A DNA stretch of 64,000 nucleotides from Phoronis australis (taxonomy: Eukaryota > Animalia > Phoronida). This document shows positions 1 through 64,000 of this stretch, one piece after another (within the stretch, counting starts at the first letter, position 1; every line of letters begins with the position of its first letter). The notes beneath the pieces were generated by a model. That model was not told the DNA's origin and did no database searches. It was given only the letters and a program-made list of their open reading frames with translations. Made by a program: the position numbers and the translations under genes. Location: NCBI GenBank assembly GCA_002633005.1, contig NMRA01000149.1, positions 378,192 to 442,191 of the forward strand, read 5' to 3'.

Positions 1-2041
1 TCCGTCCCTCTGCCAACCAAACCATTCTAAGGATGATTGTGAAAGTTGGCATGTATGTTCTTTCTATGAAGGGGACAGTTGATGATGATTTTCCGATGAC
101 TTTGAGTATTGTGGCACCTCCTAGTGGCGGTTTTGTTTTTATCCACACCTGTATCTCCCAAGTCCTCTGCAGGATCTTTATTAAATTTAGCACATGAATT
201 TATATGAAGCTAACAAGAGAAGACGACGACTTTTAGACGGATCCGACGAACACTGTGCCTGCCTCTTGGCAGTTTTTTTGTTTTCCTCTGTTTCTTGAAG
301 TTCCTCAACGAATTTTAATGAAATTTGGTAAATGACTTTCTTTTGAAGAAACAATGACATTTTTTGGTTTTCAGACGGTTTCGACGTATCTTGTGCCATC
401 TAGTGGCCATTTCGATGATACAAACAAAACCCCCTAAAAGCACACCATTTGCGATGCATTCGTGGGCGCATTTCAATGCTCCGCGTTGCTCTTGTTTGTT
501 ATGCTTGGTATTTCTGTCCTTTGGGGTAGTCCTAGCAACAATTATCCTTCACTTGAAAACTCGATTTAATCACCAAAATTCTACTATATCAGTCAACTGG
601 AGTTCATCTGGGATTTTAAAAATAGAGGTTCGTCAATGGGTTTCCCAATTTCTCAAGTTGTCCATGACCTGTGGAATCAAGACTGCGTTTTTATGACCTC
701 AAGTGAACTTGCAGTTATAGCGTGCTGATTTGTTACTACTGAACCATGGGTCTGCAGTAAAGTTTATTCTTAGCAAGCTAAATGAGACCAACCCTACTTA
801 CATGCTTAATGTACTAGGGTGTCCAACTGCTGAAGTGAGTGTCCAAATGGTGGACAGGATGCTGGCCAATGAAGTTGTGCTCAAATGGTATCTAAGTGTT
901 AATTAAGTTGTGTGATGTGCACAAGTTATCAATAACCATTGTCTACATTTTGCTGTACATAAGGTTCAAGTGCTGTGATATAACAGGTTGGATGTCTAAT
1001 AGCTGTTAAGTGTATTTATTGCTCTGGATATGGTAGCATGCCTGGTTGAGCGCTTTTACACCAGAGACTGTTGTCACAGTGTCGGCTGTCACTGCGCAAG
1101 GGACTTGCTCCACTTAAGTCACATTTACAGATCAGCATAAGTCTCTTACACAAAGACTGTCTGTGCATGCTCACATAAACAATAGTGAATGTCCAAATGT
1201 AGAATACCAGCTGATCACCCCAATATACGCTATTGCAAGTGCATTTATAGATGATACCTTTCTGCCCTGTGCAAGTAGTGTTTAGAAGTGTAGCTGAAAC
1301 TGGAGCAACTGATCGAGTGCAACTCTACTTATCAAACCCGTGTCAAATACTGGTTGTCGCGGTGTCACTTGCTCTTTGTCAGTCGTGTTTACACACACGC
1401 TTGCACCCAGTCAGCTGTTTCAGTGTTAGCTGCGTCCAGGTCAGCTGTCTCTTGTGTATATGCGGCTATAGTATGTCTTCACAATAAAACCCTGTATTGT
1501 CTCCAGGTGCATTATTTGAATAAATTGGCGTCCTTTTAGTAAATTTCTTGACTTTGGGAAATCACTTCCGTCACATCTAATAATTGCTAGTTGTCAATTT
1601 GGAAATCGACACAAAAATGATCAGATCACCACGTAACCACTAAAGTCTACCATTTACTGTGTTTTTGTGTTCATCTCAGCTATCTGATTTTGATGGTGAT
1701 TTGGAATGTGATTTGGAAGTGGGTCACTACAACCTAGCTCTTTATTGCATTTGTCACTTAACTGCAAACAGGTTTTATGAGCCAAATTTTCATGTTTTTT
1801 AAGGTATCTGTTTTATTTCATTAAGCAGCCAAAATTCGTTTTTCGCAGTGTCGTCTGTTGATGCACTGTGCTTGATCACAGACTGCAGCCTGTGGCATCT
1901 AGTAAATGGATCATTAGCCTGAGTTCATATCCAGCAACAGTAACCAAACTACTGTGGATGTAATTGATAAGAGTAATTAATGTGTGGATCACCTAAGAAT
2001 CAGTTTACACTTTAATATAGGTTGCGTGTTGTCAATTACAG

Positions 2042-2199
2042 GAGGAACATTAAAGATATATGGCGAATCTTTGTCTCCTGATGTGCCTTACAAGACCTTG
2101 TTGTTATCCACTGATGACACAGCAGCATTCATCGTCAAGGAAACACTGGACAAGTACAGCTTGGACAAAGAGGACCCCAAAGAATATTGTCTGGTGCAG
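2042..2199 (+). CDS. AFDN: Afadin exon, RA2 (Ras-association) domain
   Basis: ttacag acceptor; GGTLKIYGESLSPDVPYKTLLLSTDD...YCLVQ; cag|gttagt donor. Phase 1 to 0. Confidence 0.95.
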
Positions 2200-2774
2200 G
2201 TTAGTTTGGTTATCCGTATTCTGGTGAAAGGATAAATCATTGTCATGTATGGTCTGGCCAGTCATAGTTCATCAGTACCGAAGTTGAGATACCGGTCTCA
2301 TGGTGACTTCTCTTGAACAAATGCAGGACCAAGTATTGAAAGCTCCCATGTGGTTCTGGTTTATCTCATAGTTGTGATATTTTTTGCCACATTTGTGTGA
2401 TTGAAATTCTGGCAGTGTCATTCCTAAACGTAGACAGGATAGCTACAAACTCCAAATTGAATGATGTTGTTCAGATACTTCTGCTCTTTTTGTTTTCCGT
2501 ATGTGACCATTAACAAAATTTTGGAATAATTTCTGTAACAAGAGGATTTTACCAAGTTGACCAACTGAAGACTACCAATGAAGTTGACTGTACTTTACCC
2601 ACCGTGGTGTGAGGGTCGAAGACTACCAATCAAGTTGAATGTCCTTCACCCATCTTGATGTGAAGACCTTGTTTCGTTGTGCATGTCACTCAACTTGTGT
2701 TGATGTTCTTAGAAGTAACGGCAATATAACGTTTTGTTAGTTAGTTTAATTCCTTTTCCAATGTTACTCTTCAG

Positions 2775-2868
2775 GTTCAAGCGAATGACAATTATACAGG
2801 ACAGGGGAAAGAGGAGATTCTTAATGACATTGAATGTCCACTGGCCATTCTACAGACACCGTTCAAAG
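2775..2868 (+). CDS. AFDN: Afadin exon, RA2 C-terminal part
   Basis: cttcag|VQANDNYTGQGKEEILNDIECPLAILQTPFK g|gttagg. Phase 0 to 1. Confidence 0.9.
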
Positions 2869-3119
2869 GTTAGGCGTCTCTTGTAGGCCGTAGTCCTACT
2901 TCAACTGTGCCCTGTCAGTCTTAGGGCCATTTGACTAGATCCAGCATTGTGTGTCATGATAACGGTGATATCTTTCATGGCTGGGAATACAATATTGAAC
3001 CAATGTACTAGAGCACGTATCACAACATAAAGAGCATTTGTTGCCCGCAGACTTTTACATAACCTACCGTGTGCATTGAAAACATTTGTTGCCCAGCTTC
3101 ACGCTCATCTGGACTGGAA

Positions 3120-3458
3120 AACTACAGTCGTCCATATACTAACTACAATTGTCCATACACTAACTACAGTTGTTCATACACTAACTACAGTTGTTCATAT
3201 ACTAACTACAATTGTCCATACACTAACTACAATTGTTCATATACTAACTACAATTGTTCATACACTAACTACAGTTGTTCATACATTAACTACAGTTGTC
3301 CATACACTACCTACAGTTGTCCATACACTAACTACAGTTGTCCATACACTAACTACAGTTGTCCATACACTAACTACAGTTGTTCATACACTAACTACAG
3401 TTGTTCATATACTAACTACAATTGTCCATATACTAACTACAATTGTCCGTATACTACT
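3120..3458. repeat. 21-bp minisatellite (ACTAACTACAGTTGTTCATAC), about 16 copies
   Basis: Directly visible tandem array. It produces the spurious YTNYSCP/HTLTTVV ORFs. Confidence 0.95.
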
Positions 3459-3791
3459 GGGTATGGTGTTTCATGCTACTAAGGACTGGGGAAACCACCA
3501 TTGTCTAAACATTGCTGGTATATTGTTTCATGCTCGTCACGACTGGAAAACGGCTATTGTCTATACACTGTTGGGTTTTAGAATTTGACAGATTTTTTTG
3601 AGAAATGCAATCATTCTCTTTGAGAAATCCAATATCATTTTTTGAGAAATGCAAACTTAGATTCTCTTCCAAATAATAACTCAAATCGATATTTTTTGTA
3701 ATCAAATATCTCCCGTATGCTTTTTAAAATGCTGTTTTGAGGTTCATGCTATCTTAAATAATGTATTTTTATTTGCCTTCTTGAACTTTAG

Positions 3792-3935
3792 GTTCAGTCA
3801 CATTTCACATCCGTAAGCGGTCAGAGGCTCGCCGTAAGCGTCGTCCAAGGTCGGGTCTACACGAAGACACTGGCTTCCCCCATGAGGCTCAAATGGAGAG
3901 TGACAAACTACCCTTCCTATTAGAGCTCAATCCAG
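3792..3935 (+). CDS. AFDN: Afadin exon, end of RA2 and linker
   Basis: tttag|(G)SVTFHIRKRSEARRKRR...DKLPFLLELNP g|gtaact. Phase 1 to 1. Confidence 0.9.
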
Positions 3936-4351
3936 GTAACTGACTGGACATTTGTCTGCATCCTCAACATTTGGTCGATTTCTTTGGCATAGGGTTATAG
4001 CAATTTTTACACGTATAATAATAAAGAGTTTTCTTGAGATTTGGTGTTTACAAAGTTCTTTAGTAAAGAAAAACTTTGTAGTTGTTGTGCAGAAAGAAAT
4101 ATCCAATCACAAACCACAGTTAGGGATATGCAACAGCAAACGTGCATATTTTAGTTGACTTTTCAGAGACCCAAAATTGTGTTGGAAAAAAACATCATGT
4201 AGATTGTTTACTTAACACCCTCGAATGGAGATGCTTGTTTAAGACTACACAAAAGAGTGCAACAGGCTTCATATGGGAAATAACATGGTACTTATGGTGC
4301 ACCATTCATGTCTCGATTGAATTTGTAACCTCATATGTCATCTCACCACAG

Positions 4352-4644
4352 ATGGGTCAGAGTTGAAGCAAGGTAAGAGACACTTCCTGTCGTTGAACGT
4401 AACTGAGATTGGCAGTATTTCCACCAGTGGGCAGCACCTACAGCTGTTTGGGCCTACCATCCAACCACGTCATTGTGTCATCGCACATACGGAGGGCGTT
4501 GTCACAGTGACTCCATCTAGCCGTGACTCAGAGACGTATGTTGATGGCCAGCGTATCTCTGAAACAACCATCCTGCAACACGGCAAGATCGTACGGTTTG
4601 GACGACATCACGCCTTCCGCTTCTGTGACCCCACTGTGGAACAG
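4352..4644 (+). CDS. AFDN: Afadin exon, FHA domain
   Basis: cacag|(D)GSELKQGKRHFLSLNVTEIGS..LFGPTIQPRHCVIAH..RFGRHHAFRFCDPTVEQ|gttggt. Confidence 0.95.
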
Positions 4645-5244
4645 GTTGGTAGTTACATTTTGTAGTGGGAGTGGATTTTTTTGCGTCGAATCATTTTTCA
4701 AAAACACAATCTGGAATTTTTTTGTCTAAGAAGTTAATTTGGAGCCTATGACAAGGCTGGTTATTACATTACACATTATGTCCAATTGGTCTAGAATGAA
4801 ACAAAGTATTTTCTCCAAAAATGTCATTGTCCTAAATTTGTATTGTTACACGTGCATCCTGAGTAGCGGCTGTTACCAGTTATACATTGAGTACGAAAAC
4901 ATGCGTTTTTGGCATTTCACCCTCCACCTTGACAATGAATAGTTATGCTGTTTGAAGATCCAGAATTTAGATGCATGATTTTGAAGTAGACCGCAAAGAG
5001 TGTGAAACTTAAGTCTGGAATTGTATATGACCATATACTGCAGTAAATTATTGACGTGAAATAAACAGATATTGAATCACTGGTATCAAGTATAAAACCT
5101 GAAAACATTTTAGTTACAGTTGTCAAGGTATAATATGCAATGTAATACAGGTGTGTTAAGGATGACTTGTGACTTTCATTCGTGCTGTGTGAGACAGTGA
5201 AATGTGTTTTGTATTTTTACGTGTTTTCTCACCTGTGCTTTCAG

Positions 5245-5372
5245 AAGCAGCAGCGCAGTCCAGGTGAGGGGCCAGTGCCCTTGCGAGGTGGACCCCCAGG
5301 CTATGGGTATGAGCATGGCACGCCTGAGGGTCACAGACAGCCGGAACCGATGCCAGGTCAAGGTCATAAAAG
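5245..5372 (+). CDS. AFDN: Afadin linker exon (FHA to Dilute)
   Basis: tttcag|KQQRSPGEGPVPLRGG...GHK ag|gtatcg. Phase 0 to 2, required to join its neighbours. Tandem AG acceptors (cag aag cag cag). Confidence 0.85.
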
Positions 5373-5614
5373 GTATCGTTAAGTCACTATCAATACTGAA
5401 TTATCTGTTGTGTTTGGTTTTGGTATGGTAGGCTGTCTTCACACTGTTCTCTGTTTGGTTTGTTGCCCGACATCAATTATTATTCAGGTTGGCTGTCGTG
5501 TGCTTCCATGCAATTGTTCTACTTTTAATGATTAGGTCACTGGTCTTCAAGACTACCCTAGTTATTCTGATGTGCTCCCATTATACACTCAATACATACT
5601 CTTGTCTCCTGCAG

Positions 5615-5891
5615 ACCTGGTGACTACTCGCATACACGTGTTAAAGAGGAGCAGCTGCCTGCCTCGTTAGAGTTTCGTGACGAGGGTGAGGATGCCTTCC
5701 TAGCGGCGCTCATCACTGAAGTGAATGGTGCTGCGGTACACTTCAAGCTGAGCCCTACATACGTGCTCTACATGGCTGTGCGCTACCGTGTGACTCGCAG
5801 TGCGCGACCTGAGGTCACCATGTCTGAGCACATGCATCGACTCACCTCACTGGTCAACAAGATTGCTGGCATGGTTCAACAAGCGATACAT
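5615..5891 (+). CDS. AFDN: Afadin exon, pre-Dilute region
   Basis: ctgcag|(R)PGDYSH..LPASLEFRDEGEDAFL..HFKLSPTYVLYM..QAIH|gtaaga. Confidence 0.95.
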
Positions 5892-6324
5892 GTAAGACTG
5901 TTATTTGACTTCATTCCATAGTAACTCGGTGCTGTTGTACCAGCTCTATGAGCACAGTGGTGCTAAGGTTCTAATGTTAGCATTGCACTCTTCATAGTCT
6001 TGCTCATTGTTTTCCCAAGTTTCTGTTATTATACGGGACTCTGCTTTGTACTATTTTTTGTGGTGTTATTGATAAGAAATCATTTCATCTAGCTGCACTT
6101 TTGGAAATTTCCTGCGAGAACACAGTCAATTTGTGAATATCTTGTCATTTAATTGGTTGAAACAAGGCAATGCATTTATTTGGAATTTAGTTCATTGTTA
6201 AGCTTCTGATTGTATTACTATACGTGACTTCAGTCAACATTCAGACGTGCTAGTTGAGATGAACCTTGTGATTAAGTTGAAATTGACTTCAAAAATGGAT
6301 TGCTATGCCTTTCTTTCCATCTAG

Positions 6325-6559
6325 GAGAACCGGGACAATGCAGGTGCGCTTGCCTTCTGGATGGCTAATGCCTCAGAGTTACTTCACTTCTTCAAGATGG
6401 ACCGTGACGTGACCTCATTCAGCCTGGACTCTCAAGACATTTTAGCTGAGGCAGTACAGGCAGCCTTTCGCGACCTTGTGCGCTGCATGCAGGGAGACCT
6501 CTACAGAGCAATGCCTGCATTCTTCAGTGACCGTGGAGGCGATGAGGATGAGGATGGAG
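6325..6559 (+). CDS. AFDN: Afadin exon, Dilute region
   Basis: ctag|ENRDNAGALAFWMANASELLHFFKMDRD...DEDEDG g|gtgagt. Confidence 0.95.
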
Positions 6560-7673
6560 GTGAGTGCTTCCTAGGGACTGAAGAGGGCATCGTTGTGGGC
6601 TGTCTAAGGACTTAATAGTGGTTAAGTGGGTGGTTTTCTAGTCAAGTCTAGGCTAAAGTGCTCTGGTTTGAATGATGGTACTTGGACATGTTTCTGCTCT
6701 AATTTCAGTTATGAAAATTTTAAGCACATTGTGCATTTATTACATTTTAAAATGTTTAGGCCAAGCCTGTTGTGTCCATAGAATTGTGATTAAGGCATTC
6801 AAATACAATTAACTGACTTAAAGCACGCCTTTTCTTAGGTTTCATCATGTCTCATTCTTTCTTCATCCAAACCTACACTGGGTTGCTTGTTTTTACACTT
6901 TGCACGAAAGCAAAGCTTAGACTCTCTGTCTTTTTCTGTTCTAGACTTAAACTGTCATGCATGCCACTGCATGTTCTGTTCATAGTGTCTCTTTCATTTA
7001 ACCCCACTTTCACAGATATTACCAGGAAATAATACGTTGTAGTGATTAGTCTGGTCATGCAGCATTCAAAAGAAATTTTCTCGCCAAACTACTCTGGCGT
7101 CACATGCATCAAGTTTAAGTATATTTCTAGTTGCTACTTTGGCTAATTTCCCACAAATAGTTGATGTTGGAGTCGTTATAGTGCTCTGAAGTATTGCACC
7201 TGTATGACATCAGAGATAGTCTGAGGTTTTGTGTATTGCATGTTAATGAGTGAGTGAACTAACTTTGATCTTGTGTTTTTTGTTGTCCGCGTTAGGTTTT
7301 CACTGTCCTCCACTGATGAGGCTTGATAACATGAATGTCTCACGGTGGTAGATAGACCCCGTACTAATTTTCATCCCTGTCTGTTCTGAAACACCTCATC
7401 TTTATAGTTGTGTGTCAACTGAGTATTCAAACAAACTACTGCTCTTAAATCAAGCACTTAATTGTATGAATTGTCAAGACACTTTAACAGTCACGCGTTG
7501 AATTCAAGGTATCAATTTAAAATTGAAATTTTGAATTCTGACTGCTGGGTAATTCCCTATCAGCAATTTGCTGCGTGCAAGTCTCCCTGTAGTGAACTCT
7601 TAGTTCTATACTCTTAACTGACTGTCTGTTTCTCTTGCCTCTCATTAATCGCTTGTGTGCTTGCTTGTCGCAG

Positions 7674-7721
7674 ATGACAGTTCACTTGACAGTCGTGGCC
7701 AGCCTCGGGGACCGGTACTAG
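7674..7721 (+). CDS. AFDN: Afadin 48-nt small exon (symmetric phase 1)
   Basis: Long pyrimidine tract, tcgcag|(D)DSSLDSRGQPRGPVL g|gtacgc. Joins in frame to GDVIHTL. Confidence 0.75.
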   Translation: MTVHLTVVASLGDRY

Positions 7722-8868
7722 GTACGCTCATTTCCTTCCACACATTTTTCACCTAGTACTTCTGCTTACTATTGTGATTTACTCGCACAATGATGATTTC
7801 AAACTTCCATGTTTCATTTGCCATTTTAAAACTTTTTCTGTTTGATGTTTCTTTTGCTGCTCAATTGACTGCGTCCAGGTTGCCAGTCTTCTTCCCTCAC
7901 GAACCACACAAGTGTTCTTACTAACAACATTCTTTCCCCGCAAGCTTTATTACGTTTATCATGCCCTTAACTTATTTTCTTACATTTTCTCATGAATCAC
8001 AGATCATTTCTGATGTGCTTTTGGCCAGTTCTAGTGTACAGACAGTTTGATACTTTGTACCAGGCTTGTACCTTTTACCAGAGAGTGAAAAGGGATGCTG
8101 TTTATCAGGAAAACATTGTACTCATGAGAAAAGAATGCTGTTACTGAGAAGTCTTGTGTGGTTCATAAGAGCAGAAGAGTGATTTCCCTGTTGTATATTG
8201 ATAGTTAAGTTGACGTATTATTTCTTTTATAATATCACCATTGTTCTTAGATGTTTAGACTCAACTTGCAACCACCTTGTCAGCACAGTGCTCTGCATGT
8301 TTTTCCATGATTCTTTCCAGTGTCACTTTTGAATTTGCTTTACACTAGTAGTCAAAAAAAAATTTCCTGGCAATTATCGTTTTTTAGTTATAGCCAGTGA
8401 CAGTTGTGATGTCTCAAACTTTATTTCTCATTGATTGAAGAAGTTCCCCCTGTTGGAAATCATGCTGTACTGTGGTCATTCACATTTCATTCATGCATGT
8501 AAACATTGTTTGGGAAGGTGAAGTACTTGGTCATGTGTATACTGTGGTAAATGTTTGCAGTACTCCCATCTCCTGTAAATGGAAAGGAACTATCTTAGTA
8601 CACTTCTTCCTAATGATTTCACTGATTTCTCTTAGTTGAATTTCAGACAGTCTAGTCTCATGTTCAGAGATTCAGTTCTTTTCATAAGATTGTGCTATGA
8701 AGTTAAGTTGGTGTTTAGGTAATAACTATCACTGTCATTTTTGTTTGCAAAAGTTTGCTGAGTCTATACTGTCCACTCTAATTTTATTACCTCAAGGAGC
8801 CTTTTACGTGTGGTAGTTGGCTGCACCTTTTAACGTTGAACATGGACCTGTCTTGTCTGCCCCACCAG

Positions 8869-9134
8869 GTGACGTAATTCATACACTATCATCAGCTATG
8901 TCACTACTGCGCCGTTGCCGTGTGAACGCAGCCTTAACCATCCAGTTGTTCTCTCAACTCTTCCACTTCATCAACATGTGGCTGTTCAATCAGTTGGTGC
9001 TGGAGCCTGCCGCACAGCTGTGTACTCGTGACTGGGGCATGAGACTGAAGCGCCACCTGGGGAGAATCGAGGCATGGGCAGAGAAACAGGGACTGGAATT
9101 AGCAGCTGACTGTCACCTGTGTAGGATTATTCAG
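8869..9134 (+). CDS. AFDN: Afadin exon, Dilute domain core
   Basis: caccag|(G)DVIHTLSSAMSLLRRCRVNAALTIQLFSQLFHFINMWLFN...AEKQGLELAADCHLCRIIQ|gtaata. Confidence 0.97.
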
Positions 9135-9868
9135 GTAATAATAACAAGGACAACCTGAAGCACCTCACAAAATAAATAAATCTGATGCACTGCAATGGTA
9201 GTTGTGTTAGTTACACTTAAACATTTGATGTTCCATCAGAGGTTGAAAGACGAGGCTTTAAATTTTTATTTGAAAGCTTTCACATCGTAGATGTTCATTT
9301 AATTGTGTAGACAATACATCGAAGAAGAATGGTGTAGTTTTTGGATATGTGGAACCCTTGAAAATGGCCAAATTTGGCTAATTTTGGAACATATCTCAAA
9401 AATGGCTGATCAGATTCACTTGAAACTTTCTCATGCTCTGCTTCATACACCGTTCTCCATTACGCTGTTTGGAATTGTTTTTAGAGTGTTCCATTTTTGC
9501 ATGAGGGGCTATAAAAATTTGAAAGTTAAGTAAACAGAAAGTAATTTGATGTAGTTCAATGATGGCCTTAAATGTCCATATAGTTATTAATATTCACCCT
9601 GTTTGGTTATAGCATTCTGTCCTGTTACCACATATTCCTATTGTTCATGGAGTTGACTACAACATGAAAATAAAACTCTGCAGTTGACATAGCTGGTCTG
9701 GCATTGCTGTGTCACTCTTTCACTTTGTCATTCTATGGTGAATTCAGCCTCATCTTGACAATTCTCTCGATTTCTCACTATGAATGTATCGAACACATTT
9801 TATAGTCATAGACCGGTGTCCAAAGCCAGTCTACTTCTGTTTCTTAATATGAGATTTCTGCCCAACAG

Positions 9869-10030
9869 GCGGCTCACCTTCTTCAGTCACCCAAAAGCAG
9901 TCCCGACGACATCGCCAGTATTAGCTCCACATGCTTCAAGCTGAACTCTCTCCAGCTGAGAGCACTGTTGGAGAACTACATCCCGGCACCGGATGAACAG
10001 CGCATCCCTCAAGACCTCATCGAGAGTGTG
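9869..10030 (+). CDS. AFDN: Afadin exon, Dilute domain
   Basis: caacag|AAHLLQSPKSSPDDIASISSTCFKLNSLQLRALLENY...LIESV|gtatgt. Confidence 0.95.
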
Positions 10031-10977
10031 GTATGTACTGGCGCTTACTCTATGCTTGTTGCCTTAACCAAAGTTTCGTGTTATGGGTAATTTAGTTGTT
10101 TGCTAAGTGGCAGCATGCCGTTGCTTTATGAACTAATCCTTGAACGACAATTGACTGAAATTAAATAAGCAAAATAACTTCTATTAAGCACAAAAAGTTG
10201 TAATAAATTTATCCAACCAGTTATTCAGGCAAGGTGTTTTGTTTCTTGCAAAACCTACAGAACTTGTTTTTACAATGAAAGATCTTGATTCGTTATTTAG
10301 ATCTAACTAATTGTGTTTATGTATGAACTCAAACATTTTACAAGTCTTGATTACTGAGTTTTGTTCACAGCTATAGTTGTGTTATTTCTTTGTCAATATA
10401 GTTTGTTAATTAACTTAATTTTATTAGGTGACCGCTCTACGTGGCTTAGTCAACTAAGAGGTTTTACCAAATTTGCGAATGCAATGAATGAATGTTTGGA
10501 TTTTGCGTTCCATCTCATAGGCAGTCTTCATGGATTAGCTGAAAATCAGTTATAATCATAGCCGAACTTTCAGAATATCACGGTTTCAACATTTGAAAAT
10601 TCTTTAAAAACATCATTTTCGACGTCATGACCCTTGATGAACGATAAATGTGTAGTCGCAGGTTACCACGCCTCATCTGACCACGCTCTCAAAATACTAC
10701 AGCAGTTGGAACTGTTCAGCAGAAGTCAGAAAGACTCGGCTGAATGTCTGTCTCGGGGGGTGAGGCAAAAGAAAGAACAAAGGATTTCAATTTTGACATT
10801 TGATAATGATGTTTGGCAACCTCAGTTCACATTTGGCATCCTGGGAGTGTTTCTATGGGCTTGTATATGCAATCGCAGAAGTCACGTAAAGTCTTCCTGA
10901 GCTTGTGGATGACCTGCCCAAAGTGAATGTTCTGTTGTTAAAACTCCTCCATGTCTAATATCCCTTCTTGCCGCCAG

Positions 10978-11158
10978 GTGTCAGTAGCGGCCAACACAGC
11001 GGATGAGCTAACCCGTAGCGAAGGCCGTGATGTGCGTCTGGAGGAGGAGCCTGATCTCCAGCTTCCGTTCCTGTTGCCGGAGGATGGTTACTCCAGCGAC
11101 ATCGTCCGAGGACTCCCCAATGGTCTGCCAGACTTCCTTGAGCCTCTCAGTCAGACGG
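10978..11158 (+). CDS. AFDN: Afadin exon, post-Dilute conserved block
   Basis: cgccag|VSVAANTADELTRSEGRDVRLEEEPDLQLPFLLPEDGYSSD...LSQT g|gtacgt. Confidence 0.95.
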
Positions 11159-11889
11159 GTACGTTCACGAGCTGGCCTTGTATGGGTGTTTGGCTGTGTT
11201 CATTGCACAAGTCACTGCTTGGATTGAAACTGAATGTTAGGTTTGATGACTCTGTATTGTCTTCCTGTTAGAAATTTAACCTGTGCAGTACCAGCAGTAG
11301 GACTAGTAATCAATCCATTGAGTCCAAAACATTGAAAATATGTAGTTGGATTAGCAGTAAGATGTGATTCAGTAGCATTTTACATTCGTGAATACATGAC
11401 ATCATATGACCTCAAAGGGGTAAGGTATGACTGGTGTGCACCTTTTATTTGTTGCCTTTACCTCTATAATTATGCCCAAAATGGTGTAATTTGATCCTAA
11501 ATTGATGATAAGCATATTTGTTGACATTGGGCATCGTAATGTCACTGGTTTTATCCTAGAAACTCGGCTTGCATTTATACTGACTTATGGCTCTCCCAAT
11601 TCCTCGTCTTTCTGTTAAACATTCAGACTGGTTGCTATTAGTTACATCACAGCTTGCCACAGCTGTCTGCAGTGTTACTTGTCCTTTAATGTTGCGTATT
11701 CCCGTTTTCCAAAAATATGATTTAAATTTTCCAAACATGCAGCCATAGTATGTGTTGCTTGATGGAATGTTTGTGAGGAAATTTGTTGTCGCCAAATTTC
11801 TTAAAAGTCTGTTTTCAAGAACTACAAGATATTTCTGTGTCTTCTTCACTTGAGTTATAACAGTGTGAGAATGTGTCATCTTCTTATAG

Positions 11890-11975
11890 GCATATGTCGC
11901 ATGACGCTGCACCCAAAGGCTTCAGGTTTGTGGACCGTGTACATGGTGGGACCAGACGGAGTTGGCTCACCGGAG
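11890..11975 (+). CDS. AFDN: Afadin exon
   Basis: ttatag|(G)ICRMTLHPKASGLWTVYMVGPDGVGSPE|gtgtgt. Phase 1 to 0. Confidence 0.9.
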
Positions 11976-12135
11976 GTGTGTACATTCACGTGGGATGAGA
12001 CTAGTTTGATCGACTCCTTGTTTGGACATTATTACCTCTTCCGTTCTCCAGGATGTTGCAATTGTACCCTCTGATAATGTTTGTCTTGGTTGTCTGTGTA
12101 TGTCGTCTGCCTTGAGGTGGCGTTGTGGTAACATG

Positions 12136-12508
12136 ATTTCTAAAATCTTCTGGTCTATTTGGACCACACTTTAGCCTATTTACACTGGCGCCATGTTTCA
12201 CTTGGTCACTTCTCCGGCCATCTTCAGGTGTTAGAGTGCTTGTAGTTCAATCCCAGCGTGGGTCAAGAGAATGAAAGAAGTGCTCATCAATGACCACCAC
12301 GAGTGTAACGTACACCTGTGCTCATTCTTCTGAGAACGCTGTAACACCTGAAGATGGGCAGAGAAATGACTAACACCTGAAGGTGGGCAGAGAAGTGACC
12401 AGCAGAAACGCTGTAATACCTGAAGGTGGGCAGAGAAATGACCAACAGAAACTCTGTCCTATTGTAAAATGGCTAGTCAGTGTAAATAGACCAATAGATT
12501 TTAGAAAT
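12136..12508. mobile_element. Inverted-repeat element with internal tandem CCTGAAG(A/G)TGGGCAGAGAA units (MITE-like or Penelope-like end)
   Basis: atttctaaaatcttctggtctattt (12136-12160) matches the reverse complement of 12484-12508 (atttctaaaatctattggtctattt). Further inverted match between ~12203-12232 and ~12342-12400. Confidence 0.65.
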
Positions 12509-12813
12509 ATATGTCCGGATTTATGAATGTAGCTGTTTTGCTAAATTCTACCAAAAAGAAATGATCACTTGACCCAATTAATGACGCGGATTTTGAGTCT
12601 AAAACTGCAAGTTCTCTACTTCCAGAACATATATACTTTTACTGTTTTAAATTCTGTAGTTTTGTTGATATTTGACTTAATGCTGCACAAAGTTACTGAT
12701 AAGGTTAGTGGTAGATAACCTTAATTTTTAGTTTTATTGATTGCTTTGTTTGTCGATTTCTTCTCATGCATGCCCAGTGTCAATGTTACAGCTTTCTGTA
12801 TTTTCTGAGCCAG

Positions 12814-12866
12814 TTTTCTGGAGTCATTGATGACATCGATGACTCATTTCACACTCTCGGTCTTAA
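12814..12866 (+). CDS. AFDN: Candidate alternative small exon A (paired with 13515-13563)
   Basis: agccag|FSGVIDDIDDSFHTLGL aa|gtaggt. Phase 0 to 2, no homology support. Confidence 0.35.
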
Positions 12867-13514
12867 GTAGGTACTCCTGCTTTGTGGTTACAATAACCAT
12901 CAGTTAGTGTCTTGTACTGTTCGCAGGACTCTCCCATTATATATAATTAGTTTGTCAACTTTGCGAAAGTTCAAAACAAACACCCCCATTGACTTTTGGC
13001 ACACATTGGTTTACTATGCCCTCTGTGGGAATGGGAACACATGACACATATGTTGTTGTGCAGGTTTTTTGAACAGTTTTGTCTAAATGTATTGCATGTA
13101 TTGTCTATATTTGTAACATTTGTTTTGGTAACTATAGTAGGACTTGTTGAATTGGTTTACTCCTTTACATTTCAACTTCTTTCAAGTACAAGTCATAGGG
13201 TCAATGCTAATAGAATAAGCATTTCGTTACCTCACTTAAGACTTCCTGATATCAATAAGCCCAGCCAGTCACTCTTTATTTGCAATTCGTGCTCAAATTG
13301 TCTCAGCAAGCTGGAAAGTCACGCCGTGTATTGGCAATGAGCAACTGGAGATTCCTCTGCTGTGTATATTGCTTTGTTGTTGGTAATTATTCCACATTTC
13401 ACCAAACATTTTACCAGACCAGTGAAACTAACGAGGTCACTTAATATCAGTGGAAGCCTGTCACTTATGTAGATTTTCCCTCAAGTTTACTTGCCCAACT
13501 TGTCACGCAGCCAG

Positions 13515-13563
13515 GCCAGGCTTAGTCCCAAGCACCACCAATTCTGCAGTACATCTGGATCAA
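13515..13563 (+). CDS. AFDN: Candidate alternative small exon B
   Basis: cagccag|(K)PGLVPSTTNSAVHLDQ|gtgagc. Phase 2 to 0, restores the frame after exon A. Confidence 0.35.
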
Positions 13564-15662
13564 GTGAGCACGGAACTGCTTCGTACGTCAGCGCCACCTA
13601 AACTCATTTCAGTTCATTACCTGTAACTTCATCGCTTTGGTCTCACTAATCACTCAGTTCGCATTAAACGCTCTTAATTTCCTCGGTAAAAATTTGGAAA
13701 TATTCTCCATTGTACACATTCTTTGTCATTTCATGCTCGACTGAGAATTGAGAGACATGTGATTCAACCATTACAAGTGCATTGGACATATTGCATAAGC
13801 AGGAAGTGAAAGGCAGCTGTTTTAAGAGTCATTTTTGGTTTTCCTTGATAAATTTTCAATTAAATTACTCTGGGTTTCAACTAATTATGCACGCATCAAT
13901 CCAGGTGTCACATTCAGGGCCCAAGTCATTCCCTGCTGTCTTTGTTTACACGCACTTCAGACAGTGTTTGTAATTGGATGCATTTCCCGTTGTAACAAGT
14001 TAAACCATTATGTTCCTTTCTGACGGAGTTTTATTTAGTATGGCTGTAAAGTGTTGCATTGTGGGACTCGAGCTTCGTGTGCTTTTGAAGAGTATGAGAG
14101 TTCCACTTCACTGACCTCTAGTGGATGACAAGATCCGTTGGAGTAGGCTTGTTGGTGCCAAGAGTGCAGTGTTGCTTGTTAAAGTCACAGCTAAAGTGGT
14201 GCATAACTCGTGTGTGCAGCGAACATTTCCTAGGTTACAATAGGGATATGGATGCAGAATCCATAAAGGTTCCTGCTAATAGGGCTCTGAAGAAGGATGT
14301 CGTAGGGTCCATACTTGCCTGCTCTGCTTCGTTGCTACCTGTTAGGAGTGGTTTTTGAATTACGAAGTGTTGCGAGCTGCAGCCTCTGTAGTGACTCAAG
14401 GCAATGAAGTGGGTGTCACCCGTCCTTATTAACTGTCACTGAACCTTCCAGAGTCACCAAACAGCTTTGTCGTGAAATTATGTTGTTCGCGTTTTTGTGT
14501 TCACTGGCTCCAGCCATTTCCTGTTCACTGCAGGTTAAAGAGTGACTTTATCCCATTCAACTGAGTTCCAGTCTCTTCAAAGACAATTATCCGGTACGCC
14601 AATTGTTGGCAAACAGTATACAATCACCAGACGTCCACACTGAATCATTGCACTAGCAAAGATGGTGGAGAGTGATTCGGGCCATGAACGTCACTATTGG
14701 AATGAAACATGCCTAATTAATTAGATCCAAAGAGAATTTAATTAACATGAAAATTTATCTAAGGTAACCAGAAAATTGTAATTTAACTAAAATTGACACT
14801 AACACGGTTGCCTTCCCTTGAAGCTATAATGATGAAAATATATGACCATTCAGAGGCAAAAAGATAATTACTTCGAGGTTTGTACTTCAAGACTTTTATC
14901 ACTTTACTAAAGCTGCTGCCGTGTAATTTTGAAGCTCCTTTTTTACCTTCATTTGTAGACGAAAACGAAGCACGAGTTTCTGCAGTTTGATACTAGTATG
15001 GCATTTTGTCAGGTTTGTTTTTAACAAACTCTTCAGCTCAACATAATTGTGGCTTGTGCAAATCTAATCTTTCATACTTCTGTTGATTGTGTCCACTAGA
15101 GGTTCACTGTTTTGGGTTAGGGGTGTCAAATAGAGTTCTAATTTACTCACCCATTGTTCATGTAACAAAACAGTTACTACCCATTAAGAATTTTAGAATT
15201 AACATTGTTTGCCTTGAGCTGGTAATATCTGGGATAGTCATACTCTAGTACTTTGTGAGTAATATTGACTGACTGCACTTGATTTATTAGACTGTTCCAG
15301 CAACATTGATTTTTCACCTATCATGTAGAGATGGTTCATTGTTGATGTTGACATTTCCACACCTTAATTATGTGTAACTTGTCCTACACACTGGACTGTA
15401 TAGCAGTGCTGCTCATTAGCTTGAGTACATGAAACAGCTCTTGTGTGATGGCTTGTCAGAAAAACACATCTTTCTAGTTCTTGCATACAGTCTGTAATTT
15501 TCAACTGATTCCAAATGTTTGTTCATGGCTTGGCGAGCCTGTGGTTGTCGATGTTTGCAAGAAATTCTGTTGTCTTGGACAAGTAGTGTAGTTATTATTA
15601 CTGTCACAGGTTATGATGGTGGAATAAGTTTATTGGCTCGGTGAGCAGAGCGTCAAAGGTTT

Positions 15663-15880
15663 ATTACTTGGTGGGAAAGAAATTTCTTCATGTATGTTGC
15701 TTTGTCATAAATTTGTTTTTCTTTGTTTGTTTCTTGTTTGCACGCTACAGATCGCAATTCTTATTGGATTATTATGAAATTTAGACACAAGATGTGTATA
15801 ATGAATGGCTTGAAGCCTATTGTTTTTTATTGAAATCCAGTTCAAGATGGCGCTGTGGTGGCCCTTTTATCCTTTTTTCA
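15663..15880 (-). mobile_element. Diverged fragment of the Helentron/HINE-like family at 41.3-42.6 kb, opposite orientation
   Basis: Aligns by eye to the reverse complement of ~42380-42583 (attacttgg..., gcacg.tacag.tcgcaatt, gaagcctattgttttt, atggcg.ctgtgg.ggcc). Confidence 0.75.
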
Positions 15881-16605
15881 TTTGTGGAGCCATAGCTCCG
15901 TTGTTTCTGGTCGGATTTTTCTGATTTTGTGCCAATCTTTGACGCCCCTTGATGGATCTGAAATTTGGGGAAAATCCCCTCATTAAATTACTGGCCAATC
16001 ATAGCTTCAGATAGTTCATGACACGTAACACAGAAATTGAAAATGGTAAATAAGTTCATAATCTCTGCAACATGCAAAATAGCCTTGACTGCCTAAATCG
16101 ACCGTTGCCCTTTTCACAGATATTTTTAAAACTTTTTCTCTCGGTATTTTGATTTTGCTTTAAACAACAGATTTATTCTATCAACAATAATTTGCCAAGA
16201 AAAAAGAATCCAAAATGTGCAAAAATTTCATTTAAAACTGCTGATGTCCACTGTCTGCGTGTGGTCTGTATTAGAGTAGAAGAGCAAGTGTTACCCTGAA
16301 GTGATTCACCTGTTGGAGGTTTTGGGAGCTAAATATTTTTGGCAACCTCAGACACTGCCAGTTCAGAACAGAATTCCAGTTCAGAGACGGTATCAAATAG
16401 TTGTTTCATGTCATGACTGAGTTGGAGGGATAACATCCCCCCCACACACTTTGGGTGTGCTTAAGGGATGGTAACCATGGCAACAGCAAACGAAAAGAGG
16501 AAATGGCACTAGCGTTGCTAGAAGATGGTTGCAACTCCCACATCCTGACCTGGTGCAAGAAAGCCATGCTTAATTAGTTAAATTTATATCTCATTTTAAT
16601 GTGAT

Positions 16606-16773
16606 TAACTGGATGGTGACATGATGAGATGTTTAACTGGATGGTGACATGATGAGATGTTTAACTGGATGGTGACATGATGAGATGTTTAACTGGATGG
16701 TGACATGATGAGATGTTTAACTGGATGGTGACATGATGAGATGTTTAACTGGATGGTGACATGATGAGATGTT
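16606..16773. repeat. 28-bp minisatellite x6 (TAACTGGATGGTGACATGATGAGATGTT)
   Basis: Six identical tandem copies. Confidence 0.95.
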
Positions 16774-17263
16774 AGTGTGATTAATGTGGAATGAATGTAG
16801 CCTCTCTGGTTGTATATGACAGCTTGAGCTCAGCATATAGGAATATTTTTTATATTTCTTGACCAATAGATGAACAGTGAATAGTTGCCTATGTACTCCT
16901 TAAAGGACACACTGTTAAGTTGGAATCCATTCATTAATTGTTTATTTTTTTAAATGTGCAAAGCCTTGTGTTTGTGGGGATTTTTGTGTTGCTTTTTGAA
17001 GTGCTTATCTCAACTTATTAATCAGCCTGTATGAAGGGTAAATACTTGGAGTGTTCTCTGGTCCCGATGTCATTTTAGCTCAAGGAGTTTAATGAGTATG
17101 ACAAGTGGTAGTCAGGAGTTGACATATTGATCCGCCATGCAATATTGTGTTGAGCCGCAGAAGTGGTGAGTGGCTGAACGCAACACTAGTCTACCTGTGG
17201 CGGTACTGATTGGACTGTTGAACGGTCAGCTGGCACGGATATTATACGGGTTTGTTGTTCTTG

Positions 17264-17398
17264 ATGGGAATGGGTGTGCCTTCCAAGCTTCACATGCGTC
17301 GCCATCGCAAGGCCAATGGGGAGGGTCGCCAGCGCAAGACTCGCGTCACATTTTCTAGTACAATTCAGCGTTTTCCAGTAGACTATGTTATGCAATGT
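17264..17398 (+). CDS. AFDN: Candidate alternative first coding exon with RVxF (PP1-docking) motif
   Basis: ATG at 17264 with an in-frame TGA upstream at 17219. Encodes MGMGVPSKLHMRRHRKANGEGRQRKTRVTFSSTIQRFPVDYVMQC, then a GTAAGA donor in phase 0 matching the PDZ exon at 18999. GC/CpG-richer than the flanking intron. Confidence 0.6.
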
Positions 17399-18998
17399 GT
17401 AAGAATCCTAGGAGGAATGTTGTGATGTCATTCCTGGGGAAATGTATTTCTGTTCAGAATGCTTTATTGTTTATTATTTTTCAGGTACTCTTTCTGGCAG
17501 ACATTGTTGTCATTGTTTAAAAGTGTTTGTCACTGTACTGCTGGTGTGTTCTGTTCCTTTCGTCTCGCATGTTTATGTAGCGATAAATGTAGGGGTAAAC
17601 TTTTGTCAAGAGTGTCGCGAAATTCACTGACTTGACTGACTTGATACTTCTTATTGGGTTATGGTTTTCAAAAACTTCCTATATTGGTGCAAATTCTCGA
17701 AATTTATCAAATAATGTTAGTAGTAACTGTATCGTACACCTTGCTGGCATCAAAGAAAATTTTCTCTGTGATTTTTTTATGTTGAGGATTTTGGTGTATT
17801 GTGTTCCAAAACTGAAGAATTTTACCTTTGGACCACTTCAGTTTATTGATTTTATTGGGAAATTTAATTAATTTCACTGTGTTTGTTAATTGACTTGAAC
17901 TAGCTCCGCTTTCACTGTATTTCATAGCTGCAATGGCAAAAATGGTAAATTGCACCAGGAAGCCATCAATTTGTCTCAAGGTTTAGCTCTGCTGAAACTA
18001 ATGGGCAGTGGTTGATTCTGTGATAGCAAATATGCTGAGCCTGTGTTATTAATAGCGACAGAACCTGTGAGGTCACAATAGAGAGAGGACCCTTCCCCGC
18101 CCGAGGGGAAAGGTGCTCGTACCTTCTAAAAGAGAATGTTGTGGTTGAGAGGAAAGTTCCCCCTTGCATCTGTATCGTATGACAATCTTCATCAAACTCT
18201 TATAGTTAATAGATGTGTTGCCACTAAGGTGATATTGACTGTAGATTTCATTTTTCTGTGTAATGTATGTTTTTTCTCCAGTGGCTTTGTTGTCCGTAAA
18301 CTGTTGGCTCCTTCCCAAATCTCCACGAGCTTAAACCTGTATTTGTTTACGTGTATCATAATTGAAGTGTATCACTACTCAGCTTTTAATATTGCAATTG
18401 ACCTTTAAAGGTGAATATTTGTTTCTGCACAAACTAGAAGAGAGATTATTGTATCATTACGTTAATGTGTCCATTACCTTGAAGAACTTGCGGGGCATGT
18501 ATCAATTGAACCATTGGGCTGGCCAGCCCTTTCAAAATATGACGGCTTCAGCTCACACGCTCCCTGTCAATTCTGACTGGTTGTTTGGTCGCCATGTTGA
18601 GGAATGTTCAAAACGTATTTCTGGATTTCACGTCTTTAACTGTGAGTGGAAGGGAAGTTCCATTTCAAGAGTTCATAAGCATAATCTCCCCCACCACCGT
18701 TTTCCCAGAGTTGAACATTCCTGTTGCTAAGTGTCCTCCTACACATCATGTATGTATTGTATAATATGCCTTATGCTTTACAGTTACACATGTTTTTGTT
18801 CACACAATGCCGTCATGCTCATGCCGTCTCAAACTGGTTGTCTATTTCACAAATGCTTACATGATTCGTTGCGTGTATTTGTGTCTGCATTTTGTGATAG
18901 TAATAATTATGTATTGCTCAGAGCTGACGAATTGTGCAGTTTCTTGAAGGAACATCCGTTTCCCACTGTTTTCAGATCGTCTTGCTGTTTCTTTTCAG

Positions 18999-19145
18999 GG
19001 CTCACACACCAGTATACCACTAGATCGTACTGGTGGTCCACCCAGCGATGCTCCACCCCCGGGCCTTCCCGCAGAGCCTGAAGTGATGACAGTCAGTTTC
19101 AGTAAAGTGCAAGGCAGTATGGGATTGAGCATCGTGGCTGCCAAG
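18999..19145 (+). CDS. AFDN: Afadin exon, PDZ strands bA-bB
   Basis: tttcag|GSHTSIPLDR...EPEVMTVSFSKVQGSMGLSIVAAK|gtaagt. Confidence 0.95.
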
Positions 19146-19172
19146 GTAAGTCAACACAGTTGGACCAGCAGT

Positions 19173-19661
19173 TAGAGACCATGGTTTTCCGTGATAACGA
19201 AAAACAGGCAGAATTCATGGAATCTCATTTCTTTTGCGGATTTATAGATTTCAAAGGTAATTTACATAATTTAGTAGCAGATACTGTAATTACAAAATTT
19301 TTGGTTTATTATCAAAAATTTATGAATATAATCCATCAAAATTCAACGATTCTGGCCACAAATTGATCGACAATCGTTTTGCAGAGGATATGTTTGAGTA
19401 GTTGTTCAATCTCTATGAAGGTGGCGCTGTTCTGTTTCCGGTTTTGAGAAACATTACACGTCGTGCAGCAAATTATTGTTGGAACAGATCTGCAGCACAA
19501 TTTAGGGGAAAAGTAAGATAATTCCCAGGTCTTTTCATGCTATTTATCACTGTAATATGGTAAAACAGAATTTTGACAATTAATAAAGTGGAAAAAATCT
19601 GATTTTTTTGTTTGCTTAGACGGTTTTCTCTGTTTCTGAAAATGGAAAACCATGGTCTCTA
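19173..19661. mobile_element. MITE with ~20-bp TIRs (TAGAGACCATGGTTTTCC), possibly hAT-derived
   Basis: tagagaccatggttttccgt at 19173 and atggaaaaccatggtctcta ending at 19661. Flanks gaccagcagt / caacagcagt form only a degenerate TSD. Confidence 0.75.
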
Positions 19662-22459
19662 CAACAGCAGTGATGAGACATACGAGCAGTGCAATATATA
19701 TCGTAGGCAGCGTTAGCAAAAATATCTGTTCAGATTGATTTGAGCAGCTACAGCCCTGTCTAATATCAGTGGCTATAGCTTCTGAAAATTCAAGAGTTCT
19801 ATTTTTCATATCGTTTCTCGTTCCAAAATTGTATTTCATGTTTTAAGGACCTAAATACTGTGCAGATTTACGGTTGTTAATGCCATTTCTGCGAGTGTAA
19901 AGTAACCCTGAAGTTTTTATGTCATGTGGAAATCTGTTTAATATTCTCATTGAGTACTAGCACACGTTAGAAAAGATTTTATTTCAAGTTATATTGAGTG
20001 CAGATTGGGCGAGTCGTAAATGGTCAACATTAAGCAAGGTAAAAAAATGAAGCCACCAAAATAACATCTGTGAACTCCATTCCAACTGCAGTGTAACCAT
20101 AGAAATAGGAGAGTTAACTTTTTCATGACTGGTTTGTTGTCGTGAAAGTTAGTTTAGGTATTCTGCAAGTAAGTAATTGGATGTCTACTAATTAAACTGA
20201 AAGCAAAGTACATGGTTTGATTGTCCTGCAGGGAGTTGCGTATGATTGATTATAGTTTTTGTTGGCGAGCAATTTGTGGGGTGCTGTCATCTCCCAGGTG
20301 TCGTCTCCTGTCAGTCTAGTGTTACTAAAGTGTCTTGCTTATTTGCTTATTTTGACAACTGCAACTATCAATTCATCAGGAGCATTGCTGATTATTCCTG
20401 TGTAATATATTAGTGTACAACAGTACACAGTTTTAAACTAGGAACACACATCATTCATGAAGCTTAACAACAGAGACCTCATTGAGTGAGTGAGTGAGTT
20501 GAGTCTTTACGATTACTGAACAATCTAAATTCAACTCAGTTTTGAGTGGAAAATACCACCTTAACAGTATCATTGGAAACACGGGTTGGTTTGTTAGTTC
20601 ATTGAATATACATCAAAAGTAATAAAATTGCATTGAAGGGTATAACACACCCTTAGAAATCGCTTCACATTACGTCCATGTTTTCATTATTCCTTTTCAT
20701 ACATCCACTTCCAGTGCGGAGGTCACAGAAGCGGCAGTTACGCTAGAAGTGTGTAGCACCATTTTTAATGCTGCTTGTTTCATTCATTAAAAAGTAAAAG
20801 ACTGTTTCATGACCAGATCACATTTTATGTACAAAAATAATAATTTTTGTTGTGTTGAGTTTTAAGAAGTTCTACTGTCGTGAAGATATGGACATTTATG
20901 GCACCTGGTGTAGCGATTGTACATTTAACTTTTGTGTTAGAATAACTGTCAACCACCTTTCAAAAGAAAACTAATTTAATTAAATGGAAACAAGTGAGTT
21001 AGTGAAAGGGAAAACTGTCTCCTAACATTTATTCATTATACTGTAATGTAGTGTTGGTACAAGACAGGGTTTTTGCGTCATCTGATGACATTGCGTACGC
21101 TTCCTTGGATGACGTTTGGGTAAAACGTACAAAATGAAAGGGAAAGGAACAAAAGCAATCACTTTAATTTCTGGGATATGTTCCAGTGTTTTCCATTGAT
21201 AAAAGTACTTTCTGATTTGCATCATTTTTGTCTGGTGTTCTATTTTGGTGTATTGATTTCTGTACCTTTTTCACTAGCATTGGGCCCCAAAAAAATTTTA
21301 TGCAAAATTTTTTATAAATGGGTTTACAGAAAACCAGTTTTAGTAAGTGTAGGAGAAGCACGTGTAGTATACACACTGAAGTAATATTTTGAAATCTAAT
21401 TATGTGACATATACACAACCAAGTGTGATATGAAACTGTTGTACATTGTGCACTGAGCTGCTATGGCTAGAAAGGCTTGGGAAAAGTTGGTGTCAGTTTT
21501 AGTGACTCCTTCACTGAATGTGTATGCAAATAAGTCACCCGACCTGTGACCACCAACTGGTTTCACCCTTCTGTGCTGAGAAACATTAAGCATAGTACGT
21601 GCGTCAGTAATGTTAAGTAGTGAGAAAATAACCACAATATAGAAAGTGAGTTAAAAGCTGGCTGTTGGCGTGTTAGCTTGCAATTTATCTGAGTCTTCAC
21701 AGATTACACATGACACAGTAACTTCAGTTTGATGAACTGTTGATATTTTTACTTACTGCTGCGTTATATTGCACCTTGTTGCTCAGTCATATCATTGTTA
21801 AGCTTTGTGAAATTATGTGATTTTAGAATACTCCAGTGCTTGGCTGGGATTACATCAAGCTTGATGCTCTATACACCCTATTCACTCTCTCCATTTTAAA
21901 AGTGAGCCTCTTTTTAGGTTTTAACAACAAAGCATTTTGCGCTTAAATACAATGCTAAGCGCAATTTATTTTGCATACCTCGTTATATTCATGTCTCAAA
22001 TGTATTGTTTTTTAAACCTAATAAGAGGCTCACTTCTAACATGGCGATTGTGTGAATCAAGCTTATTCACTAGATACTTAATGTTAAAGGTGTTTTTTTC
22101 AATAAGTGCACCGTATTTGTTGTTATTCAGCATATATTTTAATTAAAATGTGCAACCTTTACGCTGATTAAGCACAACTTAGGGCCTGTGATCGCCAAAG
22201 TTTGCTCCATACCCAAGTTGAAAATGAACCAGTCACATTGCATGAAAGTGTTAAAGTTCACTTGAAGCAGTTGTTCAATTTTGGAGTCAAGTCTGGAGTA
22301 AAGATTGTTGGTCAGAAGCCTTGATACACTGTAGGTAGTGACACAAGTTGTGTAATCACGTGCTGGTGTCCAGTGAGTAACTTATGTGCAATACAGGCCT
22401 GGCATCTTCTCTGTTTAAAATATGTATTACCTACCACGTCTCTTACTTGTTCTACTGTA

Positions 22460-22487
22460 TGTGTGCGCGTGTGTGTGTGTGTGTGTG
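22460..22487. repeat. (GT)n microsatellite
   Basis: gtgtgcgcgtgtgtgtgtgtgtgtgtg. Confidence 0.9.
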
Positions 22488-23266
22488 AGGGAGTGTGTGA
22501 ATTCAGTTCATCGAGTCCATACTTCTTCATCATCAACCTACAGAATCCTCTGTACTACTGTTTGCAGATACTGGTGGATAGTTTGCAATCCTGTCACAAG
22601 GTGTCACTAGTTGATTATAAGCCTTGAAGGTTTTGGCAATATCAAATAGCCAGAGTTATTCCTTGATTTTATCTGGTGTTTGCAATGATTTCCTTGTTTT
22701 GATAAGCAAGGGTTTCTTTTTCGCTGATTAAATGCTAGCTATTTCAGGTAATGTTTCTGATATAAGTGCCATAGAGACTTTAGTTAATGGTTTATTTCAT
22801 GTTTGAGTTCACTTTCACCATGGCAACTGATTGATTGAAGTAAATTTGTTTTTACTATCGTTGCTGTCAGTTGTTGCAGAAACTGTTTTCCTCTGGCATT
22901 ATGGTTAGATCACTCATGCACAATGCCTTTAATGTTATAGGAGGATATTGTAAGTCCCAGCTGTTTGATTGTTCCTTGATCAGAAGCTTTTCACTTAAAT
23001 TGGTCCTAATTAATAGATAAACAATTCATATTTCACCCAGAGATACTGTAAGTTAAAGATGCTAAATGAATTGATTTCTAAGGGCCTGTTTTCTATGGAG
23101 TACAGTACTAATGAGTAATTATCTGAAGTGCTTAATGGAGCTCTGCTGCTTATGTGGTTCACATGTATTGTTAGGATAGACATCCTATCTGCTGCCTGGT
23201 ACAAATTCACACCTGCAAGCCTAATTCTGAAGCAAGCACTGCGTTTGAGACTCGACTGTTTAAAAA

Positions 23267-23336
23267 TTGGCCAATCACTTGGCACACGTCACGTGACATG
23301 ATTGGTCAATCACTTAGCACACGTCACGTGACATGA
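23267..23336. promoter_or_regulatory. 35-bp direct repeat x2, each with a CCAAT-like box and the palindrome GTCACGTGAC (E-box/CLEAR)
   Basis: ttggccaatcacttggcacacGTCACGTGACatga / ttggtcaatcacttagcacacGTCACGTGACatga. Function is inferred only. Confidence 0.4.
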
Positions 23337-26300
23337 TAGGTTAAATTTGGAGTCACTTCTCCAGAAATGGTTGCTCATGGTAGGACCTTAATCGGACACT
23401 AGATGTCTTCTGTAACTCAGTCCTATGTGCTGCTTGTTGAATACCCATCATCAAATAAATAATAAATGTGGCCATTACCCCCCCCGCTAAGGTACCAGAC
23501 GATGAAGTTCATTCGTACTCTCAAACGTATAATGAGTACTGGGTTAACTGAAAATTGTTCTCCTGTCGTACGAATGTTTATCAAAATGATCAGTGTCATT
23601 CTTCATGCTATCTTTTATTTATTTACGTGTGTCTATTGAGAGCACGTCGGTTATGCTGCAGTAACAAAGAACACGTTTCATATGATCGTATATCATTGCC
23701 GCGACCTTTACCGATAACTTCGGCAATGTTTCGCTCTGACCTTTCCCACTACGTCGAAGTTTCGGTGAGTACCAAAGCTTTGCTTTTAAATCCTACTAGT
23801 TTCAGAGAAGTTTCGCTTGCAGGTTAACTACCGAAGTTAACCTTTCCCACTTACCGAAACTTCGGTAAAAGCGACTTTAGCTAGAGGAAAGCATGTATTG
23901 TTGTCACTTATGGTTTCATTCATGCTCTATGATTAAATGTTAACAAACATTATGTATGGGAGGAGTTCAATGGCGTGATCTGACATTAGCATTTGGTGTA
24001 GGAATGTTGAGGGCATTGAATCTAATTCTAGACTGTCTCGTCATCAGTGAAGAATTTTACCAATTCACGAAATGTCAGTTAGAATTCAAATTGTTGCTCA
24101 TGACAACTGACACTGTTTAAAGCTGTATATTATCAAATCCAATCATTGTTCCTTTGCATACATGACATTTGTGATTAGTTTATGTTATCAATCTATAGAA
24201 AATGAAAGTATGAAAATTGTTAGTGCTGCTTGTTGATATCTCTCTCTTCAGTTTGTACAATCATGAGATCCGTTGGAATTGTAGAGAAGATGTCATTATC
24301 ATCTTGGTTAGATTTATCCAGGTGGTTTGGATTAATTACTTATCACAAAATCTTACCAGTTTTGGACAAAAATAATTGACAAATTGATCTTTTCTATTTT
24401 CTCAAGGCTTATTAAATTGTGAATGTCCATAACTACTTGTCTGATGACTTACTCTTGCTGTTGTTCCCACAATCAATGGTATAAGGACAAAGTGGTGAAG
24501 TGTTTCTCATACTTGCCACCAGGGGTCACCAGTAACATTCCTTCATTGTGTTTGTTTATGGTTCAGTTTATTTGTCCAACAGTCTGCTCATATCTCACAG
24601 GGTTCATTCAAAGACATTGTGTCTTTGTCTGTACACATGACACCATCTCCCCCAATTCAGTGTTTACTGAGCCAAACAATGTGGTTTGGTTTACAACTGT
24701 TAAACCCTGGCTTCCGGAAATTTCAAAAAGATTCCAGTCTGAGTCACAAGTGGAATGCACTCTGTCTAGTGATTCACCACATTGTGTATTATGGTTTTTT
24801 AATGGGTCATGCTATACACACTTGACACTGGTTGGATAAATGCATTAGGATTATAATTAAATTTCATTTGCCAACCAACGTGGTCACTCACCGCTTTGGA
24901 TCATTTGAATAACTGATTAACTGTTTAGTGAATTCAATCAGAGTTTACCTTTAACTAGTTTCCGTTTCCACTGGAGGGATATCTGTGAAAGACTTTGGAG
25001 TCTGTGGACAAGTGTTGATTTTCTCGAGATTCGTGGTAGATTTAATGTTGTAACATTAGGTTTTGTGGACAACTTCATTTTCATTGTTTGGGATTGAATT
25101 CCCAGAGCACACGCAAGTTGTATCTTGTGTCTGGATTATAATCGCAACGGTGTCCGTGTTGGAGTTAGCCATACAAGGAAGGGGTGAATCAGCATGTCAG
25201 CAACATTGCCACGGAGTAGGAAACAACTGGTATTCAAGCCTAAATATGAGGCCCCAAACTACTACAATAGCCCCGGATCGTATACGTTGAAACCAGCATA
25301 TAAAAAATCAGTAGGTATATTTTGTATATGATAGGTTTATCATCAGTGGTTGTGGTGAAGGTTCAACTTAAATGGGCCCTACTTGATCTTGCAAGATTGA
25401 CAACAGATCATACGCCCATTGGACTAATCTAGTGATCCTACTGGCCCTCGAAAATGACAGAAATTTTATAATGTAATGATTGAGACGGAAAGAAATTTGG
25501 TTTCTAGGAAATTACTCGCACTACTGACTAATGGTGCTGTGGAAACTTCCTATATTCTTGCTAAATATCTTAACCCATCATTCCTGAGTACAAAATTTAG
25601 AAATCAAATTGTTAGTGTGTGGTTGAATGGTGCAACCCGGGGGAAGGGGGTGTCACTCATCGACAAGGTGACCTGCTCAGTTAAACAAAAAATTGTGGTT
25701 AGGTTAGGTAATATTTTTTCATTGAGTTTTGCTTGACCCGTGCAGAGTCCCCCATTAATTTCCATTTTCCCCTGCAAAGTCACATTGGAGTGGCCAGAGC
25801 TTTCTACCTACCTGCAATGGGTATTGCTATTGGTTCTCATTGTGTGAAGTCTAATAATTAGTCCGAAAACAATCTTAAACATTCGGGAAATCACAAAATT
25901 GAACCTTGGTTCAATTGCTGCGAAATCTGCACAGGAATGGTCGAATTGAATCAAGTTCCTGAAGCGCGGCGCGCTCTTATGACTTGAGTTGTATATTGTG
26001 TTGTTGATGTAAAACACCTGTTCTGTACAATGCTGAGATTAAAGATAGCAAACCAAGCAAAATGGGATGGATCGGAGATGAATCGACCAATTGGGGTGGG
26101 GCAGGAAAATTCACCTGCAAAACGTGACACCAGCAGGAGGTAATCTCTCAACATTCTTGGGTATGCAGATGCTATACTTATGTCTGCTAGTAAGTAGTGT
26201 CCCCCCTTACAGGGGGGAGGTGCGGTAGATGTATTGCTATGCTGCAGTTTCCAAGCTTGAAATCAACAGGTTCTAGAAGAAGAGTTGTTGTTTCATTTGA

Positions 26301-28595
26301 TAAATATGGCAGTGATTTCTCCCCAAGGTTATTTGTGGATGCACTTCTCGGTTGTCAAAAGACAAGCAATGTCGAAATGCTTCATCTTTTTGAGTTCTGC
26401 ACCTAGGTTCCTTCAGACATTGTTCTGAAAATTTTGGGCACACCCAACAAAGTTTGAAGCCACTGAAAAATGAAAAAGGACAATTATGGCAAATAGTTTA
26501 GTCCAAAATCAATGAGATTTTACTTCGGATGACCTGCTACTGGGCAATATATGTCTTGTGAAAATTGTTTATGTGGATTTGATTGATGTTTATGTGGTTC
26601 ACAAATATGAGATAACCCTTTGAATTGTGTTGGTCAGCTTAAAGTTATTCAACCAAGGCCTGGACACACTTATAAGAATGTGGTTGTGGTTTTATGTCCA
26701 GTTACATAATGGTGTGATTTTCAATTACTGTGGGTGTTTATTCATCATATGATGACACAGTTTGTCATGTGTATGATGTATGATTTGTATTGTCATGGGA
26801 TGCTCATAATGTACTCTCCTTCCTTATTAAGTTAGGAAAGACAACTCAGTGTATAACAACCTGTTATACAGGGGGTGTCCTTCCTAATAAAGTGACATCA
26901 CACACTGCACTGTGCCTTGTTATACAGGGGTGTCCTAGTACAGTCACAACATACTCCGTTCCTACACTGCCATGTCATACAGCTATACTGTCTTGATTTG
27001 CAAAGTTCAAAATTGAATTGAATGAAACGCGCCAGGCAAATTATTTTAATCATGAATAAATTGGAGGTTATAATTACTGTAAGGTTCCTATGAATTTCTT
27101 GATTTCTGATTGTGATGTTTCCATTTTGTCAGTGTGTTCATGTGCCCTCTTCAGTTCTCGTGGAAGTTCAAAGGAATGAAAAAAATAATCAAAATTGCCA
27201 TTTGAAAGAAATAAGTAATGCCATGCATGAGAGAGCCTGGAATTGGATTTTAGAATGCCAATAGCTTTTCAATTTAACTCGCTTAATCATGTTCTTTATA
27301 GTTTTGTGCCTTCAGAAGGGTTAAATGTCTATCTGAAAGGAGCGGGACATGTTCAGATACGTTTATATTGATTATAGACGTTTCTCATTGATCCTTTGTT
27401 TTAACAACATGATACCTTGATACCTTGAAAGTCTTATTATTGTGTTACCTGCTGATCATGAGATAGCGTATTTGTGGTATCATTACTGTACAACTGTTGT
27501 GCATGTCTATGTTGATGATGGCATGGCAGTTTTCACATTGGACATTTGCTGCTTTAACAAAATGAATTGAACTGGTCTAGCACCTGTTCTTGTGGATATT
27601 AGGTGTGCCAATCTGCTCCTCCACTCCAACTGATGCTGAAAGTCTCCAAGCGAACTATTGAATTGGAATATGGTGACGAAATGTTATGGAAGCCCATAAA
27701 TTGACACGAGGGATAAGAAACGCTCATTTTTATGATGCACTTGTTGAATGGACCAAGCTTGTTAGCTGTAAATCTGTTGTGTGGATTTGGGTGCAGAAAT
27801 GTTTACCAACTCTTCCTGGACTCCTAGCTATGAATTGATAGACGCAGTAATAGCTTGTCGGAATTCGGCAATGGGCAAATGACATGGACAAATGACTGAT
27901 AATCACGGCAATACTGGTACACTAAGTGGCGTGGTGCGCATAACATTCGGCCACTTAGTTGCATTGAGCACTAGAGATTCCAATGTTTAATATTCTTGTA
28001 TTCATTTCATCAAAATTGGATTTCGTAATTTGTTTCCTAAATATTGAAACGCGTTGAGTTTCTATCTGCATGATTCTCTATCGTCCTGGTCAACACTTCT
28101 TGTGTTTTTATTCCTGTCTGATCTATTCATAATCGCTGCTATTATACAAAGTCTTGTTGAAAATTCCTAACATTATCCTAGTGCTGAGGTTTGAACTGTA
28201 AACAAAATATTTTCCATATCCATTGATGGGCGTGCCAAGTTCAGGGGATCTTGTTTTTCTTGGTTTTGTCCAAGTGACCATTTGTTAAAGATCAACTTGT
28301 GTCGGCAAAAGGGCGTACTGAACCTGGAGTTGTGGCCTGTTCAGTCATTGCAATGTTAGGAACACTGACAGCCTGGATAGGATGTCATCAAGCATCTCTT
28401 ACTTGAACTGTCTGCACTGGACCAGTGTCCATGTCAAATGTGACAGTCTATTAAGTATTGGAAACCTGTTTGAGCAATTCATACCTGTATGGAGTTCACT
28501 GTGTTGCTTGTTTGAAAGCACACCGCTTTTTGTTTAAGGTTTGACTGGAATAGTCTAGGTCTTCTGGCATTTGCTTTGTTTTTTGTTTGGCACAG

Positions 28596-30164
28596 TTAAA
28601 TATGGTGCAGGAGTTGGTGATGGTGGATTTTGACACTAGTTTGTCAAGGAGTGATCAGAGCAGTATACCAGGCATTGGTGTGATGAGGCAGAGATCAATC
28701 AGCACTGTGGACAAGATAAGTAAAGATATTGGCTTAGTGAAGCCTGCTGTGTTGACCAGAAGTGAGGGGAGCGTGAGCGTTTTAGGATCTTCCTTGGACA
28801 GAAAAGGAAGCAGACGATTCAGAGAAATATCCATCCCGCCACGGAGTGATTTAGCTGCTTTGGAGAAAAGGAAAGGAAATTTAAAGGGGAAAGCTGGAAC
28901 TGATGGAGAGGAGACTGGCCTGCTTAAACCCAGTGAAGAATTAGAGCTTAGAGAAGTCAAGAATGGTAATTCAGCTAACAATAGCTGTGTTAACAATAGT
29001 GTGTTTTATAGGCTTTACCCAGAGGTGGACAAAAGAGGTGGTTGCTTGAATGGGGCCAGTGACTGTAGAACTCACATAGACTATAATACTGCTGTAGTGG
29101 AAGTTGATGCGAGTCGCAACCGTGCACACAAGGAGTCTGTCTCCATTTCCAGTCCACCAGGGTACAGTGTTAGAGACAAGGGTTGGTGTGTGGCTGTGGG
29201 AGCATTTGAACAGACGTTGGCCTATAGTGAAGTGTTGAGTGGACAGGAGATGGAGCTGATGTCACCTCCCCGCCAACCTGCGCGAGTATCTAGCAGGAGT
29301 GTGGGGCGTCGCAAGGTTAGTCGTTCACAGAGTGGTTCTGGCGTCATCGTGGAGGTGGCGCCGGATGAGAATGCTGACTTGGCAGCTTGTGACATGTACA
29401 GTCGGAAGATCGAGCGTCAGGCTAGCATCAGCCAATGGGAGAAGAAAGAAGCGCGCCGTAACGCAGAGGACAAGATCTATTATAAACCACATGTTGGCTC
29501 ACCTACCACTCCGCCATATAGGAGAATCACTGGTCATGTCACATTTGGCCTTCCACCAAAAGATGAAGACAGTTGGGAAACTGTGTCGGAGCCCGTAGTC
29601 GAGTCATATATCCCAAAGTTGTATCAAGGTGTTGGTCACAATGCTGACATGTATGCTCGTAAAATTAAGAGTCCAATTGTATCTGCAGACGCTACAGATA
29701 GATATCCTGTGACCTCTCAAACGTTACCACGGAGGTTGTCCAGTAATCGTATGGTCAGTGCGGAGGCTTGGGACAGCTCTTCATTACTAAGCACACAGAG
29801 TGATGCCTATTGCTATCAACCTATGTCACGTAACTCACAGAAACTGTCTTACAGCTCTACGTCCTACACACCTACTTATGAAGGAACCTTTAATTATGAT
29901 GAGGTATTTGTGACAAGTCCGAGTCAAGACGGGAAATCTTCACGTAGTCCAAAGCATGTTGTTTTTGTTGACAATGCTAAGCAGTCAAAAGCACTAAGGA
30001 GAAGATGGAGTGAACGGATTGAGCGGAAAAACAGTGCCGATTTGTTGAGCCGTTGTCGCAGCATGGCGCAGTACGTACCTGCCCGGTCCTTGCGGAGACG
30101 ACGCACAGTCAGTGAGCACACGCCCAGACGAAGTACTGCTCGCTTCTCAACTGTTGGACGAAAA
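28596..30164 (+). CDS. AFDN: Large intronic coding exon (523 codons, Ser/Arg-rich, probably disordered) inside the PDZ-splitting intron
   Basis: 536-aa ORF in AT-rich DNA, bounded by a strong acceptor (ttgctttgttttttgtttggcacag) and donor (aaa|gtaggt), both phase 0. ATG at 28602 in aatATGg context. No transposase or RT motifs recognised. Confidence 0.75.
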
Positions 30165-33100
30165 GTAGGTGGTTATTGTTATGCTTGTATTTCTTGAGGG
30201 TCTGCAAGATTGATTGTTTTGGGAAGTTTGTTTAATTTGTAGCGTTTGTGTGTATGTTCTGTCACTTTCTGTCCTGTCCATGGAATGAGAAATTCTGAGA
30301 AACCTGCATTGTGCGTTAATGGTCACGTGCGAAATATTCCGTGTTCATTGAATATAGAGGGATGGAGCTGTGGGCATTTGAGGTCTACATAAAATCACAG
30401 TCTTAATGAAGTTGCTGGTCTTTTCCATTACATGACTTCAATACATTGCTTCAGTTTGCGCTGAGGTTACTAAACTATAAGTGGGTTTTTCAAAATCAAC
30501 CATTGCTGTTGCACATTTTAGAACGGGAATTGCTTTATGAATACACTAAAAACCTTATTTTGGTTGGGGTTTGTTGTTTCATTTTCATCCATTCAAAAAT
30601 GTCTTCATTTGAGTTGCATTCCATTAGTGGCTGTGGTTGTGTAGGTTTCCTTTCATTTTGGATCTCTCCTACATACTGTTCAAAATCCAAACCAACTTCT
30701 AGTTGGCACTACATGAGTAACTCCGTTAGTGACTGGAGCTACTTTTTATAAACATGCATTGGATTTCTGTACTGGTAGCCCCACCTGTTGGTCCCAGATT
30801 CTGTTGTCAGAGCAATTTGACGTGATCTTATCTGCTCCCTCAGCTAGTATCTCGACTATTTAATCTATTTCGCCTGTTTTCCCCACTTATAATCAAAAGA
30901 CCTATTTTGAGTTTGTGTTGCTTGGCTGTGTGAACATGATCAAAATGTTAATTATTCTGCTGGCCCTTAGTATGATAAGAATCTTCTACAGATTAGTAAA
31001 TGTGCCATTATAGGTTTTACCTTTTAACCCAGTCAATTCCAACTTTTATACTTGCAAAGTTTTCTCTAATAACAAATTTGGGTGTCGCAAAAGCTCTCAA
31101 TTAGCTCGGCCATTGTGCGAGCCGAATTTTGATTCTGTTTCCAACAGCTTGGCAAAGGTGACTTTTCTAAGGCGAGAATGTAGCTTTTGTGATGGAACTT
31201 TGGACAAGTGTTGTTTGACCAGCATAAAAATGTTGGGGACGCGTGTGCCATTATGCTGGGGCATAGCTGCATTGTTAGTGCCTAACACGGTCAAGATGAA
31301 TGTGTCAATTGTTTCGTAAAATATCCAAAATTTCAAGTCCTGTGAAAGAAATGTTTTGAAGGAGCTTGTTCATTTAATACATTTTAGTGTAGGCGACTTG
31401 TGCAGTTCAAATTGCATATCTTAGTGAGCAAATATACACCATAATTTCCTCTTAGTTTGGTTGAATTCACATGTTAGGAAGTAATGGGGTGGTTAATGTA
31501 GAAATAAATTGTACAGGGGTTGCTGTCATTTACTATTGTCAGCGATGTAAAAATCTAGCACTTACATTAGATACATGGCCAATGGCAAGGAGCAAATCTG
31601 CTATTGTATTGAATCATAACAGCAGTGTTGTAAATTTCATAACCAGGATTCAGGGTTAAGTGGGCATGAATTTTACAATGGCTGTGTTGTTAACATTAAA
31701 TTGTGGCAACATTTGTGTAAACCTATTCCAGATTTATAGTCTCAGTTTATTAAGGAAAGATTTACAAGCTCTGTCAGGCTGGATTTAGTTTTTATCATAA
31801 CATTTGAAGGGTGGGGTGTCACAACGAAATGACGGTTTAATTTTTAGATTATTCTATTTGGTTTGTGTCGCTGCATTGTGCCAGGCCAGCCGAGTGTTTA
31901 GACAGCTAGACGGCTATTGTGCCCTTCAAACGCTTATTGAATCGCACAGAAATGGCTGCCACAGCCAGCCATTTGCATATGAATAGCGCCAATTTAGTGT
32001 AGTGTGCATTTTCATTCAGTCGTATGTGTGCGTTTAAATCAATGTCAAACCTCACGACGAGGAAGGCTTTCCTCCAACGAAATGGCTTGTAGGTGTTGAT
32101 CATCCAACTTCATCACTGAAAACCGGTTTGGATTCTTAGTGTCTCTTGTTTTATTTGGAGTCGTCACACTTGGTTGCCTGTACTGGATCCTTGAAGATAT
32201 CCTTATTGGTTGTTTACGTAGCCAGTGGCTTTAAATGACGTGTTGTGGCAATACCTGCAATATTGGTGTGCAATGCTTGAAAGGAATGTCGCACTTTCTT
32301 GGTGACTTTTTGTAACTCTATTGTTCCTCAAGTGCTGATTTTCAACCAAAGAATTGTTTCCCACCCGTCCTGCCGTGGTGTAGGTGTGCAGTCATTTTTT
32401 ATAGTGGAAAGTTCACTAATCTCTTTAACTGCTGCTGTCAACAGCCCTAAGACAGGCTTGTGTTTGGGAAACTATTCAAGCAAGGATAAGCCCTGTTGAG
32501 GACAAGACACTTTGACAAGTTGTGTATTGTGTACAGCTGAGTTGGAAGTGTTTTGAACATCATAGAGTTGTGGTTAGGTAGTATATCTGTAGATTGTTTA
32601 TCTACTGCTAGGTAAGTCTACTGTGTTATAGTATGTGAGTTTCTAAGATAATTCTTAAGGGTTATTTAGTTGTCAAGAAAATCTATGCATTAATAGGTCA
32701 ACTTTTGTAAATACCTTACTTCACAGAAGTGTCTTTATGCGCAATTTTCCGTTTCTCTGACTTCCATAAAAGTTCATCATTGTAGTAATTTCATATTGGT
32801 AGCTAGAGAAGGTGATAAACTGTCATTGCTATTTTACATTGAACGTAATGTGAGCAGTGCACAAGGAGCCTAATAAGCACTCTACTCCCTTTGTGCAATC
32901 CTAATTTGTCAACACCTGTAATTTCACCTAATTTTGAACCTCAAAGGGTCCTCTGGAATACAGCAATGTCAACACGAATAGATCGAATAGATCGCCTTAG
33001 GTATTCCCCACTGATCCTGAGACTTTTTGGTGAAAAGTCAACCACACTTTAAACAGCAGGATACCAAAGTTGTATTAGCTCCCCTGAGGCATCAGACAGA

Positions 33101-36100
33101 TCTTTGTTTGCTTAGACAGTTGTGTAGTGGCTTTAAAGGTCATTATGTTGCCTGATGATGAGCAGGATGGGCCAGTAAAATTTAATTCAATTTGTATCAA
33201 ACTAAAATAAAAATTAGGGAGTCTAATCTGAGCTGAAATGTGTTTTGGTGGGAGACATTAAGATCAAGTCATTAGTGAAGTGCATGAGGTGCATGAGGTG
33301 CATGTCTTGGTCTGCAGTATCTAAACTAAAGTGATGAGACTGGAGCTGGTAGAGGTGTTGCCTTTGAATCTGTAGTGAGGATCACATCCACACATGCGCA
33401 TTGTTTCTTCCAAACCTCTTTGCCTGACTGACTTATTTTGATTTTTAAACAAAGCTACCTGTAATTAGATTTATTTGACTTGTAAAAAGGTTGTTGCCTC
33501 ACTTGTATATGCGAACAAGTTGTGTAACTCTGACTCTGTTGTACAAAAATGAGATGAGAAAATAGTGTTTCTATTTTGAGAACATCCAGTTGTTGTAATG
33601 TGTGTTTTCTCACTTGCTCAACATTGCCTGTCATCCACATCTACTGTATGGCTTGTTTGACAACAGTGCCTGTATCAATTTACATGGCTGTCCCTTTCTT
33701 TTTCTGTCTCGATCCTTTGATAGAAAGCACTTTTCTTTGGCTTTATTTGAAAGTTGTCCAGCTCTTATTTGCCGAAGATGTGTGCTAACTTGACTGTGTG
33801 GTGGCCTTGTTTAGTGTGCTCTGTTAGCCAACTGACTATAAACACATGCTAGGCTTCTTAGTTGGAATCAATTTGTGAATGCATTGTTTAAATGTTTAAC
33901 TGTAAAGTTGTGTTTAGTATTTGAAATTTTGAATGTACAAAAATTTAGCCATTTGAAGTATCACATGTAAAATTAGTCTCACCAATTTCGGACCAAAATT
34001 AGTGCCAAAATTAGTCTTTTATTTTTGAAGGTTTCGAAGGTTGTTCTGAATCCCTACAGTGCCTCAGAATTACTGGTGTAGATCTCAAAAATTATTATTT
34101 ATTTGTGGCTGCTTGAAAAAATGACTTGTTTGCCATATCGAGGTACTTCTATGTAACAAGGCAATGAAACAAAAATCTATATAACGTTTGTGTTCTTTAA
34201 TAAAATGGAGCTCTCTCAAATATGAAACATTTTAATTAAACGCGGACTAGAACAGTGGAGTTCATCCAATATCTTCCATTTTTGTTTGGTGCCATTTGAG
34301 TGCCTAATTAATTATGGAGGGCCAAACTCGTTGGAAATATATGTTACAGTATAGGGATGACCTGTGTTTGTAGAAAGTCCAATCTATTCTCTCACGCCTG
34401 TGATAAGACTTGTGTAATACCTGTCTGCTTGGATACACAAGAATCCTTGCCCTAGTGTTTGGCTGGGGGGCCTTATCTATGTTGCAGTCTCAGTTAAGGG
34501 TAATTTTGAACTGCATGTGGTTATCTCATGCTCTTTTCTTATTAATTGCTGTTTAACCAGGTTGTTTAACCAAGGGGGCTTTTAAAATAGTTGGTGGATA
34601 TTTACAAGCCAGTTTGTGCTGTGAAACTGTCCCAGTCATTAAAAGTCTCATAAGCGGTTAGCCTGTGTTTGTCACCTTCATTGGTTGGCGGTAGGATCAA
34701 CATTTGGTAACTGTATTTTTGTTTTTTGCCTGACCCAGGTATGTACTATGCATTGTAAATTCTACTGGCTAGTGATATGATTATAAGATACAGGTTTGCT
34801 ACATTTGTATAGCAGTGATTAGATATTTATAGCCTTTAATTGATTGTTGGCAACTTTATGGTGAACAGTTGAGTTAATGGAATGGGTAAACCTGCCGTGT
34901 TTCTTTTTCTGGTAACTTGTGGTTTTTCATTTAATGCTTCACTCCACTGCAAGTGTACAGTTTCTGTATCAGAGGGTGTGTTCAACTTGTTAGCAGTGTA
35001 CAACTGTGTTGAGGAAGGACTCTCTTAGAACAATTAAGTACTGCCTTAAAGTCTTCTTAATATTATAGATATTTTTAATCTATTAGAACTGGCATTTTAA
35101 AAACACGAAATGAGGCATTCAGCTTTAATCTTCGATTCCGACTATACAAGCTACCTGGAAAAATCGTGGTTGCGTTAATCTGAACTGTTTACCAATCTTG
35201 TTCGCTGATTGTTGTCACCAGTGAGTTTTATAATGCATTAGCCTGTATTTCCTTTCTCTGGACTACAATGTTTTCATAAAACTTGAGTGAAAGCCTGTCG
35301 TTAGCGCATTTATTGAATGTAGGTATAACATTATGAATGCACCGTTGTGTTGCTGTGTTTGTGTTATACTGCATTTCATGAGTAGTTGGCATGCTGGTCT
35401 CAAATTCTTATTCTGGGGTTTAGTTTTATTATTAAAGTGTTGGGTATGGCATTAGCCAGTGCTCTTGTATGTTTTGTGTTTCATTTGGTGGTCAGTATGT
35501 AGGCCTCATAGTGGGGGAAGCTGGCCTTTTGAAACATTGAGAAAACCAATATTTATGGTAGTCTTACTTTAAATTTTTACTGAAGTAATATTTATGTCGT
35601 GCAGTCTGTAACATTATGCTTCATTAGTCCTAGAAGCACACGTTTTTAACCCTTATTAAATGGTTAGAAGACATAAGAAACTAAGCAGTACTTATCCTAT
35701 AACCAATATGCAGTTCCCAGTCGAAGAAAGTTGAAATAAACAAGCTACTCTGGGTTCTGACTCGAAGAACGCACCGCCATTTTGAACTAACTGCGGAATT
35801 GGAAGTAAAATTCATTCAGGAACTCTGGCTTAAGAACGCTGACTTAGCGACTGTAACAGTGTATTTTACCAGCCTGCAAACAGGGATAAAATAATCGATA
35901 GCGGACCTTATCTTTAATAAAACCAAATTAGAGACCATTTGTATTGAAATTGTTGACAAAATGTGGCTAAAAATTTTGACTGAGATTATTTTGCCGGACT
36001 GGATCTGCAGTCGATGACCAGGTGCAAATCGAGACCAGCACTGGCGAAAGGCGAAGGCTGCCGTCTCGGCTGTTTTATCGAAATAAATGGTTCAAATCGT

Positions 36101-36845
36101 AAATGCCGTATACACACAAAGATAGTTTCAGACACTTGCATAAAATTATGGACTAGTCACAGTGTTGTGCCAACGATTGAATAACAAGGCCCGTGACTAA
36201 GGCAACTAGGCTAAGTATGTTTTACTGGGTGTAATTAACAAACACACAAATTATAACTACTGTAATGGTTATGCAAGTTTTACCGTAGGTTACTGTCACT
36301 TCAAAAATTGAGCGCTTTTGTTAACGGATTTACTTCCCATTCTATAACTGTGGTACCTTGCGATTGAAAAGCTCATTGGATTACATGGTCCACATTTAAT
36401 ATGTGACAACGTCTTGAGGAGGCTTGTGGGCACTTGCCAAACTTGTCCTAACCCCCTTCTCACTATCTCACTAGTCCTTTTGACTACATATTTCTATGTG
36501 TGGCTCCGCTTTTGTCATATTTACTGTTGTTAACCACTTATCGTTTACTATTTTATGAAATCTAATAACTTGTTTTATTGAGTCTAATGACCAATCTATT
36601 TTACCCAGTTTTGTGTAGTATTTCCTGTTAGGCCAACGATGGACAGGCACTCAATAGTTGCTAGAGTGACGCTTGCGTGATTTATGATTCGCAGATTATG
36701 TTGTCAGCTGTGAAAAATAAAATGCCAGAGTTATTAAATGCCCTTTAGACACATTATCAGAGTTTTTTTCGTAGTCTATAAAGCCAAGGCAGTTTGAGCA
36801 AGACTGTGTTGCATAGCTCAAGTGTGGTGTATAAAGTAGTGAACA

Positions 36846-37155
36846 AACTGCAGTCCTGCAGCAGTCGTACAGCTATGCTTGCTATTACAAATTGCCGTCC
36901 TGCAGCAGTCATATAGCTATACTTGCTATTACAAACTGCTGTCCTGCAGCAGCCGTACAGCTATGCTTACTATTACAAACTGCTGTCCTGCAGCAGTCGT
37001 ACAACTGTGCTTGCTATTACAAACTGCTGTCCTGCATCAGTCGTACAGCTATGCTTGCCATTACAAACTGCTGTCCTGCAGCAGTTGTACAGTTATGCTT
37101 GCCATTACAAACTGCTGTCCTGCAGCAGTTGTACAGCTACGCTTGCTATTACAAA
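36846..37155. repeat. 44-bp minisatellite, about 7 copies (TGCTATTACAAACTGCTGTCCTGCAGCAGTCGTACAGCTATGCT)
   Basis: Visible tandem array. It explains the three overlapping repetitive ORFs. Confidence 0.95.
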
Positions 37156-38878
37156 TTTCAACCCATCCTCATGCTGTAGTAAAATAGTTGAATTTGATAT
37201 TTAAGACCTTTGGGTGCTTCTTGTTTGCCTCCCCTTCTTCATTTTGTAGCTCTACAAGTTTTACTAAAAGACTAATAAAAACTGGTGGCTTTCTATTTTT
37301 GGGATGTAGCTTATTGGTAATGTGTAACTTTTTGAGTATTCCACATGTTCCCAGTTGGAGGTGTGCCAAACGAATATAGTGTTTTTCATTGCCACTTACC
37401 AAGACTCACCTTTCTTGTAACCTGTCTGCTTCTTACATTGCTCTATTTCATGTCTAAGTGTTAATATTTTTAATATCATTTTGGATCATATTTAAGATAC
37501 TACATCATACTTAAGATTAGAAGTAAAACCATACCTCTATGTGGTTTGATAGGTACACTGACTTTATAAAATGAAACTTTCCCCCAGAGAATGGCCTGTA
37601 TAAAAAGTTTACAAAACATTGCAATATTTGCGCGATTAATTTTGAACAATAAATCATTTGATAATTAGTTATCCTCATAGCAATAACTTGGATCTGTATA
37701 ATGTACATTACATAGGATGGAGTAATTACTCTCCAAATAATTCAGGGATTAACTAGTTTATGATTGTCTAGTTATAAGGTAATTTTGTGTTAATTTTCTA
37801 TTTGGCTTAACTTTCTATTTTGTTAATAATTGTGACTAGGGAGTAACTGCTCTTGCCTCACCATAAAATAGTAACAGAATATGTGTTTAGCTGTCCTCAA
37901 TGTGGTACAAAGCCCTGGTGAGATTAGTCTTAAATCATTGACCAACTAGAAGTTGTATTCAGGCACCTTTCCAATGAGAAGTGAATGTAACTCGAAATAA
38001 CAACTTGAGGAATTTGTTAGTTATGAATTCACGCTCAGTATAATGGTCAACATTACCTTGACAATTGGCCGAAAAACTTTAATGTTGTTATTGCTGCCTG
38101 GGTGAGAGCTTGTTTTGAGCAGCGTGTATTAGAAATAACTAGTTTCAATATCCTTGTATTTAGAGCCTTACTCCTATGTACCAAATACAGAGTACTTCTC
38201 TAACTGAACTTACTTTGAATTAGAATGATTGTGTCGTGATGTAACTGATTGCAAAGGATTTTCTACTTGGGCCTGAAAAAATAGACACAGAAATTCTATG
38301 TCTTAGTAAACTATATGTTGGGTCATAGTTTCTCTTGCTAAAAGCCAAGCTGTGAGCTACGCTGACCAACCTTTTGTTGCAATTTTGTGATGCAAAATGG
38401 AATGATCATCTCATCAATAGCTTTTTCTTCACAAATATTCCTGGCAGGGAGCAATAACCCTTACTGATATGGCCATCCTGTTATACTCTGGGTTTTTAAT
38501 AATTCACCTATTGGTATTTGGCTTTTGTTTTGGTTGAATGGCCTGTCCATGATGTAATGTGATTGTTATTTTGGCAACCTGACACTATTCTCAGTCTGTG
38601 TTTGTCTAGACATTTGGGTGTCAAATTACTGTCAATTTCCACAAGTTGCATTTGGTTGCTAGGCATCAACTATTTGTGTAAATATATGACAGTTTCAAAT
38701 TGATTTTTGGATTGCTGTGTAAAGTTTTCATTCAAACTCAAGTAGTGTTTAAAAGCATGCATAGAAATTGATTTGAAATATACCTGGAGTGCTTCATTCC
38801 ATGATATTAAATGTGAAGTTGATGGCAGATTGGATTGATCATTTTCTGAATATTAATTAGTTTAACTATGTTGAATGA

Positions 38879-38927
38879 TTTTATGTGTAATTTTATGTGT
38901 AATTTTATGTGTAATTTTATGTGTAAT
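38879..38927. repeat. 12-bp tandem repeat x4 (TTTTATGTGTAA)
   Basis: Visible directly. Confidence 0.9.
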
Positions 38928-39482
38928 TACAGCTTCTTTGCATCTTCCATCCACTCATGATTTTTTGGGCACACCAGAAAAAACTCTGAAAATTTTTGTG
39001 AATTCATGAAAATATATCCGCTGTTCAACAGTCCTCTTGTTAACTTTTTGCTTAAATACAAGCTTGAGAATTGTTGGAATAAAAATAAGTTCTGGCTGCC
39101 CTTCATTTCCTTCCATTCTCATTCATTTCTCATGACACCTACACTCACTCCATCTTGTCAAAACATTCTTTCACTGTTGAAAAATAATACACTGGGTAGC
39201 ATATGAACACTCCCAAACATGTCAAAAAATTGAGAAATGTGAAATGCATAGTACTATATGCATTTTTAATGAAAACTGTTCTGAATGTTGACTTTCTTAT
39301 GTTAAGATATGTTAATTATAACTTATTATTCATGGCACCCAGTGTGTTAATTTTCATTTACCACCTCATGATTGTGTGACTGGCGTTGACCACTGTTGTG
39401 TGTTTGCATGACCTGCTTCTTATTCCAAATGCTTTACCAGTTGTAGATCTGTGACTGATGTCATTCTTCGACTCTTTTCCAG

Positions 39483-39548
39483 GGCGAGCATCAGAAGGAT
39501 CGTGGTATTTATGTCAAATCTGTTGTACCAGGGGGAGCTGCTGCTTTA
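39483..39548 (+). CDS. AFDN: Afadin exon, PDZ bC-aA
   Basis: ttccag|GEHQKDRGIYVKSVVPGGAAAL|gtaagt. Confidence 0.95.
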
Positions 39549-41319
39549 GTAAGTATGCTAGCCCATCTTACAGTCAAGCTAAAGGTTATGGCTAAAATTT
39601 CTAAACTTGCACTTAAAGAGTAGCTGTAAACTAAATACTTGACACCAGCCATTTTACTGTAAAAGTCCCATTTTATAGTAGCAAGAAGGAGGCGAGTTAT
39701 AGTGACTTCTCCCTTGAGAAATGCTAAACCTGTTGTATTCATGAAGTCACCCACTCCTCCCTGTATATCAGTCACTTTAAAATTGACACATATTTGCTAT
39801 TCATTGTGTGCAAGGTTCTCCTTGCAATCTTGCTGTTTGCGGTGCGTGGGCTAAATTTAAATTGTTAGCAAATAAGGCTTGTACACCAGTCATGTACTTC
39901 ATTAGTATGCTACCCTGTTGCTTGACAGATCTATTCACCTGAAATCAAATTTAACTTGTGCTGTCAATTTTGACCTGTTCAAAAACAATTCATACAAGTC
40001 AGTATGCACTTCAAATGTGCAGAGTACTCCGGGGCAGCTTGGCTTAGCATAGGTAAAGATTCTTTTATTTTAGGCACAACATGGTGACATTGTGCAATTT
40101 ATGTTTCATTGTTATGAGTACTTTATTTCTCCTAGAACTCAATGCATAGATGATAAATCTTCAGCAGGTGCCCAAGATTATGAATATCTACCAGGATTCA
40201 GTCTTACCATTGCCTAGCAACACTCGTTAAAAAGCTGCCTGTGTAGTCAACAAGTTTTTTTGTATGGCTAGTGAGTGCATATGACGTTTTGATGATGATT
40301 AATACACGTTAAATATTTGAAGTAGTTCCTCGGGTGTCGGCAGCCCTGTATAGTGTCATTTTGCTGTTTCTGGCTGTTACACAATGCTTGATTGTGGTCA
40401 TGTTAACCAATGGAGTTGAAACAGGAGCAATAAATGACTTTTTACAAAATACATTTTGACGTATGAGTTACAGAACATGGTCAATGAAAATGCTTTCAAA
40501 ATATGAATACAAAAGTGACTTATTTTGGGTGTTGCGCTTACTATGTTAAGGATTCATTAATTCAAAATTGATTAATTCTTTATAAAAGTATTGATTACAC
40601 TTTTCACTTTATGACCAGTAGTTCAGAGATAATTTTAGAGACATGCAAAAATAATCTCACTGACACAATGCGATTGCTTAACTCGGCCCAACTGGCTCAT
40701 TCAAAAAGGGACAAAAACTAACATGGCCCATAGGTCCTCCTGCAAATATTCCCATAGACTTGAGGCTGTGTGGGTCAATTCACTCACACTTACGTTTTTT
40801 AAATGATACCTGGTAGTTGACAGCAAACAACAGTTGAGGTGCTCCATGTGTGACCTTTTGTATTCTGTTTTTGAGGTCATGACCTGTCTGAGTGACACTG
40901 TCATTGATTGATTCATCACAACACCTGCAGGCAGGGATTCTTTGTTACCTTGACGTGACCTCTTCTCTATTCCCTCCTATCATGGAATTCTTGATCATAA
41001 ACCACTATTTATGAATCATTGCAAAAGTTGGACATAAAACATTGTTTTAATGACAGGTGTGTACAAATAGAGCACCAAAATGATGAGGAATCGAATGCGT
41101 GGACTAAGATTTTATATAACATATTTATTTATAATAAGTTAAAAGTATGTGAAATGGTGTAATGTTAGAAAATAAAGCTCGCTATTTATTTTCTGTTCTA
41201 TCTTTTTAAGTAAAATTCAATTCCTCAAAATATATAAAGAGAAAATTTCGCTGCCATGAAATTTGTTCATGGCCGTTTGTCAGCTGTTATTTTGATGGTC
41301 AAATTAATATTATAATGAA

Positions 41320-42583
41320 AGCGCTCTGAGGAGCGAAACTTGGCGAAATTAACCAAAAAAAACACGTTCGAGAGGACGAGAAAAGACAACGACAGAGATG
41401 ATGACGAAGATGACAGCTATGACGATGATGGTGGCGATAATGGACAACCGTAGTTATGATATCATTCATATAACGAACGTAGAGATCAGAAATCACTAAG
41501 AAATAGGCTACAGTCTTGAGCGACACTTGGCGAAATTAATTGAAGAAAAGACGACGTCGGAGATGATGACGAAGATGACGAATATGATGACGAAGATGAC
41601 GAATATGATGATGGTGGTGGTCATGATGAAGAACATCATAACATTCATATGACGAATTTAGATGTCATAAATCATTAAGAAATAGGCTGCAGTCTAGTTC
41701 AATAGAAGCTAAACCAACCTGAATCCAGCAAGAGCGCTCAACAAAGGAGCAGCGTTATCACAAAATCTCAAATAACTCAAAAAGTAGACGTCGTAGAGAA
41801 AAATGGAAAGCATCTTCTGAAAGCCCGTTCAAAGCTCTATCTAAATTGATGGTATAGCCTAATTCCGTAAATTTTTCGAAAAAAATGAAATTTTGCGTTT
41901 TTTTTTAAGAATTTCAAACTCAAATAACTCGAAAACGGTAAGTCTGAGAAAAAAATTGTTACAGGCCATTTAAAAGATAATACTTCAAAGAATCTACATG
42001 CAAAAAATCACGTCTTTTTCTCTTCCCGTTCAAAATCGCACTCCAGACGACTGAAAATGGGTCAACATGCGCCATATCCGCCATCTTGAATGCAACTTCC
42101 GGTTTTTTGGCTTTGTATAATAGCATGTTACAAGAAACTACTACCTGTAAAAATTCGAAGGAATTGGTCTTATAATACGCCCTCTAGAGGAGAAAACGTT
42201 TTTAGGCCAAAATCGAGGTGCGCATGCGCGATCGCCGATATTTCCGCCATCTTTAACCGGAAGTACACAATTTCGAGTCTACTTGTAGCAAACTTCCGGT
42301 CCATTAACTGTGCCGATTCTTAGTCTTTTACGTAAAAAATTGTAGCCTCCAGAAGCATTTGAACCTTTAAATGGAAACAAAATGGCCGCCACAGCCGCCA
42401 TATTGGATCCGATTTTGACGAAAAACAATAGGCTTCCAGGACTTCCGGAAGTACGTGTTATGTGTAAATTTCGTGATGATCGGACGAAAATTGCGACCTG
42501 TATCGTGCGAACAAACAAAAAAAAAAAAAAACAAACTTAGTGTCAGAGCAATATACTTGGCGAAATTTATTTCGCCAAGTAAT
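41320..42583 (+). mobile_element. Non-autonomous Helentron/HINE (DINE-1-like) element
   Basis: Subterminal motif ACTTGGCGAAAT at 41338 and 41525; 3' palindrome ACTTGGCGAAAT-TT-ATTTCGCCAAGT at 42555-42580; internal ~187-bp duplicated unit with GAT/GAC simple repeats; A-rich tract before the hairpin; CpG-rich. The family assignment is an inference. Confidence 0.65.
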
Positions 42584-42682
42584 TATTAGTTGAAATAGTT
42601 TAGTCTTGATGAACAGTAATGATACAAGTGTACCTGTAGGTGATAGATGTCTGCTGTGTGTTACATATACATTTATTTGCAG

Positions 42683-42756
42683 GATGGCCGGTTACAGGCT
42701 GGTGATCAACTGTTGGAGGTCGATGGTAAAAACCTGGTGGGCTTGACGCAAGAGAA
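42683..42756 (+). CDS. AFDN: Afadin exon, PDZ
   Basis: ttgcag|DGRLQAGDQLLEVDGKNLVGLTQE aa|gtgagt. Confidence 0.96.
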
Positions 42757-43536
42757 GTGAGTAGTCAGACAGCTGATAACCTGTTGTTGTGTGAATACCA
42801 TACTTGTCTGGGTTGACGCCCTGGAAATTCAAAAATCACAGGTTGAGCATTAAACTGAGCGTGAGCACTTCAGAACAACAAATGGAGAAATGAAGGACTG
42901 GTGATAACCCAAACAGCTGTTACATACATTTTGGGTGCTAAAATTCTCATGAGTGAGTTCTGACAAAGAAATGGGAAGTGGGTGTGAAGCCAAGAAAGTG
43001 CCAATTTTCAAATTGACCCTTCAAACATGACTGTAACTCAGGACGTATACAGACCTAATTATGGTAATGATGGTATTAATTGCTCGGAATGTTGTTAAGC
43101 TTTTTTTATTATTATGTGAGATTTTGAGGGGTGGTTACATTCCCTGAGACGGCAATGTAATAGTCAGCGTAGCATTCTTCCTGATGGCTCGCTGTTTGAA
43201 TCTGAGCCTCTAGGCTTTTATTGCTTTTGGTATTTTTACTGCTGTTCGGATTGTTTCTATGTTTGCTATTACTTTTGCTGTAATTACTATACCAGTAGCG
43301 TTGCTGTTACTAGTAAACATTTCCGCCAATGATTTCTATTGTCTATTACTACAATTAGTAGCACTGGGACTAGCACAACTACTGCACCAGCTAAGCATTT
43401 CTAGTGTGACCATTACACCAACATGGTGTGACAGTTGAATGTTGTGAATGAATGCAATTTAATCAATGAGATGTAATAAAGTATAAACATTACTACTATA
43501 GCCTGCATGTTATGTTCGAGTCCTTTTTACTTGTAG

Positions 43537-43658
43537 AGCGGCTGAGTTGATGACCAGAACTGGTCACACCGTTTCTCTTAAGGTTGCCAAGCAAGGTGCA
43601 ATCTATCACGGTCTAGCTACGTTACTCAGTCAGCCGTCTCCTGAGGCTGAGAGGAGAG
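43537..43658 (+). CDS. AFDN: Afadin exon, PDZ end
   Basis: ttgtag|(K)AAELMTRTGHTVSLKVAKQGAIYHGLATLLSQPSPEAERR g|gtatgt. Confidence 0.96.
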
Positions 43659-43919
43659 GTATGTTGACATGTCTTTGCAAAATGGCTATGTTATTGATGG
43701 TGTTGTTGTGAAGATGTGTGTGCACATGGGAATTCAAAAAATTTTTATGTAACAGTTTCCGTTTGTATTATAATATTTCCCAAGTGATTTTTCATCTTTT
43801 TCACTTTTTATGTGTCCACATTGTCTTGTGTGGGTGTGTATTGGTGTCATCTCTGTCTGAACATCTGGCATCTGCTGCTGTATCTCCTAAACACTTTGTA
43901 GGAATTCAGTGAGACTCGA

Positions 43920-45200
43920 CAGATGTGTTACTATGAAACTGACAATTAATGACGAGTATCGGATTGATCTGACTACCACTGCGTGCATTAGTGGCAAATT
44001 TATTTGTTTTTCATTTGCTGCTGTATCTTCAGAGTTCCATTTGTCATGAAATTTGCGAATAGGAGATGACGATGTTTTTTCTATTTTCAGACCAATTCAG
44101 CGAAGTCATTTTTTTATTCTTTCGTCTGTTTTTTTTTTTTGGCATCTGCCTCTGTATACCCCAATTCGCTCGAAGGATCATTGTGAAAATTGGCAGGTGC
44201 AAACCTGATCATAAGACCTTAGCTGACGTCGATTCTCGGATACGTCCGAATACTGCGGAACCTTTTAGTGGCAATTTTGTTTTTTTGCCTCCGTAGGTAT
44301 ATCTCCTCAACCCTTTACTGAATCTTTATGAAATTTGCCATGTGTTTCTATGAAGCTGATGACAGATGAGGATAAGTTTGGAACTTATGTCACTTACGCT
44401 GGTTATAACTTTAGCTTGTACGTTTGATTTTGTCTGCAGTGTTCCTTGATGGGTTTTTATGAACTTTGGCAGATATGTTTCTGTTAAGGAGACAACAATA
44501 TCTTTCCATGTTCTGATGTAATCAACATATTCTGTGCCACTTAGTGGTCAATTTTGTTTTTTCAAGTCTTTTGACATCCGCCTCTCCATCAGCTAAACTG
44601 CTCCTAGGATAATTGTGAAAATTGCGTTTCTGATGAGAAGATCACGATTGACATTGATTTTCGGACAGTTCCATCTACTGTAGTGTCCCCTAGTGATGGA
44701 TTTTGTTGCGTATGCAGCTGTAACTCAACTCTTAGTAGGATCTTCTGAGGTTGGTGTTTGTCTATGAATGTGACAATAGTTCACCATGACTTTTGGATGG
44801 ATTTACATTTGCCTCTATCTCTAGACTTCCTTAACTTATAGTCATGAAGTTGGACAAATTGGTTTCTGTTATGGAGGCAACAATGCCTTTTCATTCTGGG
44901 ATGGATTCAGCGTGTTTTGCACCACCTAGTGGTCATTTTTATTGTTTTCAAGTCTGCATCATGTCCTCTGTCTCTGTATCCGCTGAACCACTCAGAGGAT
45001 CAGATATCTCCCTTCTGACATGAGCATAACTGACATTGACATTTTTTCGCGTCTGTGGCTGTATTTCCTAAACCCGTTGCAGAATCTTTGTGAACTTTGG
45101 CAAGTGTATTCCTATGAACCTGACAACAGATGTATGGATCCAACTAATGCTGTGACAATTTGATTTTACAATGCCTCTGTACCTTTGGAGTTAGTGGACA
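43920..45200. repeat. Degenerate multi-unit interspersed repeat with recurring (C)CTAGTGG..ATTTTGTTTT and TGAAATTTGGCA blocks; related sequence at 1-420
   Basis: Recurrent motifs gccacttagtggtcaattttg, cccctagtgatggattttg and ccacctagtggtcatttt, matching cctcctagtggcggttttg at ~117. Confidence 0.55.
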
Positions 45201-45608
45201 GATTTTTGTGACATTAAGCAAATAGTATTGTTTTAGAAATACATCATTTTTTCTAAATATTGTCTATTGGTAGCTGTGTTACATAACTTGGATATGGCAA
45301 AGCATTATTTTGGTTCTGTTTATCATTTATGAAAAAACAAGAAAATAAAATTTCACATGTACGTCATATTCTGTCCTAAGTTTGTGAGATTTTACCATAT
45401 TGAACAGCCGTAGAAGCATGTCGTGGGTGCATTTCAATGGTTCACGTGATATTCTTTTAAATGCAACGGTGAATGCATGAACGTAACTTGAATCCCTTGC
45501 CACTTGTAAAGGGATTTGTTTTTATTGATCTGTTTTCTGAATAAGAGTTTCTATTAAATGCAAAACTCCATTTGCACTGAATGAAACTTTTTGTGTTTTT
45601 CCAAACAG

Positions 45609-45628
45609 CAGAAAGCCGTCGACAACAA

Positions 45629-45659
<31 letters not shown>

Positions 45660-45848
45660 AAGGCCCCGGCAGCAATCAGAAAATGCGTCCGAAGAGCGAG
45701 GACGTCTCACGGTTTAATGGTTCCAAGGACGGCCCCAGTCCCATGAGGGAATACCCTCCTGGTGGATATCCCCGTGGACCTGGCCCCGTTGAGAAAGCAC
45801 GACCTTTGAACCAGGGTCCTGATAGTAGGTCTTCGCCAGCTCTTCATA
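45609..45848 (+). CDS. AFDN: Afadin exon with polyQ tract and RPKSE motif
   Basis: NAGNAG acceptor aacag/cag; AESRR(Q)13GPGSNQKMRPKSED...SSPALH a|gtaagt. Phase 1 to 1. Confidence 0.9.
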
Positions 45849-46097
45849 GTAAGTACTTCACCTGGTGACGTTCGTCATCGTAATCATCACAGTCATCCTC
45901 GCCCGTCATCACGCTGGAGGTGGGGCTGAGTGACTGAAAAGACGGGCTCTTTTGGGTAGACTGTAGTTTTTGCCCGAGTTTTTAGCCTGCATGTCATCAT
46001 TAACCTGTTTGTTCACCTCACTCAGTCCCACTTCACAAGTCACACACGTTCCTCCTGTCCTCTATTTGTTCATCCTTGCGTTTCTGTTTTTGTGTAG

Positions 46098-49000
46098 ACC
46101 TGCGTGTACTCAAAGCCAGACAGGTCAATCGTCAGCGTAGCAACGATTGCGGTCACAGCATGCGAGATCTGAGGAGTGATGGTTCAGAGTACTCGGACAG
46201 TTCCTCGCTAGATAGTTGGCCACTGAGACAGCGCAGTGTTAGTTTGAAAAACATGGACGAGTTAGAACGCAGTGCAGAATTTGATTCACGTCCTTCACGT
46301 GCGTTGGGACGAAAGAAAAGTCTGCACGATATGGTGTTGGAGGCTGAGGATCGAGATCTCACAGCTCGGATTGACAATGACATTATCTCTGGTAGGTTCA
46401 AATCACCAACTCCTCTTCAGAGAAAACCGTCAACCCCAAGTGACCTCCGACCTCACTTACAAAATGCCAGTGTCAAGGACATAATTGTCGATGCGGAGGA
46501 AAGAGATTTGAGAGCTGAGCGGGAAGTTGTCCAGCTTTATTTGAAAAGTTGTGAACTAGCAGACAAGTCACCGAATTCTCAATCAAAAAACCCAAATGGC
46601 ATCGAAATTTTGAAGAAGAACGGCGATAGGGTCTTACCTGCCCTGTCTCGTAGTTTGAGCCTTAAGGAGGTGGTGAAGGAGGCAGAAGAGAGAGACGCAA
46701 GAGCGCGTTCAGCAGGAGAGAGCACTGCCACGCTTCCCCGTGACTTGAGCAGAGTGCACGAACGTAAGCAGAGTGTTAAGGACCTGGTTGTTCAGGGTGA
46801 AATACGGGACTACAAGGCTGAAGAGGAGGATAGCGTTGTACAACCGAGACACAACAGCATTGGTTCCATTTCTGAGTTTTCCAGTGTCTTTGCCAAACCC
46901 TTTCAGCCAAACGCTGACATCCATCAAGCAGAACTTACATCTGTTGAGGTCTACGATGGTGACAGAGGCTATGAGATCGTCCATGATGTATCAACTGGTA
47001 TGGAAAGGAAGCGCAGCTTGCAGGACATGGTTATGGACGCAGAGGACCACCACAACATAGTCAAAATTGATGCGGAGATGGTCAATCGTAAGATTAACAT
47101 GGGCCGTCGTAAGTCTAGTCTGCAGGACCTATTGAAGGATATTGAGACTGACCCGAGCTTCAGTCCAAAGAAGTCAGGTGACTGCAAGAACTACCAAGTA
47201 GTCTATGCTGAACCATTCGTAGAAAGAAAGTCAAGTAATCGCAACCTGGCCAGGCTGCTAGACACTCCGTATGAGGACGTCAACAATAACCAAGAAAAGG
47301 ACGAGATCCAAAAAGCAGACGATGTCCACATGGACATCAGCTCAAATAACCTTGGGACTGTAGGTGAAGTAGAAGATGGCCTAGTTTCTGATGCACCACT
47401 CAAACATCCGCAAACATTTGACTTACAAGCATCCCCAGGTTCCCATTATAATGAACTAAACCTTCACGTTGATGACTTCCGGGATGCAGCGGAAGCAGAG
47501 GACACTAAGTGTAAGTTTGCTCTTTCACATGACAGACGATCAAGTGATAGAAATAACGTTGACCAACAGTTAGTGAATCCTCACATAAAAAGTGTCTCTG
47601 CAGATGAGGACAAACCATCTGCTCACATATCAATTTTACAAAATTTGTATATTGCATCTCCCGACCCTTCAGAAAGTTCTAGAAACACCAGCACTGTTAA
47701 TCAACTGGGGTCCTTTGCTAATTCAAGATGTACAACCGAAAATATTTTTGTTCCACTCTCTAATGCTTCCAAGTCGGCTTTAAATACTTCACTTGAAAAT
47801 GATAATGTCAACCTTGATGGCCAAGCAGAGGCTAAAAAAACAGAGGAAAAGCCTGAGGTGGCTGATGGTACAGATTTTTCAATGTCTGCGTTTGGCGATG
47901 ACGATGACGGTGTCTTTGACGTCAGTGGTGAAGCTGACTTAAGACTGTACAGGAAATATCTAGAAAGGTCTGATGATGATGTTGGTGATTCCAGCTCTGA
48001 TCTGGGACTGACCTTCAAGGATCCGGAGAAAAGTGGCGATTCCACGGAGATTTGGATTTCGGATGAGATGAAACAGCTGCGCCAAATCGTGAAGCGCAAG
48101 CGTAGCATTGGTGACTTGATCACAGAGACTGAGCTCAGACCTATGTCAACTCTGAGTAGCAGCATGTCCGATGTTCCTAAAATAGACCAGAAACGTCTAC
48201 AGCAGAGGAAAGCCAGTGTCAGAGATATTGTCCAAAGCACTGAAAGGCAGGCATCTCGACCCTCCAGCAGTCTGTCTAAAACATCAGATGTCTCTTCATT
48301 TTCGGCAGTTGTAGACCGTGACATAGGACCTATGGTCCAGCGTAGAAGCAGTGTGAGAGACTTGACGAATACATATGAATCTGGTGAGCTAGAGACTAAG
48401 ATTGACAAGAAAGACTCCAAACAGTCTGTAGACATGGCTCATAGCTCTGGTCGTCGATACAGCATCCCAAGTTATGTGAGCGAGAAGACTAGTTTGAGAG
48501 AACTTGTCTACTATGCAGATTATCATGGCTTCCATGACGACCATAATGAAAAGTCCAAAATTCGTGGCTCCTCAGTCTCTTCGCACCGTCGTGAAATTGC
48601 ACGGCTCTCCCGGAGCAGAAGTGTCACTTCTCAAATTGGCACCGACAACTCGACTTTGCGTGACCTTGTCCATGAGGTTGACAAGTATGGAAAGCCAAAG
48701 ACGAAGGGAAGAAAGCTGTCCCTGTCAAAAACCACGCCTGAACTTCGTGAACTTCGTCGACTGAAGTCGCTGAGTTCTATCACGTGTGCAAATGAGGAGT
48801 GTGATTTGCGTGAACTCATCAACCAAGTTGACGCTGAAGGTAGTGAGACGTTTTCCACGACATCACAAACAACTGCTGAGCAACGAGAACTGCGACATCT
48901 GTGGTCAACCAGTTCAATTAGCTGTAGCAATGATCTGGGTGATCTGAAAGAACTCATACGGGACTTGGATAATGAGAAAGAAAGCCGGAAACCTGAACGT

Positions 49001-49607
49001 AAGACATCCTCGCCTATGAAGACCTTGGAGCGTGTAGAGATTGATCAGCTACGTAAAATGAGTTTGGTCACGAGTGAGGATGTGGCTGGTGATCATGTTA
49101 ATCTGCGAGAACTTGTCTGGGATGTGGACGATGACGAGGTCAATAAACCAAAAAAGGAACGTGGTCTCTCAGCCTGTCAAGTTTCACCAGAGAGGGCGCA
49201 GCTGCGGCGTTTGCGCAAAATGAGTCTTGTTAATGAACCTGAAAAGACAAGGATCTTTGAGGAGGGGGATGGTGACAGCACTAAGCAAATGCAAAGGAAT
49301 TCCCTTTCTAAAGAGAAACTTGAAATTGAAAGACTGAGAAAAATGAGTTTGGTAGCTGGTCAGACACAGTGGGATGAAAAGGAGGAGAATTTAGCGCCTG
49401 CTTGCCAGCAGGAAAGTGTAGTCTGTAATAAGCCACTGCAAGACAATGTTCTTTCTGTGTCTCACTTGTCCACTGAACCTTGTGTTAGTGAGAGTATAGA
49501 GAGAACAATAGCAGACAGTGGTCTGGATGTGTCTGAGCCATTACCCAAACACACAGAAGATAGTGCTGATCCCTGGCCGGCAAACAACCTGTCATCTTTG
49601 TCAAACA
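46098..49607 (+). CDS. AFDN: Giant cassette exon, 3510 nt / 1170 codons, repeat-containing
   Basis: 1186-aa ORF bounded by tttctgtttttgtgtag and a|gtaagt. Phase 1 at both ends, matching the flanking exons (45848 and 50133). Confidence 0.85.
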
Positions 49608-50132
49608 GTAAGTGGTTCTGTGGCTACACTGCTTAGTGAGAATGTCTGTCTGTCCATTTTTTCAGAGAGAAACTAAGATACACTGATATAAGTAAGAATT
49701 GTTAATCTTCCTTTAACGCCATCTGTTGGTCACATCATGCGACCTCTTGTTAAATCTGTAAAGGTCTTTGTCTTGACTGGGGCTTTCTGGTTATTGTGCA
49801 GAAACTCTAGTTCACTGAGCTATCGGAACCAGCGATCGATTACCTTAATCCAAACAGGTTTAATAGGAGGCATAAAAGGTACACCGAGTTATTTCATTTA
49901 CCCCATACATGGTATAAAACATTGATTAAGGGTATTTATTGAAAGCAATTTTCGAGAAGTTGTTCTTGATTCTACTATTAAAGGTCACTCCTTCACCATT
50001 TCAAATCACTGTTTTGTGTTGATCTATTATTAAGTAAGGGTGCTACTGCACAATTCCCTCTAATGTTTTTATCGTTATTTTACCACTTGTGAACTGGGCT
50101 GGTCAGTACTGATTATCCCATGACTTTTTCAG

Positions 50133-50360
50133 ATCAACAAGAACGAGTGGAAGACCGTGAAGGCGGCTTCCCCACCCACTACAATCGACACCCCCGCGGA
50201 CAGGAGGTGCCTGCAGATCAGACACGCTCCAAATCAACATCTAATCTCAAGGTTGACCCCATGGAAGCTCATCAGCCCCAGGGGCCCCGCCCCGCCATGT
50301 CTGCCAGTACCCTTCCCCGTAACTATCAACAACGTCAACCAGAATATGTCAATCGACCAG
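50133..50360 (+). CDS. AFDN: Afadin exon, Pro/Gln-rich region
   Basis: tttcag|QQERVEDREGG..RSKSTSNL..EYVNRP g|gtatgc. Confidence 0.9.
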
Positions 50361-50501
50361 GTATGCTGTCTGATACTGCTTCACTTTGACTTGAAATGTT
50401 TAGTGAAATTAGCATGCATTTAAGAATTTGCTAATATAAACTTTGAGTCTTATTATGGACATTAACAGAATCGCATAAAAGTATAGTCCTGCTCCATTCA
50501 G

Positions 50502-50655
50502 GTCCTCAAGACCCTCGTCATCTGTACGCTAACCACCCTGGTCCACATGACCAGCAGAGAGACTATGTGAACCGCCCGGGGCCACAGGACATGAGAGATC
50601 CACGTGACCCGCGCAATCAGCCCACGTACCAGAACTACCCTCCGGCTGATAACAG
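50502..50655 (+). CDS. AFDN: Afadin exon, Pro-rich region
   Basis: attcag|(G)PQDPRHLYANHPGPHDQQRDYVNRPGPQD...YQNYPPADN ag|gtttgt. Phase 1 to 2. Confidence 0.85.
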
Positions 50656-51111
50656 GTTTGTTGTGGCCATGGCCGTTAGGTGGGGAATTACAATTTGTGG
50701 CTTCTGAAGAAATTGATGACGTGTCATTTGATTTGGAGATGACCAGACTGAAGGAATTTTGCCTAATTTATATTGTGTACACCTTGAAGTTAATCTTGTT
50801 GATTGTATTCCCTTCACTTGTATACAAACCTAGTCCATTGAATATTAAAGATGCATTTTGCCCTGGTAAGCTGACTAAAACACGGTAATAGAATTTGGCC
50901 TTTTACTGTCATAAAATTGGTCTCATAATATTGCTCACGGTGAAAAGATTCTATTTCCGTTACCAACAAGAACATTGAAACCAACAGCGACTCCAGAAAG
51001 TGCTTTAAAGAATTTATTGGAAGTGTCCAACAATAACATTGCAATTAAAAAATGGTGCAGTGCCTGTGACTTCAGTGGTCAACCTATTCAGCAATCATTC
51101 ATGATCGGACG

Positions 51112-51230
51112 AGCTTGGTAGTATTTGTAATGTTATGTAGGGCCTCATCCAAGCTTGGTAATATTTGTAATGTTATGTAGGGCCTCATCCAAGCTTGGTA
51201 ATATTTGTAATGTTATGTAGGACCTCATCC
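51112..51230. repeat. 40-bp tandem repeat x3
   Basis: AGCTTGGTAATATTTGTAATGTTATGTAGGGCCTCATCCA repeated. Confidence 0.92.
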
Positions 51231-51861
51231 GCAAGTCTGTACATTTACCTAAATATCTACGAAACTACAGAATTTAACTCTGACAGCAAAACTTTATATT
51301 TTCTGAAATTAGGATTTGCGTAGAATTTGAATTTTGACTTTTTACCAACTTGCCAATAATTAAGAATGGTAAATTCATAGCAAAATAACAGGATCAATAA
51401 CATGACAATTTCACATGATATAATTATTCAAGATAAAATCTCAAAAACGCTGTTACTGTATTCTAGGTTATCATTTCATTTGATGCAGCTTCAAATTTTT
51501 TTTTCATAAAAATAATGTTAAGTCCTAATTTTGATATCCTCTCATGCAAGAGTGGAACATTTTAACAACAATTCCTAACAGCATTATGGAGAAATATGTA
51601 TAAACCATAGTATCTTGAAGTTTCATGTGAATCTGATCTGCCATTTATGAGATACAATGTTCTCAATTTGGTCAAAATTGAAATTTTTCTAGGGCACTGC
51701 CTAACCTTGCCCCAAAGTGGTTCGGTTAAGAATTCAACATTAACATAAACAGGGGAAAATGTAGCTTTAAGAGTTTGGAATTATTTGAAGGTTTTTTGGC
51801 TGAGCTTGGCGTTCTTGTGTGTGTAGGCTGTTATTGATGATGGCATCAATCATAATTTCAG

Positions 51862-52884
51862 ATACGGTGCACCTGCACACCTGCGTCAGCCAGAGCATGG
51901 ACGTTCTAGCCCCTACCAACAGACTCAGACTCTGCAGGACACTGTGTCAGCTACTCGCCACCAAGACCAGCAGTACCAACCAAGGCCGCAAGAACCGGCA
52001 CGCCACGAGCCAGTGCGTCAGCCTTCGTCATCCTCGCTGCGTGACCGGCCACGTTCTACTCATGATGTGGCACCGAACTCAACCAATGAGATTGACCGCC
52101 ACAGTCGTCCTCAGTCAGAGTTCTATGATCGTAGTGGTGGTCGACGTCCATCTCAAACAGACCGGTATGACCAAAGACCTTCACAGTCACCATATGGCCG
52201 TGAGGGTGACATACCACGCAGTGAGGCCAACAATCAACAGTACCAGCAACACTTCTATCAGAATGCTCCTGTCAGAACACGCGAGGTAACGCCACCTTTT
52301 GACCAGATGCGTAGACCACAGGAGGACCGTCCCAGAGTGCCTCCTTCGGTGGCACCAAAGCCTTCTGTATTGCCGAAGCCAGACAAGCCACGGGTTGCTC
52401 CTCAAGAAATCCCACGTGAAGATATTGACAACAGACAGACGCAGCAACCCTTTTTCGATCCCTCGGCAAGGCATGATGCTCCAAGGTCTCCCTACCACCC
52501 ATCAGGGTCACACCCAGGTCATTACCCAGATGATCGTTACAGAGCTACGCCTCCTAGGCAAGAGCACCTGTACGACACAGCAGCTCGCACCAACGGCTCG
52601 CCAGAGCTTCCTCCACCTCCTCCTGAACTGGCCCCGCCATCCCAGCCGGAGGACAACCCTGCTGAAGAGCTTCCACCCCCACCCCCGCCCCCTGTCCACG
52701 ATTATGTAAACTATGACCACCAAGGTCGTATTGTATCGTCAGAGCCTCCACGGTCTGACCAGCAGTGGCAGCAGCAGTATCCCCAATATGGAGGTCCGCA
52801 GTCGCGTGATCAGAGACCCTCGTACTCAGTTGGGCATCCCCAGTCAGGCCCCCAGCCACAAGAACCCTTCAGGCCTCAGAACAG
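51862..52884 (+). CDS. AFDN: Afadin large Pro-rich exon
   Basis: tttcag|(R)YGAPAHLRQ...PPSVAPKP...ELPPPPP...RPQN ag|gtgagc. 1023 nt, phase 2 to 2. Confidence 0.92.
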
Positions 52885-53272
52885 GTGAGCTGACCACGGT
52901 TACACCAATGCTTCATCTTGTTGGTGATTTTGGTATTCGTAAATCCCTTAGACATGGCAGGTTTACTTGTTTTTATCAGTACAATATAGCAGGTGGCCAT
53001 AATTTTTAAAGTCACTCTTCTGTAGTCTTTGAAATCCACTTTGGTGGAGATTATTTTTATTTCTGTGTTGTATGGTTCACCCTAATATTACAGTTTTGAA
53101 ACTGGCGCATGTACGCATTGCCTGTAACATGAGTTTCTACCTCGTTCTGGAATAATTTAAGATCAGATGAAAGTGGTAAGGTTTTTAAAACCCTAAAACG
53201 CTTCGGTTTAGAATTCAACATTTACAACTAAACGGGAGCTTTACCATCTGCACGTTTAAATCGTGATTGCAG

Positions 53273-53522
53273 TTCTCGGCTGGAATCTCAGCGTGGTGCC
53301 GTCACTCCACCGTGGCAGACTCCCGGTCAAAAGTACCCTGGCCAACCACAGCCACCGCAGCAGCTGTCGATCAACACACGTCCAACCGGTGGTCAACCAA
53401 CACCAGACAAACAGATGTCGCCTTCGCCTTGGGAGAAAGAGGAGAAGGAGCGGCAGAAGATGGCGCTAGAGTCACAGGAGACAGCCGTCAGAAATCAGTT
53501 GATAGATGAGCTACAGTCTAAG
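53273..53522 (+). CDS. AFDN: Afadin exon, start of coiled-coil region
   Basis: ttgcag|(S)SRLESQRG...MSPSPWEKEEKERQK...IDELQSK|gtgagt. Resembles vertebrate SPDPWKRDAKEK..QELQSK as recalled. Confidence 0.92.
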
Positions 53523-53784
53523 GTGAGTTTGACAAATGGATATTGGAGTCTCATGTTTAATGTTTTGAATTTGGCAACTATTTTTGTTGTTGTTTTGCTG
53601 GGCTTGCTCCATTTGCTGCGAATGCTTTTAACTTTTGGCATATTATATAATAAGCTGAAGAATTTGATCGTAGTTGTCTGGCTTGTTTCAGTCCTTCAAT
53701 GGATGTGTCGCAATGGTGATGGTGTATCACTTTTACCTTGAGTAACGTCTACTTTAAGAGCAATTTTCCTCTTCTTCCCCCCAG

Positions 53785-53928
53785 CCATACTTGTCACCTG
53801 ATGAACAGGAACGTCTTCGACGTCTGCGTCTGGACCAAGAGTTCCAGCGACGTGTGGAAGAGGTCAAGGCCAGGGGAAGTGATGACGAGGTGGTTGAGTC
53901 AGACGAGGAGATGACAGAGAGGGCCAAG
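53785..53928 (+). CDS. AFDN: Afadin exon, coiled coil
   Basis: ccccag|PYLSPDEQERLRRLRLDQEFQRRVEE...ERAK|gtagga. Confidence 0.93.
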
Positions 53929-55050
53929 GTAGGACACTGGGAGCTGGGTGAAGGAAGAGAGGCACCTGGCAGTTCATGGGTCATGCATGAGGTGTTGGTG
54001 TACAAGTTCTGGCTGTTCTCACACTTCTAGACACTGGTCTGCAGTTAACAAATTGTCATCACATTTGTTTGTCGAATGTTTTTCCAGCTCAATGTCACAA
54101 CACAAACTGTCACTGATTTCTACAGTTTGTCCTGACTACTTACTGCATTGAAGTAAAAAACAAAAATTGTCTGAAAATTCGCAGCTGTAGTTGATGTTTT
54201 TCATATTGCCCTGATTGAAGTTTATGTTCTTTCTCACTCAAGGTTTCTCTCATAATTGTGGTGTACACTATGAGTTACCCTTGAACAAGGTGCTCATGGA
54301 ATGAGTTGTTGTTTGATTTAGTAATAGTGCTTTTGATGCTATTTGGACTGGATCATAGCAGTAGTGTAAAAGATACATGTGCTGGGGCAACTTGACACGT
54401 GTGTGACAAATTAATCCCAACTTAATAAGGTTGGGTAACTTGTTTTAGAGTAACTCGCCCCTGGACAAATAGCGTGGACGCAAACCTGCTGACGTGGCAG
54501 AAGTAATTACCAGCTGTGCCCTTGCTCACTTACGTGTACACGGATGTCTATTCCTCTTTGTGCCATATTTGTTGCATGGTGTAGGGTGTGTAGTATGGAC
54601 GCTTGGCTAAATGGGGGCATGTTGTTCTTGGAGAACTCATAGTGTGGACATGACTAGTCCAGGATGTGGTTATTTATGCTCTTGTCATATTGTTCTCACG
54701 GCTGCTGTTGCTTATCATGCTCACTTTCTGTCTCCTTGTGTTCTTATTTGATTGTTGTCGGCTAGAAATCATTTCTTTGCACCTGCCATAGATCCTTCCT
54801 GTATGTTTTGTTTTATTTTTATCTCCACTGGCTTATCAACTAAGTAGATTCACCTTCTGTCAAACTTTGCAATTGTGTGTCTTTGAGTGTGCTTTAAGAT
54901 GTTAGAATTCCATGATTCTCTTTTCCTGTGTTGTTTTTAAATACCATGCAGCACCCTCCTTGAAAACCAAGGTTTATGTTTTGGGTAGAACCTTTTGTTT
55001 TTTTTGTTTTGTTTTTTTTTTAATCCATTCCTAATTACACATGGTAAAAC

Positions 55051-55215
55051 CTTGATCCATATAGAGTTCTTTGCTTGATCCATATAGAGTTCTTTGCTTG
55101 ATCCATATAGAGTTCTTTGCTTGATCCATATAGAGTTCTTTGCTTGATCCATATAGAGTTCTTTGCTTGATCCATATAGAGTTCTTTGCTTGATCCATAT
55201 AGAGTTCTTTGCTTG
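55051..55215. repeat. 23-bp minisatellite x7 (CTTGATCCATATAGAGTTCTTTG)
   Basis: Seven identical copies with no spacers. Confidence 0.95.
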
Positions 55216-55993
55216 TTTCAATAAGAGGATTCGTCAGCACTTATTTGTTCCATCCTAAGTTCCATCTTAATTTGGTGCATGGGACAAGAAAAAAAAAATT
55301 GTGACATTTGTGTCTTTTTTTTCAAGTGGTGATGCAGATTAATAGAATCATTTTTAAGATTCAGTTTGTTGTGTATAATTAACTGTTTTGCCAACGACTG
55401 TTCATGTAACCATTTTGTATGTTAACCTCACATGTAGTCTGCTGTTTTGCTATTCTACCGTGTTTTGCTGTGCCTTAGTCCTTGCTTCGCGTGTCTACTT
55501 CAAACCCCCTGATGCCCAGCTCCCAAAGTTACCAGCTTTCCCTGTTGGTGTGGTTTAGACTTTAAGCCTTCTCTATTCAATGTTTGTCTGCTTTTCTATC
55601 AATTTGTATGGATTTTAATAGTATCCATTCTATTGTGGTTCATGACCATCTTGAACTGGGCAGTCGTTTTAGATCTGAACTGAAATTTTTTGGCAACAGT
55701 AGCCAAGTTTTGTCTTTATCTGCGATGTGAAGTGCATTTTGGTGAGTGGTTACACCTTTGCAATTTCCCATTTTTGGCCCAAGTCCTTGGAACATACTGT
55801 CTGTTGTGTAAGGCTGTTGGGGTTATTTTCACAATACTATTGGGTAATTGGACTTTGACTAACAGGCGGGATAGAGCTAACCAATCGCACGGGTGAAGCA
55901 GAATGGTCACGTCTTGGCAAGGAATGAGGACACGCATATCTGACGTGTCTAATCCTTGTTTTAACTCTTTCTCGCCACTGTGTATTTCAATAG

Positions 55994-56130
55994 GCTGTTT
56001 TTAACCAGGGCCGCACTGCACTGCTACACATGATGACAGAAGATCTGGAGAGGTCCAAACAGAGGCTGGCCGAGAGTGATGCTCAGAGGAAACGTGATGA
56101 GGAACAAGGAGAGCGGGAACGACAGCAGAC
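55994..56130 (+). CDS. AFDN: Afadin exon, coiled coil (alternative in-frame acceptor at 56009)
   Basis: caatag|AVFNQ(ccag|)GRTALLHMMTEDLERSKQRL...ERQQ ac|gtgagt. Confidence 0.85.
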
Positions 56131-56999
56131 GTGAGTAGGGGTCATGTGACTAAGGAGTCATTCAGTAAACCAAGTTTTGTTCTTGCCACAGTCACTTGCA
56201 CTATTACTGATAAAGACTTAGTTACCATGTTTAATACAGCATCAAATATAATGTAAGGCATATCACTATATGAGAACAGTAATTCATTGGATTGCCATTT
56301 AATGCGTAATATTGACATGGAAGTAAATGACGTATTGAAATTACGTACAGCCTGAAATTGATTTGCAGGATAAATTAAGTTCACACTTAATCACATATTG
56401 TGTTTATAAACTGTACAGTATTTTAAATGCACTTAAGCAGTCTTGTCACTGTCACTGATTTTGATCTAGTTTATGAGTGTTGTTTTCTGTTTGTCTCAAG
56501 TTTCATTTCATTTAAACATTGGAAGTGTTAATTAGTACAAGTATTCAAGGCCATGGGCCCAAAGTGCAATTACAGCAATTAAAGTTATAATACTGTACAA
56601 ACTTTTATTTATGTAATGATGATCTCTTACAAAATGAACGGTAAATGAAACTAATAACACCTTTGTCTTTCATTAAACTATTGAATGTGTTCATACTGGG
56701 ACTGCAACAATGGTTATGATTGTTATGATCTTTATGGAAATGCCACAATTCACGTTCATGGTTTGTTGCTTTATCTCTTAACTTGACATATAATCCCATA
56801 CCTTTTCTTACAATTCTTGTCATCTGCTCAAGTTAGGAACAGGGTATTTGGTCCAGATCTCATTCTCGTGAAGTTTGACTTGAGAACAACTTACTACAGT
56901 GGGTGTGCTCTTGTAATACTGGCTCCAGGTTTGCCTGGTATATTTGTTGTATTCATTGAGAATTATGCATTCAGTTGCTTCAATACTTGGTACTTGTAG

Positions 57000-57114
57000 A
57001 CAAGACCGCATCCTGCAGCAGCTGGAGCAGCAGCGAAATGAGGAGAAGATGAGAAATCAGATGAGACAGGAGAAGAAACAGAGGGAACATGAGGAGTGGT
57101 TACGCAAGCAGAGG
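57000..57114 (+). CDS. AFDN: Afadin exon, coiled coil
   Basis: ttgtag|(T)QDRILQQLEQQRNEEKMR...WLRKQR|gtaggt. Phase 2 to 0. Confidence 0.88.
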
Positions 57115-57396
57115 GTAGGTGGCGCTTTAGGCAGTCTCTGAGAAGCCAAGTTAAAATGTATTCACTTTCTACTTTAGAGCCCTTAAGACTGAGGAGTCAG
57201 TGGAAGCATGCAAATTAGAGAAGCTTGATAAAAATGAATACATTTTAATTAGCAACATGACCAAAGAGCATGAGGGCTCTGTCCTTTGATAGTTTTGTAA
57301 TCCATTTTGTATTCACGTGTCATTTTGCCCTAAACCCTGGAAATCTTGCATCTGCGTAGCTGCTTATCAATATTTATTCATGCCACATGTGATATT

Positions 57397-58645
57397 TTGT
57401 GATTCTTCAAAGTCGTCTTGACACAAGAAGTGTTGTCGGTTTGTACAACTTGAGTAAGGGCATGTCGCTAGCTTCACCAACCATCGTCTGCTTCATAGTG
57501 CAGCTGCACTCTAAGCTGCAGATGTTAACACACTGGCTGAGTGTGCCAATGCATGAGCTGTCTGCCCCAACCTCAAATCCGGAGTGTTTTAGCACCTTTC
57601 AAACAGCTCCGATTTTCATTCGAAAACAACAACTATTTGTATGAAATTAATTTACTTGAAATCCTTGCTGTATGCGTAACCCACATTTTTAAAACAACAT
57701 TTTTTGCGAAAAGGGGCACAGTTAACCTCAAAGCAATACTTGTTGTTCAACACTGCGCAACTACTCTATCATGCTGCAGATTGTAGCTTTATATTTATTT
57801 CTATAACGGAAAGTTAATCCCAAAGTAATTCTTTTCACCAAATAACTTTCTGAAAAATGTTTTGAATTGGTTTTAACAGTAATTGATAAGGTTACTAACT
57901 TTCAAGTAAAAATCAAATCAATGTAGCAATTAAATGAAGTGTTGAATCTACTCTTTAACCCATTTAGTCCCATAGAATTCTAATTTCTGCTTTGACAGCG
58001 TAACACTGGTCAATCAGTAANTTGTGATTCTTCAAAGTCGTCTTGACACAAGAAGTGTTGTCGATTTGTACAACTTGAGTAAGGGCATGGCGCTAGCTTC
58101 ACCAACCATTGTCTGCTTCATAGTGCAGCCGCACTCTAAGCTGCAGATGTTAACACACTGGCTGAGTGTGCCAATGCATGAGCTGTCTGCCCCAACCTCA
58201 AACCCGGAGTGTTTTAGCACCTTTCAAACAGCTCCGATTTTCATTCGAAAACAACAACTATTTGTATGAAATTAAATTACTTGAAATCCTTGCTGTATGC
58301 GTAACCCACATTTTTAAAACAACATTTTTTGCGAAAAGGGGCACAGTTAACCTCAAAGCAATACTTGTTGTTCAACACTGCGCAACTACTCTATCATGCT
58401 GCAGATTGTAGCTTTATATTTATTTCTATAACGGAAAGTTAATCCCAAAGTAATTCTTTTCACCAAATAACTTTCTGAAAAATGTTTTGAATTGGTTTTA
58501 ACAGTAATTGATAAGGTTACTAACTTTCAAGTAAAAATCAAATCAATGTAGCAATTAAATGAAGTGTTGAATCTACTCTTTAACCCATTTAGTCCCATAG
58601 AATTCTAATTTCTGCTTTGACAGCGTAACACTGGTCAATCAGTAA
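57397..58645. repeat. 624-bp tandem duplication separated by a single N (probable assembly artefact)
   Basis: 57397-58020 and 58022-58645 are near-identical (about 6 substitutions seen), with n at 58021. Confidence 0.92.
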
Positions 58646-58707
58646 TAATAGCATGTTAGCCACCCATGCATGACATAGTGTACTCATTGACCCCTTATCT
58701 CACCCAG

Positions 58708-58785
58708 GCCGCTGGTGCTAAGCCCGAGGAGCGACCAAGATTGCCAAGCTCTGAGAAGGAACGACTACGACAGAGGCTAGAAGAG
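58708..58785 (+). CDS. AFDN: Afadin small exon (symmetric phase 0)
   Basis: acccag|AAGAKPEERPRLPSSEKERLRQRLEE|gttagc. Confidence 0.78.
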
Positions 58786-59975
58786 GTTAGCATGCGTGTT
58801 GTTGCTGCGTACAATAGTTGTCTTGTTGATGCAATTAATTGCCACAAGTGGCCCGTGTTGGTTGTTTCAGTTTAGCATAACATTTAGAATAGGCTTTGGA
58901 AAAGCAACTTTTTCAATTTTGTCTTAGTATAGTGCATTAGATTTTACTGTGAATAAGACTGCTGGCGAACTTGTGGGTTTTAGTTTTGCATTCTTTATGA
59001 TTTCGATAACAGGGGAATGTTGTTAGAGCAAGAGAAAGTAAGTCATCAATTCATAAACAAATTTGATCAATAGAAATGATATTGTTGAAATGCCCTGATT
59101 AAATGTTCACACTGTGATACAAATGTATTGTGATCATTCTTCACTACTTTAAGTTGACACAATGTTCTGACTGTCATCCATTGTGGCCAGCGACGTCTTA
59201 AGTCAACATATTTTTTAGAAGAACAGGATACACCTTGTCAAATCGTGTTTTGGCACTCTTTTCTTTTAAAGTTTCATCCTTGGGACTCTGAACACTAGGT
59301 TAACTGAAACTTTGCACAAGATAGTTTTATCCTGATGTGTTTAATCCCTGTTGAAGACATTTGAAGATGACTCATGTGGTAACAAAATGAATCACCCTTC
59401 ATTATTTGGTTGCTATTCGCCTGGGGCCCAATTCATCGAAGGTCATAAGGTCACTCTTGGCTACGACAGTAGTAACTTTCCATTGACATGGCTCGTGAAA
59501 GTGGCCATTGAGTCCAAATGTAAAAAAATCCTTACAGTAGTTGCAATGTTTTTGCTCTCCTAAAGGGTGCAGTACTGCATGTGCAATAGTGCACCTACAA
59601 CCGTCTTATCTACGACAGGACTTGCGGTCATTAATAACATGTTCCTCTCGTGTCATGACTGCAGTTTTATTATTTCCATTACGTCAGTCTATTATTGGGT
59701 TTGTAGAATTAGAAGTGCACGAGTTTGTCTGTTTGTTGAACTGAAGATAAGTTTTTCTGCTAATTGTCCTTTGCTACAAATGGGCATGCATGGTCCAGTT
59801 TTGAATGACCAAATTCCTGATCATTAATCAAGTGGTAGTGAACCGGTAGTTGATTTAATGGTCTTTTTATCACAAGGACAACACAAATAGTACTTATTGC
59901 ATATTCTTTCACTAGTTCAGTATACATTCATTGTTAGTCTGTGTGACATACAGATGTCGCTGCTGTCTATTTTAG

Positions 59976-60041
59976 CACATCAACTACAGTGGGCGGGCCT
60001 ATTCCCCGCCCCCTGACAACAATCGCCTTCAACAAGCACAG
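59976..60041 (+). CDS. AFDN: Afadin small exon (symmetric phase 0, likely cassette)
   Basis: ttttag|HINYSGRAYSPPPDNNRLQQAQ|gtgaac. GC-rich island in an AT-rich intron. Confidence 0.65.
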
Positions 60042-61133
60042 GTGAACTGTCCGACACTGTCACTCTGTGCTTAGAGTCTGCTCTTCTGACATTAAGTTAT
60101 CTTTTCTTGTATGACTGTGTCTTTGGTGATGGAACGATGTGATCGTGTTTCTTTAAAACTGCATATTGTAGTCTGATCAAAAAGATACTACAAACCTTCA
60201 GAATCTATTTCTATTCTCGGAAAAATTGTGCTGATGAGATGAGAACACTGTTTTGTATGGAGTTGGAATGGAAAATCAAAGAAGTGAATTCACGATTAGC
60301 AAGCTCAGGAGATGAATATTGATAGCAATTTCTTGGTTTCATATTTTCTTTTTATTTGATGTTGTGGCCAGTATTTAAGAGTTTGTGTGTTGTAAGCATG
60401 GACAGAGAACTTGTATGTGTGCAAAATATCCATGGTTTAATGCCCTATTAACTATATTGAGCAGCTGCATTGCCTTAATATTTACTTCAACTTACATAAT
60501 AACCAGCTGATGCCAGTAGTGCAGTCAATGAATGATATCACTTAACATATTAATTCACTTTGTGGCTTAACCCAGCTTAGTTTAACCTGTATAATGCATT
60601 TCTCGCTAGCAAATTAAAACATTTGGGTAGAAGTTGAATGGGTTTTGTAGTGTTGAAATCAAATAGCATTTTTGTGCAGATAGCTCATGAGTTTAAACCT
60701 TAATGGCTACATAATGATACATTATTATTTATAAATCGTTAAGCTTCAAGTGATGTATAATAAGAGGTAACATAATTAAAATACCCTGTTACAATGTTTA
60801 AGGATTGTACTGTGTCATCTATATTGCACTAAAATTTGGCAAATGCAGTGTTGCATTAGTTGCATGAAATTTGAACTTGCAGAATTTGTTTTAAAACACT
60901 TTCAAACTGAACTCTCTGAATTTCTAAATGGACCAATTGATATCAAAAATTTGATTTCTAAACATTTATAGACTTTTTTTAAGGAAATTATTCATCAAGC
61001 TTCATTCTAGTGTTGTTGTTATATAAGTAACAGTAATAATCTAATAGTATCAATCAATATTAATATCATTATTAACTGCAATTTCTGATAAGTAGCTCGT
61101 GTGTTTCAACTTTTGTTTGTTTGTGTCGCCCAG

Positions 61134-61247
61134 GAACTGCGTGAGAAGCAGCGCCGAGAACAGGAAGAACACAAACGTATAGAAATGAGAGAAGAGGAGA
61201 AGTTACGCACACGACGGGAGGAGGAAGTCCGGCTTAAACGTGAACAG
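61134..61247 (+). CDS. AFDN: Afadin exon, E/R/K-rich coiled coil
   Basis: gcccag|ELREKQRREQEEHKRIEMREEEKLR...KREQ|gtaggt. Confidence 0.9.
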
Positions 61248-61835
61248 GTAGGTCTGGCCGTGATCTACAGTACAAAACAAAAGTATTCAGACAAAAGCTC
61301 CATGTGATCATCATCAGAGTAGTCTCCCCTGATGACTGAGAATGAAGGGGAGTTAACAGGAAAGTTAATAACATGATTAAGCCTTCTGTAATTTATAAAT
61401 TTGCTCCCATAATGGGTATTTCCAGCCATTTTTGTTGTTAACAGAATTATAGTGTTCTGATGGGGGAAAACAGTATCTTGTCTGATTTCTTTTGTCTTGT
61501 ACTGTAATCATGACTGGCTGTACGATTAGTCTTTATGGTTGGCATGTTGTTATAGGAAGTACCTTAAGAGATGGAAGATATAGAAGGCAGAGAACATTAC
61601 ATGCCTGGTAAAATGAGGGGCACACAAAAAATTAAACATTCAGTTAAGATGTTACGCAAACGATGGACACAAGACAGTGAAGAATTGTTCGCATTTATTA
61701 TGGCGTATGTCCATCTCCCACACTGCGGCTAAGCGAGGGAATATTGAAAAAACTCAGACGACGTCCTTTTCATGGCTAGCAAATAGTGTATAGGTATTTT
61801 GTGCCCAAACTGTGGTTCGCACTTGCCTCCATGAA

Positions 61836-61991
61836 CAGTGTTCAAACTTCAGCACATACATGTGCTGGCCCGCTGAGCCAGTTAATCTGAAAATTTACTG
61901 GCCCAGGTGCCAAGTTAGCTTTCAAAAGTTATTGGCTCACCGCAAATCCACAGACCCCGGGGCACCGGGCCAGTGCGCATTTCGAACGCTG
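61836..61991. mobile_element. hAT-type MITE, 156 bp, with perfect 8-bp TSD
   Basis: TSD TCCATGAA at 61828-61835 and 61992-61999. TIRs cagtgttcaaa / reverse complement cagcgttcgaaa. Internal ctggccc/gggccag inverted motifs. Confidence 0.85.
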
Positions 61992-62058
61992 TCCATGAAT
62001 CCTATTTTTAATGTGATGCTTTTGGTAAGTGTTTTGCATTCATATCATATTTTTATAG

Positions 62059-62784
62059 GAACGTCAACAGTTGCGTGAGATGGAGGCTGTGCGCGATGCT
62101 GAGGAACGCGCCATCCGTGAAGATATGCGTCGCAAGGAGGAGCAGTCTCGGCAGCTGTATCAGTATCACACGTATCAAAATATTGACAACAAGGGAAGCA
62201 TAGCTCCACCCCCTCCTGAACGCAAATCTTCATATGACCTTGTCAATCAACATGGCTATCGTGCTGGTCCAACATCCCCGTCTTCATCGACCCTTCCAAG
62301 ACCAGATCCATCAAAAAAGAGTGTATCGTTCAATGCCGCTGTAGATCCAGACTCTGCTGTGTACAACAATGTACCCCCCACTGGCCAACAACCAGGTCAA
62401 CCGCAGCCGTATAATTACATGGCCACCAATAACAACAACACAGACTCGCGCTATGAGTTTAAAGGTCAGTCAGCCCCTCCTCCAGGGCCGCAGACAGCTC
62501 CCTCTAAGGACAGGTTTGAGTCTCCAAGCTCCCAGCAGGTCAATGTCCAGTACACAACTTCATCAACGCCTGGGGTGATTGGTGCTCAGGAGATTTATCG
62601 CGACCCGCGGATGCGTATTGAGGCTCGACGGAGGTCAGAGAACAAACCAGAGCAGGTTGAGAAAATGTCATTCAAGGACAAAATGAAATTGTTTGCACAG
62701 GAGGCAGGTGAGGGTACTCCTAAGGAAAGACCAAAAAGTTCAAGTCTACAGCGAGCAATCGAGTACTCACTAAATGGTCAGTAA
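62059..62784 (+). CDS. AFDN: Afadin terminal coding exon (C-terminal/F-actin-binding region)
   Basis: ttatag|ERQQLREME...APPPPERKSSY...TPGVIGAQEIYRDPR...EKMSFKDKMKLF...SLNGQ-TAA. Confidence 0.95.
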   Translation, partial: ERQQLREMEAVRDAEERAIREDMRRKEEQSRQLYQYHTYQNIDNKGSIAPPPPERKSSYDLVNQHGYRAGPTSPSSSTLPRPDPSKKSVSFNAAVDPDSAVYNNVPPTGQQPGQPQPYNYMATNNNNTDSRYEFKGQSAPPPGPQTAPSKDRFESPSSQQVNVQYTTSSTPGVIGAQEIYRDPRMRIEARRRSENKPEQVEKMSFKDKMKLFAQEAGEGTPKERPKSSSLQRAIEYSLNGQ

Positions 62785-64000
62785 TGCTGCATCTAATATT
62801 CAGTGATTGTCCAGTGAAAGAGATCACTGGATGGGCAGCAAAGTGTTAAATCATTTAACACTCCAAAGGAATGGTTACCTGTCCATTGCAAGTTCATGAG
62901 CAAGCAATTGCTCTGTATAACGAAAGCAATAACAATTGATTCTTCAGAAAAATCAAACACGTGGACATTATTGGGATAGGAGAGCTATGAACTTTGATTA
63001 TTGATACAACTTTTATGCATCTTAGCTGTTTTGGTAATTGTGGTGCAGTGTCATCGTAAGCTATGCAAGATGTTCTTTGAATGTTTTTATTTTGTCATTT
63101 AACCAGTTTTAGCATGACTGTAGCTGATTTTATGGTATTCATCGTTTTTGTCATTTTGGTATTAAAACATGTAGAGCAGCTGTGTTGAATTATTTTGGTT
63201 TATTTTGAACTATAGAGGTTTGTGTGTTAAGGGCACTGAAAAGCAATGTGTTAGTTATGGATCACTCGTAAGCTACAGTGGTTATGGCATTGTATGTCAG
63301 TGGTCAGATCTGGTTGTAAAGGCATTGTTATGTAGGTCGGTGGTCAGATCTGGTGGTTACAGAAAGGTGGTCTAGATCAGTTGTCAGGTGTGGTGGTTAT
63401 GACGTGATATTCATGAGTGGTCAGATCTTTTACATCCTGCATATGCCCTTCAAAATGTCTTTACTTGTTCATGCTGTTGGTTTTGTCGTGTTTCCGTGAC
63501 AGATTGCCCTGTCTGAATGTTTAGTCTAACAAGTATATTTTGCTTTTAACTTTTAAAACATGAAGCGAAGTGAACAGTTACAACCATATATGTGCTTCTC
63601 GTTTCAAAGTCTTCTAGCAAAATTGGCAGCTCTGGAGCATGTTGCTGCTTAGCTTGTGTTAAATTTAAACCCTGTTCCCATTCGTACATATCAATGATGA
63701 ATTGTGTCCAGAATGCCTGTTAATTGTTATTATTGAGAGTCCAGCATGAATTATTACATTGTATGTTATGTTATCTTATGTTACATTTATTGTAATTGGT
63801 CAAATAGATGTTGACTTAAACGTTCATATGTAAATTCATTTAACTAACTTTGGTGGTACTGTTTTCATTTTTGGAAGTCAACGTGGGTCAGTGAACAGTT
63901 TTTAAGAAAATTGCACTGTAGGATTTTTGTATCATGTGAACACCTGAGTGTTAAATTGTGTAAGCGGTATTTTTGTATTTTATCTACTTTCTAAATTATA

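Follow-up and report, generated by a model that had tools for sequence, protein, structure and literature searches.

The afadin gene and a frame preceding its PDZ domain

The window analyzed herein, a stretch of 64,000 nucleotides from Phoronis australis, contains most of the afadin gene on the plus strand, with RA, FHA, DIL, and PDZ domains arranged in that order and followed by a long disordered tail; the first RA domain of afadin lies before the window. RA (E 7e-12), FHA (2e-12), and DIL (5e-18) passed the Pfam cut-offs, and the afadins of Mytilus, Capitella, and amphioxus can be mapped exon by exon along the window. The upstream exons encoding RA, FHA, and DIL, which would be absent from the short form considered below, were placed at 2042..9134 (+) by Pfam and homology. 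Splice joints were sought in three stranded raw-read runs with the same species label (X1-X3), of which about 18-19% of the reads were examined. The canonical exon at 11890..11975 (+), which ends in phase 0, is connected upstream by the joint 11158-11890 (8 and 9 reads) and downstream to the first PDZ exon by the joint 11975-18999 (3, 9, and 2 reads in X1, X2, and X3, respectively; 14 in total).

Four exons between 18999 and 43658 together encode the afadin PDZ domain. The first of these (18999..19145, +), identified by RNA joints and homology, is in phase 0 at both ends; it is weak alone as a query against the PDB, where all five matches were afadin PDZ chains (best E 0.012). The other three (39483-39548, 42683-42756, and 43537-43658, +) were placed by homology, not by reads.

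Several other open frames were observed in this gene. Inside an intron splitting the PDZ domain is a 547-codon open reading frame (ORF; 28554-30194, +). Its acceptor (28596) and donor (30165) are both in phase 0, and it contains a strong-context ATG at 28602 and KHVVF at 29952. In X1 the sense RNA depth over this ORF is about 5 and in X2 it is 2, values that exceed those of most intron bins; no splice joint was listed for it in X1-X3, and it had no Pfam match. It could serve as a cassette of 523 codons within the PDZ domain, as a further first exon, or as a last one. The segment at 24744-25407 (+), with a sense RNA depth of 3.75 in X1 and no listed splice joint, may be a repeat or an unannotated exon. 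Just after the PDZ domain lies a 1,210-codon open frame (46004-49633, +) to which none of the three tested afadins matched; it is reminiscent of the long alternative exon in fly cno-RD/RI (PMC10399776). Coding-like segments at 5242-5364 and 56006-56131 (+) resemble further afadin exons, and a near-identical intron block with the same translations is duplicated at about 57390-57783 and 58021-58408.

The candidate alternative first coding exon (17264..17398, +) sits in the afadin intron 5' of the first PDZ exon. It is an ATG-led, stop-bounded frame of 45 codons, the translation of which includes RKTRVTFSSTIQRFPVDY and carries RKTRVTF-SST-IQRF. RVxF, in a loose and a strict form, is the pattern of a PP1 docking motif; RVTF (17342..17353, +), with RQRKT directly before it, matches both forms. 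An in-frame TGA (17219..17221, +) lies 5' of the first ATG, and ATG codons occur at 17264, 17270 (with a purine at -3 and a G at +4), and 17294. The putative donor, GTAAGA (17399..17404, +; context TGT/GTAAGA), is in phase 0 and weak, and the frame remains open past it up to a stop at 17423-17425. The short ORF, its upstream stop, ATG, motif, and phase-0 donor are all present as an earlier note on this DNA had claimed. Its claim of a phase fit also held, the acceptor at 18999 being real, in phase 0, and joined to 11975 by RNA reads. Since the canonical exon likewise ends in phase 0, its replacement by the candidate would involve no frame shift. If spliced in this way, the Phe of RVTF would be residue 30 and EPEV, which opens the PDZ domain, would begin at residue 71, a distance of 41 residues that agrees with the roughly 42 proposed earlier. 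The sequence observation is confirmed, and the use of 17264-17398 as an exon remains putative.

The frame has the layout of an alternative first exon: an ATG after an in-frame stop, a donor in phase with the next exon, and no in-phase acceptor ahead. An in-frame internal cassette exon was considered and rejected, since none of the seven CAG/TAG sites in 17000-17300 is an in-phase acceptor preceding the ATG. The ORF lies in a GC- and CpG-rich patch (17100..17400; GC 0.49-0.51, CpG observed/expected 0.70-0.96), which is a possible promoter or first-exon signature; the corresponding CpG ratio is 0.53 for the whole window and 0-0.18 for 16500-17099 just upstream. The patch is not unique in the window, as about 5% of 135-nt windows, exons included, contain as many CpG dinucleotides. 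About 500 bases upstream of the candidate, at 16605-16773, a 28-base unit occurs in six exact copies.

Coding statistics, RNA reads, and searches for relatives

One alternative, somewhat improbable, is that the ORF arose by chance within the intron: a CpG-rich patch, whether regulatory or a decayed insertion, would have yielded Arg codons, an RVxF, and an in-phase GT in a frame that is never spliced. Under a codon model for which 19 of the window's exons served as the training set, the candidate received +9.9 bits, or 0.22 per codon, with the 19 real exons ranging from -0.03 to 0.85 per codon. The score is frame-specific, the remaining five frames giving -17 to +3.4. Among the eight ATG-to-GT(A/G)AG phase-0 frames in 53 kb of plus-strand intron, the candidate had the top codon score and was alone in carrying a strict RVxF. 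Stop-free 45-codon intron stretches scored as high in 0.8% of 374 cases on the plus strand and 0.3% of 349 on the minus strand, and 0/829 stop-free dinucleotide shuffles of the ORF reached its score. When 5,687 copies of the 7-kb intron were shuffled locally, with local composition kept, a frame of that score was paired with a GT(A/G)AG donor on eight occasions and, when any GT(A/G) was accepted as the donor, on 90. Coding score, donor, phase, and RVxF came together in 1/5,687 shuffled introns, which speaks against chance, in odds to be read with the post hoc choice of the RVxF feature in mind. A chance origin is also disfavored by the phase bias of the CpG dinucleotides, seven of eight of which fall at codon positions 1-2, by the lack of Rfam matches in 11900-31000, and by the lack of a second copy of the exon within the window.

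A chance origin draws support from the composition of the score. Without its seven CGY Arg codons, the ORF scores -3.3, and low-complexity intron DNA can match it: four plus-strand intron segments and one low-complexity minus-strand segment (45856) had best-segment scores above the candidate, two of the plus-strand four resembling unmasked afadin exons and two being of low complexity (41319 and 41550). Loose RVxF matches are common as well, with 47 others in the three plus-strand frames of the window, and 8% of simulated introns gave one in an ATG-to-GT(A/G)AG frame. The donor at 17399 scores -2.25, lower than 22/22 real donors and equaled or exceeded by 19% of 3,937 intronic GTs; its GTAAGA core is also found in the donor at 5892, which was placed by homology. 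The coding-like signal is located in the basic stretch 5' of the motif (17273-17347); it does not extend to the donor, beyond which the score is negative. These coding statistics are moderate, not strong, evidence for coding. Elsewhere in the gene, another ATG-to-donor phase-0 frame, of 41 codons and with a codon score of 4.8, was seen at 10637-10759 (+) ahead of the phase-0 exon at 10978.

The RNA reads also lean toward chance. Reads from 17398 to 18999, by which the earlier note had suggested that its idea be checked, did not appear: none crossed the 17398 donor in the portion of X1-X3 examined, versus 14 on the canonical joint. The 95% upper bound on the share of the short form among splices into the PDZ exon is about 19% in these samples of unspecified tissue. 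The region 16829-17728 received 2, 4, and 2 reads in X1, X2, and X3, respectively, and since none of the eight is partially aligned, none crosses the donor; no pile of read starts was listed there at this shallow depth. In X3, a single read pair of sense orientation falls entirely within 17219-17398 and ends before the donor. X1 and X2, the runs richest in afadin, had no reads on the ORF, and X3 has little afadin, for which reason the X3 pair is suggestive. However, comparable pairs occur in plain intron nearby in X1 and X2, and that of X2, at 17489-17668, indicates that the X3 pair may be pre-mRNA. No contig of X4, a fourth run with the same species label, aligned on the ORF, which does not imply absence of use. 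A tissue- or stage-restricted isoform is likely compatible with reads from samples of unspecified tissue.

The same reads bear on another, very unlikely possibility, namely that the frame encodes a different product: an unspliced peptide of 53 residues ending at the 17423 stop, or a protein spliced to 28596 or 39483 and thus devoid of a whole PDZ domain. The frame is indeed open to 17422, both of these acceptors are in phase 0, and the single read pair ends short of the donor. On the contrary, the coding score does not continue up to the donor, and X1-X3 showed no listed joint between 17398 and 28596 (39483 lies outside the stretch covered).

Searches for relatives likewise furnished nothing in favor of the exon. 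The 45-residue peptide had no matches at E 0.001 among 1.84 billion representatives, and a search against longer proteins gave two candidates, none of which scored. No homologue of the candidate exon was found in 174 afadin-family proteins, and no RVxF occurred in the 110 residues before the PDZ domain in any of 92 afadins with a PDZ start; both sets consist of proteins only, mostly from fish with few molluscs and with no intron of a close relative, and so constitute a weak test. The first PDZ exon as a query gave no matches. The last PDZ exon matched 2,282 proteins, the best 120 of which, mostly from fish, were afadins where named or else unnamed PDZ proteins; no short mollusc isoform with its own N-terminus was present among these best 120 and 54 additional cluster members. 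Incidental matches of the peptide were discarded: a single PDB match to ribosomal bL32 (E 0.51) and three loci in GC-rich, gene-dense contigs sharing only RRHRKANGE were judged to be chance, and a match to DUF5466 was below the cut-off.

Weighing all of these, we consider that 17264-17398 probably does represent an alternative first coding exon in the afadin gene. Should it be unused, it would amount to an ordinary ORF within an intron, and the better lead would be the conserved C-terminal RVxF described below.

Two putative PP1 docks in one gene

RVTF of the candidate exon is predicted to dock PP1. With basic residues ahead, it closely resembles the bound RVxF of RRP1B, which is KVTF (PMC9813921); that of spinophilin is KIHF. 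IQRF (17363..17374, +) is a possible PhiPhi[xF] element, a class of element that can hardly be called from sequence alone (PMC9813921). It begins four residues after the Phe of RVTF, versus five for PhiPhi in Phactr1 (PMC7599070) and seven in RRP1B (PMC9813921). Phactr1 further carries an Arg motif at 14 residues, and a Trp motif at 20 residues, beyond the Phe (PMC7599070). Across the candidate exon and the first PDZ exon, Arg occurs only at +6 and +25, leaving no Arg motif at the Phactr1 spacing, and there is no Trp.

These departures lend some weight to an unlikely alternative, that the first exon is real but that its basic tip serves another role, such as membrane or nuclear targeting or a kinase site, with RVTF not holding PP1 in cells. 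The position of the coding-like signal, in the basic stretch before the motif, is in keeping with such a role, and afadin may already dock PP1 elsewhere, through KKSVSF. Nonetheless, the closeness of RVTF and its basic flank to the bound motif of RRP1B argues for docking, and an RVxF alone suffices for micromolar binding in Haspin.

KKSVSF (62314..62331, +), a second RVxF, lies in the ordinary last exon and is common to the Mytilus and Capitella afadins, a sharing that by itself suggests a mollusc or another lophotrochozoan as the source. A PPxR-(x)-SSY element precedes it, an arrangement likewise seen in both of those genera. The KKSVSF element was found in 8/105 proteins over 800 residues long, all from Mytilus or Capitella, and was absent from the aligned tails of amphioxus, tunicate, fish, and lizard afadins. 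By this pattern of conservation, KKSVSF is likely an undescribed putative PP1 dock of lophotrochozoan afadins. Preservation within a disordered tail makes a better case for this motif than exists for the candidate exon. PP1 docking may therefore not be special to the short form, and the idea that the candidate exon newly provides afadin with a PP1 site is weakened.

Unbroken eukaryote-type PP1 frames are present on short contigs of bacterial genome records (L014:1231-2142, +; L013:313-1083, -) and are likely contamination. PP1-like phosphatases with 48-53% identity to the eukaryotic PP1 are encoded on six viral contigs (L004-L009), five of them labelled as giant-virus MAGs. L012, which is assigned to a Chloroflexi MAG, encodes almost the same protein as L008.

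A putative short afadin compared with known isoforms and PP1 regulators

Afadin is known to act as a junction scaffold under the control of Rap1 and to be a PP1 substrate, with Phactr1/PP1 acting on pS1275 (PMC7599070); PPP1CB appears in afadin proximity lists (PMC11810119), and the RA domains are critical in fly work (PMC8590279). Under the interpretation that we tentatively favor, at a little short of even confidence, 17264-17398 is a tissue- or stage-restricted first exon that is spliced to the first PDZ exon and carries a working PP1 dock. Coding-like statistics, the phase match, and the precedent of internal starts speak for the earlier note's version of this interpretation; the absence of junction reads and of detected conservation speaks against it. 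A promoter near the CpG-rich patch would drive a short afadin by splicing 17398 to 18999, with the loss of RA, FHA, and DIL and hence of Rap1 control. RVTF would occupy the RVxF groove of PP1, with IQRF as a strand beside it, and PP1 would dephosphorylate proteins held by the PDZ domain some 40 residues on, as neurabin does. PP1 binding is blocked when x in RV(S/T)F is phosphorylated (PMC9813921), and phosphorylation of the Thr of RVTF might then release the enzyme. If this is true, an afadin form without RA would place PP1 beside the PDZ domain; it would be a subunit that targets the phosphatase and would copy the neurabin design by convergence. A broader proposal, possible though doubtful, is that a promoter switch trades the Rap1-sensing head for a PP1 dock before the PDZ domain, recreating the design of neurabin/spinophilin in a scaffold not related to them, and that, with KKSVSF, mollusc and annelid afadins form an unrecognised class of PP1-targeting subunits in which the short form has two docks.

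The earlier note knew of no comparable afadin isoform, a claim that stands in part: full-text searches of literature outside subscription journals, mostly at the level of result listings, showed no RVxF in any described isoform of afadin or Canoe, but internal-start short afadins are annotated in fly and, by inference, in worm. Fly cno-RF resembles the candidate in having a predicted internal start with its own unique first exon and in its late detection, only after 20 h; according to the same source, modENCODE or RAMPAGE data do not support that start (PMC8590279). For C. elegans afd-1, one sentence makes exon 15, at the PDZ domain, the most 5' of the exons that every isoform shares, which implies short forms; no link to PP1 is stated in the section concerned (bioRxiv 10.1101/2023.07.28.551013). 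The s-afadin isoform and fly cno-RD/RI/RH are likewise afadin isoforms that swap disordered parts, but theirs is the C-terminal region, and the RA domains are kept (PMC10399776).

Among PP1 regulators, RVTF...IQRF fits the looser RVxF-PhiPhi[xF] class of RRP1B and KNL1 better than it fits the neurabin string (PMC9813921), although those proteins are not junction scaffolds and the PhiPhi call here is drawn from the peptide sequence. Neurabin and spinophilin (PPP1R9A/B) bind PP1 by an RVxF-PhiPhi-R-W string (PMC12185105, PMC7599070), and the substrate choice of PP1-neurabin is directed by the adjoining PDZ domain (PMC12185105). The candidate, if spliced, would be similar to them in joining an RVxF and a possible hydrophobic strand to a PDZ domain close behind that could pick substrates. 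Unlike them, it lacks an Arg at the corresponding spacing and a Trp, its PDZ domain is that of afadin, as in all five PDB matches, and its motif would come from an optional exon. The description of the short form as neurabin/spinophilin-like thus holds for an RVxF beside a PDZ domain as a way of working and fails for the Arg and Trp motifs. The likeness would be functional only: a short afadin could work like neurabin without being a member of that family.

What the first reader, a model, noticed from the sequence alone, without database searches (positions are those of the whole stretch)
28596..30164. 523-codon exon inside the intron that splits the PDZ domain: PDZ loop insertion or alternative N-terminus
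Seen: the PDZ is interrupted after GLSIVAAK by a 20.3-kb intron (19146-39482) containing a 1569-nt stop-free exon with a strong acceptor and donor, both phase 0. Model 1: inclusion inserts 523 probably disordered residues into the bB-bC loop next to the peptide-binding groove. Model 2: the Kozak-like ATG at 28602, after a non-coding upstream exon, starts an isoform lacking PDZ bA-bB including the carboxylate-binding loop. Either would switch off or retune nectin-type ligand binding. The peptide is dense in basophilic kinase/14-3-3-type sites (RQRSIS, RQASIS, RRLSS, RRWSE, RKNSA, RRRTVS).
Basis: partly seen in the sequence, partly recalled or inferred. Interest (0 to 1): 0.75.

Follow-up and report, generated by a model that had tools for sequence, protein, structure and literature searches.

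The report
Afadin restarts inside its PDZ domain
A long intron of an invertebrate's afadin gene (a cell-junction scaffold) holds a transcribed 521-codon exon that is spliced onto the second part of the PDZ domain and likely acts as an alternative start, which would give a shortened afadin that keeps its actin-binding tail but lacks the parts that bind Rap1 and nectin-type receptors.

Summary
The exon is real. The gene is afadin/canoe. 28596-30164 is stop-free, scores as coding only in the stated frame, is transcribed on the + strand and splices 30164->39483 (4 RNA reads in 2 runs). No splice from 19145 into 28596 was listed. Reads run on unspliced 5' of 28596 and stop within about 350 nt. Two more intronic exons (ending 20168 and 25310) join the same acceptor in one contig each, so the intron may hold several internal starts. 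The predicted product loses RA, FHA, DIL and PDZ bA-bB and gains a disordered, basic, Ser-rich head. No homolog of the head was found, so conservation is untested. Internal afadin starts are annotated in fly and, near the PDZ, implied in C. elegans; ten paper searches found no study of a PDZ-splitting isoform. The scan has noted alternative first exons in PATJ and MAGI, none in afadin. New variant of a known kind; interest 0.42.

The parts
28602..30164 (+). Coding part of the alternative 5' exon: 521 codons from ATG 28602, Ser 14%, Arg 10%, last 71 residues net +16; donor GTAGGT, phase 0
   Evidence: Open frame and codon score; sense-strand RNA, mean depth 4.7 (X1), 2.5 (X2), 0.2 (X3); joint 30164->39483 GT..AG in 4 reads
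28241..28601 (+). Likely 5' UTR of the same exon; transcription start inferred within about 28241-28460; five short upstream ATG frames, all ending before 28602; includes the AG at 28594-28595 that was not seen used
   Evidence: 554 (X1) and 300 (X2) read-bases in 28241-28608, only 13 of whose positions lie inside the proposed exon; X1 has none in 25573-28240. X3 has about 220 read-bases further up, in 27942-28247
18999..19145 (+). Canonical exon ending in PDZ bA, carboxylate-binding loop and bB (EVMTVSFSK..SMGLSIVAAK); absent from the alternative form
   Evidence: tblastn of named afadins; 14, 9 and 4 reads leave 19145 for 39483; strand names from established PDZ knowledge
39483..39548 (+). 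Shared acceptor exon, PDZ loop + bC onward (GEHQKDRGIYVKSVVPGGAAAL)
   Evidence: Receives 19145 (14 and 12 reads), 30164 (1 and 3 reads), and 20168 and 25310 (one contig each)
42683..43658 (+). Remaining two PDZ exons (42683-42756 and 43537-43658)
   Evidence: Best PDB hits Canoe 7mfw and afadin 2ain/3axa; tblastn; reads leaving 39548 continue with the letters of 42683
24900..25310 (+). Second candidate alternative 5' exon; ATG 25194 gives a 39-residue head, phase 0, donor GTAGGT; 5' end approximate
   Evidence: One X4 contig joins 25310->39483, GT..AG, 29-nt anchor; sense RNA in X1-X3, but X1 has no reads in 25274-25310 and no raw read is listed at the joint
20135..20168 (+). 3' end of a third candidate alternative 5' exon; no in-frame ATG, so it would start translation further downstream; donor GTAAGT
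   Evidence: One X4 contig joins 20168->39483, GT..AG, 29-nt anchor; frame closed 17 codons upstream
2038..11975 (+). Upstream afadin exons in the window (second RA region, FHA, DIL), all absent from the alternative form
   Evidence: tblastn of gastropod, octopus and amphioxus afadins; joints 11157->11889 and 11973->18997
45609..62784 (+). Downstream exons of the disordered region, coiled coil and C-terminal actin-binding region, predicted to be kept by the alternative form

Best explanation
28602-30164 is a transcribed coding exon of an afadin/canoe gene that splices onto the PDZ bC exon at 39483 and is likely an alternative first exon driven by an inferred internal promoter a few hundred bases upstream. 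Shown: open frame, sense transcription, the 30164->39483 splice, and reads continuing unspliced 5' of 28596. Inferred: translation from ATG 28602 gives a protein with a 521-residue, probably disordered head, a PDZ remnant without bA, the carboxylate-binding loop and bB, and then the normal disordered region, coiled coil and actin-binding end. Such a protein would not bind Rap1 (no RA domains) or C-terminal peptides such as nectin (no groove). It would keep the condensate-forming and actin/alpha-catenin-binding half. Because afadin fragments of this kind need RA or PDZ to reach apical junctions in mammalian cells, the new head most likely serves as a substitute address: a basic tail for membranes and basophilic-kinase sites as a switch. 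The acceptor sits mid-PDZ simply because this long phase-0 intron is the last place to start a transcript that drops the N-terminal inputs and keeps the tail. Two further candidate starts (39-residue head; no head) suggest a set of interchangeable heads.
For: Splice 30164->39483, GT..AG, 4 reads in 2 runs. About 480 (X1) and 270 (X2) read-bases lie 5' of 28596, while X1 has none in 25573-28240 or 30242-32242. No joint into 28596 in either lay, against 27 reads leaving 19145 for 39483. First in-frame ATG lies 6 nt into the 'exon' in good context; the frame closes 16 codons above it. Two X4 contigs bring other intronic exons to the same acceptor. Exon-to-canonical depth differs among runs: about 35%, 15% and 7%, each a lower bound. 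73 of 73 fetched afadins holding both bB and bC have them 15 or 17 residues apart. [quoted passage not shown] Mammalian fragments with IDR and FAB need RA or PDZ for apical localisation (10.1101/2024.04.26.591237).
Against: Depth is low: 4 junction reads, from about a fifth of each run. The start was not mapped; depth came in 667-nt bins and the 5' extension is deduced from two binnings. The absence of a 19145->28596 joint has P = 0.06-0.24 if all exon transcripts used it. The AG at 28595 looks like a true acceptor. X3 has about 220 read-bases further upstream, which could be pre-mRNA or a longer leader. Five upstream ATGs could lower translation. No homolog of the head was found, so there is no dN/dS and no conservation; the only listed variant in it is non-synonymous, L381S. 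Protein is not shown. The two extra exons rest on one contig each with 29-nt anchors, under the tool's 31-letter mark, from a run only guessed to be RNA. None of 82 fetched afadin-like proteins is a credible annotated isoform of this type. All statements on localisation and phospho-control are inference from mammalian and fly work.
Confidence: 0.72

Rival explanations
1. Cassette exon: 19145->28596 and 30164->39483 insert 523 residues into the bB-bC loop of a full-length afadin, as the main or a minor form.
For: Both ends are phase 0, the frame is open across the AG, and the acceptor is as pyrimidine-rich as real ones. The read threshold could hide 1-2 reads.
Against: No joint listed, no loose end at 28596 among those shown (24 not shown). 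Unspliced reads 5' of 28596 end within about 350 nt. An ATG sits two codons after the AG. No insertion in 73 of 73 afadins (many are isoforms of a few insect genes).
Confidence: 0.1
2. Internal promoter further upstream: a short non-coding exon elsewhere in the intron splices into 28596. The protein is the same as in the best explanation.
For: Acceptor-like AG just before the ATG; a non-coding exon end exists at 20168; depth 5' of 28596 is lower than inside the exon, 1.5 against 3.5.
Against: No joint into 28596 from anywhere in 10600-39569 was listed; lower depth is also expected at a transcript's 5' end.
Confidence: 0.1
3. The RNA is made and spliced but matters little as protein: a young, fast-evolving exon whose product is poorly translated or unstable because of the half PDZ.
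For: No homolog; five upstream ATGs; one non-synonymous variant.
Against: A 537-codon open frame with in-frame codon bias is not kept by chance; it carries the TLPR motif that recurs in this gene's other disordered segments; only 1 variant is listed in 1569 nt against 6 in about 290 nt of the other exon's leader (unequal depth, weak).
Confidence: 0.06
4. Transposon ORF or independent nested gene.
For: Single long exon with no family match.
Against: No Pfam hit at E <= 1; no stop before the donor; spliced in frame to an afadin exon; reads are sense-only, nearly variant-free, with no loose ends among those shown, unlike the repeats at 21890-21950 and 35600-36200; no second copy in the window.
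Confidence: 0.02

Closest known systems
C. elegans afd-1 short isoforms (WormBase WS288, as described in 10.1101/2023.07.28.551013; section 28 and passages read)
   Same: [quoted passage not shown]
   Different: The paper does not describe these isoforms, their first exons or function; I could not see Fig. 1A or the gene model, so whether the same intron is used is untested.
Drosophila cno-RF (PMC8590279, Fig. S1 legend, passage read) and RefSeq insect afadin isoforms beginning MMDWGIRRSIMF
   Same: Internal start with a unique first exon, expressed late (after 20 h of embryogenesis).
   Different: [quoted passage not shown] The insect internal-start isoforms fetched here keep a whole PDZ. Where cno-RF joins was not stated in the passages read.
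s-afadin / l-afadin and Drosophila CnoRD/CnoRI (PMC10399776, passages read; PMC4436838, search listing only)
   Same: Natural afadin isoforms that drop or replace modules; CnoRD/RI use one long, Ser-rich (14.2%), poorly conserved exon, much like this exon's 14.3% Ser.
   Different: They change the C-terminus and keep RA and PDZ; this form changes the N-terminus and keeps the actin-binding end.
Engineered Cno-deltaRA and Cno-deltaPDZ (PMC8590279) and afadin IDR/FAB fragments (10.1101/2024.04.26.591237, sections 6 and 11 read)
   Same: Show what such a protein would lack: RA is critical, PDZ alone is dispensable, IDR+FAB needs RA or PDZ for apical junctions.
   Different: Single deletions or fragments without a replacement head; not natural isoforms.
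Alternative first exons of other PDZ scaffolds (CIPP/PATJ short form, MAGI; earlier scan notes e1-9386797, e1-7506352, unchecked)
   Same: An intronic first exon replaces N-terminal domains of a junction scaffold.
   Different: Those notes describe whole PDZ domains being dropped and conserved short heads; here the join is mid-domain and the head is long and has no found relative.

Membership tests
Afadin/AF-6/Canoe gene | RA, FHA, DIL, single PDZ, long disordered region and C-terminal actin-binding region in this order | tested here: met
   tblastn of named afadins maps these in order from 2038 to 62781; RA1 lies outside the window; PDZ exon's best PDB hits are Canoe and afadin; C-terminal ORF finds named afadins
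Alternative first exon (internal promoter) | Functional 3' donor spliced to a shared downstream exon | tested here: met
   30164->39483, 4 reads
Alternative first exon (internal promoter) | No upstream splice; RNA continues 5' of any acceptor to a free end | tested here: inconclusive
   Unspliced reads 5' of 28596 ending within 28241-28595 in X1 and X2, no joint listed; low depth, 3-read threshold
Alternative first exon (internal promoter) | Capped 5' end and promoter activity | not testable with these tools
   Needs CAGE, 5' RACE or chromatin data; the promoter scan offered is bacterial
Alternative first exon (internal promoter) | In-frame start codon in good context | tested here: met
   ATG 28602, A at -3, G at +4, in frame with 39483
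Symmetric cassette exon | Same phase at both ends, open frame | tested here: met
   Phase 0 and 0, 523 codons
Symmetric cassette exon | Upstream exon spliced into its acceptor | tested here: inconclusive
   No 19145->28596 joint listed where about 4-6 reads were expected, P 0.06-0.24
Ligand-binding PDZ domain (in the alternative form) | Carboxylate-binding loop and bB strand present | tested here: not met
   They are encoded in 18999-19145, which includes columns invariant or nearly so in 31 afadins (K949, G955, L956, S957, I958 of P0096); the exon's tail reads A-R-F where the loop has M-G-L
Transposon ORF | Transposon domains, many divergent copies, own stop | tested here: not met
   No Pfam hit; single-copy read pattern and in-frame splice; genome-wide copy number not testable

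The most novel reading that the evidence does not exclude
The intron that splits the afadin PDZ is an old internal-promoter hub, shared at least with nematodes, from which animals make a second class of afadin: no Rap1 input, no nectin binding, only the condensate- and actin-binding half, steered by interchangeable heads (521 residues, 39 residues, none), the two coding ones each carrying a TLPR motif and a PP1-docking-like motif. In some tissues these forms would outnumber full-length afadin: in run X4 the two short-start contigs (17.8 + 17.8) account for the depth of the shared exon (36.7) and no canonical upstream exon was listed.
Probability: 0.2. Interest if true: 0.68.

Novelty: new variant of a known kind. 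Interest (0 to 1): 0.42.

Why it matters
Afadin is treated as a Rap1-controlled link between nectins and actin, and its studied natural isoforms differ at the C-terminus. A form that drops every folded N-terminal input but keeps the condensate-forming, actin- and alpha-catenin-binding half would be a natural test of what that half does alone: a retargeted linker or a competitor of full-length afadin. If worms and flies make like forms, alleles and tags placed in the 5' half of the gene would miss them. In itself, an alternative first exon with a fast-evolving disordered head is a common device, and nothing here shows protein or function.

Tried and rejected
Homologs of the exon peptide: none at 287-916 aa or 917-2615 aa; none among fetched afadins; these blanks are weak because few close relatives are held. 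The Atlas gave no answer. No whole genome is held, so copy number and dN/dS could not be had. The run search listed no indexed RNA holder; the runs laid were added by species label. Single-sequence AlphaFold gave mean pLDDT 34, 498 of 523 residues under 50: compatible with disorder but uninformative without an alignment. Idea that the exon's tail (FSTVGRK) replaces bB (LSIVAAK): P 0.004-0.011 against shuffles but noticed after the fact, the loop glycine is missing, and the DNA is not more alike than 44 of 479 other stretches; judged unlikely. A complex prediction of this tail with a gastropod PDZ remnant gave no verdict and is not used either way. Nine fetched proteins with bC but no bB were examined and rejected as evidence of like isoforms: partial or automatic gene models and ORF calls on unnamed contigs. 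The sigma-70 promoter scan does not apply to an animal. A paper search for a TLPR motif found nothing relevant in its listing. Intronic sense reads at 32-39 kb were considered as a fourth start and set aside as pre-mRNA, since the previous intron shows the same rise toward its 3' end.

Full report
The gene. The window holds most of an afadin/canoe gene on the + strand. Named afadins map in order from the second RA region (2038) through FHA, DIL and PDZ to the C-terminus (62781). Among the 56 long proteins compared, the best summed scores are a gastropod (1229 bits), octopus (1170), an unnamed protein (1149) and amphioxus (1123), so the animal is probably a lophotrochozoan invertebrate (inference). 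A PDZ exon's best solved relatives are Canoe and afadin. The PDZ is spread over four exons, and the first intron, 19146-39482, falls after GLSIVAAK in phase 0.

28596-30164 is 523 codons without a stop inside a 547-codon frame; the next longest frame in the intron is 138. Chance is about 2e-15, shuffles reach at most 203 codons, and a codon score trained on the gene's other exons is positive only in the stated frame. The peptide is 14% Ser and 10% Arg, has 19 RxxS/T against 10 expected, and ends in 71 residues of net charge +16. It has no Pfam match and no homolog in two word-indexed searches or among fetched afadins.

RNA. Three raw-read RNA runs and one contig set of the same species label were laid twice, on 10600-30599 and 19570-39569; about a fifth of each raw run was read. 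The exon is covered on the sense strand only, at mean depth 4.7, 2.5 and 0.2, against at most 13.4, 16.3 and 2.6 on the canonical bA-bB exon. Coverage stops at the donor, and the joint 30164->39483 (GT..AG) appears in 1 read of X1 and 3 of X2. The canonical joint 19145->39483 appears as 14, 9 and 4 loose ends in the first lay and 14 and 12 in the second. So the exon is a minor but real route into the PDZ bC exon: 4 of 30 listed junction reads in X1 and X2 of the second lay.

Which model. No joint into 28596 was listed from anywhere in 10600-39569. Listing needs 3 reads, and about 4-6 were expected if every exon transcript came from 19145, so this alone gives only P = 0.06-0.24. The two binnings add more. 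X1 has 554 and X2 300 read-bases in 28241-28608, where only 13 positions belong to the proposed exon; X1 has none in the 2.7 kb above or the 2 kb below the exon. RNA thus continues across the supposed acceptor and ends within about 350 nt. That is the pattern of a first exon with a leader, starting at about 28241-28460 (inferred). The first in-frame ATG, in good context, lies two codons past the AG, and the frame closes 16 codons above it. Against this: depth is low, X3 has about 220 read-bases further upstream, the AG looks like a real acceptor, and five short upstream ATG frames lie in the leader.

Other starts in the same intron. In X4, two contigs bring exon ends at 20168 and 25310 to 39483, both GT..AG. 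The 25310 exon has an ATG at 25194 and encodes a 39-residue head in phase 0; the 20168 exon has no in-frame ATG. Each rests on one contig with a 29-nt anchor, under the tool's 31-letter mark, as expected where assembly paths converge. One of the contigs also has a strand-switch artefact, X4 is only guessed to be RNA, and X1 covers 24906-25273 well but has no read in 25274-25310. I treat them as likely, not shown.

Mechanism. The predicted protein has a disordered head (composition; single-sequence AlphaFold pLDDT 34, weak), a PDZ remnant and the rest of afadin. The lost exon holds columns invariant or nearly so in 31 afadins, including the loop Gly-Leu and bB, so C-terminal peptide binding would be gone (established PDZ structure, recalled; Canoe's groove described in PMC8590279, passages read). 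RA, FHA and DIL are gone too. In flies RA is critical and PDZ is dispensable (PMC8590279, passages and abstract start). In mammalian cells the disordered region drives condensates, but IDR+FAB fragments reach apical junctions only with RA or PDZ (10.1101/2024.04.26.591237, sections 6 and 11). A form lacking both needs another address, and I take the head to supply it, through its basic end and kinase sites. A rival use is competition with full-length afadin for actin and alpha-catenin. Both are inference. One hint of selection on motifs: TLPR occurs 5 times in 2726 residues of this gene's post-PDZ and alternative segments (0.056 in shuffles), once in each head and once in the second giant exon; both heads also match a loose RVxF pattern. 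Both were noticed after the fact and their partners are unknown.

What is known. 73 of 82 distinct fetched proteins with the bC motif also have bB 15 or 17 residues before it; none has an insertion, though many are isoforms of a few insect genes. The other 9 are partial or automatic models; five break at this same boundary (goat, stick insect, ostracod, shrimp, an unnamed ORF), which suggests the intron is old but shows no like isoform. Insect internal-start isoforms keep the whole PDZ. Fly cno-RF has an internal start with a late-expressed first exon (PMC8590279). [quoted passage not shown] Searches of the held library (listings, with passages of nine papers read) found no study of an afadin isoform that starts within the PDZ. 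Subscription journals and gene databases were not searched. Passages of PMC12132324, PMC10802611, PMC10081768, PMC9845746 and PMC2375026 added nothing on isoforms of this kind. The scan's own notes hold no afadin case.

Verdict. A real, expressed exon, most likely an alternative first exon that yields an N-terminally replaced afadin (0.72; about 0.82 for that protein by either leader). The striking reading, a 523-residue loop inside a working PDZ, is unsupported (0.1). New variant of a known kind, interest 0.42; it would rise if the internal starts prove shared with worms and dominant in some tissue.

Noticed in passing
window 46098-49607 (ORF 46004-49636): Second giant exon candidate in the disordered region: acceptor at 46097 and donor after 49607 are both phase 1, matching the flanking exons, giving a 3510-nt (1170-codon) in-frame cassette; it could also read on to a stop at 49634-49636. 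It holds 10 repeats like RKxS-[LVI]-x-D-[LMI]-V and 4 like LRKMSL, and scores as coding. It recalls the long alternative exon of fly CnoRD/RI (PMC10399776). Not tested with RNA.
   Followed up: partly
window 25194-25310, 29721-29735, 46098-49607, 50135-50359, 62059-62781: An S/T-x-TLPR motif recurs five times, once in each alternative coding segment and twice in the constant tail (0.056 expected); mosquito afadins have NTLPR. Partner unknown.
   Followed up: partly
window 30102-30164: The exon's last 21 codons loosely resemble the bA-bB end of the canonical exon (FSTVGRK against LSIVAAK; a shared 9-nt run), P about 0.004-0.01 after the fact; probably chance.
   Followed up: yes
window 24906-25273: Run X1 covers this stretch at depth about 8 with several variants but has no read in 25274-25310, so its RNA here may end or splice elsewhere.
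   Followed up: no
window 30129: Five molecules of X2 begin here, and X2 depth in the exon's last 222 nt is several times that of the rest: duplicates, or a further short start near the donor.
   Followed up: no
window 3031-3588: Intronic tandem repeat (about 21-nt unit) that reads as two long low-complexity frames.
   Followed up: no
window 12325-12677, 21888-21951, 23575-23874, 35659-36165: Short interspersed repeats that collect reads from both strands with loose ends.
   Followed up: no

What the first reader, a model, noticed from the sequence alone, without database searches (positions are those of the whole stretch)
46098..49607. 3.5-kb giant cassette exon with an apparently undescribed kinase-site plus amphipathic-helix repeat
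Seen: a symmetric phase-1 exon of 1170 codons in the post-PDZ region. About 14 copies of a motif [RK][RK]xS[LVI]x[DE][LMI][VI]xxx[ED] can be read: RKKSLHDMVLEAEDRD, NASVKDIIVDAEERD, RSLSLKEVVKEAEERD, RKQSVKDLVVQGEIRD, RKRSLQDMVMDAEDHH, RKSSLQDLLKDIE, RKRSIGDLITETE, RKASVRDIVQSTE, RRSSVRDLTNTYE, KTSLRELVYYAD, STLRDLVHEVD, CDLRELINQVD, GDLKELIRDLD, VNLRELVWDVD. About half start with a PKA-type [RK][RK]xS site. Established: giant alternative exons create tissue-specific giant isoforms in ankyrins and other cytoskeletal scaffolds. Inference: a giant afadin (over 3000 aa from this window alone) with a multivalent, phospho-switchable array of short helical motifs, perhaps binding actin or another partner.
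Basis: partly seen in the sequence, partly recalled or inferred. Interest (0 to 1): 0.78.

Follow-up and report, generated by a model that had tools for sequence, protein, structure and literature searches.

The report
Giant repeat exon in invertebrate afadin
A 3.5-kb stretch inside an animal's cell-junction gene afadin is transcribed and likely spliced in as an optional exon, adding 1,170 residues with 14 copies of an unlisted short motif predicted to form kinase-tunable docking helices, possibly for actin; ants and wasps carry an unrelated giant insert at nearly the same place.

Summary
Window 46098-49607 is an open, AG/GT-bounded, phase-1 frame of 1,170 codons behind the PDZ domain of an afadin gene: 3,044 aa with it, 1,874 without. 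Sense-strand RNA covers it at about 3x in 2 of 3 raw-read runs, about a fifth of the next exon. The skip junction is seen. No inclusion junction reached the 3-read threshold. Seven of 10 sequence differences are silent. The 14-copy repeat is real and matches nothing in Pfam, PDB or 1.84 billion proteins. Giant afadins are not new: 27 hymenopteran gene models of 2,769-3,171 aa carry a non-homologous insert of like composition nearby, and a fly Canoe alternative exon is published. The repeat shares the register of the actin-binding motif VxxLxxxFE, but 11 of 14 copies lack its P8 anchor, so the partner is open. Tissue specificity, phosphorylation and binding are untested. The scan has not noted this before.

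The parts
45609..45848 (+). Upstream exon of the afadin disordered region (poly-Q, RPKSE motif, ends SRSSPALH); its donor joins 50133 in the skip form
45849..46097 (+). 249-nt intron with in-frame stops. Pyrimidine fraction 0.81 at -40..-5 of the acceptor, higher than all 26 other acceptors of the gene (0.50-0.78). About 1x sense-strand depth in X2 and X3
46098..49607 (+). Giant exon, 3,510 nt, 1,170 codons, phase 1-1, AG..GTAAGT; S 13%, D 9%, L 9%, E 9%, R 8%; predicted disordered with isolated helices
46310..47146 (+). Repeat cluster 1, copies 1-6 (P-3..P9 at 46310-46348, 46460-46498, 46649-46687, 46763-46801, 47006-47044, 47108-47146); all have Ser at P0, 5 of 6 have Arg at -3
47147..48094 (+). 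Repeat-free acidic and Ser/Asn-rich spacer (329 residues between the starts of copies 6 and 7)
48095..48379 (+). Copies 7-9 (48095-48133, 48206-48244, 48341-48379), each with [RK][RK]xS. Copy 9, SVRDLTNTYE, is the closest match to VxxLxxxFE
48482..49129 (+). Copies 10-14 (48482-48520, 48644-48682, 48794-48832, 48932-48970, 49091-49129); P0 is S, T, D, D, N and Arg-3 is lost
48593..49351 (+). Second motif [EQ][LI]xxL[RKWS]xxS, 6 copies (48593-48622, 48749-48778, 48887-48916, 49037-49066, 49199-49228, 49322-49351). The first four start 18-21 residues before copies 11-14; all six are predicted helices
49608..50132 (+). Downstream intron; depth 0-0.5 in the first bin behind the donor, so no sign of a 3' UTR
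50133..50360 (+). Downstream exon (phase 1), depth 12-16 in X2 and X3

Best explanation
The stretch is a transcribed, often-skipped coding segment of an afadin gene that is likely spliced in as a minor cassette exon; it would add a predicted disordered 1,170-residue arm whose 14 predicted amphipathic helices likely act as weak, multivalent, possibly kinase-tuned docking sites for the cortical actin cytoskeleton. SHOWN: gene identity, open symmetric frame, sense-strand transcription, skipping, excess of silent differences, a real repeat. INFERRED: splicing at both ends into a full-length afadin of more than 3,000 aa (about 0.8). INFERRED: the repeat arose by old local duplication and is kept as a binding motif (about 0.65). 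PREDICTED: each copy folds on binding as a short helix with S/T/D/N as N-cap, D/E at P3, a hydrophobic face at P1/P4/P5/P8 and an acid at P9. UNTESTED: basophilic kinases phosphorylate the Ser at P0, or the RxxS of the preceding second helix in the late copies, and change binding. UNTESTED: the partner is F-actin, bound by avidity (about 0.3). The isoform would lengthen the PDZ-to-actin-binding linker and add many weak contacts in a subset of cells.
For: Afadin domains in order by tblastn. Open 27-exon model. Strongest pyrimidine tract of the gene and a GTAAGT donor in compatible phase. Sense-only depth of 3.06 and 3.20 over 21 of 22 and 22 of 22 exon bins in X2 and X3, against 0 in three intron bins and 0-0.5 just behind the donor; skip joint in 11, 5 and 1 reads plus an X1 contig. 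Silent differences 7 of 10 against 22-34% expected, P=0.0015-0.024; 5 of 8 (P=0.016-0.10) without the two seen only in one shallow contig and one read. Repeat tests. Neighbouring copies are more alike (rho -0.61, permutation P=1e-4) while DNA similarity is gone (best E 0.13). Twelve of 14 copies lie in predicted helices, 4 starting exactly at P1. The SFM register P1/P4/P9 and a phosphorylatable P0 are shared (PMC13364712). The independent hymenopteran insert holds VxxLxxHF in 27 of 27 proteins. Repeat number scales with cytoskeletal binding in the ankyrin-B giant exon (PMC7401806). The Canoe disordered region binds F-actin through short helices (PMC12132324).
Against: No inclusion junction was listed in any of 4 runs; with assumed Poisson means this has a 28-55% chance of happening even if the exon is spliced. 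The upstream intron has about 1x depth, which fits an internal start or slow splicing. P8 is A, V, T or G in 11 of 14 copies, and every entry of the SFM table has F, Y, W, L, M or I there (read by eye). P1/P8 double mutants lose actin binding. No homologue was found, so conservation of the motif across species is untested. The structure models are single-sequence, pLDDT 44. A position score trained on this gene ranks the donor low (3.7 against a median of 8.2), and several in-phase internal donors score higher.
Confidence: 0.4

Rival explanations
1. Same exon, but the helices dock on a folded junction protein, not on actin. Candidates are a Dlg-type MAGUK guanylate-kinase domain that reads R-x-x-pS-helix peptides, or a helical-bundle protein (alpha-catenin, vinculin, talin, FAK) that reads LD-like helices. 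Phosphorylation would switch binding on, and Asp at P0 in late copies would mimic it.
For: Arg, never Lys, at -3 in 8 of 10 Ser copies; basic or small residue at -2; hydrophobic P5; helix after the Ser. The MAGI2 GK pocket requires Arg at -3 and uses +1, +4 and +5 of a helix (PMC10171801). RxxS/T is enriched: 37 against 16.6 in shuffles, maximum 30. The broader LGN/Lgl-type consensus and the LD-motif register are recalled, not seen in a call.
Against: The published SAPAP/MAGI consensus needs Tyr+1 and Ala+4; 0 of 14 copies have either, and Val+4 already costs about 285-fold. S/T/D/N at P0 with D/E at P3 is also the ordinary helix capping box (established knowledge), which explains P0 without phosphomimicry. 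The two papers with the wider Dlg consensus were not held.
Confidence: 0.22
2. The exon is a long charged spacer. The repeats are worn relics of an old tandem amplification and bind nothing specific.
For: Neighbouring copies are more alike. The composition is nearly the same as the repeat-free hymenopteran inserts (Jensen-Shannon median 0.013, n=26). No homologue was found.
Against: DNA similarity between copies has vanished, yet P1, P3, P4 and P9 keep their class in 14 of 14 copies while -1, +6 and +10 vary freely. That is the pattern of a constrained helix face, with the caveat that copies were first picked by this pattern; leave-one-out recovery supports 10 of 14.
Confidence: 0.17
3. The frame is translated from an internal promoter in the 249-nt intron, starting at ATG 46160 or 46253. 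This gives a short afadin with the repeat arm and C-terminal actin-binding part but no RA, FHA, DIL or PDZ domain, and no giant protein.
For: About 1x depth in the upstream intron in both informative runs and no listed 5' inclusion joint. Both ATGs have a purine at -3.
Against: A very strong pyrimidine tract and AG in exactly the needed phase. No cluster of read starts in the intron (table 6).
Confidence: 0.15
4. Not a real exon: a chance frame, a mobile element or unspliced precursor RNA.
For: Low depth and no listed inclusion joint.
Against: Frame probability about 1e-30, silent-change excess, empty true introns, a sharp 3' edge, no copy elsewhere in the window and no domain match.
Confidence: 0.04

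Closest known systems
Hymenopteran long afadin/Canoe gene models (e.g. Solenopsis invicta XP_039309715.1, Athalia rosae XP_012261310.2, Nasonia vitripennis XP_031778403.1; 27 proteins of 2,769-3,171 aa)
   Same: Full afadin with about 670-1,200 extra residues just behind PDZ and the C-terminus kept. Near-identical composition. In Solenopsis the insert reads as one open frame (P0054). One SFM-like helix, VxxLxxHF, in 27 of 27.
   Different: No sequence homology (blastp best E 9.6; phmmer nothing above threshold) and no copy of the repeat. The insert lies before the exon ending SKSVPALH; here it follows the exon ending SRSSPALH, one exon further 3' if those exons are homologous (inferred).
Drosophila Canoe RD/RI alternative exon (PMC10399776, passages seen)
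   Same: Long (718 aa), Ser-rich (14.2%), lower-expressed, fast-evolving alternative sequence in the region behind PDZ.
   Different: It replaces almost the whole disordered region and the actin-binding end; this exon keeps the frame into the C-terminus.
[quoted passage not shown]
   Same: Register P1, P4, P9; helix; Ser/Thr at the N-edge proposed as a phospho-switch; arises de novo in disordered regions.
   Different: The P8 anchor is small in 11 of 14 copies; P1 is mostly Leu; P3 is always acidic and P5 is hydrophobic in 13 of 14.
Giant ankyrin-B exon (insertion aa 1477-3561, 15 tandem 12-aa repeats; PMC7401806, passages seen)
   Same: Giant disordered exon in a scaffold with short repeats that bind the cytoskeleton by avidity; fly and vertebrate giant ankyrin exons arose independently at different sites.
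   Different: Those repeats are basic, contiguous, non-helical and bind microtubules; these are dispersed (34-81 aa apart within clusters), acidic at the C-end and predicted helical.
SAPAP guanylate-kinase-binding repeats (R-x-x-pS-Y-x-x-A; PMC10171801, passages seen)
   Same: Repeated Arg(-3)/Ser(0) helix motifs in a junctional scaffold.
   Different: Tyr+1 and Ala+4 are absent from all 14 copies.

Membership tests
afadin/Canoe | RA, FHA, DIL, PDZ, then a disordered region with conserved helices and C-terminal motif, in order | tested here: met
   tblastn of insect and Ciona afadins hits RA2 (2038), FHA (4372), DIL (8832-11211), PDZ (19074-43654) and the C-terminus (62521-62763); RA1 lies outside the window
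alternative cassette exon | AG/GT boundaries, frame kept with and without it | tested here: met
alternative cassette exon | skipping junction in RNA | tested here: met
   45848>50133 in 11, 5 and 1 reads and one contig
alternative cassette exon | exon body present in sense-strand RNA above intron background | tested here: met
   about 3x in X2 and X3 against 0 in three intron bins; 3 of 22 bins in X4
alternative cassette exon | inclusion junctions at both ends | tested here: inconclusive
   none reached the 3-read listing threshold; about 1-2.5 expected per junction and run
tissue-specific giant exon | inclusion restricted to a tissue or cell type | tested here: inconclusive
   tissue labels not given; X4 has about 1x afadin depth overall
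SFM (VxxLxxxFE) | aliphatic P1 and P4 | tested here: met
   14 of 14 at each (P1: L9, V4, I1; P4: L9, M2, I2, V1)
SFM (VxxLxxxFE) | large hydrophobic, mostly Phe, at P8 | tested here: not met
   A5, V3, T2, G1, I1, L1, Y1: 3 of 14 within the classes seen in Supplementary Table 3, none Phe
SFM (VxxLxxxFE) | Glu (or Asp) at P9; short helix in a disordered region | tested here: met
   E9, D5; 12 of 14 in predicted helices, low confidence
SFM (VxxLxxxFE) | binds F-actin in the SD1/SD3 cleft | not testable with these tools
   no animal actin sequence was available for a complex prediction; needs co-sedimentation
MAGI/SAPAP GK-binding motif | Arg at -3 and Ser at 0 | tested here: met
   8 of 14 copies (8 of the 10 with Ser)
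MAGI/SAPAP GK-binding motif | Tyr at +1 and Ala at +4 | tested here: not met
   0 of 14 for each
PKA-type substrate | [RK][RK]xS consensus | tested here: met
   7 of 14 copies; 18 sites in the exon against 4.5 in shuffles. The consensus is recalled, and other basophilic kinases fit as well
PKA-type substrate | phosphorylated in vivo | not testable with these tools
   no phosphoproteome
hymenopteran afadin giant insert | sequence homology or shared motifs | tested here: not met
listed protein domain or repeat | match to Pfam, PDB or a clustered protein | tested here: not met
   Pfam best E 0.047, below the cut-off; PDB best E 0.07; 0 hits among 1.84 billion

The most novel reading that the evidence does not exclude
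Afadin/Canoe has repeatedly and independently evolved a giant Ser-rich exon just behind its PDZ domain (flies, Hymenoptera, this animal) as a hidden cell-type-specific isoform class. Here the exon carries a new family of phospho-switched docking helices, an SFM-register motif that has lost its aromatic anchor and works by avidity or has changed partner, turning afadin into a 14- to 20-valent, kinase-gated junction-cytoskeleton clamp.
Probability: 0.2. Interest if true: 0.75.

Novelty: new variant of a known kind. Interest (0 to 1): 0.46.

Why it matters
Afadin's disordered region is now the focus of work on how junctions hold the actin cortex (PMC10399776, PMC12132324). That work uses the canonical isoform and mentions the long alternative exon only in passing. 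This locus, with the unstudied hymenopteran models, suggests that giant afadin isoforms recur at nearly the same site with the same composition and no homology, as giant ankyrins did. The repeat offers a natural series of 14 variants for asking what an SFM-like helix without the aromatic anchor binds and whether phosphorylation at the N-cap switches it. If the repeat proves inert, this is an ordinary lineage-specific long exon.

Tried and rejected
No whole genome is held, so no paralogue or second-copy search was possible. Homologue searches for the exon were all blank. Word-index search of residues 40-400 among 2,047-5,000-aa proteins: 0 of 2,495 candidates (weak). phmmer on 1.84 billion representatives: 0. 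Metagenome contigs: 0 of 64 pattern matches confirmed. No Atlas result was obtained. The run search listed no indexed holder on record as RNA; the evidence comes from laying the runs. The C-terminal exon search was limited to 423-2,000 aa and found no close relative, so the lineage is not settled: an invertebrate and not an insect is my inference. The search for giant afadins used an insect DIL region, so it is biased to insects and says nothing on other phyla. One of its 28 hits (a 3,715-aa sturgeon fusion model) was dropped, and P0045 was left out of the 26-insert length and composition comparison. Tandem Repeats Finder finds no array in the exon. Terminal-exon reading rejected: depth ends at the donor, and the only poly(A)-like signal is at 49977 in an empty intron. 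An AKAP-type helix and a PP2A-B56 LxxIxE motif were considered from memory and dropped by inspection (acid at P9; register does not fit). The PDB profile hits (GIMAP5, leptin, calmodulin; E>=0.07) are chance-level. No complex prediction was run: no actin or MAGUK sequence was at hand and phosphoserine cannot be modelled. Fold searches were not run on models with pLDDT 44. Literature: 'afadin' + 'giant exon' gave 0 papers; some searches gave only PMC10399776 on long Canoe exons; one search gave 0; one search gave ankyrin papers. Subscription papers are mostly not covered. PMC3243629 and PMC3975498 were not held, so the LGN/Lgl-type GK consensus remains recalled and untested.
Full report
GENE AND EXON. 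The window holds most of an afadin/Canoe gene on the + strand. tblastn with insect and Ciona afadins finds RA2, FHA, DIL, a PDZ domain split over four exons and the C-terminal motif in order. No close relative was found, so the organism is only inferred to be a non-insect invertebrate. The flagged stretch is a stop-free frame from 46004 to 49636, with an AG before 46098 and GTAAGT after 49607: 3,510 nt, phase 1 at both ends. A 27-exon model, partly anchored on RNA junctions, is open with the exon (3,044 aa from RA2 on) and without it (1,874 aa). The acceptor has the most pyrimidine-rich tract of the gene (0.81 against 0.50-0.78 for 26 others). A small position matrix trained on this gene scores both sites below the median (donor 3.7 against 8.2, acceptor 3.6 against 7.65) and ranks several internal in-phase donors higher, so shorter forms are possible.

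EXPRESSION. Four runs with one species label were laid; most raw reads on this stretch are 99% or more alike. About a fifth of each raw run was read. In X2 and X3 the exon is covered only on the strand that covers the other afadin exons, at mean depth 3.06 and 3.20 in 21 of 22 and 22 of 22 bins. Three intron bins upstream have depth 0 in all runs, and depth falls to 0-0.5 just behind the donor. The next exon has depth 15-16, so inclusion is roughly a fifth. The skip joint 45848>50133 is seen in 11, 5 and 1 reads and in an X1 contig of depth 75; X1 also has two short contigs inside the exon (depth 12.5 and 4). Against the reading: no inclusion joint passed the 3-read threshold, which under assumed Poisson means has a 28-55% chance even for a spliced exon, and the 249-nt upstream intron has about 1x depth. 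X4 has almost no afadin reads, so tissue specificity is untested.

SELECTION. Of 10 differences between reads or contigs and the window inside the exon, 7 are silent; 22-34% are expected (P=0.0015-0.024). Without the two that rest on one shallow contig and one read it is 5 of 8 (P=0.016-0.10). A stop-free run of this length has a chance of about 1e-30. The frame is very probably translated.

THE REPEAT. The core is P0 S/T/D/N, P1 L/V/I, P3 D/E, P4 L/M/I/V, P5 V/I/L/T, P8 mostly small, P9 E/D. Pattern-free self-comparison gives 22 strong pairs against 0.9 in shuffles, and two control regions show no excess. The profile separates the 14 copies (16.5-24.5) from the next site (4.0), and 10 of 14 pass leave-one-out. 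Copies sit in two clusters, 34-81 residues apart within clusters and 329 between them. Neighbours are more alike (rho -0.61, P=1e-4), and no DNA-level similarity remains, which points to old local duplication. Eight of the 10 Ser copies have Arg at -3, and 7 of 14 fit [RK][RK]xS. Single-sequence AlphaFold2 models (pLDDT 44, pTM 0.17) show isolated helices without a fold. They cover 12 of 14 copies and all 6 second motifs, and four begin exactly at P1, as expected if P0 is an N-cap (the capping-box reading is established knowledge). Nothing matches in Pfam, PDB, 1.84 billion representatives or metagenome contigs.

WHAT IT MAY BIND. [quoted passage not shown] P1, P4 and P9 fit in 14 of 14 copies. 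P8 does not: 11 copies have A, V, T or G, classes absent from that table, and P1/P8 double mutants lose binding. Only copy 9 (SVRDLTNTYE) is near-canonical. So the array is not a set of SFMs, though it may work like a weak one through avidity, as repeat number does for microtubule binding in giant ankyrin-B (PMC7401806, passages). The rival partner, a MAGUK GK domain, fits Arg-3/Ser0/helix but fails Tyr+1 and Ala+4 in all copies (PMC10171801, passages). The papers with the wider Dlg consensus were not available; PMC6989407 and PMC8786283 (passages) gave no usable consensus. I put actin at about 0.3, a folded scaffold domain at about 0.2, and leave the rest to spacer function or unknown partners.

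COMPARISON WITH KNOWN AFADINS. A search for afadins longer than 2,757 aa returned 28 proteins of 1,053 candidates, 27 of them hymenopteran afadins of 2,769-3,171 aa that keep the C-terminal domain; RefSeq lists many such isoforms. In the 26 measured, 671-1,201 residues lie between the PDZ end and a conserved downstream anchor, and in Solenopsis the insert reads as one open frame (P0054). Its composition is almost that of our exon (Jensen-Shannon median 0.013, against 0.091 for the canonical disordered region of 24 of them and 0.099 for this gene's own flanking exons). There is no homology and no copy of the repeat, and the position seems to be one exon further 5' (inferred from the SKSVPALH/SRSSPALH motif). 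All 27 hold a VxxLxxHF helix, and the motif around it is absent from the 10 shorter insect afadins checked. Drosophila cno RD/RI have a 718-aa, 14% Ser alternative exon that replaces the disordered region (PMC10399776, passages). The Canoe disordered region binds F-actin through short helices (PMC12132324, passages). Searches found no paper on a giant cassette isoform or on this repeat.

VERDICT. A real, expressed and selectively kept giant segment, probably a minor cassette exon, with a real and unlisted two-motif repeat. The kind of thing is known (giant alternative exons in scaffolds, and long inserts in afadin itself); the repeat and the apparent repeated independent gain at this site are new as far as searched. 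Function is inferred only. Novelty: new variant of a known kind. Interest 0.46.

Noticed in passing
window 28554-30197 (+); candidate exon 28596-30164, ATG at 28602: A second long frame (547 codons, Ser 14%, Arg 10%, no repeats, no Pfam hit) lies in the 20-kb intron that splits the PDZ domain between ...IVAAK and GEHQKDRG.... It has a phase-0 donor at 30164 and a possible phase-0 acceptor at 28596. It could be an alternative first exon giving a half-PDZ isoform, or a 523-codon cassette inside the PDZ domain. No RNA was laid on it.
   Followed up: partly
P0019-P0045, about 400-500 residues behind the PDZ end: The hymenopteran giant insert has a strongly conserved block (WKSPEEVRLGCGRVAALAKHFS) with an SFM-type VxxLxxHF helix in 27 of 27 proteins; no paper on it turned up.
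   Followed up: partly
window 46391, 47108, 47177, 48383: In-phase internal donor candidates inside the giant exon (47108 is followed by GTAAGT) could give shorter forms with fewer repeats.
   Followed up: no
window 57397-58020 and 58022-58645: 624-bp direct duplication, 99% identical, around the window's single N at 58021; probably an assembly join of two haplotypes.
   Followed up: no
window 41300-42600, 44000-45100, 51300-51800: Intronic repeats with deep read cover, on both strands at 41300-42600 and 51300-51800, and many loose ends; these are likely interspersed mobile-element families read from other loci.
   Followed up: no
window 45609-45664: Tandem acceptor (CAG CAG at 45609/45612) and a 13-Gln CAG/CAA tract at the start of the upstream exon; reads are thin there.
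   Followed up: no
window 48878: Five molecules begin at one place inside the exon in run X3 only; unexplained, possibly duplicates.
   Followed up: no
window 3120-3456, 36843-37155, 16605-16773, 55051-55215: Intronic minisatellites (21, 44, 28 and 23 bp units); the first makes a spurious 185-codon frame.
   Followed up: no
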